DNA from: Paragordius varius
Taxonomy: Eukaryota > Animalia > Nematomorpha
Assembly (NCBI GenBank): GCA_964247055.1
Contig: OZ176054.1
Location: 13,206,001 to 13,270,000, forward strand
DNA length: 64,000 nt
Direction of reading: 5' to 3'
Under the pieces are notes generated by a model, which ran no database searches, was not told where the DNA came from, and saw only the letters and a list, made by a program, of their open reading frames with translations. Shown piece after piece: positions 1 to 64,000 of the stretch. Both the position numbers and the translations under genes were made by a program. Every line of letters begins with the position of its first letter. Position 1 is the first letter of the stretch.

Positions 1-66
1 TATTAAATGACAAACACAAAATGAATTAATCAAAAACTAGCGTTTTATTTTATTAATCAAACAATC

Positions 67-823
67 ATGTCAAATTTTTAAACCTGAAAAGAAACATTTG
101 CGGCACGCATTGTCATCAAGAGAAACGCTGTTAAAGTCTATCGTTTCTGACAGAAACATATGGTTCCAATGAAGTTAATATGCAAGTAAATGGAGACCCA
201 AACTTATAATAACAAAAAACAATTAATAGATGTCTAGGAGCAATGGGAAAGACCAACTTGGTAAATATACATGATTCGTATAAACAAATATCAAAGTGAC
301 TTGTGGAATTCTGCTTTGAAATCCTTTTTGCACCAAATTGGGACGGGGGATAATAAATGAAATTATATTGTAAATCCAAAGTAAAAAAATATGGCCTGCC
401 TTAACCCGATCAATCAGCAATGCAAGGAGAGTGCCTTCTGTGTGGTCAGAGTAGAGCGATATTGTGTAAAATAAATCTTTGAAACCCGGGGAAACTGTTA
501 ATACACAACGCTTTAGACAACAAATGATTAATTTAAGCCATGCATTAAGCGAATACTAGAATTAACCCGAAAACATGGCAAGGGATTTTGTTACATGCGA
601 ATGCTCCATCTAACCCAGAAAAATCTTACCTTAATATCGCTTCAATGAAAAATTCTATCGCGTCCGCTGACCGCTTCTGACCTGAATAAGACTAAAACTT
701 TGCATCAATGGGTGCAAAGAGTTACACATGGGTTTTCGCCAAACAAAATAGTTTTTCTGACACAGCATTTATATGTTACCTAAGAGGACAAAATGCAAAG
801 TTAATGTACACTATTTTAAAGAA
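67..823 (+). mobile_element. Decayed mariner (Mos1/mauritiana-like) transposase remnant
   Basis: Frameshifted fragments match recalled Mos1 motifs: MSNF.PEKKHLRHAL (N-terminus), RCLGAMGK (NRLREMGK), CFEILF (TCEILL), LKPGETVNTQRFRQQMINLSHAL (LKPGETVNTARYQQQLINLNRAL), ILLHANAPS (IFLHDNAPS), FASMG, HSIYMLPKR...HYFKE (GIHKLPERW...KYFE). Multiple stops and deletions; TIRs not resolved. Confidence 0.85.
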
Positions 824-1300
824 TCGATGTTATGTTTTTTTTACAAAAACTTTGACAACATCTCTTATTTTGGTAAATTTAAATTTGATAGCGAGAAAAA
901 TTTTACCACAAAGCATAAAATATGTAATTAAGTGTTAGCGAGGTAAAGAACTGGATGTATCAATCGCCATTTAATATTGCATAGGATTTCATTTGAAAAA
1001 GGGGTTTATGAAACCGACAAGAATTCGATGAGTTCCTAATATGGTTAAGATAGATAAGATTTTACTGATAATACAAAAAAATGGTTAATTAATTCAAATA
1101 TATTACTTGTGTTATGGAATCAATTATTTTTAATTATTGTGTCTCTAACAACAATCATATATAATGCTTATAAAATATATAATTTTTTAGTGATAAACCC
1201 ATCATTAAATGGTTTGAATTCAAGGCTTTGTGAAAGTTTGCATAAAAATTATAATTGAAATTATTCGGAATTTTCGGTACTACACTAATAATCTAATAAA

Positions 1301-2310
1301 ATGTTTCCGATTCCAAATTCCTTATTTGCACGGTATGATATAAACCTAAATTCACACACAAAAATAAACCCTTAAACGCCTTAACAATACGTTATCCACG
1401 CAAACAAATTTTACAAGTTCAAATTGGCCAGTTACCTTAAATACTATCAACACAGCAAGTCAACCATTTATCCCGCTAGGTGGAACGAAAAAACCCATAG
1501 TAGAATGGAAACTGTGGATTATTATTGTTGTAGGATTTTTGGCCATATGCCTCATGATTGGAATCGTGATGTTCATTGTTAGAAAACGGTTTAGTCATCG
1601 TAAAAATTCTAATCAAGATACCATTTACGAAGATATTGATGGTTTAATTATATATCTTAGCAATTTATAAATAAAAATTTCCAGGAATATATCTAATACT
1701 ATATAAATTGGTTCAAGAACATTATATTATCTTTTTCCGTATTTATTATTTAAGTTACTTTCATTAATTAAATATAGGTAAAGAAAACATTTTAGGCAGA
1801 AAATTAACGCGTAAACAATCTAACATAAACCTTTTGTTCGGAAAACAACGGAAATCAGGACAGTCAAAAAATGATAAGACAAGTTTAAATGACTCCGAAC
1901 GAGGTTCAATGGGAAATTATGTGTTTTACTTTTTATACGATGACATATATGTTGAATTTATGGAGTACTTTAACAAGAAGGAACCTAGTAGGACTTTGGC
2001 CTCCGAACTTAGCCCTCTAAGACAAACTCCTAGCCCATCAACTCCAATCCAAAGCGGCAATGATAATATAAATATCGAGTCCCCACCTTTAATTACAAAA
2101 ATGGGTTCCATATCGAATAACCCTATTACTAATCAATTTGTGAATGTTCCTGAAGAAAAACTGCCTGTACATAATGAAACTTTGCCCTTGTTAGAATCTC
2201 ATAGAGATATGGAAAATAAAATATCACCAAATGAAGGTTCAGAAAGTCCAGATGATTCACCATCCCCTACCTCCCCATCTGATAGCCCTGAAAATAATGA
2301 TGAACCATAG
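1301..2310 (+). CDS. Orphan single-pass membrane protein (3-exon model, ~262 aa) with Ser/Pro-rich cytoplasmic tail
   Basis: Exons 1301-1332, 1418-1641 and 1778-2310 join in frame through GT-AG introns. Hydrophobic span LWIIIVVGFLAICLMIGIVMFIV is followed by RKR and IYEDID. The last exon is track ORF 1834..2310. The true start is uncertain; 1921-1977 could be an in-frame intron. Confidence 0.6.
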
Positions 2311-3662
2311 CTTAGTATGATTATGCTTACATGTATTTAAAATAAATCCTAAATGGTTTAAGATTTTTAGGTGGGAAAAATTACGATGAAACAAAAATCT
2401 CTAAGTAGTTTGATCCAAAAATGAGGTGCATATCAATTATATTAAATTAACATAAAATTACACCTTTTTCTATTGGCCAACTAATATAGTGAAACATGCA
2501 GGAATGTGTCATTTTATACATATTCAAACAACAATTATATACAAATATTACATTAATCATATATGTTAAAAAATTATTTTTAATTTACTAATCTAACTGA
2601 ATTTTACCTATTGTCATATTAAAACATATTTTAAACATTAAATTTTGTATATTATTTATGACAAGCACCCTGCATTTTATTTTACTAACACATTTAGAAT
2701 GAGGTTTCTAGAAAATCTCGATAAAGTTAGGTTATAGAAATTTATTAATAAAGGATGGTGCTTTTGGTTTTGGGACTTTAAAGTCATTTATGAAAGTTAT
2801 AGCAACCTTTGCATTTATTATCGCAAATTTAGCACACATGTTAAATGTTTTTATACACAATTAGGCCTAAGCAAAAATTTAACGAATCTAAAAAATATAT
2901 AGCAAATAATGATTTTTTCGAATTAGATTAAAGTCGCACATTTCTAAAATCTGTTAAAATGGGCTAGTGTCATAAAATTTATGTAACCCAAGATAGAACA
3001 AAAAAGCTTTTTTTGGTATTGGGTTTGCAAAAATCTTATCATAATATTCTTTAAGCTTTGATATTTTAGTGGAGTGATCAAAAATAGATTTCCGGGCCGC
3101 ATTTTGAAAAATAAAAACACCTATTCTAAGCGTTATCTATCTCATCATAATTTGGATAGATTTTTCATATTATAGTTTTAGTAATTTATTTACATAATAT
3201 TAAATTATCTGTTATATGATCTAATATCGCACCATATATTCTGAAAAAAATTCAAAATATCTATGGCTTCCTTTAAATTCAGTATGTTTTCACGTTTCAA
3301 CATTTATTTTGCATAAAAAGGTAGTATTGATAATATAATTTAAAATAAATAATTTTAGAAGTAATTCAAAATAGACATGATTGCAACTGTATAGGATAGG
3401 ATTCAAAATAATGAATCTTTGGGATAGCCATAAGAACTATTTGTTAAATATAGTTTTTCATTCACATTAATAAATACTAAGGTAAATTAGAAATAATAAG
3501 CGGATATTTCCAGACAGAATCAATTATTGGTAAAAAATATGAGATTATAAAAGAGGCTGATGGGTTGGCTGCTATTAAATTGTAAAATAAGGGTTAATAA
3601 ATAATACGTTTTTTTTATAGGTTTTCATAATCATCTTTTTAACTTTTATATTTGATTTGTAG

Positions 3663-6600
3663 AAAGAATTGTTTAAAGAAACACCCCCTAGCCCATCAAA
3701 GGGGAATGATGGAAAAATTAGGAATTTTGACTTGAATGATCAATCCATTGCAATTATACCTCGAAATAAAAGCGCAAATAGTAAAACTTTACAATTATCT
3801 TTTTACTTAATATATATATGTATTTTGAGATCAAATTTTGAAATATTTTTGATTATATTTACCAATAAAAATATGTGGAATATATAATAATTAAAATTAA
3901 AAGTATGGGTTTTTTTTATAGAAAGGCATAAAAAAGTTAATAACTCAAGTTTTTTTTTATAAAATCAACCAAATTTTTAGGGAATATAAGTATTCAATTT
4001 ATATAATTACATAAGAAGTAGGCTCAGTTTCATATTCTATTTTATTTATCCAAATCATTTAAACTATATAAAAAAATAGCTAAAAATTTCTTATAAAATA
4101 GATAATATTTGAACCTTTGGGTATAGTAATTAAATTTAAAAATGATTTTTTTTACGCAACATTTATCTTTTTTTCTATAAATTATATCATTATTTTATAT
4201 TAGAATCAAGCTTGAATAATTCCTTATTATTTCCATCAACTCCATTCAAGCTTTTCGGATCTGGTCAGAAAAATGCCAGTTTTATCCCTCAACATTCAAA
4301 TCCAAATAATGTTGAACAAAACTCGAATGGTAGGAATTTGAAAAAATTAAACGTAAAAGCAGGGACATATATTAGTCCAAAAACAACTGGAAATTTTTCA
4401 TTTTCACAAAAATCATCGAATTTCAATGGATCAACAACAATGGATTTCAAAACCTCACCATCAAGAAAGATTTTTAATATTGAAGACAATCCTAGTCATT
4501 TAAGTCTGTCTACCCCGGGTGTTAGGTATTATTGAAATTAATTTGTTCGAAATTGCTTTTTGTTGGCTCACTTTAACGAACGAGTTTATTTGATATGTTT
4601 GAAATTTTTGGGTATAAAAGATAGATATAGATCAAAGCGTGTCCAACACGCGCTTCGAAAATATTTTAGCATCCCTAGAAAAAAAAAATACTCTCTAGCG
4701 ATAATTGTTATCATAGATTTTTTACAGTCCTGTCCTATGGTTGAAACTTATAAAATATCTATACATGTTTATATACTTTTTAAATGAGGGGCGCCTGTCG
4801 GTTTTTTAAGTCAAAAATGCCACCCACGAATTCATTTGTGTTGAACACCCCCTTGTTTAGAGCATTAGGTTATCAATGGAAAACTTTTCAAAAACAGTCG
4901 ATATATATATATGCAAGAATTTTTCATGTAAATCCATATATATGGATGGGAGGAATTGATAATGTAATAATATCACCATCGTTTATATGAGATTTAAATT
5001 TTTTGCAAAAAAGTTTGAAAAACAAAATCTTACATCTTTTCATATATATATATATATATATATATTAGTCGTTATCAATCACTATATCCGAAATTAACTG
5101 TGCCAGACTCAGTCTTTTCATCAGATTCGACTGATTCAAATGCGCTCTTTTCATCTTTCCATCAAGACAACCAAAATCTAGAAAATATTGATAATCGGGA
5201 TTTGTCTTTTATATCGACACGCGACAATTTATCAGGACATTCTGGTATAATAACATATGTATGGCTTGAAAGTTATCGAAGAATTGAAATTTTTACAGTT
5301 TTTGTCGTTTTTTTATCTGATAAAAAGCGATGAATTTTAATGGAAATAGCCTAAAATTAAATGTTTTTGTTCCCTAACTACTCTGTATTTATATAATTTC
5401 TATGGTGTGTAAAAAGAATTTTAAATTGCTAATTTTTTGTCTAAAAAATTGCGATATACACTAAAAAATGAAATTATACGGACAAAATGTAAAAGCATAA
5501 AGACAAAATTTTTTTTTCAAACGAAATTATACTTTTTTAAATCTTATTTTATCCAATAAAACACATTTAATTACAATCGAAAAAATACACAATTGATTGT
5601 GTTACCAATTTACTTTCTATATTATAATAATCTGTATTTAAAAAAAATGAGTTAGTTTTCTTTTTGAAAAAAATATTTGTCTTTATATTATCACGTTTTT
5701 TTACTGTTCTTTTAGAACATGATGGTGGTCACTCCTTTGAACACCAACATAGAAAGCCATGTGCGCAAATCAACTCTAATACGATTGAATTATTTCATCC
5801 ATCTATGGTAGAGGATTATTACCAATCAAATAACTTTTACAGTGAAGACGAGGGCGAAGGTGAATTAATCAGTAGTGATTCTGATGAGGGAAATAATGAA
5901 AGCCCTCCTACCAATAAGAAAAAACGAAGTGGCAGAACACAAAAGACGACGACGACTCCTGGAAAATTGCAAAATTTTAGTGGCTCTAATAGTTCCCTGC
6001 AAAATAGGAACCATCAAGAATCATCGTTGAATGTGAGCAGCTTGCTTAAGAAATTAGCCTTTGAACGGCCCTTGTTTAAATGTACTAAACCTGGGTATGT
6101 TTAACTAATTTTTAAATACTTTATATACCAAATATGGGGTTAAAAAAGTCTATTGTGATTTAATTTTAAATTATTAAGGTATAAATTTGACCATACATAT
6201 AAATTTAACAATTGAGCTTATTATAATAAAAACGCTTATGACAAATCACACATTATTGTAAGAAATAGATTTAATTCATTCCACTTTTGAATATATCATT
6301 TGTTTAGGCATATGGATGTTAATTAATGGTTTTATACTCAATTTTATATTTCACTATATTGTATTTAAAAAGTTAATAACTGGTTGCCTTTTTTAAAAGA
6401 AAAATATTGTCTTTTAGTTTTTACTGTGATATAAATGAAATTCCTAAATACATATCTATGATAATCTTTTTTTTTCTTAGATATACCACGGCCCCAAGCG
6501 TAGAGGAATGTTATGAAATGTATTTAAACAATTTGCGAAAAACTATAATAGATTTTTATGACACCGATCCTGATATGGTGGATAGAGCCAGGAGTCGTCT

Positions 6601-8572
6601 AATGATTAACAATTTTACGATTGAAAGAAAGGTTTTTATTTAATCTTTTTTTTAATTGACAAAATATATAAAATTATCAATCGTATTTGCCATTATAAAT
6701 TTATAAAGATCACTTTAAAATATTAAAATTTTGTTGGTCAAGTGATATAAGTCAAAAACAATGGTGAAAAACTAAGTTTAATGTAAAAACAAATTATGAC
6801 CTTTGTTTAATATTTCGATTTATTTATATATTATACGTATATATATATATATCGCAAAAATTAACCTTATAATAAGAATTTATAATATGTCGAATATTGA
6901 CCGTAAAATATAAATTTTTAATATCAAAATTTTAAACTTAAATTTAGAAAAAACATAGAATAACATATATTATATTTTGGATTATTTTCATATTATATTC
7001 TCTTTGTTTTACTATTGTAGGGTTATGGATCTATCATGTTCCCTGGAGAAATTAATGTTATAGGCCTCAACATTGATAGGAATGGTAAAAAGATTTATTT
7101 ATGCTCTAAATTATAAAATTACCATATTTTTGAAAATTTTAACGGGGAAAAAATTAATTTTATTTTTTTTGAATAATGAAAAAACAATTATAGATAAAAT
7201 TCATTTTTTATAGCCATATATATACATATTTTTAATTCTCAAAGGGTATATAAAATATTCAATAAAAACCATATTGAAATAAAATTAATTCATTTGCAAT
7301 TTTTGTTTTTATTTTTAGTCCTGATTGATGTTAAGGATGTCGAAATTTATCCGGACGAAGTGGAAAAACCCATTTTGGGTGAGGAAATGAGCCGACCAGC
7401 TCTTATAACACTTCACAATACTTATCCAATTGATAAATCAACTTTGCAACCAATTAAGGTAACAATTTTTAGTAGTTTTGTTTTATTAACAAGTTAAAAA
7501 TGTTATAAACTACTACTTGTAAAATAAGAAATCGTTAATGTGTTTTAAAAGGATTATCATAATTTAAAACACATTCAAACTCTAAATAAACCACATATCA
7601 CAGTAAAAATTCAAATTATATTATGGACAAAATGTAAAAATATAAAGATAAATCTTTTTTTTTCATAAAAGACAACCATGTTTTTTAATTTTGATTTTTT
7701 TATTGTGTTTAAAATTGCAAAGTATGGAATAGCGATATATATATATATTGGTAACACAATCAATTATATAGTATATAATTGTAAATAAATAATTTATATG
7801 GCAAAAATTTAGATTTAAAAAAATGGCTGTTTTTTGAAAAATATTTGTTTTTATATTTTTACGTTTTTTCCGTATATGTTCAGTTTTTACTGTGAAAAAC
7901 TTTATGGTTTCGTTAGAAAAACCATATTTTTTAACCAGTTGTGCAATAATAAATTTTAAATTTAACACACAGCGTCAACTTAACTTAAATAAATAAATGT
8001 GAAAAGTAACCATTTTTTTAGAAATTAAACTTTTTTCTTACACCCTAAATTTTATTTAGACTTTGGGTTACGACGCAATCATATATATTTTCTATAAATG
8101 AGGATTTGATATTATATTTTCATTTGATTTTGAATAAAAATTTACAGAGTTTTATATTTTCTAGTTGACTGTTTTATTTTTAAAAAATTGCTTTTATTTT
8201 CTTTTTTTACTATGTGCAAATATATTTATATATGTCTGTGCCTGTATGCAGGAATTGGATAAAATAATTGATTTCAATTATGAAAAACGTTTACGCATCG
8301 CTTGTAACAAAATGGGCGTCAAATTTATCGATTATATTCCACACACTGGGACATGGATGTTTGAGGTAATTTTAGTTTCATTTAAAAAAATTAATTATTT
8401 GAGACAAGTTTTTATTTATTAAAATTTAAATTTTTTTTACATAATATCTGTTTTTAAAGTTTTTTAACCTTTACGCATTTACTATTTTTTTTTCATTTGA
8501 AAAAGTTCGTAATTTATCATTTTTTAAATATATAATATGATGCTTAAATTATTTTAGGTCTCCCATTTTTAA
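3663..8572 (+). CDS. NUP98: Nup98-like nucleoporin, C-terminal half with autoprotease domain (peptidase S59), copy A; 5' FG region absent
   Basis: Phase-consistent exons 3663-3780, 4204-4525, 5069-5244, 5716-6094, 6481-6631, 7021-7084, 7319-7458, 8252-8365, 8558-8572. Protein contains RNLKKLNVK, KPGYTTAPSVEE, INNFTIERKGYGSIMFPG, VEIYPDEVEKPILGEEMSRPALITL, NYEKRL, GVKFIDYIPHTGTWMFEVSHF*, which track the Nup98 APD (TKVGYYTIPS, DFTIGRKGYGSI, KPPVGEGLN, ETGSWVFKVSHF). Confidence 0.88.
5459..5706. mobile_element. MITE family A copy (shared with 26032-26291)
   Basis: TA|CACTAAAAAATGAAATTATACGGACAAAATG ... TTTTACTG long TIRs; the left end carries CAGT>CACT in both Nup98 copies. Confidence 0.75.
7601..7892. 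mobile_element. MITE family A copy
   Basis: CAGTAAAAATTCAAATTATATTATGGACAAAATG ... TTCAGTTTTTACTG termini with internal GACAACCAT / ATGGCTGT inverted motifs. Confidence 0.75.
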
Positions 8573-9367
8573 GCCTCAAATAGATTACTTTATCTGGAAA
8601 AAATAACTCAAAAATCAAACGCAAAGCCTACATAAGAAACAGCCTTCTCTATTATATTAATGTTATGATAAATACTATCCATTTTATATAAAAAATAAAT
8701 TGTTTAAATGCGGACATATACTAATGTTTATATTTATTGAAATCTTTTCATAAATATTTTTATTGTTTTCTTTGCTCATTTTCTATATAAATATGGTTTG
8801 TCATGTTTAAACCGATATTCATAATAAAATAAATATATATCTAGTATATAATGACTTTAAAACACAATGTTATAATAGTTATGTGATGTGGGGGTGTAGG
8901 GGTAAAATAAATAAAAATAACTAATTTATATATACAGGAAACCTCTTCATTTTTTATAAAAAAAATATGAATTTTATCAATTATTTTTAAAAAAACCCAA
9001 ATAATTAAAACTTAGATATGAAAAAATATAGTTTATTCTGTTGAAACTATACAAGTGTGCTTAAATTATCTTTTCAAATTCAAATTTTTGACTAATTTTT
9101 CACAAAAAAAGGTTTGACTGTTATACATATTAAAAAGTGACTGCTCTTGGCGGTTTTACATTTTACTAATGATTATTATAAAAAAAGATACATATATATA
9201 TAAATATAAGGGGCGAAAATCAAAAGAGATTTTTTCTACACTATACATATAAATTAGAAAAAAAAGTTAAAAGTAATGGAAAATGTGACTGACATGACAA
9301 CTCTTTTATATGTTTTTGAAACTTGGACAATAAAAAGGGTGGTTTTTTTCCCCACGTTTAGTTTTGT

Positions 9368-11256
9368 TTAAGACATGAATTGCATGATTGCTCGCAGTGC
9401 ATACAGATTGGCTGCTTGGATTTTGGCATCCATAATCATGAGATTAACATGAACCTAAATATAATAAATCAAACAGAAAATATTAAAAGTTTTTTCACTT
9501 AATTTTTAAAATTTGTTTTTAATACAGTAAAAAATTAAAATTATACGGGTAAAACGTAAAACTATAAAAAAATGTTTTTTTCCCAACAATACCTTTTTAA
9601 AACCTTTATTTTTCTTATATAAACTAAACTATTCAATTATAATTGTAAAAAATAATTCATGTGTTATTGATATAGATAGATCTCTCCATACTTTGGATTA
9701 AACAATGAATTTTAAGATTTAAAAAATAAGATTATCTTAAACAAGAAAATATTTGTCTTTATATCAATAAAACTCAATTAATCTAGTTGAAAGTTAATTA
9801 GAGTCATAAAAAATCGTAAAACCTACATGAGTTAATGTATTTGTATTATATTCTTTAAGCTCACAAAAATACTCCCTAAAAATATATGTATGTTTTTAAC
9901 TTTAATGTAACAAAAAATAAAATATCTATCTACCTTTTCAGATTCTAGGAAATCGCGCATAAATCCTTCCTTAATGCAAAACTCTAAGGAACTCAAAGTA
10001 CTGCTACTCCTTTTACTTAAAGGGGAAATTTTTGTCCCTTCATTTCCGACGCCGACGCCATTGTTAGACTTTTTACCCCGTTTTTTCGTGGTGCTGGTCG
10101 TTGAATGGGTTTGACCAGATTTTTTATTCTTGGAATATATATGTAAAAAGATTAAAAATTAAATATTAATTTGATAAATATCAAAAGTTAAAAAATAATG
10201 ATTTTTTTTTTTCATAAAAATACCCAACTATTTTATTTCGCAAACAAAGAACGATATGTTACCTATAGAGCAAAAAAATTAATTTTGTCCAAATAAAATA
10301 TTTGCCTTTTACTTTTTGTGTTTTTACTGTTTAATATAAAGTCTTGAAAGCGAAAAAAAAGTATTTTTTTTGAAAATTACACTAAATTTTTAAATCCTCA
10401 ATTATATTTAAGCTAAAATTATTAAATTAAAATAAGGTGTACTAACAAAATTTACATATCTATTTCATATTTTAAATGGATTTTATATATATATATATAT
10501 ATATATAAATTATATTTTTTCTTATTTATATATACGAAAAACTACAAGTCTTTTAAAGTTTTATTTCAAAACTTTTTTTTGAAAATCTTACTGTATTCGC
10601 GTTGCGATAAGGTGGATTAATAGAAGAATGTTCAATTTTTGTTGCAAAAAATTGTTGGTTGTTGTTATTGAGGGATGTTTCAGGAACCGATTCAATTCTA
10701 AATGATAATTATTTATATTTTATGATAAAAAATTGATATAAATTATTAATTAAACTGGATTAAATTATATATATATATATATATATTCACTCTTTATACG
10801 GATATATATGAAACATAGGGTATTTTTTCCAAAAAAAGCCAATCAAACAAACTTTAAATCTTTTCCTGTATAATAAATTAATTGTGTTACAACTTTATAT
10901 TTTTTATTTTATGCTTTGCAATGTAAATATTAATTTTATAAAATATCAGGTGTTTTAAAAAGTATCTCGAGTTGTTTAAAAAACAAAATGTTTATCTTTA
11001 TATTTTACGTTTTTCCATAGCAAAATTGCAATCTTTACTGTAGTATGTAATTTGGTAAAAATTGATATATACTATTGAGAAAAACTAATCACATTATGTT
11101 AAATATATTCAGTTTAAAACTTTTTCATTAATATAAAATAAAGATTGTTAAATAATTTATACGACCTGAATAATTTGGGCGATTTTTTCTCCATATTATT
11201 CCCATTTTTTTCATTTTTATTGTCTTTGTTGTGAATTACAATGTTGTAACAAGCGT
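9368..11256 (-). pseudogene. SESN: 5'-truncated duplicate of the Sestrin 3' end (last four exons)
   Basis: Exons 11166-11256 (partial), 10592-10697, 9934-10128, 9368-9454 parallel 31961-32112, 30768-30873, 30172-30351, 29606-29692. Ends [28 protein letters not shown]. Homology stops at 11256, with an in-frame TGA two codons upstream of the break. Confidence 0.85.
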
Positions 11257-12152
11257 GTCATTGGAATGGACTGTCACATCACTATACCACACTTTCCCTT
11301 TTGTCAGCGGTCTTATACTATGAGGGATTAAAACAATTGTTGTGAATCCGAATCATCAGCACATTTAATGAATCCAATTTGCCAATGAATAAATAATAGT
11401 TATAATCAGCATAATCAAAAGAGATGGTTTTAATGAACTTGTGCGTTCCATGTGCAAAATTTTAAAATCTAGCTTATGCAGGGATTACATTTTAGCTCAT
11501 GTATATATAATAAATTAAACTATTCCAGCAATTCCGCTGATAAAATAGATAAAGAGAGCATATAATAAGGAATTGAGCTGGCAAATAAAAGCAAAATTAA
11601 TTAAAACAAAAATCTAAAGACACGCCTAGGTGTCCAAAAATTGTTAGTTTATGTAATTTGCAATTTGGAACACCAGAGTACATATATGGATGTATTAGTA
11701 AATCTAAGCGCCTATGATTGCAATCAGAAAAAATTTTATATGGGAAGGCTGGTTGGAAAAGCAAATTTGAAGGCTTTGGGCCTTCTTCTCCAATGGCAAC
11801 CAGGGATCGGGACGTGTGAATCAAGACTATCAACTAAGGATTGTTACGTCAATAATCAAGGAGCGGAAAGGATCTTTTACGAGGTAAATGTATTATTTAG
11901 GTGTAAATGGGATAAACTCCATGAGAAAAGCCTAAATTTCGGAATCTACTTGGACAGATCAAATGCTGGGGATTTGGGACTGGACGATTGATGGAGCGAC
12001 ACAGGAAGAGGAACCTACTTATTACTAGGTAATCTTAATTTTTAGGTGTTGATTGGGACGAGGGATCTGTTGGGATGAAGCTCTTGGGCAGATGGGGAGA
12101 AGGCAAATCATGCCTGGAGCGGATTGATGGCAACACTCATGGTAAGATCTCA

Positions 12153-12361
12153 GGCTTGATCGCACAACAAACTCTCATTATACTTGTGGGGAGTTTTTGG
12201 GCCAAATGACTCTAATGGGAGGAATAAATATTCCTTCACAAGGGTTGCGGAAAATCAACTCAAGAGTTTTTTTCCCACTCGCGTGAAGGAGGATTTATTT
12301 CTCCCATTAGAGAGTTGGCCCAAAAACTCGTCACAAGTATAATGAGAGTTTGAGTCAAGCC
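12153..12361. repeat. Long imperfect inverted repeat (~70-80 bp arms, ~45 bp spacer); foldback/MITE-like
   Basis: CAAACTCTCATTATACTTGTGGGGAGTTTTTGGGCCAA...CCTTCAC pairs with GTGAAGG...TTGGCCCAAAAACTCGTCACAAGTATAATGAGAGTTTG. Confidence 0.85.
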
Positions 12362-12364
12362 CCC

Positions 12365-12426
12365 AAGTCCAAAATTTTAATTTGAGCACTCTTACTCCCG
12401 GACGCTCAAAAAAAAATTTTGGACTT
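12365..12426. repeat. 23-bp-arm hairpin
   Basis: AAGTCCAAAATTTTAATTTGAGC / GCTCAAAAAAAAATTTTGGACTT with a 16-nt loop. Confidence 0.8.
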
Positions 12427-13527
12427 AGAATATTTTTTAATTTTTTTTTCTCGCCCTTTGGAGGGGGGGGGTCTTATATATATTTATTGATATTTTTTAA
12501 TTTTTTTTCAATAAAAAATCTCAATTAGTACATACACAACAATTTATTGAATAATTTATATAAAAAAATATTAATTTTCTGTGATATTTATTCTTGTCTG
12601 GTTAGGTTATTCTTGATTTGTTTTTCTGTCGTCTTATGTTTTGGTTGTATATTGTATAGTTTTGTGTAGATTTCTAAATTATAAAAAAGAAATAGATAAA
12701 ATTTAATATTTATATTGATTTATATAAATTAAAAAATCTATATAGTCAAAAACGCTTATCCTAATGAATAAAAAATTCAGTTTGTGAGTAATAGCGATCA
12801 AAGGAAATCAGCTGTTTTTGCTCGTTTTTAGCCTGATTGTGGTTTATAAAATTAAATTTTTTAAATTGCAAGCGACCCATATTAAAGAACCATAGACCTC
12901 AATTTAAAAATTAAATATTACAAGCATTAGCGCGCTTTTATCCTAATAAATGACAAATATATTAGATGTTTCATATTTTATAAACAAATTTTTGTGGTTT
13001 TAATAAAATCAAGCTTTCTTATAATATTGAGCGCTTTTAATTAAAATTAAACTTTATAATAAAAATGGTATTTTTAAGTTTTTAATACCAATTTGGCGAT
13101 TTTTAAAAATAAAAGGTTTTTATAAAAATTAGCGGTTTATAAAACAAATGGTAATTTGTATCAAAGTTAGTGGTATTTAATAAAAAATAGGAGTTTTTTT
13201 TATAAAATTTAGCGGTTCTTAAAAAGATTAACTGTTTTTTTCTAATAAACCTCCACGGTTTTTTAACAAAAAATAGTTTTTTAAAACATAAAATTCTGGT
13301 CGTTTTTAATATAATTTGGCTGATTTCAAAAACAAATTTTAACAAATCTTTTTATCATTGTGAATAAGACCTTAACCCAAAAAATCAAAAGTTTCTAAGA
13401 TATCAGACGTTTTTGCTCGTTTTTAGCCAAATTGTGGTTTTTAAAAACAAATTTTTGTGGTTTTAGTAAAATTAATTTTTTATGTTAGAAAATAAAACCC
13501 CAAACAACCAATATCTAAAAATATATA

Positions 13528-13642
13528 GAAATGCGTGGGTCTCGGCCTGCTGCGCAGCCCGAGGAAGTCCTGCGGACTTCTTTAAGATAATGAACCAATT
13601 CCAATCCCTCACCCTAACCCTAGCCCACAAACTCGAAACCCT
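13528..13642 (-). mobile_element. GC-rich element end with twin hairpins; inverted partner of 22314-22429
   Basis: AATGCGTGGGTCTCGGCCTGCTGCGCAGCCCGAGGAAGTCCTGCGGACTTCTTTAAG...CACCCTAACCCTAGCCCACAAACTCGAAACCCT is the near reverse complement of 22314-22429. Confidence 0.8.
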
Positions 13643-15719
13643 TAAAGTGCTTTAAACCTAAATAGATAGAAATTTTACAAAACCGTAACAAAAACAGATG
13701 AAAACGAATAATTACCTAATATAATTGCCATATAGAACAGACAGAAAATAAAAGAAAATTGGATTAAATTGCAAAGCTTATTAAGAAAATGCAATTAAAA
13801 AATAAATAAATATGTAGTGTTTTAAAAATCGAGCGGTTTTTAAAAACAAACTTAGCTCTTTTTTCAATAAAATTAGGTGTTTTTATATATGATTAGTTGT
13901 TTTTCAGAAATAAACCTTAGAATTTAGCGGTTTTAAGGTATGACTCAACGGTTTTTTAAGATTTAAGCGCTCTATTTAGCTGTTTCTTTAAAAAACGGTT
14001 TTTGAAAAGGTTATATTAATACACCTTAGAAGTTAGCGATTTTTAATAAAAAAAATATAGGCATTTTATAATAAATCTTGCCACTTTTTTGAAGCGATTT
14101 TTAGAAAAAGATTTATTTTAATTAAATTTACCGGTTTCGCAAAAAACTAAACGGTTTTAAAAAATATTAACGGTTTAGGAAGCAAATCTAGAGGTTTACT
14201 CAAAGTTAGCATTTAATAAAAAAAATAGATTTTATATATATAAAATTTAAAAAGCATTTGTTGTGGCTTTTAAAATATTAGCTGTTTCATAAAAAGATTT
14301 AATTTTTTAATAGTTAACGGTTTTTAAAAAGAATTTAGTGTTGATCAATTTAGCAGTTTTCATAAATAATTTAGCGGTTTTATGATAGATATTTGCGGTT
14401 TTATAAATATTTAGCTGGGTTTATAATGATTAGCTATTTTGTAAGAAACTCTTATTATTTAGCGGTTTAAATAATGATTTTCGGGTTTTTAAAAATATAT
14501 TAGCGTTTTTAAAAAGAATTGTGGATTTAAATAAATATTGGTGGTTAAATTTAGTGGTTTTTCATTATATAATATTTTTTAAAAAACCTCAGCAGTTTTT
14601 TGATAAAAATTATTTTTTTAGATATGCGGTTGTTTAAAACTTTTTTTAATAAAAAATAGGAATTTTTATGATAAATAGAAGAATATTAATAAACATTAGC
14701 GGTTTTTAAAAAAATAGGGTATTTGATATATACTAGTGGGTTATAAAAAGAATTTAGAGGTTTTTATATCAAAGGAGTTTTTATTAAATAAAAAAGATTT
14801 TTAATTAACTTCAGAGGTATAATAAAAATTAGTGTTTTTTAAGCAAAAATTAGCTATATTTTAGTTAATTGGCTGTTTTTCAATAAAATAAAGTGGTTTC
14901 AAAAATCTTTACTGGGGTTTTTAAATAACTACCAAGTCAATAAGCCACCTGTTTTTCCTTAATCAGCCGTTTAAAATGAAAGAGTTTATAATTGATACAA
15001 CCATAGAATCCTCTATTTTAATAAATTTTGTGATTTTCAAAAAGTTTCAGCAATTTCTAGCTAATAATTTTTTAGTATTGATGTTAAATCAAATAAATCA
15101 AATAAAAAATAATTGATTTATAATAAGCTGATTAATTAAAAAAATGATTAATTAAAACAAATGATAACTGAGCTGATTAACAAAACATGTGGCTTAGTTT
15201 TACGTAAAAACTGATTAATAAAATACAAATAAAATTACCAAATTTTAAAGTATTCGATTTTCTTTATCAGTTTTTGGGCAAATAACTGAGGCAAATATCA
15301 TATTCTAAATTAAAAAAGAATGAAAAAATATAAAATTTTTAAAAAAGGTCAATAATGTAAAAATTTATTTATTTTAACCCTTTTGCAGAAAATTTTAGCG
15401 ATTTTCAAAGAATTTTTTCAATTGAATTTAATCAGTATTAAAAGAATATAAGCGGTTTTAAAATAATTTATCAGTATTAAAAGAATATAGCACTTTAGAA
15501 TCAATTTTAACAGTTTAATTTTTTTAGCAGTCAGTTTTAAACAAATTTTTAAGAATTTAATCACTTTTAAAAGAGATTTTGCGGTTTTAAAAAAAGGTTT
15601 TTACGGTTTTAAAAAGAGTTTAAGCGGTTTTTCAAGAAATGTAAGAAAAATTAAAAAGTTTTTCATTAATATTTTTGAATGTATCGTTTTCATATAATAA
15701 ATAAATTAATAAGAGAAAA

Positions 15720-16380
15720 TAATTGATTACAATGGCTGTTTTATTAAAAATAATTTGTGTAAGTCAACCGCCTTTTTATAAAAAACTAATTTAAAACAAC
15801 CGATATTAAAACAACTGATTAATAGAAACAAATGACTGATAAAAACAACTAAAAAACAGTTGATTAATAAAAACAAAACTTATTAAACAACATAAAACAA
15901 AAAATTAATTACATAATTAACTAATTAAAAACAGCTGATTAAAAACAACGATTATAATCAACTGATTATTTAAAAAAACTGATTAAAACAATTGATTAAT
16001 ATTAAAAAATGATATTAATTAACAACTGATTAACTGGATAAAAATAAATGTTAAATAAAAACAACTGAATAAAAGATACCTGATTAATAAGAAAAAAAAA
16101 CTAATTAAACAATATAAATAAAATAATCAAAATGAATGATTAAAAACAACTGATTATTTAAAACTCTAATTAATTAAATTAACTGCTTGAATAAAACATC
16201 TGATCATTTAAAACAACTGATTAATTAAAACAACTGACTAATTAAAACAGCTGATTATTTAAAAAAACTGATTACTTCAATTAATTAAAACAACTGATCA
16301 AATAAAACAAAGGTTAATTAAAACAAATGATTAATAAAAACCACTGTTTAAACAATAGATTGATAAAAAATAAACACATT
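15720..16380 (+). repeat. Degenerate short tandem array (AAAACAACTGATTAATT-like)
   Basis: Recurrent AACAACTGATT / AACAAATGATT motifs; a shorter related block lies at ~15100-15240. Confidence 0.7.
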
Positions 16381-16699
16381 AATAGAAAACGCTTGGGTTT
16401 TTAAAAACTAATTAAAAAGAAACAAATAATAATTACCCAAATCCGATATCCAATATTTATTATCAGTTTTTGCGCAAACAAATCAGGACACCAACATATT
16501 CTAAAATAAAAAAGAAAATATATTAAAATAAAATTATAAAAAAGGCATTTATATATAATGTATATAAATAACAGTTGGCATACGCTTGAAAATTTTAAAA
16601 TTTTGTTTTTACAGAATATTTCAAGAAATTTTAGCGCTTTATTAAGAATTTTGCTGCCTTTTTAAAAATTATTTAATTAGCGCTTTTTAGAGTGGTTTA

Positions 16700-18920
16700 A
16701 AAAGTGTTTTTGTGGTTAAGCAAGTGTTTTTGTGGTTTAGAAAGAGTTTTTGTGGTTAAGAAAGTGTTTTTGTGGTTTAGGAAGAGTTTTGTGGTTAAGA
16801 AAGTGTTTTTGTGGTTTAGAAAGAGTTTTTGAGGTTTTAAAAAAGTTTTTACAGTTCAAAAAGAGTTTTTGCGGTTTTAAAAGAGTTTTTACGGTTTTAC
16901 AAAAGTTTTTGCGGTTTTACAAAAGTTTTTGCGGTTTTAAAAGAGTTTTTACGGTTTTACAAGAGTTTTTACGGTTTTACAAAAGTTTTTGCGGTTTAAA
17001 AAGAGTTTTTGCGGTTTTAAAAGAGTTTTTACAGTTTATTTACGGTTTTAAAAGAGTTTTTATGGTTTTAAAAAAGTTTTTATGGTTTTAAAAGAGTTTT
17101 TACAGTTTTAAAAGAGTTTTTGCGGTTTAAAAAGAGTTTTTGCGGTTTAAAAAGAGTTTTTGCGGTTTTTAGGGAGTTTTTGCGGTTTTTAGGGAGTTTT
17201 TGCGGTTTTTAGAGAGTTTTTGCGGTTTTTAGAGAGTTTTTGCGGTTTTTAGAGAGTTTTTGCGGTTTTTAGAGAGTTTTTGCGGTTTTTAGAGAGTTTT
17301 TGCGGTTTTTAGAGAGTTTTTACGGTTTTAAAAGAGTTTTTATGGTTTTAAAAGAGTTTTTATGGTTTTAAAAGAGTTTTTGTGGTTTAAAAAAAGTTTT
17401 TGTGGTTTAAAAAGAGGTTTTGCGGTTTAAAAAGAGTTTTTTCTGCGGTTATAAAAGAGTTTTTTCTGCGGTTATAAAAGAGTTTTTTCTGCGGTTTTAA
17501 AAGAGTTTTTTCTGCGGTTTTAAAAGAGTTTTTACGGTTTTACAAGAGTTTTTACAGTTTATTTACGGTTTAAAAAGAGTTTTTGCGGTTTTAAAAAGAG
17601 TTTCTGTGGTTTTAAAAGAGTTTTTTCTGCGGTTTTAAAAGAGTTTTTTCTGCGGTTTTAAAAGAGTTTTTTCTGCGGTTTTAAAAGAGTTTTTACAGTT
17701 TATTTACGGTTTTAAAAGAGTTTTTATGGTTTAAAAAGAGTTTTTATGGGTTAAAAGAGTTTTTGCGGTTTAAAAAGAGTTTTTACGGTTTTAAAAGAGT
17801 TTTTTCTGCGGTTTTAAAAGAGTTTTTTCTGCGGTTTTAAAAGAGTTTTTTCTGCGGTTTCAAAAGTTTTTTCTGCGGTTTTAAAAGTTTTTTCTGCGGT
17901 TTTAAAAGAGTTTTTGCGGTTTAAAAAGAGTTTTTACGGTTTTTAGAGAGTTTTTACGGTTTTTAGAGAGTTTTTACGGTTTTTAGAGAGTTTTTACGGT
18001 TTTAAAAGAGTTTTTACGGTTTTAAAAGAGTTTTTACGGTTTTAAAAGAGTTTTTACGGTTTTAAAAGAGTTTTTACGGTTTTAAAAGAGTTTTTTCTGC
18101 GGTTATAAAAGAGTTTTTTCTGCGGTTATAAAAGAGTTTTTTCTGCGGTTATAAAAGAGTTTTTTCTGCGGTTTTAAAAGAGTTTTTTCTGCGGTTTTAA
18201 AAGAGTTTTTGCGTTTTAAAAAGAGTTTTTGCGTTTTAAAAAGAGTTTTTGCGTTTTAAAAAGAGTTTTTGCGTTTTAAAAAGAGTTTTTGCGTTTTAAA
18301 AAGAGTTTTTGCGCTTTAAAGAGTTTTTACAGTTTTTAAGGAATTTTAGCAGTTTAAATATAGTTATTGCGGTTTAATAGAGTTACAATTTAAATATAGT
18401 TTTAGACAGTTTTTGAGGAATTTTAGCGGTTTTAAAAGAGTTTTAGTTATTGCGGTTCTAAAGAATTTCAGCAGTTTTTAAGGAATTAGGAGTTTGAAAG
18501 AGTTTTTCCGGTTTAAAAAAGGTTTTTACGGTTTTAAAAAAGTTTTTACGGTTTAAAAATTGTTCTTAAGGTTTAAAAATTGTTGTTAAGGTTTAAAAAG
18601 AGTTGTTAAGGTTTAAAAAGAGTTGTTAAGGTAAAAGAGTTGTTAAGGTTTAAAAAGAGTTTTTATGGTTTAAAAATAGTTTTAGACAGTTTTTGAGGAA
18701 TTTTAGCAGTTTGGTTTTAAAAGAGTTTTTACGGTTTTAAAAGCGTTTTTATGGTTTAAAAAGAGTTTTTACGGTTGTTTTTATTACAGTTTAAAAATAG
18801 TTTTAGACAGTTTTTGAGGAATTTAGCAGTTTTAAAATAGTTTTTACGGTTTTAAAAGAGTTTTTACGGTTTTAAAAGAATTTTTACGTTTTTAAAAGAG
18901 TTTTTACGGTTTAAAAAGAG
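16700..18920 (+). repeat. Minisatellite, ~20-23 bp unit (AAAAGAGTTTTTGCGGTTTT), with degenerate flanks at ~12800-14900 and ~18920-19500
   Basis: Homogeneous tandem units with variant blocks (AGAGAGTTTTTGCGGTTTTT; AAAAGAGTTTTTTCTGCGGTTTT; AAAAGAGTTTTTGCGTTTTA). Confidence 0.95.
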
Positions 18921-20074
18921 TTTTTACAGTTTTTGAAGAATTTTAGACAGTTTTTGAGCAATTTTAGACAATTAGGAATTTTAGCAGTTTTTAAAGAATT
19001 TTACTAGTTTTTAAGGAATTTGCAGTTTTTTAAAACAATTTAGCAGTTTTTTGGATAATTTTAGGCGTTTTTAAATAATTTTACAAGTGTTAAACAATTT
19101 TTTCAAGTTTTAAAAGAATTTAAGCAGTTTTTAAAGAATCTTAGCAGATTTTAAAGAAATTTACTAGTTTTTAAGGAATTTACAAATGTTAAACAATTTT
19201 TTGAAGTTTTAAAAGAATTTAAGCAGTTTTTAAAGAGTTTAACGAGTTTTTAATTTTAGCAGCTTTTAAGATAATTTTACTAGTCAAATAATTTTAGCAG
19301 TTTTTAATCAATTTTAAGCGTTTAAAAGAGTTTTTGAGGTTTTCAAAGAATTTTAGAATTTTTAAATAATCTTAGAAGCAGTTTATAAAATTTGTGCGTT
19401 TTTAGATTTTAAGAAGTGTTAAAAAAAATTTGAGGTTTAAATCGAATTTTAGCAGATTTTAAAGAATTTTGCTAGTTTTTAGAGAGTTCTTTAACGAATT
19501 ATAGCAGTTTTAAAATAATTTTTATAAAATAATGGCCTTTTTAGAGAATATTAAAATTTTTTCTCTTTTAGAAATTTTCTAGTAATTTTACTTTTTAAAT
19601 ATAAAAACTGCGCTTTTTTACGAAACATACCTTTTAAGTATTCACAAAAATTAGCCCTATTTAAGAAAACTTTACTGCTTTTTAAGTGAGCGCTTTCAGA
19701 ATTTTAAGAAACATACCGCTTTTTTAATAAATTACAAGATATATTAGCGCTATAAACCATTAAGAAGTTTTAGTGTTTTCTTGATACCGCTTTTTATTAT
19801 TTTTTATTAAAAAATTTTAGTAAATTTTAAAAGTTAGAACTTTTAACACGTGTTTAAATACTATATTTTACAACTTGAAGGATTAAAAAGTTTGAATATT
19901 GGAAATGGGTGATATTTTAGATATAAAAATTCATCTCTAATATATTTGAATGTAAAAATATTTTATACAGACTTACTCAATATTTAGTTAAAAACATTTT
20001 ATATTTAAACAACTAATTGAATAAGTAATAAATTTATTTTATTCAACACGCATGCACCATAAAAAATATAAACA

Positions 20075-20660
20075 AGTTCGAGAACAAGTGACCCATTAAT
20101 ACCTTGTAGCAATATATAATTTAATAAATAGACATATATTTGATTCTTTCATAGGATTTAATAATATGTGCTAGCTTTTTATTAAATTTTAACATAAAAA
20201 AATTATCTCAAACTAAATAGAAACATATGTTAAACTTTTTTTGTTAATTTCCTTTGACAAAAAAATAAATATTCAAGATCAAAAGAGCCATTAATACCTT
20301 GTAACAATATATAATTTAAACATTTTTAATTCTTTATTAAGATATCTGCATTGAATTAATTATATTTGCTAGGTTTTTATAAAATTTTAACATAAAGAGA
20401 ATAGACAAACTAAATTGTAACATATGTTAAACTTTTTGTGTTGATTGCCTTTAACAAAAAGATTAAATATTCGAGAACAAAAGGTCTATTCAAACCTTGT
20501 AGCAATATATAATTTAGACATTTATTTGAATTTAATATAGAATATTTGCACTGAATTGAATAATATTTACTAGCTTTTTATAAAAATTTAACAAAAAGAA
20601 ATTATACGACTTAAATAGTAACATATGTTGAACTTTTTGTGTTGATTTCCTTTAAAAAAT
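20075..20660 (+). repeat. Three tandem ~195-bp repeats
   Basis: CCATTAATACCTTGTAGCAATATATAATTT ... AACATATGTTAAACTTTTT recurs at ~20090, ~20290 and ~20490. Confidence 0.8.
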
Positions 20661-22313
20661 GTATAATTTAACGAGATTAAAAAGCTGAAAATACAAAATA
20701 AGCCATTTATTCCAAAAATACTATTAATTCTAGCGTTCAAAATTTACAGGAGATATTATCGGCCAAAAGCAGAAAGATCAAAAAAATCTTGCTTTAACTT
20801 TAAAATAGAATCAAAATTAGTGCTCTTGACTGTGATTCAAACAGAACCTTAAAGCAATTATAACAATCTATGTTATCATAAAGACAAAACATGCAAAACT
20901 TACCATTGATTAGGCTAAATTGTTTTAGTTTTGCATTTCGGTTGCTCCTCAACATGTCTTCACAAATCATTGTTTTCCATGATTTGTCTCAACACTTTGT
21001 CTCTTTATTTTTGTTTCGTCTAAATAATTAATTAAATTTAATATAATTACCATAATAAAATAATCCATGTTAGCAGCAATACAATGTGCATAGTCGGGAT
21101 AAAAGATAATAGGAAGAGTAGTTAAATCCATTCTAACCAAAGAATGTAATTTACAAAAAAAAATTAAATTAATAAAATAAATATATTTTTTAACGTTTAT
21201 ATAGGGGGGGAAAGCACACGTGTGTTGCTCACCCAATCAAATTAATGTGCGCATTGCGCCTTCTCTCTCCCCTTCTAGAAAAATAGTGCACACGTATTTA
21301 TTCCCTCTCTCTCTTAATTGTTTATTACTATGTTGCGCAAGATTTTACCTCCACGTGCTATTTTTTAGTTCTTATTTAGCATGATGCAATAATAATGGAA
21401 AAAATAAATAAAATAATTACATAAATAAGTAAGTAAATAATTTGAAAATATATTTTAATATCCAAATATAGTATAGGTTATGTTTAATTAAATATTCCGA
21501 ATATTTGTTAATTATATGTTAATTAATTAATACTTAATATGTTAGGTTTTAAATGCTTTAAGATATCTTAAAAATAATTTAGACAAATATAATTATTCAT
21601 AATTCTATATATATTTATCTAATCTTTATATTTATAAATGTGTGTAGATTTCATTGGTAGTATATGTCAAATACGGGATTAATTAGGTTAACCACAATCT
21701 AATTAGTTTTATTTGAATAAAATATTATAAAAATTATATATAAATATATTAACCTGCACAAATTATTGTGGATTAATTGAAAATTATATATGATTTATCA
21801 GACTATTAATTCCTTTCAATTTTGTTTTATAAGGATTAAAAACTGTCTAGGGAAACTAGTTTTAATAACACAAAATAAGTTATAAATATTGATATTGTTT
21901 TAATATTATAAGCCAAAGGTTGACATTTTTCTTATTATAAATGATTCAATCAGATATTCTAGCAGCATAAACTTTATGAGTTGAATATCTTTAATACTAT
22001 ATTAACATTAGTAAGCTAAGTAATCAAATATTTCTAAAATTTATCAATTATTAATTAGGAATATGAAACTCAAACTAAATTTGAAGTACTTCTATCTAAC
22101 TTTTTAAATATTTTAAAAGCTGGATAGGCAAAATGAGATAATGTTGAATAGTTTTATTATTAACTCAACCACGAATTAATATTAGTTCCAGTAGTTTTTG
22201 GAAAAAGCTAATTAATATTCTTATCTGGATAGCTCTTTCAACAATCATTCATTATTATATTCTAAATTGTAAATCTAACCAAAACTTCAATTATTTTATA
22301 CAGATTTAATTTT

Positions 22314-22429
22314 AGGGTTTTCGAGTTTGTGGGCTAGGGTTAGGGTGAAGGATTGGAGTTGGTTCATTTTCTTAAAGAAGTCCGCAGGACTTCCTCGGAC
22401 TGCGAAGCAGGCCGAGACCCACGCATTCC
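22314..22429 (+). mobile_element. GC-rich element end with twin hairpins; inverted partner of 13528-13642
   Basis: AGGGTTTTCGAGTTTGTGGGCTAGGGTTAGGGTG...AAGAAGTCCGCAGGACTTCCTCGGACTGCGAAGCAGGCCGAGACCCACGCATTCC followed by TTTTT. A degenerate third copy lies at ~23128-23197. Confidence 0.8.
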
Positions 22430-24845
22430 TTTTTGAAATATTTTTCTAAAAATATTTTTATTATTAAAATATAATTTTACAAAACTTTTTATATTATAAA
22501 TTTCGTATAGATATTTTAATGACTCACGTAGAAATATTTAACACTTAAGTTAATTATTCAAGTGATAATTACAGAGCTGTGCTAGTTTCAGTAAAGATTA
22601 ACATTGGATAAAAAAATATTTCTGTAAGAACTTATACTTATATACTTGTTTAAATATTATATAGTTATTTATCGATAATATATCTATTAGAAAGTTATTC
22701 TTATTAATCTAATGTGTGATTAATGCTCAAGGATAAACTATTCAATAAATTTATTGCATACAAATCCCTATCTGTAATCAGAGATACTTCTAATAGTATG
22801 TTTATTACAAATTAGACTTAACACGTTTTAAAGTCTGATTTTATTAGGAATATTTATTGTTTAATTGAAAACTTATTATAACTTAAACATATATTTATGG
22901 CATACTTTAAAACTTTAAATTTAATGATTAGACATAATATATCAAAATAAACGTAAAATTTAACAATTAAAATAAAGATAATATCCATGTTAAAAGACTA
23001 TCACTTCAGTGCTAATATTTGATTTGAACGATTCAATATTATATTTATATTATAGTGTTTATAACCAATATATCCCAATATTTAAAAATATAAAGAATTT
23101 CAATTATTATATCGTATAATGCGGGTTATAGGTACTTTAAGGTTTTAGGTATTATGAGCAAGGGTTAGGGATGTTTAATTTGCTTAAAGAAGTCCGTATG
23201 CTCTTTGTTTAATGTAAAGTTGTAATAAAATTTGTTCTGATAGATGAGCATTGGTTATAATTCTAAGCAAAGTTATATTTTATAAATAATACATCCTATA
23301 TTGATATTATAAATTAGTTTTTTTGCTTAAATATGTTAGAAATTATTGATAACTATAAAACATTTTAGCATGTATTTTTTGTAATTGACTTTATATACCA
23401 TCGCATCTAAAATATATATTTAATACCAGGATGTAGTAAATGACCAATATGCCAATTAGACCACTTATGATTTTAAATTGGAAAATAGGTCTAAATAAAA
23501 TAAATGTATTTTAATAAATTCTAACTCTAATATAAGTATATACTGATCAAAATGTAAAAAATATTTATCACTCAATAATATATAATAAAATATATTTATT
23601 ACCTTTTATAGTATTCAATCATAAAAATTTACATAATTTTTTAGACTCCTCTTTGCCTAATACTAATATTGCGATTCTACAATGTTTATTTGATTATTTA
23701 ATTTAATAAAATTTATTTAAATATACAGGAAATATATAAAAGTTCCACAACAAAACCACCTATGAATTTAAATTTTGTATAAATACTCAATAAAAATTTT
23801 TTATCAATTTATAAAATAGCAAATAATATAAAAGGATAGTCAAAGATTTTAGGCTTATGTTGAAAGATTAGAAATAGGTCGTATCTTAAGATGTCGGCAC
23901 ATTGCCTTATGGCACGCTTCCACAGATTATCTCTCAAAATTTTCAATCTTGGTTTTATTTACAAAATATAAATATCTAGATTCTGGATTGAAAAGTGCTT
24001 TTGAAAGCTGGTATTATATAGTCAAAGTATATAACTAATGACACTAAAATATTTTAATATATATGTGCATACGATATTTGCCTAAAATATATATTTTTTT
24101 AAGTCTTGGCTTACAAATCAGTTTAATTTACCAAATAATTAATTATGTTTTTAATTTTAATTCAGCTCTATATCATAAAGCAAATTATTAGGATATATTA
24201 AATTAATTTTAAAATTAAGGTAGTAATATCTGAAATAAATACACAATATAAAAAAATTACATCTAAGAATTTACTTAATTTTCCATTTTAATTTAGTTAT
24301 TTTAAAAATATATTCAATTTTTTATCAAGAGACACGTTACTCTATCAACTATCATACTTTCTGTGGTAATAAAACTAATCTTTCGCTTAAATTTATTTAA
24401 AATTTTCCATATAATATCTTATTTCGTTTATATCAGGTGGAACTCACACATGCATAAATTCAAACATTTTTAATGCAAGCCACACTTCTTTTTGCCAATC
24501 ACCTTTACTCGCGGAATTTTTAATTACATCTCATTTATTTATCAATAGTTCCCAAATATTAACAAATTAACATTTATATTTATGAAAAATTCAAATTTGT
24601 ATAATGATGAGGAAAATAAAAGAAGAATGGTAATCATTATTCCTATGTTTATTAATATTAAAAAATAACTTTATCAACATATATTATAACTAATTCGTTT
24701 CTTTGCAATGTTCAAATTGCTTGTTTATATTTTCTAATATACTTACTGCAATTAATAATTACCAATTAATTGATAAATTTACATTGTAATATTTTTACAG
24801 GTTCAAGGGCTTTTAATTGCATTACATTTTAATTATATTTAACAG

Positions 24846-27800
24846 ATCTGGACAAAAAAATGTCAGTTTTATCCCTCAACATTCAAATCTAAATAATGTT
24901 GAACAAAACTCAGATGGTAGGAATTTGAAAAAATTAAACGTAAAAGCAGGCGCATATATTACTCAAAAGACAACTGGAAATTTTGCATTTTCACAAAAAT
25001 CATTGAATTTCAATGGATTAACAACAATGGATTTCAAAACCTTACCATCAAGAAAGATTTTTAATATTGAAGATAATCCTAGTCATTTAAGTCTGTCTAC
25101 CCCGGGTGTTAGGTATTATTGAAATTAATTTGATCAAAATTGCTTTTTGTTGGCTCACTTCAACTAACGAGTTTATTTATCATGTTTGAAATTTTTGGGT
25201 ATAAAAGATAGATATAGATCAAAGCGTGTCAAACACGCGCCTCGAAAATATTTCCAGTGATAAATTAAAAAAATACTGTCTAGCGATAATTGTTATCATA
25301 GATTTTTTGCAAGTTCTATGGTTGAAACTAATAAAATACCTATAAATGTCCATATACTTTTTAAATGAGGGGCGCTTGTCGGTTTTTTAAGTGAAAAATG
25401 CCCCCCACGAATTCATTTGTGTTGGACACCCCCTTGTTTATGCGCATTAGGTTGCCAATAGAATACTTTTCAAAAACAGTCGACATATATATGCAATCAA
25501 ATTTTTCATATAAAACCCATATATATATATAAATGGGAGGAATTGATAATGTAATAATATCACCATCGTTTATCTGAGATTAAATTTTTTGTAAAAAGTT
25601 TGAAAAACAAAATTTTACATCTTTTCATATATATATATCTTAGTCGTTATCAATCACTATATCCTAAATTAACGGTTTCCGACTCAGTCTTTTCAACAGA
25701 TTCGACTGATTCAAATGCGCTCTTCTCATCTTTCCATCAAGACAACGAAATTCTAGAAAATATTGATAAGCGGGATTTGTCTATTATATCGACACGTGAC
25801 AATTTATCTGGACATTCTGGTATAATAACATATGTATGGCTTGAAAGTTATCGAAGAATTGAAATTTTTACAGTTTTTGTCCTTTTTTTATCTGATAAAA
25901 AGCGATGAATTTTAATGGAAATAGCCTAAAAAACGATTTTTGTTCCTTAACTACTCTGTATTCATATAATTTCTATGGTGTGTAAAAAGAATTTAAATTG
26001 CTAATTTTTTTGTCCAAAAAATTGCGATATACACTAAAAATTGAAATTATACGGATAAAATGTAAAAGCATAAAGACAAATTTTTTTTTCAAAAGCAATC
26101 ATACTTTTTTAAACCTTATTTTATCCAATAAAACACATTTAATTAAATCGAAAAAAATACACAATTGATTGATTGTATCAATTTACATTTCTATATTATA
26201 ATTTGTAGTTTAAAACAATGAGTTAAAAAGTATGGTTGGTTGTCTTTTTGAAAAAAAATATTTGTCTTTATATTTTCACATTTTTTTACTGTCCTTTTAG
26301 AACATGATGGTGGTCCCTCCTTTGAACAACATCAAAGAAAGCAATTTGCGCAAATCAACTTTAATACAATTGAATTATTTCATCCATCTATGGTTGAGGA
26401 TTATTACCAATCAAATAACTTTTACAGTGAAGACGAGGGCGAAAATCAATTAATCAGTAGTGATTCTGAAAATGAAAGTCCTAAAAAACGAAGTGGCAGA
26501 ACTCAAAAGACGACGACTCCTGGAAAATTGCAAAATTTTAGTGGCTTTAATAGTTCCCTGCAAAATAGGAACCATCAAGAATCATCGTTGAATGTGAACA
26601 GCTTGCTAAAGAAATTAGCCTTTGAACGGCCCTTGTTTAAATGTACTAAACCTGGGTATGTATTACTTGATAGTTTTTTCTAAAATTTGGCGTTAAAAAG
26701 TTTATTATGATTTAATTTTGAATTCTTTAAGGTATAAATTTATACATATAAAATTAATAATTGAGTTTATTATAATAACGCTTATATCACACATTATTGT
26801 AACTTTTAAATATATCATTTGTTTAGGCATATGGATGTAAGTTAATGGTTTTCTCAATTTTATATTTCACCGTATTGTATTTAAATAAGTTAATAACTGG
26901 TTGCCTTTTTTTAAAAAATATTGTCTTTTAGTTTTTACTGTAATAAAAAATCGAATTACTAGAAACATATCTATGATAATATTTTTTTTTCTTAGATATA
27001 CCACGGCCCCAAGCGTAGAGGAATGTTATGAAATGTATATGAGCAATTTACGAAAAACTATAATAGATTTTTATGAAACCGATCCTGATATGGTGGATAA
27101 AGCTAGGAATCGCTTGATGATTAACAATTTTACAATTGAAAGAAAGGTTTCTCTTTAATCTTTTTTTTTCTTTTTTTTGGTAAAAAATTCAAAAATATTA
27201 ATCGTATTTGAAGTATTTAGATTGGATTTTATTAGTTATAAATTAGGTTTAAAATATTAAAATTTATATTGGTTAAGTGATATAAGTATAAAATTTTAAA
27301 TAGTTGTATGTAATTTGTGTTAGTGTAAAAGGAGTGTTTCAGTTTTATTATTTATATTTTTTGGTTCAACATTTGGATTTTTAAATAACATCTCCTTTGG
27401 TTTAATATAAATTGGTATATTTTAATCTGTAAAAAACCCAACACAAGCCTTTAAATTCCTATACAAATTATAATTTGATGAAAATTAGCCTTAAAATATT
27501 CTTTTAAATGACTAAAACAATATAAAACTTTAAAGTATAAATGTCTATATTTAATTTTTTTAAATTAAAAAAGAATCTATATGTATATATTATTTTGTAG
27601 GGTTATGGATCTATCATGTTCCCTGGAGAAATTAATGTTATAGGCCTCAATATTGATAGGAATGGTAAAAAGATTTATTTATACTTTCAAACTTTATTAA
27701 AATTACCATATTTTTGAAAATTTTAACGGGGAAAAAATCAATTTTATTTTTTTTGAATAATGAAACAAAAACAATTATAGATAAAATTCATTTTTTATAG

Positions 27801-28885
27801 CCATATAAACATATTTTTAATTTAAATCTCACAAGGGATTGTATAAAATATTCTTCAATAGACACCATATTGAAATAAAATTAATATATTTGTATTCTTT
27901 TTCGTTTTTATTAGTCCTGATTGATGTTAAGGATGTCGAAATTTATCCGGACGAAGTCGATAAACCCATATTGGGTGAGGAAATGAACCGACCAGCTCTT
28001 ATAACACTTCACAATACTTATCCAATTGATAAATCAACTTTGCAACCAATTAAGGTACTAATTTATTAAATTAAAAGTAGAAATTACAGTAAAAACTGAA
28101 ATTATACGGACAAAACCTCAAAAAAGATAAATATTTTTTTTCTAGAATCTTGATTTGTTCCAATATAACTCATTGTTTTAAACTGCAAAATACGAAATTG
28201 ATATGTTTATTGGTAAAACAATTAATTATTTATTTACAATCGTAGGAAAAATTAAGAAAAAATGATGGTTGTCTTTCGTGTAAATATATTTGTCTTTATA
28301 TATTTTGTCCGTGTAATTTCAGTTTTTACTGTATACCTATGTCAGGATGCATAAAGTTAGAAAATACCCAAATATTTAATAAAAATAGCTTAGTCACATT
28401 AATAACAAAGGTTTGTGATAATGGGGTTAACCTCCTATCATTTATATTAATGTTTTTCTATTAAATATTGTGGACAGATAAAAGACCTTTTAATTTTAAG
28501 TTAACGGATTTTTGTTTTTAAAATATAGTTTATTTTATGTTGTTAATAAATATAAATATAGGAATTGGATAAAATAATTGATTTCAATTATGAGAAACGT
28601 TTACGCATCGCTTGTAAGAAAATGGGCGTCAAATTTGTCGATTATATTCCACACACTGGGACATGGATGTTTGAGGTAATTTTAGTTTCAGATCAATTAA
28701 AAAATTTTTTGATAAATTATTTGAGATAATTAAAATTTAATTTTTTTTTACATGATATCTGTTTTTAAAGTTTTTTAACCTTTACGCATTAATTTTTTGT
28801 TTCAATTCGAAAAAGTTCGTAATTTATCATTTATAAATATATATATTATATGATGCTAAAATTATTTTAGGTATCCCATTTTTAA
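24846..28885 (+). CDS. NUP98: Nup98-like nucleoporin, C-terminal half with autoprotease domain, copy B; 5' end unresolved
   Basis: Exons 24846-25112, 25644-25819, 26301-26655, 26996-27146, 27601-27664, 27915-28054, 28562-28675, 28871-28885 have the same phases as copy A and, from the 176-nt exon onward, the same lengths except one in-frame 24-nt difference. Ends GTA TCC CAT TTT TAA (VSHF*). Confidence 0.88.
26032..26291. mobile_element. MITE family A copy (orthologous to 5459-5706)
   Basis: Same termini and same intron position, ending 9 nt before the next exon (AG acceptor included). Confidence 0.75.
28087..28331. mobile_element. MITE family A copy
   Basis: TA|CAGTAAAAACTGAAATTATACGGAC ... 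GTCCGTGTAATTTCAGTTTTTACTG|TA, i.e. clean TIRs with a TA target duplication. Confidence 0.85.
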
Positions 28886-29605
28886 GCCTCAAAGATTACT
28901 TTATCTGGAGAAAATGACTCAAAAAAATCACAAGCAAATTCTACATAAGAAACAGTCTTCTCTATTATATTAATGTTATGATAAATATCCATTTTATAAA
29001 ATAAATAAATGTTTAAATGCGGACATATACTAATGTTTATATTTATTGAAATCTTTTCATAAATATTTTTATTGTTTTCTTTGCTCATTTTCTATATAAA
29101 TATGGTTTGTCATATTTAAACCGATATTCATAATAAATATATATATTATATAACTAATAAATTATATATAATGACTTTAAAACACAATGTTAAAATAAAT
29201 AGTTATGTGATGTGGGGGTGTAGGGGTAAAATACATAAAAATAACTAATATCATTTTTTAGGAATTATTTTAGAACCCAAATAATTAAAACTTAGATATC
29301 AAAAAAAAAGTTTATTCTGTTGAAACTATACAAGTGTGCTTAAATTATCTTTTCAAATTCAAATTTTTGACTAATTTTTTTTTCAAAAAGAGGTTTGACT
29401 GTTATACATATTAAAAAGTGACTGATCTTCGCGGTTTTACATTTAAACTAATATAAAAAAGGATATATATTAATATAAGGGGCGAAAATTAAAGAGAATT
29501 TTTCTATACATTAAGTTAAAAGTAATAGAAAATGTGACATCTTTTATAAGTTTTTGAAACTTGGACAATAAAAAGGGTAGTTTTTTCCCCCACGTTTAGT
29601 TTAGT

Positions 29606-32600
29606 TTAAGACATGAATTGCATGATTGCTCGCAGTGCATAAAGATTGGCTGCTTGGATTTTGGCATCCATATTCATGAGATTAACATGGACCTAAATAC
29701 AATTAGATTAAACAAAAAATAATAAAAGTTTTTTCACTAAATTTTCAAAAATCGCTTTTAATACAGCAAAAAATTAAAATTATAACGGGCAAAATGTAAA
29801 ACTATAATGAAAAATGTTTTTTTCCCAACCATACCTTTTTAAAACCTTCTTTATTTTTCTTATATAAACTAAACTATTCAATTTTAATTGTAAAAAATAA
29901 TTCATGTGTTATTGATATAGATAGATCTCTCCATACTTTGGATTAAACAATGAGTTTTAAAATTTAAAAAATATGTAAGATTGTTTTAAACAAGAAAATA
30001 TTTGTCTTTATATCAATAAAACTCATTTAATCTAGTTGAAAGTTAATTAAAGTCATAAAAAATCGTAAAACCTACATGACTTAATATATTATTATATTCT
30101 TTAAGAAATTCACAAAATTACTCCCTAAAAATATATGTATGTTTTTTACTTTAAAAAAATAAAATATCTACCTTTTCTGATTCTAGGAAGTCGCGCATAA
30201 ATCCTTCCTTAATGCAAAACTCTAAGGAACTCGAAGTACTGCTACTCCTTTTACTTAAAGGGGAATTTTTTGTCCCTTCATTTCCGACGCCGTTAGACTT
30301 TTTACCCCGTTTTTTCGTATTGGTAGAATGGGTTTGACCAGATTTTTTGTTCTTGGAATATAATATGTAAAAAGATTAAAAATTAAAATTAGTTTGATAA
30401 ATATCAAAAGTTAAAAAATAATGAATTTTTTTCCATAAAAAACCCCGACTATTTTCTTATTTCACAAACTAAGAACGATATGTTATTTATACAGAAAAAA
30501 AATTAATTTTGTCCAAATAAATGTTTCATATATAATCAGAAAGTGAAAAAAAAGTATTTTTTCAGGAAATTAAACGAAATATAAAATTCTTCAATTATAT
30601 TTAAACTAAAATTGTTAAATGTAAAATAAGGTATAATAACTAAATTTGCTTCTCTATTCCATATTTTAAATGGATTTATATTATAAAAAGTATATCTTAT
30701 ATATTTATAGGGAAAAACTACAAGTCTTTTAGTGTTTTATTTCAAAAAAAAATTTTTAAAATCTTACTGTATTCATGTTGCCATGAGGTGGATTAGTAGA
30801 AGATTGTTCAATTTTTGTTGCAAAAGATTGTTGCTTGTTCTTATTGAGAGAAGTTTCAGGAACCGATTCAATTCTAAATAAATTTATATTTCATGGTAAA
30901 AATTGATATAGACTTTTAAAAATAGTGGTTTTATTATGTATATATATTACATTTACATTTCTAATTCACACTTGAACAATTCAAATACACCTTGAACAAT
31001 TGAAATTTACCCTAAAAATAAAATATGTCTTTTTTAAGGTTAAAAAATTTACTTTTAATTTTTTTCATATTTTTAAAATATGAAATTCTGTTTAACATTT
31101 ATACAATACTGAAAAAATAATTAACTATGGTCAAATTATATTCTTCATATTAAGCCCGAAAATTCATAATTTATTTTTAGAGTGGTTTGAAATGGCTGAC
31201 GGTGACTTTGAATTGTTCAAGGATGAATTTGAATTGTTTAAGGTGAAATTAGAATTGATGGTATATATTCAGTTTAAATTTTTTCGTTTAATATACAATA
31301 AAAATTGGAATTATACGGACAAAAAGTAAAAAACATAGAAACTAATATTTTTTCAAAAAACACCCATAATTTTTTTAAGGTTAATTTTTCCAATATAAAT
31401 TATTTGATAAAAATTAATTGTGTTACTACTTTACATTTCTATTTTATACTTTACAATGAATTCATATAAAAAAATCAAGTGTTTTAAAAAGTATTTCGGG
31501 TTGTTTAAAAAATAAAATATTTATCCTTAGGTTTTTACGTTTTGTCCATAGTATAATTTCAGTTTTTACTCTAGTATATACTTTGACAAAAGATATATAT
31601 ATAAACTATTGAAAAAAACTAACCTAATTATGTTAAATAGATATCAGTTTAAAACTTTTTGCATTAATTTTAATATAAAACAAATTCTTTTTTAACGTTT
31701 TTCCATAGTAAAATTGCAATCTTTACTCTAGTATATAGTTTGGTAAAAAATTGATATAAACTATTGAGAAAACTAATTTGATTATGTTTAATATATTCAA
31801 TTTAAAACTTTTTGCATTTTTATAAACATAAAAAGACTTTGTAAAAATTGATATAAATACTATTGCCAAAAACTAATCAGATTATGTTAAATATATTCAG
31901 TTAAAACTTTTTGCATTTTTATTAAGATAAAAAGACTTTGTTAAAATAATTTCATATCACCTGAATAATTTGGGCGATTTTTTTCCCTTATTTTCCATTT
32001 TATCATAATTTTCATTTTTATTGTCTTTGTTGTGAATTACAATGTTGTAACAAGCGTCACAAAAGGTCGGAGCTAAAATACGTTGCGGATAACACGTTAA
32101 AGTTTTAATGACCTAGAAATATTAAACATTAATTTAAATTTAAATTTTATGGTAAAAATTGAAATTATCCGGACAAAACGTTAAAATATATAGACAAATA
32201 TTTATATCTAAAAAACAACCATACTTTTTAAAACCTGAATGTTTCCCATATAAGCTACTTTGTTATAATTGTAAAATATAGAATTGATTGTGTTAGTATT
32301 TTATATTACTCTATTTCACACTTTGCCATTTAAAACAATGAGTTATATTGAAATAATTAACGATTAAAAAGTATGGTTGTCTTTTAGAAAAAAATACTTG
32401 TCTTTATATTTTCACGTTTGCTCCGTATAATTTCAGTTTTACAACGTTATTGATGACCTAACAATAAAGCACAATACAATGTTTAATTTGAATTTAAATT
32501 CATTCCTCTTGTGGTAAAACTTAAATTATAATAAAACTAAATTAAAATCACTTATATCCACACAATTTTTTGGCGATATAAATTTTTATTGTTTTTTTTT

Positions 32601-35600
32601 CGTAACAAATGTTAGAAAGCTTTTTTTTATTTTTACAAGTTATTTCTGAGAAACCCTTGTGATATAAGAAAATCAATGAAAAATCATAAATTTATATAAT
32701 TTTATTTATATGATTTACAAATAAACGTAAATTTTTATTTGGAAAATACTTGCAATTAATGGAAACCAATCAGTACTTTTAAAACTCGTAAAGTAATTTG
32801 AAATATAAATTAATTAAGTGTTTAGCTTGGACAGTGATAAATAATATATTGAATAGCCATAATTTTGAAAAAGTATATAATATCCCTTTATAATATAAAA
32901 AATGTTTTTTTGATAATTTTTAATTAACGGTATTTATTCTAAAAAAGTGTTAAGTTAACACAAAATATTTTAATAGATTCAAAAAATATTCTTTATTTTA
33001 TAAAAACCATTTTCAAATTTCTCGTTAACAGCTGATTGACTTGACTGTAATCATAATCGTCATGGCGGATCCCATATGCCGAATGAATGTAATTCCAAAT
33101 GGCCCGCCGAAACATGGACGTATCTACGTTACTTACACAACCCATTCTAAAATATTTAATATTAATAAGAATAAAAAATTTAGTTTTTTAATTTTATCAT
33201 AAATAATAAGTAATAATAAATTTTTTCTATTAAGCATTTGTTACAAAAATACCCATAAAATATATATGTAAAGTTAAATGTTTTTATTGAAAAAACGCGG
33301 GGAATAATTAGCTATTACAAAATGTAAAAATCCGAAAAAAAGGTTTTTTTAAAAATTAAACAAGTATGTAAATAATGTTTTAAACACAAATTTATTTATT
33401 TATTATCAAGTAGAAAAATTTAAAAAAATAGTTAAGTAAGTATGCTTTATAAATGCAGTATTACATAAATTTTGTAAAAAATGTCATTTATACAAAAAAA
33501 TAGGTCTATATTCGCACAAAAAATGGAAAAAAAAGATTAGTTAATAATTAATTAAGCAAATTTATAGTACGTGGAATAAGTGAGATGATATGCCATACGG
33601 AATTTGTCATCTAACAGATTGCTTAGTTCAGGACATAATCTATTAACCAATGCATACCCATGGTGTTCCCAAGAATAATCCTATGTAATATATTTTTAAA
33701 CAAAAATAAAAAAAGAAAAAATTTTAAATAAAACTAAATAAAGTAAAAAGAATGGTAAATAAAAGTTTTATAAAATATATAATTGTGGTATATTAAACAA
33801 TCCTTTACAGTAAAAATCGAAATTATATGGACAAAACGTAAAAATGTTATGATAAAAAATTTTTTTGAAAAGATTTTCATACTTTTTTTAGTATCCTACT
33901 AAAATCATTTGATAACACTCTTAAGATATGTAATTAATTGTGTTACCAATATACATTGTTATTTTATACTAGCCAATTAAAAACAATGAATAATATTTAA
34001 AACCAAGTTTTTGTCGTTATATTTTTACATTTTGTCCGTATAATTTCATTTTTTACTGATAGGCATTTATATAAATATAAAATATATCAAAAAAATTGGA
34101 ATTTTTAAAAAAATGCACTGTTTTTTTGCAGATCTCATCTCTATCTGGGGAAAAAAACTTGGTTTATTACTCAAGGGTAATTTTATGAAATTTTTACATT
34201 TCACTCTATTTTATACATTATTTAACTTAAAAAAACCCAAAATTTAGTCGATAGCAATATTTTTTCCAAATTATAATTTAGAAGAAATATCAACTTGAAT
34301 TCTAAAGGTAGGAGCTTGACTAGGATGGTCTCGTTTAGCAAAATCGACGTACGAAAAAGTTTCATCAGCGGAAATAAAAGTTGAAGCTTTGACTAAATCC
34401 AACACTTCCGTGAGATTTGAACCGTCTCGTTTAAGTTTATTTCTCCAATCTTCAGTTTTGTTTTCATCTCTGACCATGGTTAAAATTTCATATTATATAC
34501 CATTTACAATTCAAATTCAAATTCACTCTTAAACAATTTCACCCTTAAGCGATTCTAATTCACCCTTAAACAATTCATATTCACCCTTAAACAATTCAAA
34601 TTCACCCTTAAACAATTCAAATTCACCCTTATACAATTTAAATTCACCCTTAAACAATTCAAAAAAAATTCAAATTGAACCCTCAAAATAAATTATGTGT
34701 TTTCGGGCAGCTAATATAACTCATCATCATTAATATGAAATATATTTTTAAGAACATATATTATATTTTCGGCATTATATTAAAAACAGAATTTCGTATT
34801 TTAAAAATATTAAAAAATAATGGTAGATTATAATCGTAAAAAACATATAATTTATTTTAGAGTGAATTTAAATTGTTTAAGGGTGAATTTGAATTGTTAG
34901 AGGGTGAATTTGAATTGTTCAAGGGTGAATTTGAATTGTTTGAGGATGAATTTGAATTGGAAATGATGTAGCAAAGGATGAAAGGACATACGTCAAAATA
35001 TAAAGACAATAATTTTTCTCAAAAGACAACTACATTTTTTAAACTTGATTGTTTTTTAAAAATAACTAAATGTTTTGAACTGCAAAGTAAGAAATAGTTG
35101 TGTAAAAGGGTAATATAATCAATTATCTATTTTATATAATTTGTGGCGGAAAAACTAAGTTTCCTAGCAGTATGAGGTTATTTTTTTAAAAAAAATTATA
35201 TGTCTTTATGTTTTTAAGTTTTGTCCGTAAAATTTTAGTAGGCAATCAAAATGTAAAAATAAAAGTATGGTAAAAATAAATATTAAATATATATCACTAT
35301 TGGTTTCCCCCAAAACTATAAAAATTAAGGATAAAAAAATATTTTTTAACAAAATTCATATTATAAGCAACATGGTATACTTTTGACAAAAAAATATTTT
35401 ATTCATTTTATATACCATTTACAATTCAAATTCACCCCCTGAACAATTCAATTTTACCCTTGAACAATTCAAATTCACCCTCAAATAAATAACATGTTTT
35501 TTAAGATTAAAAAATACCAATATTTTTATATATTTTTAAAAAATAAAAATTTTGTTTTAAAATCATACTGAAAAAATAATAAACTATAACATAAACATAT

Positions 35601-37028
35601 ATTTCATATTTATAATGAGTTATATTAGCTGTCCGAAAACATATAATATATTTTTAGGGTGAATATGAATTGTTCAAGGGTCAATTTGAACAGTAAATGG
35701 TATATATTTATTCTAGGAAATATTAGTAAATTAATTTTCATCTATATTCCAATAGTCGTAAACTAAAACAATTGTATTTTTCTTTAAGAGTTTAAATAAA
35801 ATTTTAACTTGTTTAAAAAATTTAGTAAATAAGTTTTACTTGAAATTATTCGTTCGACGCAAGTTAGTTTCATCGAATTGAAGTAAGAGGGATGATGGAC
35901 AACTACTATTTGTCGTAGTGTTGTCTTCATCAGAAGTAATTCCACTTTGAGGTGAACTCAACAAGACATTAAAATTGGGGTTTTTAATCACATTCTAATA
36001 ATGTAATAAAAACTTAATTTATACTACTATGGATGGACAAAATGTAAAAAAATAAAAGACAATTTTTTTTCTAAAAAAACAACCCCATACATGGTTAAAG
36101 AAACCTTAATTTATCCTATAAAAAACATTTAATTATAATCAAATACATTAATGAATGTGTTATCAATTTCCATTTCTATATAAAACAATGAGAGTTATAT
36201 TTAAAAATATTAAGATTAAAAGTCTATTGGAAAAAATATATGTCTTTATATTTTAACATTTGTCCGTATAATTTCAATTTTTACCGTAAAATTAATGTAT
36301 CAAAATTACTGAAAGAGACAAATATTTTTTGGTATATAAAGATAGCCCCATACTTTTTTGAACACACCTTGATTTTTATTAAGTATGTAACCTATTGATT
36401 ATTTTGGATTGCAAGCATAGGGAGAAACATAAATAGGGTTACAAAATTATATTAGTTTATGTGGGAAATATCAAGGTATAAAAAAGTATGGCTATCTATA
36501 AATTGTCTATTGTTAGGGTAATATATAAGGACAAACCCTTAAAACTAAAAGAAAAATATAATAAAAAAGACATTTTTTTTATAAATAAAAAGACCCCAAA
36601 ATTATTTTATAAAAACATTGATATTTTATATATATTTTACATGTTAACAATTTGGAATTTCATAGGTGTCTTTACTAATTTATGTATCTATTTTCCTCAA
36701 TTTATCGCCCCAAAATAATAGGTTATATTACTTGTAAAATTAATCAAGGTTATAATATAAAATCGTCTTCATATATGTTATATAGGATAATTTTATTTCA
36801 ATTAACATACTGCAGTTTCTAGCGTGGATTCAAAGGTATAATTTTTTAATGTAGTTTGTGGAGGTTCAGGTTTAATGGTCATAGCCAGGGCGATATCTAT
36901 TGCTTTTTGAGATGAGGGTGTTGCTATATATATGTAGGAAAAAATTATTGAACATTTTTTAGAAATATTGTGACTCAAACTAATGTTTTAACACATCATC
37001 CAGTTAAAGTTTTTTAATCAAAAGTTTG

Positions 37029-37065
<37 letters not shown>

Positions 37066-37528
37066 AAAAAATTATTAAACATTTTTATAAATTGTAAAAT
37101 AAAAATCTAATGTTTTAACAATATAAACATTTTTATAAATTGTAGAATAAAAATCTAATGTTTTAACACATCATCTAAAGTTTTTTAATCAATCGCTTTT
37201 TTTATTTATATATATTAAAGGAAAAAATTATCAAACATTTTTATAAATTGTAGAATAAAAATCTAATGTTTTAACACATCATCAAGTTTTTTAATCAATC
37301 GCTTTTTTTATTTATATATATATAGGAAAAAATTTATTAAACATTTATAAATTGTAGAATAAAAATCTAATGTTTTAACACATCATCCAGTTAAAGTTTG
37401 TTAATCAAAAGTTCGTTTATATATATATATATATATATATAATTATTAAACATTTTTATAAATTGTAGAATTAAATTGATGTTTTAACACATCATCCAGT
37501 TAAATTTTTAATCAAAAGTTCGCTTTTT

Positions 37529-37572
<44 letters not shown>

Positions 37573-51029: not shown

Positions 51030-51891
51030 TTTTGATATTAAAAGTTGATTTTGCTTATCTCTCGGTTAACATACGAATGCCGCAAAAAATTGATTAACTT
51101 TTGCGGCCAACCATTCAAGTCATTTTCCGACGTGAAATGCTGTTCTGCGAGACTGTGTCCCATGCATAGTTGTATTTTTGATGGGGTCAGCTATTAAAAG
51201 TTCAACCGATGTGGAAAAATTTCCCATTGAAGCGATTTTTAAAGTATTAACTGGTTTTGCATAGCAAAACCACTTGTCATGTTTTCTGGCTTATTCCGAT
51301 TGTTTTTTGATTGATGCATGAATGTTGTATATAACCAATCTAACGAGTTAAAACTTAATACTGCTTTGGCCCCATCAGACACCAGAGTATTATGTTTTGT
51401 CGAAGCCATTTGGCTTTATTGTGGAAGGGACCTGGCCATGCTAAAATTTTTCCCCTTTTGATTTACAAAATAAAGTAATTTCTCAAAAACCCTTATTAAT
51501 GATTTTTTATGACATTGAAGCAGGACTTCACGCAATTAACAATTTTCAATTTGTTCAATTATTTACCGATTTTGGTCTTTCTTACGAAAACCTCTAATGA
51601 TAGTTTTTTGTGATCGATGTAATTTTTGCCAATAATGAGTTGTAAGATTATCCAATAATTCTTGCATGATTCCAGTTATGTGGTCTACCATAGCGCCTAA
51701 AACTCATTAACGTGAAACCAAAATTTTAATTTTTTCCAAGCTATGTTTAACATGTTTTAATTAAATGACGCTCACCATATGTAACTGCCAGAAAACGATA
51801 ATTTTCAACAGTTTTTTCCCCTATGTATTCCATCAAATGAACATAATGTGGTCTGTACTAAATTATTCGTTTGCCTACTTTTGACGGACAT
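51030..51891 (-). mobile_element. Second decayed mariner (Mos1-like) transposase remnant
   Basis: Minus-strand fragments: KTVENYRFLAVTYGERHLIKTC (KTAAESHRMLVEAFGEQVPTVKTC), KPNGFDKT*YSGV*WGQSSI (RPNRFGKKTMLCVWWDQSGV), MGHSLAEQHFTS (MGHALAEQRFDS), WLAAK, GIRMLTER. Many stops and frameshifts. Confidence 0.82.
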
Positions 51892-52066
51892 CTTTTCCTA
51901 GTTAAACTGATTATAGCTTATGATAACACCTGGTATATAGACATATACTCATTAAAATAATTATTTCAAGGGTCAGCTACCCAATTTGCATCTCACGGCA
52001 TGCCTGGATGATTTATATTCAAGTTTTATAAATCTATTTTTCAAAAAAAGTTATATATTTCCATCA

Positions 52067-52288
52067 CAGTCATGAATCCTTTATTAAAAATTATTTATTT
52101 TCGTTAAAAATGGGTATAAATATTTGGTAAAGAATGGAAAAAACAAGGGCTCTATGGTGATTCTTATACTTTTTTGATGAATATCATATTGTTAATAGTA
52201 TAGAGCTCTTGTTTTTTCCATTCTTTAACAAAAATTTATACCCATTTAAAGAAAAAAAAAATTTTGATAAATAAAGGATACATGACTG
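52067..52288. mobile_element. Foldback MITE-like element, ~90-bp arms, ~42-bp spacer, CAGT...ACTG|TA ends
   Basis: CAGTCATGAATCCTTTATT...AAATGGGTATAAATATTTGGTAAAGAATGGAAAAAACAAGGGCTCTAT pairs with ATAGAGCTCTTGTTTTTTCCATTCTTTAACAAAAATTTATACCCATTT...AATAAAGGATACATGACTG. Confidence 0.85.
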
Positions 52289-52989
52289 TATATATAAATT
52301 TAACTATATTTTAAACACGTAACATATACAGACGGATGAATTAATAAATCTAAATGTGATACAAAACTAATAAATCACACTACTTAACAATAATAATGTT
52401 TTATGTGTTGTTGATGGATACCTAAATCTAAAATAAAAAGCTTATGCGTGCTGTTATACATGAGAGTCTTGTCCTAAAACGCGTATTATCTTCTCGTTTT
52501 AAAAAATAGCACATTTAAAAAAATAGGTGGCTACCTAAAAACAATGCGAGAGCGAACTTACTTCTTTATTGATTTATCTATTTTATCTCATTATTATTAT
52601 TATATATATCATATAAAGACATTATTAGAAGGTTCTAGTATAATTTTTAAAGGTGCTTGATTTAATCAAACATATTATGCTCAATAAAAAAATTCTCCAT
52701 TTCAATACCGATTCCTGGCATTTTGATTCAATCGTGAGAAAACTTTTAAAGTTTTAGAATAAAAAAAAAATCTTGTCCAGTTTTTTTCTTTCTAGACGAT
52801 ATTAATAATATTTCAACAGCCAATTTTTATTTCACTAATGAATTCAACGACCCAGAGTCCTAAAATTCATAATTTTTATTCAGCTATTAAAGAAGAAAGT
52901 AAACGGATTCTTTATCAGTAAGAGCCTTTCATTTTATAATTTATATGTTTTTTTTAACCTAAAAAGTTAATTTAATTAATTAATTAAAG

Positions 52990-53264
52990 AAAAAACTGAA
53001 ATCATACGGACAAAATGTAAAAATATAATGACAAATATTTTTTTCTAAAAGACAACCATACTTTTTTAGATCTAAATTTTTCCAGATAAATTATTTATAT
53101 ACAAAATATAAAAATTGAAATTGATTGTATTATCAATATATATTTCTATTTCATGCTTTTTTTAACAATTATTAAAATTTTACAAATTCAAGATATAAAA
53201 AAGTGGTCTTTTAGATAAAAATATTTGTCCTTAGGTTTTCTCCGTATAACTTCAATTTTTACTG
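52990..53264. mobile_element. MITE family A copy
   Basis: AAAAACTGAAATCATACGGACAAAATG ... TCCGTATAACTTCAATTTTTACTG|TA. Confidence 0.75.
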
Positions 53265-53747
53265 TAAATGTACTGTTTTAAATTTTATACATTAGTCATT
53301 TTAGTTAGCTATTTACAAAACATCAATGATTCTACAAAGAACCATACAGTTAAAAAAGTACAAAATTGAAAGATATAATTAAATTTTTCACAATCGCTTC
53401 CGCATCCAAAATAACTTTTTTTATTTTTTGTAAAAAATTTATGAAGCAAAGCCAAAACAAATCATAATTAAACCCGATAAAATTTATTAAAGATCTAATT
53501 ATTTTAACAATTTTACAAAACTCTCAAACTATTTATAAACTTTTAAAGAATTTTCATACAATACAATAGTTTTAGAATATCCAAAAAAATGATTGCCTAT
53601 ATTTATTCAAATCAACCAAAAAAGTAATTTAATTTGTTGTAGGCAGAATCGAAATGTTTAAAATTGAAAGTAAGGTGTTAAAATATATTTAAAATGTCAA
53701 GAGGTTGTATTTGATATGTGGTTAGTTTTATAGTGTTTATGGTTTAG

Positions 53748-54327
53748 AAGTTATAACCCCTTGAAAGGATTACGTATAGCAGTTTTCCTTGCCGCTACGC
53801 TCATCATTATTTTGGCCTTTTTGGGTTACAAGGAGGTCAGGGATCGTTTTTTCAGAAAAATTTCTCAAACAGTTTCTGAACGGAAAAAGGCGCGAACAAA
53901 TGCGTTAAAATCTGATGATACTAATCCTTGCAGAAAAAAATGTAAAATCAAAAAAACAATTTTGCTACAAAATAAATCAAATAATTTATATAATCAATCC
54001 ATATCCAATCTACCTGTAACCAATAATGTTAGAGAAGAACATCATTTTGAAAATAAATATCTATATAAACAAGTTTGTCTTACCAATGTCAAAGACAGGA
54101 AACAAATGCCTAACCGCATTTTTAATATTAAATGCTTCAATTCTTGCAAATCTACCAATCATACTTTAATTAATTATATTAATAATGAAAATTCCAAGAA
54201 TCCTGAAAAATCTTGTCGTCTCCTAAGGTTCATTCACCAAAAAGCAGGACAACCAGATCTAATTACATCACTAAAGCGAGGACTATATATATATATATAT
54301 GTGTCAGTATTTCTGAATATTAATTAG
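53748..54327 (+). CDS. Putative exon of an orphan membrane protein (N-terminal TM helix, K/N-rich tail)
   Basis: The 188-aa stop-free ORF is long for this base composition. GLRIAVFLAATLIIILAFLGY is hydrophobic and followed by KEVRDRFFRK; AG acceptor at 53746-53747. No homolog recognised. Confidence 0.45.
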
Positions 54328-54970
54328 GAATTTTAAATGTATATCTTAGTACTAAAATTTTGATAAAACATATTTTTTAAAAAAATATATGGATAAATTA
54401 TTTATTTGGAATATTTGTGAAAAAAGCTATTTATAATTGCTAAAAATTAGTGAGGTTTCTTCAGATATCTATTTCAAATTTATCCATACTAACATCTGTT
54501 AAATACCGTTTTCTTTTAAATAAACATCTCGTGACAAGTATATTTAACATAGAAAAAATTTTATATTTAAATGTACTAACTCAAAGTAAAAATTGAAATA
54601 ATACGGACAAAACGCAAAATTATATAAACTAATATTTATAAAGGACGCTGTATTTTGTAAGCTTGATTTTTCAATAAAACAGTTCATGACTATTAAACTT
54701 TTTGTCCGCGAATATATATTGGAGATTCTTGTAAATAAACAACTGTCTAAAAGTTGTATTAATTAAAATTTAATTATCAAACTTTGTTTCCATGTAATAG
54801 ATAATAAAGCTTATATTTTTAGAGTTTTGTAAGAGTTTAAAATTTGGACAGGTCTAATACACGATCTCTACAGCTGATTTCGAAATCAATTATTAAGTTA
54901 TTGCTAGTAAAATTTAACCTGAAAACTAATTAAAGTAATTATTTATATTTCTCTCCATAAAATACATTTA

Positions 54971-55250
54971 CAGTAAAAACTAAAATATACAGACAAAACG
55001 TAAAAATATAAAGACAAATAATTTAATTATTAGACAATCATACTTTTTCACCTTATTATTTCTATATAAGCTATTTAATTACAATTGTTATATATAAATT
55101 GATTGTGTCTCCAATATACATCACAATTTTATGATATGCAATTTGTAACAATGAGTTAGATTGAAAAAAATCATGATATAAATATGACTGTCTTTTAGAA
55201 AAAATATTTCTTATATTTTTACGTTTTGCCCGTATAATTTCAGTTGTACA
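54971..55250. mobile_element. MITE family A copy
   Basis: TA|CAGTAAAAACTAAAATATACAGAC ... GCCCGTATAATTTCAGTT (right tip eroded). Confidence 0.7.
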
Positions 55251-56054
55251 AAATTTAAAGAAAAAAACGGCGGCGAGAAAGTTTGAAATGAGAATTTTTT
55301 TACGATTTTCTTTTATATTTAATTTTAAAAACGCTCTTGGATATAAAACTTCCCCAAAAGGACATTAAGTGTTAAATTGAAAAATAAGAATAGAGAACAA
55401 TCAATTAGGATTAAATAATTTAATACGAAAAATTAAGGTTGCACATAGTGTAGTTGTCATTTGAAAAAAATATTTTCCTAATATTTTTACGTTTCATCTG
55501 TAAAATTTCATTATACTATATATAATAACTAAAATTATACGGACAAAATATAAAAATATAAAGACATAATTTTTTTTTATAAAAGACAACCATACTTTTT
55601 TAAACCTTAATTTTTGCTATATGAAATATTCAATTACAATCGTAAACTACATTGATTGTGCTGCCAATTTACATTTCTATTTAAAAAATCAAGATTCAAA
55701 AATATGGTTTTCTTTTAGAAAATATTTGTTTTTATATTTTTATGTTTTATCCGTATAATTTTAGTTTTAACTCTATATATATAATAGAAGTGTCATTGCC
55801 TAATCCAGATATATGCATTACACCAGAAATAAAAATGATCAAACATAGCCTGGTCAAAATAGAGTTTATGTTAGCCCTCATTCCATTACTGCGGAAATTT
55901 TTACAACGCATTTTTATCAACCTTCTTATTAAAGAGGGCATTAAAATTATAAAATTTTGGATTAATTATACATATTGAATTGTAAATAAATAAGGGGTAT
56001 TATAGTGTAAATAAACGAAATGTATTGTATCCATTAAATTTTCCTAACCACATA

Positions 56055-56331
56055 CAGTAAAAATTGAGATTATACGAACAAAACGTAAATATATAAAAAC
56101 AAATATTTTTTCAAAATACAACCATACTTTTTTAGATTTTAATTTATCTATAAAAAACATTTAATTATAAACATAATTGATTATTTTACCAATATACATC
56201 TCACGTCTATTCGCAATTTCAAACAATAAGTTTTATTTAAATTAAATCAAAATTTAAAATGTATGATTGTCTCTTAGAAAAAAATGTTTTTTCTTTATAT
56301 TTTTACGTTTTGTCCGTATAATTTCAATTTG
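56055..56331. mobile_element. MITE family A copy
   Basis: TA|CAGTAAAAATTGAGATTATACGAAC ... GTCCGTATAATTTCAATTT. Confidence 0.75.
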
Positions 56332-57612
56332 TAATAAAAGCTCCAAGTGTATATTTAGGTGAATAATACACAGTCTCTATCGAAATCAAATTCCTTATAA
56401 TACTGTTTATTATTAAAAAAATAAATAATTCAATTTAAACTTACATTTTTAAAGAATTATCATTGGTATATCAAAGCTTTCTTAGTAAAATATGGTAAAA
56501 TTTATAATAAAATATATGTTCGAGGTTTGAGGACTGAGTCATTTAAAATATAAAATCTTATGGTAACTACTCAAATTTGAAATATCACAAATTAAATTAC
56601 ATTCAAAATATGGCCCAAATTAATCCTGATAATATTTAAATGCCAATGACAGGTATGGTAAAATTAGACTTTATTTTTATTGAATAGAAAATCATTAGCT
56701 TTTAATATCCGAATATGAGTACGTTGCATATATATAGAGTTTTAAAACAATCAGCTTAATTAAATTGTCAAAATATGGTTAGATTATAATGAACGATTCC
56801 CAAATTATGTAATTATAACTAATCTGTTATTTTGCCAATTTTATATTATTATTTTACAAAAAATCTTAGTTTGATATCCCTGGGAACTAAGATAAATAAA
56901 TAAATACAAATTTTTTTGGATAAAATATTTAGCGGCTTTAAGATTGTAAATATATTAGTTTTTTAATACCTAATTAAAAACCTCGCTGTTTCTTTTCATA
57001 CTTAAGCTGAACGAGTTTCCATATATGCTATTACAAGATGATGGGGAAGGAGTGCATATAAAAAGCGTTTTTAAAAAGATATTATCAGGTTTTTGAACTT
57101 TATAAACGTTATAAAAATTAAAATTTTTATTAAATACCATTTTTCTCATTATAGTCTCTAAAATATCATCATAACTCATTGAAAACCGACTTTAAATTTC
57201 TATACAAGTATCAGATTTACTAGGATTTAGACATTTTAAATATAAAATATTTATGAACTGAAATTTGAAAATAGCTGATAATCAATTGTGTTTAACACAA
57301 CCCACAAAATTTTCGGATTTTAAAATCTGGTGATTTGTCTAAAAATATTAATAATATAAAAGATTTTGGATTCAAAATTTTCACACTATGATATCACATA
57401 CCCTTACACGAGATGATTGATGGTATCGTTTACTGTAGTACTGAAAAAATCCTATTTTCTATGCCATAATTGATTAAATTATTATCCATAAACTCCCTCA
57501 TCGTGATGTAATCCCACTAGATATGACGTTTCGTTGTTTTAGACCCTAGATTATGTTTTAAAATGACAAATTTTGACTGGTTCGTAAAATAACAGGCTAT
57601 GAATTGTTTTTA

Positions 57613-57887
57613 CAGTAATTAAAATTATGCGGACAAAACGTAATATATAAAGACAAAAGTTTTTTTTCAAAAAAACCATACTTTTTTAAACCCTAAATTA
57701 TCCTAATCATTATGTTACAATGTAAAAATAAAAATAGATTGTATTACCAATTTACATCTCTATTTTATATTTTGCAGTCAAATTAATCAGATTAATTTAA
57801 AATAATTAATAAAAAGTATAATTGTCTTATAGAAAAAATTCGTCTTTATAATATTACGTTTTGTCCGTATAATTTCAGTTTTTACTG
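57613..57887. mobile_element. MITE family A copy
   Basis: TA|CAGTAATTAAAATTATGCGGAC ... GTCCGTATAATTTCAGTTTTTACTG|TA. Confidence 0.85.
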
Positions 57888-57980
57888 TATTTTTGTTTAA
57901 AATGTATTAGTCGCTTTAACTAACATGATTGGGATAATGGGATTTTGTGAAAATATTGACTGTTTCTAATTCAGTGTATA

Positions 57981-58256
57981 CAGTAAAAATTGAAATTAAT
58001 CGGACCAAACGTTAAAACAAAAAAACAATAATTTTTTAAAAAGACAATCATACTTTTTAAATCTTGATGTTTTTGAATCCATTGTTTTTAACTGCAAAGT
58101 ATGATATAGAGATGTAAATTGTTAACACAAATAATTATGTATACGATTTTAATTAAATATTTTTATAGGATAAATTAAGGTTTAAAAAGTATGATTGTTT
58201 GAAAAAAAATTGTTTTTATGTTTTTACATTTTGTCCATATAATTTTGATTCTACTG
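57981..58256. mobile_element. MITE family A copy
   Basis: TA|CAGTAAAAATTGAAATTAATCGGAC ... GTCCATATAATTTTGATTCTACTG|TA. Confidence 0.85.
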
Positions 58257-58555
58257 TAATTAGTATCTGCCATTCTCAAAATCGCCTAGCCAATAAATAG
58301 GCTTTCAGGTCCGGTGAAGTTTATATGTTACCGGTTTTATGTTAAACCACTCATAATGATATTTCTTCCGATCGAATCTTTATTCGCAATGCATCAGCTT
58401 TGTTCATTAGTTATTACTATTTTAACTTAGAGATAACATAGCAAAAAGTACGCATACGATTAATTTAATATGCCATTTTGTTCATTTGATATTAAATGAC
58501 AAACACAAAATGAATTAATCAAAAACTAGCGTTTTATTTTATTAATCAAACAATC

Positions 58556-59312
58556 ATGTCAAATTTTTAAACCTGAAAAGAAACATTTGCGGCACGCATT
58601 GTCATCAAGAGAAACGCTGTTAAAGTCTATCGTTTCTGACAGAAACATATGGTTCCAATGAAGTTAATATGCAAGTAAATGGAGACCCAAACTTATAATA
58701 ACAAAAAACAATTAATAGATGTCTAGGAGCAATGGGAAAGACCAACTTGGTAAATATACATGATTCGTATAAACAAATATCAAAGTGACTTGTGGAATTC
58801 TGCTTTGAAATCCTTTTTGCACCAAATTGGGACGGGGGATAATAAATGAAATTATATTGTAAATCCAAAGTAAAAAAATATGGCCTGCCTTAACCCGATC
58901 AATCAGCAATGCAAGGAGAGTGCCTTCTGTGTGGTCAGAGTAGAGCGATATTGTGTAAAATAAATCTTTGAAACCCGGGGAAACTGTTAATACACAACGC
59001 TTTAGACAACAAATGATTAATTTAAGCCATGCATTAAGCGAATACTAGAATTAACCCGAAAACATGGCAAGGGATTTTGTTACATGCGAATGCTCCATCT
59101 AACCCAGAAAAATCTTACCTTAATATCGCTTCAATGAAAAATTCTATCGCGTCCGCTGACCGCTTCTGACCTGAATAAGACTAAAACTTTGCATCAATGG
59201 GTGCAAAGAGTTACACATGGGTTTTCGCCAAACAAAATAGTTTTTCTGACACAGCATTTATATGTTACCTAAGAGGACAAAATGCAAAGTTAATGTACAC
59301 TATTTTAAAGAA
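58556..59312 (+). mobile_element. Decayed mariner remnant (duplicate of 67-823)
   Basis: Same sequence as 67-823 as far as can be read by eye. Confidence 0.85.
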
Positions 59313-59789
59313 TCGATGTTATGTTTTTTTTACAAAAACTTTGACAACATCTCTTATTTTGGTAAATTTAAATTTGATAGCGAGAAAAATTTTACCACAA
59401 AGCATAAAATATGTAATTAAGTGTTAGCGAGGTAAAGAACTGGATGTATCAATCGCCATTTAATATTGCATAGGATTTCATTTGAAAAAGGGGTTTATGA
59501 AACCGACAAGAATTCGATGAGTTCCTAATATGGTTAAGATAGATAAGATTTTACTGATAATACAAAAAAATGGTTAATTAATTCAAATATATTACTTGTG
59601 TTATGGAATCAATTATTTTTAATTATTGTGTCTCTAACAACAATCATATATAATGCTTATAAAATATATAATTTTTTAGTGATAAACCCATCATTAAATG
59701 GTTTGAATTCAAGGCTTTGTGAAAGTTTGCATAAAAATTATAATTGAAATTATTCGGAATTTTCGGTACTACACTAATAATCTAATAAA

Positions 59790-60799
59790 ATGTTTCCGAT
59801 TCCAAATTCCTTATTTGCACGGTATGATATAAACCTAAATTCACACACAAAAATAAACCCTTAAACGCCTTAACAATACGTTATCCACGCAAACAAATTT
59901 TACAAGTTCAAATTGGCCAGTTACCTTAAATACTATCAACACAGCAAGTCAACCATTTATCCCGCTAGGTGGAACGAAAAAACCCATAGTAGAATGGAAA
60001 CTGTGGATTATTATTGTTGTAGGATTTTTGGCCATATGCCTCATGATTGGAATCGTGATGTTCATTGTTAGAAAACGGTTTAGTCATCGTAAAAATTCTA
60101 ATCAAGATACCATTTACGAAGATATTGATGGTTTAATTATATATCTTAGCAATTTATAAATAAAAATTTCCAGGAATATATCTAATACTATATAAATTGG
60201 TTCAAGAACATTATATTATCTTTTTCCGTATTTATTATTTAAGTTACTTTCATTAATTAAATATAGGTAAAGAAAACATTTTAGGCAGAAAATTAACGCG
60301 TAAACAATCTAACATAAACCTTTTGTTCGGAAAACAACGGAAATCAGGACAGTCAAAAAATGATAAGACAAGTTTAAATGACTCCGAACGAGGTTCAATG
60401 GGAAATTATGTGTTTTACTTTTTATACGATGACATATATGTTGAATTTATGGAGTACTTTAACAAGAAGGAACCTAGTAGGACTTTGGCCTCCGAACTTA
60501 GCCCTCTAAGACAAACTCCTAGCCCATCAACTCCAATCCAAAGCGGCAATGATAATATAAATATCGAGTCCCCACCTTTAATTACAAAAATGGGTTCCAT
60601 ATCGAATAACCCTATTACTAATCAATTTGTGAATGTTCCTGAAGAAAAACTGCCTGTACATAATGAAACTTTGCCCTTGTTAGAATCTCATAGAGATATG
60701 GAAAATAAAATATCACCAAATGAAGGTTCAGAAAGTCCAGATGATTCACCATCCCCTACCTCCCCATCTGATAGCCCTGAAAATAATGATGAACCATAG
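59790..60799 (+). CDS. Orphan single-pass membrane protein (duplicate of 1301-2310)
   Basis: Same sequence and exon model at offset 58489. Confidence 0.6.
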
Positions 60800-62082
60800 C
60801 TTAGTATGATTATGCTTACATGTATTTAAAATAAATCCTAAATGGTTTAAGATTTTTAGGTGGGAAAAATTACGATGAAACAAAAATCTCTAAGTAGTTT
60901 GATCCAAAAATGAGGTGCATATCAATTATATTAAATTAACATAAAATTACACCTTTTTCTATTGGCCAACTAATATAGTGAAACATGCAGGAATGTGTCA
61001 TTTTATACATATTCAAACAACAATTATATACAAATATTACATTAATCATATATGTTAAAAAATTATTTTTAATTTACTAATCTAACTGAATTTTACCTAT
61101 TGTCATATTAAAACATATTTTAAACATTAAATTTTGTATATTATTTATGACAAGCACCCTGCATTTTATTTTACTAACACATTTAGAATGAGGTTTCTAG
61201 AAAATCTCGATAAAGTTAGGTTATAGAAATTTATTAATAAAGGATGGTGCTTTTGGTTTTGGGACTTTAAAGTCATTTATGAAAGTTATAGCAACCTTTG
61301 CATTTATTATCGCAAATTTAGCACACATGTTAAATGTTTTTATACACAATTAGGCCTAAGCAAAAATTTAACGAATCTAAAAAATATATAGCAAATAATG
61401 ATTTTTTCGAATTAGATTAAAGTCGCACATTTCTAAAATCTGTTAAAATGGGCTAGTGTCATAAAATTTATGTAACCCAAGATAGAACAAAAAAGCTTTT
61501 TTTGGTATTGGGTTTGCAAAAATCTTATCATAATATTCTTTAAGCTTTGATATTTTAGTGGAGTGATCAAAAATAGATTTCCGGGCCGCATTTTGAAAAA
61601 TAAAAACACCTATTCTAAGCGTTATCTATCTCATCATAATTTGGATAGATTTTTCATATTATAGTTTTAGTAATTTATTTACATAATATTAAATTATCTG
61701 TTATATGATCTAATATCGCACCATATATTCTGAAAAAAATTCAAAATATCTATGGCTTCCTTTAAATTCAGTATGTTTTCACGTTTCAACATTTATTTTG
61801 CATAAAAAGGTAGTATTGATAATATAATTTAAAATAAATAATTTTAGAAGTAATTCAAAATAGACATGATTGCAACTGTATAGGATAGGATTCAAAATAA
61901 TGAATCTTTGGGATAGCCATAAGAACTATTTGTTAAATATAGTTTTTCATTCACATTAATAAATACTAAGGTAAATTAGAAATAATAAGCGGATATTTCC
62001 AGACAGAATCAATTATTGGTAAAAAATATGAGATTATAAAAGAGGCTGATGGGTTGGCTGCTATTAAATTGGATTATCCAGA

Positions 62083-64000
62083 TTAGCAATTGTTGCGGGA
62101 ATGTTTAATAAGCCATTGAAGGGTAATATCTACAAAAAAATAAGGTTATAGGAACATTTTTAAGTTTCAATATAATATTAAATCAGCCAACAAAGTCCTG
62201 TTTCCACCTCTAAGGACATGAAAATGCATATGATAAAGGCAAAATGACAAAGGCCATTTTATAATAATTTGTAATTAAAGTTGTAGAAAAGAGCACTTTT
62301 TACGTAAAAAATCGTTTTAATAAATAAAGTGTGAATATGTGAATTATTTCGTGGTAAGAAAACTTACCTATCTACAATAAAATTCATAAAAATATGGGGT
62401 TGATCCCAACAAGATAATAATTATACATTCAAAACAGTGAATGTGATCGCTTTTATATAGATATTTATGCCTACTTTGAATTAATAATTCTTTCTCTTAT
62501 TTTATTATATTTTAACATTAAAACAAATTAAATTGGTTCAGTTAAAATAGATTTAGGATAATTTTGTTTAGATATTATCGTAAAGTGCGTACGATCCGAT
62601 AATTAATAATATTTAGACCAGTCAAAAACTTTCACTAAATATCAGAGTATATATATATAAAAAACTATAATAATTTTGTTATAAAAAACTTTTTTTAGGG
62701 TTTCTAACATTTTAACATTTAAATAATTAATGCATACCAATATTTTCTTTCTCTTTGCAGGATATAGAGTAACAACATATTTCCCGATCTTGAATCGCAG
62801 ACAAATTTCTAAATATGTTGACAATCACAATTATTAACAAGAATATAATCTCAACAAATTTAAAAAAGTATAAAAAGTAAGTTACAATTTTTCAATCAAA
62901 GTTTTTTCATCGTAGGAGTTGGGTAGGTCCTTTTTATTGCCTAAAACAAGTACAGGAATGTTTTGTAATTGAGGTTTGTTCAATAAGTTATGGAGTTCGT
63001 TGGCAGATGCTTGAATCTTTTCGTGATCAGCGCTATCTACCATATATCTATTTCCAACAAGCAAATAACTCATTATACATAAAACATTATAATATCCACC
63101 CCGCATTCAATAAAATTTTTATAAATAGCACTTATAAACCAATTAGATCGTGCTGGATAAATTATGCAGCTTTTCGATTTCGACAGTTAAATTTCAAAAA
63201 TATAAATATTTTAAACTTACTAGACTCGGGTATTATTGAGATTTCCCTTCATAGAAAACTTTAAAATAAACTAATAATTTTTTATTTTTTAAAAAAATTT
63301 TGAATAATTGTTAACAAAATAATAATTTATTAATCTTTTTAAAAAAGGGTCAGGATATTGAGGTGTGTATATTTGATACAATCGCGGTATAGTGGGTGTA
63401 GTGTATATAGGAGAATTAAATTAAAACACTTAAACAACATCAAAAAAATCATAAAATAAACGAAACTTAAAAAACTCTAAAACATGTTCAATACTAATTA
63501 GACAAAACTATTTACAAATGCGTTTAGAAGTGATTCAACTAAAAAAACATATTGCAAAATATAAGGTTTGCAAAAAAGATCTTAATAATGAGGAACAATA
63601 CACAATATTTTTAACTTAGGAATATGTTCTAGACTTTTTTCGATTTAATAGAGCATAACCCGTCTTTGTAGAGATAAAAAATAGGTCAAACTTACACTAT
63701 GGCATTAACTCCCCGACAATATCGTTCCCACATACTTCGAAACCGAGGTTGGCCCCCAATATCCCAAATCTTAATGGTAACATTCCCTTTCGTAATTTTG
63801 CGCATGTTAAAACCTACAGTTGGGATCATATCTTCCGTATATTGCCCTGACTACATAAATATGTTTAAAATTTATTGATTTACGGCAATGACGTTAACAA
63901 AAGTCGTTTTCCCAGAATATTGTAATCCAACCAATGTCAACTCCATTTCTTCCTTCCAAAACAAACTTCTGAACCAGTCTAAAATTTTGTTTAGCAGAGA
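62083..64000 (-). CDS. ARL8: ADP-ribosylation factor-like GTPase 8 (start codon just outside the window)
   Basis: Exons 63884->64000, 63696-63850, 62886-63047, 62738-62808, 62083-62129 give [101 protein letters not shown]...[11 protein letters not shown]...[38 protein letters not shown]. Confidence 0.98.

Follow-up and report, generated by a model that had tools for sequence, protein, structure and literature searches.

Gene models and divergence of the two copies

The window (the whole 64 kb stretch of DNA analysed here, which is AT-rich at about 25% G+C) carries on its + strand two related genes, copy A and copy B, with homology to the C-terminal part of the nucleoporin Nup98 (Table 1). Copy A was modelled as a chain of eight exons with AG/GT at each junction, compatible phases and no internal stops, giving 452 codons plus a stop. 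Exon 6 alone matched PF04096 (Nup98-96 autopeptidase S59, Nucleoporin2) with 33.6 bits (cutoff 28.4), exon 7 (8252-8365) contributed another 16 bits, and the PDB chains matched by exon 6 were Nup145N, NUP98 and Nup116. A local HMM of the autoproteolytic domain (APD) spanned positions 8-142 over four exons in each of the two copies and detected no third APD copy in the 64 kb.

Table 1. Features of the Nup98-type locus in the window (APD, autoproteolytic domain).
Feature	Position	Strand	Basis or remark
Candidate upstream exon of copy A, uncertain	3663-3782	+	Phase-compatible with 4204
Copy A exon 1 (first recognisable; linker; one LFG)	4204-4525	+	Open frame from 4146, AG at 4202-4203
Copy A exon 2 (linker)	5069-5244	+	ORF in both copies, phase-compatible AG/GT junctions
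Copy A exon 3 (acidic/Ser-rich linker, ends ERPLFKCTKPG)	5716-6094	+	tblastn to Gordionus 771-887
Copy A exon 4 (APD start, GYTTAPS...)	6481-6631	+	APD HMM, splice/frame fit
Copy A exon 5 (APD; GYGSIMFPGEINV...)	7021-7084	+	tblastn to Gordionus 922-948, APD HMM, AG/GT and frame
Copy A exon 6 (APD core)	7319-7458	+	PF04096, PDB chains, APD HMM E 3e-17
Copy A exon 7 (C-terminal part of APD, ends TGTWMFE)	8252-8365	+	PF04096, NUP98 841-875
Copy A last intron, GT..AG, 192 nt	8366-8557	+	Codon position of the 766-nt last intron of Gordionus
Copy A terminal mini-exon, VSHF + TAA (8570-8572)	8558-8572	+	Also in copy B and Gordionus
Duplicated segment, copy A side	4258-10778	+	Inside exon 1 to ~2.2 kb past the stop
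Copy B gene	24846-28885	+	All AG/GT, no internal stop
Copy B exons 1-4	24846-25112, 25644-25819, 26301-26655, 26996-27146	+	
Copy B exons 5-8	27601-27664, 27915-28054, 28562-28675, 28871-28885	+	Last exon VSHF-TAA

The 5′ side of copy A is less clearly delimited. Its frame is open from 4146, 112 nt 5′ of the A/B boundary at 4258, and neither copy yielded a start codon or a first exon in the window. Candidate exons upstream, compared by sensitive tblastn and shuffled Smith-Waterman scoring with the linker and the end of the FG domain of the Gordionus protein described below, gave non-significant p values of 0.37, 0.38, 0.04 and 0.09; shuffled scoring also gave no significant similarity between the linker exons and Gordionus, and the 85-residue open frame that surrounds exon 7 drew zero candidates in a word search. 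Between the window start and copy A lies another + strand gene with ORFs of 100 and 180 codons and a stop at 2307, and the + strand ORFs at 1368-2307 matched no Pfam family. The region is rich in satellites, MITE-like repeats and segmental duplication, and 1-3582 is identical (100%) to 58490-62071. A tRNA-Pro was the only feature returned by an Rfam scan of the window.

By self-blastn, the segment containing copy A recurs at 24845-30947 (84-87% identity), and copy B, whose last exon reads GTA TCC CAT TTT TAA, lies within the second segment. An in-frame TAA at 24814-24816 stands 30 nt 5′ of the homology boundary in copy B, so that its coding sequence would have to start further upstream, in another exon, or else at an internal Met. 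The 14 kb 5′ of copy B, back to the end of the duplicated segment of copy A, consists of satellite and repeats, including a 20-nt satellite at 16.7-19.5 kb. Judged by this structure, copy B is a 5′-truncated paralogue. We also considered an assembly duplicate or haplotig as the source of the second copy and rejected it given the 13-16% divergence, the many indels and the presence of parts of the locus in DNA contigs from four studies.

Comparison of the two copies gave Nd of 37.5 over 992 sites and Sd of 29.5 over 253 sites, corresponding to a dS of about 0.13 and a dN/dS of 0.31 (Fisher p 1e-5), and divergence was lower in exons (5.4% of aligned bases) than in well-aligned introns (8.7%; p 0.001). 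The only exon indels, three in 1254 nt, lie in exon 3 and are all in-frame multiples of three (9, 12 and 3 nt), whereas the introns contain 33 indels in 1431 nt, only 6/33 of them multiples of three. At the intron rate the exons should contain ~24 indels that break the frame, and 0 were observed, which argues that both frames have been maintained since A and B separated; the splice junctions are likewise intact in both copies (14/14). A functional parent could also help to hold the frames intact through gene conversion. Amino-acid changes polarised with Gordionus were derived in A at 2 sites and in B at 1, which are too few to say which copy is constrained.

The terminal mini-exon and the position of the stop

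The last exon of copy A reads GTC TCC CAT TTT TAA, 15 bases that encode V-S-H-F and a stop, and is immediately preceded by an AG acceptor (...ttattttag); its sequence is the one that the earlier note had given, and the intron before it is 192 nt long. From base composition we calculated a chance of ~2e-8 per position for an AG followed by V-S-H-F and a stop. Retention of the last intron would add 18 extra codons of unrelated sequence, whereas splicing from 8365 to 8558 restores the conserved motif.

Exon 7 of copy A ends ACA TGG ATG TTT GAG|gtaatt and encodes the peptide ELDKIIDFNYEKRLRIACNKMGVKFIDYIPHTGTWMFE. In a phmmer search against PDB chains, exon 7 aligned with residues 841-875 of human NUP98 (E ~3e-6), and E-V-S-H-F therefore corresponds to residues 876-880. 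The mature human NUP98 chain 7r5j_U0 is 880 residues in length; with VSHF at 877-880, the TAA occupies the position of the nucleophile Ser881, so the proposal that the gene stops at the scissile bond is borne out by the alignment. Self-cleavage of Nup98 requires the His-Phe-Ser tripeptide, in which Ser (or Thr) is the nucleophile (PMC4483485). In both copies His and Phe are kept and the Ser codon position is TAA. The encoded product thus has as its last residue the Phe that autoproteolysis would leave exposed and equals the already-cleaved form, and, since the Ser nucleophile is missing, self-cleavage is impossible and also unneeded, in agreement with the two corresponding proposals of the earlier note.

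Seven public runs from four studies were found to contain the locus or part of it, none of them recorded as RNA, and words sampled from the locus were not found in five small runs presumed to be RNA. Splicing of 8365 to 8558 in an expressed gene has indirect backing in the coding constraint on the two copies and in the same junction of the Gordionus gene models. Contigs of four DNA runs, one from each of four studies, were aligned to 3600-9000, and the bin 8487-8667 was covered by 4/4 of these runs. Among the differences listed, none fell in 8558-8572, the nearest being a 2-base deletion at 8580 and an A>G at 8599. These DNA contigs support, without proving, the stop sequence at 8558-8572. Summed contig depth in exon bins was 4-13x the depth of a single contig with a perfect match (about 245) compared with about 2.5-3x in unique intron bins, which hints at further exon copies, the depth figure not being a copy number.

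Gordionus and the missing FG, GLEBS and Nup96 parts

Relatives of the two copies were sought exon by exon, with a full HMMER search using exon 6 (46 residues) that returned 48 matches with a top identity not above 58%. The best full-length match was a 1037-residue protein of the horsehair worm Gordionus sp. m RMFG-2023 annotated as 'nuclear pore complex protein Nup98-Nup96-like', present with identical sequence in two submissions (XP_065313475.1 and CAK9290400.1). Over the APD exons tblastn identity to Gordionus was 57-81%, against 26-58% for every other query, and exon 7 of copy A matched Gordionus residues 994-1034 with 68-74% identity. In the databases Gordionus is much the closest relative of the species of the window. 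A word search with Gordionus residues 750-1037 found the protein itself, one fish protein and one Logan protein, and no other nematomorph protein.

The Gordionus protein ends TGTWIFEVSHF and is devoid of the Nup96 part. Its penultimate exon ends TGG ATA TTC GAA|gtattt, a 766-nt intron follows, and the last exon (22696-22710 of the Gordionus locus) is again only 15 nt long, GTA TCA CAC TTT TGA. Gordionus therefore shares with copies A and B a VSHF-stop mini-exon, an intron at the matching codon position and an AT-rich locus (28.7% GC), and differs from them in the stop codon itself (TGA rather than the TAA of the window copies), in having one APD intron fewer and in that the window copies are tandem paralogues. 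The comparison of HF-stop with HFS in a related species, suggested in the earlier note, thus came out as HF-stop. Because the same ending occurs in copy B and in Gordionus, it predates the A/B duplication, and the reading of the HF-stop as an event in copy A gives way to that of an inherited lineage trait; the mini-exon also predates the split of Gordionus from the species of the window. With TGA as the stop in Gordionus, TCA>TAA can count only as a candidate origin. Open frames of other animals read through the VSHF position (e.g. VFK-V-S-S-L), which suggests that the intron before V-x-H-F is ancient; the lineage-specific change is the stop after Phe.

The Gordionus protein is otherwise a full-length Nup98, with 29 FG motifs and GLEBS (PF21240, PF13634) and the autoproteolytic domain encoded over 12.7 kb, whereas copies A and B correspond only to its final ~290 residues. 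When it was compared with the window by tblastn, matches were limited to residues ~750-1037: residues 1-750 had no match, and neither did GLEBS (residues ~110-165, PF21240) at E up to 1. No FG-dense frame (at least 4 FG per 150 residues) was found in a six-frame translation of the 64 kb except a minus-strand satellite at 41 kb, and the sole GLFG in the window stands isolated. Copies A and B thus appear to consist of the distal linker and autoproteolytic domain without the FG front half. The identification of copy A as Nup98 in the earlier note stands for the distal linker and autoproteolytic domain, and falls short for FG and GLEBS coding sequence, which the window lacks.

We searched for Nup96 by tblastn with several Nup98-96 proteins and with an HMM built from 11 Nup96 proteins. 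No Nup96 (PF12110) was present in frame after the cleavage site, matches in the window and the Gordionus locus being noise alone (E above 3), and neither method detected a homologue in the 10 kb beyond the end of the Gordionus gene, where no gene is called. A V-x-H-F-S exon that could restore HFS as an alternative last exon was found nowhere in the window. These results uphold the absence of a Nup96 remnant after the stop, and the 2-base indel described between the copies directly 3′ of the stop was also seen. Both copies terminate where the APD does, without a fused partner, as stand-alone Nup98 paralogues do; a paralogue of that type would also be expected to dock by its APD to the Nup96 N-terminus or Nup88 (Nup82) at the pore. 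A separate Nup96 gene is a necessary inference.

An inherited ending at the cleavage site and its alternatives

On balance we favour, as probable though well short of certain, an inherited ending that leaves the product born in the cleaved form and that is carried here by expressed paralogues devoid of FG repeats. Nup98-type genes of this lineage, to which Gordionus is the closest relative in the databases, would normally finish with the VSHF-stop exon. Ancestrally, the exon after the conserved intron would have encoded V-x-H-F-S-K-Y-G and continued into Nup96, and it would since have been shortened to four codons and a stop, so that the protein would be made directly with the C-terminal Phe that self-cleavage yields in other animals. 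As the C-terminus would then be made without self-cleavage, the autoproteolytic domain could serve only as a docking module and would persist in that role, no longer a protease. Copies A and B are tandem paralogues, with a minimum of about 450 codons in A and 425 in B, that inherited the VSHF-stop and whose open reading frames selection has kept since the duplication. Their predicted product, a pore-docking protein without FG repeats, might occupy or compete for Nup98 anchoring sites on the scaffold while adding no barrier repeats.

Copies A and B might instead be partial 3′ duplicates, silent or in decay, of one functional stand-alone Nup98, in which the HF-stop is merely inherited and functionless. 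Such decay would fit a duplication boundary (4258/24845) that falls inside or just before an exon and leaves at least copy B truncated at its 5′ end, as well as the failure to find a start codon in either copy, the satellites, MITE-like repeats and segmental duplication throughout the region and the fact that the locus was found in no RNA run. It is hard to square with the observation of 0 frame-breaking indels in 1254 exon bases against ~24 expected, with a dN/dS of 0.31 (p 1e-5) and with 14 splice junctions intact in both copies, and we consider it improbable. We give equally little credence to the idea that copy A is the 3′ part of a full-length Nup98, with its FG and GLEBS exons before position 1 or displaced by mis-assembly, in which case only the HF-stop would be unusual. 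The Gordionus orthologue does have FG, GLEBS and APD over 12.7 kb, the open frame of copy A runs 112 nt past the A/B boundary with one LFG and a weak likeness (p 0.09) to the stretch where the FG domain of Gordionus ends, and the 100% identity of 1-3582 and 58490-62071 could signal an assembly problem; however, the separate + strand gene with its stop at 2307 intervenes between the window start and copy A, and this reading is inapplicable to copy B.

Human and S. pombe make Nup98-only and Nup98-Nup96 mRNA by alternative splicing (PMC4483485), and by analogy VSHF-stop could be an alternative terminal exon, with another isoform joining 8365 to a distant HFS exon and Nup96. The 55 kb downstream of copy A contain no V-x-H-F-S exon or Nup96 homology, nor do the 10 kb after the Gordionus gene, and the next + strand gene after copy A is copy B, so that we regard such an isoform as very improbable indeed.

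The favoured reading, an inherited ending in the cleaved form, has partial parallels in yeast and plants. Yeast Nup116 and Nup100 resemble copies A and B in having the same C-terminal domain without fusion to a Nup96 homologue. The C-terminal domain chains of Nup116 in the PDB extend 41-43 residues past the stretch aligned with exon 6, compared with 42 in copy A; if these constructs reach the natural C-terminus, as we presume, Nup116 ends at about the VSHF position. Unlike the window copies, Nup116 and Nup100 have long FG domains (Nup116 with GLEBS) and coexist with the self-cleaving Nup145, which among the S. cerevisiae paralogues of Nup98 is the only one fused with a Nup96 homologue (PMC4283134). 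Whereas animals and fungi produce Nup98 and Nup96 from one gene and part them by self-cleavage, in plants the two are separate genes and Nup98 has expanded in copy number (PMC8685260). Plant Nup98a and Nup98b are therefore apart from Nup96, as the window copies are, but they retain FG repeats (PMC7318766), and the separation occurred in another kingdom, independently of the worm case. The short NUP98 isoform of human and S. pombe is also Nup98 without Nup96, made from the same 5′ exons (PMC4483485), although it carries HFS and a tail and must self-cleave, whereas the window copies have neither tail nor nucleophile.

In S. pombe an uncleavable short Nup98 is non-functional, while Nup98 and Nup96 do function when each is expressed from a locus of its own (PMC4483485), which suggests by analogy that the arrangement proposed here would be viable in principle; in human cells cleavage is held to be necessary for correct pore targeting (PMC4483485). 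Our literature search found no paper describing an HF-stop ending, and the ending is already visible in the public Gordionus protein record. Two departures from the yeast and plant cases appear, namely that this is an animal lineage and that the window copies are devoid of FG repeats yet selected.

An animal lineage would thus reach the mature Nup98 C-terminus by a stop codon and not by cleavage, a natural experiment suggesting that the cleavage chemistry is dispensable provided that a free HF end exists, and the His-Phe pair appears to be kept for structural or docking reasons and not for catalysis. If expressed, the copies without FG repeats would be natural Nup98 anchor domains lacking barrier repeats, and would offer a handle on how occupancy of Nup98 sites is regulated. 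A broader and rather unlikely version of this scheme would have the Nup98-Nup96 polyprotein split into an FG/GLEBS gene, a Nup96 gene with a remnant domain, and a selected tandem family of linker-APD genes, born cleaved and free of FG, that might act as repeat-free plugs or adaptors tuning pore composition.

Endings at HF, or an APD without FG, were noted in gene models, unverified as such, from lineages unrelated to the window copies. A transcript-derived protein of the red alga Bangiopsis (880 residues, 29 FG) ends AVQHF, and a partial protein of Mesorhabditis spiculigera ends CVDHF. A 609-residue protein of the rotifer Adineta vaga has an APD with no FG motif upstream, and keeps HFT and a 9-residue tail.

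Intron positions in the autoproteolytic domain

The last three intron positions are common to the two Nup98-like genes of the window (copies A and B) and the Gordionus gene. Relative to Gordionus, the window copies carry one additional intron within the autoproteolytic domain (6632-7020 in copy A), which separates ...ERK from GYGS..., whereas at this point Gordionus has a single exon encoding residues 887-948 (20429-20614 of the Gordionus genomic locus, L001). A match of the exon 6 search, the 583-residue Logan protein P0001, was found to contain two Nup98-type autoproteolytic domains in tandem, the first followed by HF-R-Y-F and the second ending C-terminally in ...KVEHFR.

Repeats and identical segments

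A MITE-like repeat of approximately 250-300 bases occurs in both orientations across the window, including within two introns of copy A; coordinates are given for 12 copies, and further copies are present. Its summed contig depth in sequencing run X1, which is not a copy number, was approximately 1,000-2,700x that of single-copy contigs, and the repeat is thus a very abundant element. The satellite between copies A and B shows a strong excess of G over C (skew 0.4). Positions 1-3582 and 58490-62071 are 100% identical over 3582 bases at an offset of 58,489 bases. Either the segment was duplicated in tandem very recently, or the two stretches come from an overlap in the assembly.

Neighbouring genes

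The ORFs at the start of the window had no family match in Pfam; their product resembles a single-pass membrane protein with a Ser/Pro/acidic tail and a stop at 2307. A related ORF containing YDDI was identified on the reverse strand. The Arf-family exons appear to be Arl8-like, and the sestrin region includes a 138-nt tandem repeat at 42096-42367.

Features annotated in the window
Feature	Position	Strand	Remarks
ORFs of 100 and 180 codons	1368-2307	+	second occurrence at 59857-60796
Satellite, 20-23-nt unit	16722-19485		consensus AAGAGTTTTTACGGTTTTAA, ~110 copies
YDDI-containing ORF	39684-39971	-	
Sestrin exons	41243-44008	-	PF04636
tRNA-Pro(TGG) gene	49646-49717	+	
Arf-family small GTPase exons	62885-63850	-	PF00025, E 1e-12 to 1e-14
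MITE-like repeat copies	5454-5700, 7600-7893 (inverted), 9490-9764, 26027-26284, 31291-31580, 32129-32444		
MITE-like repeat copies	52981-53268, 54967-55251, 55523-55778, 56052-56339, 57609-57892, 57977-58262
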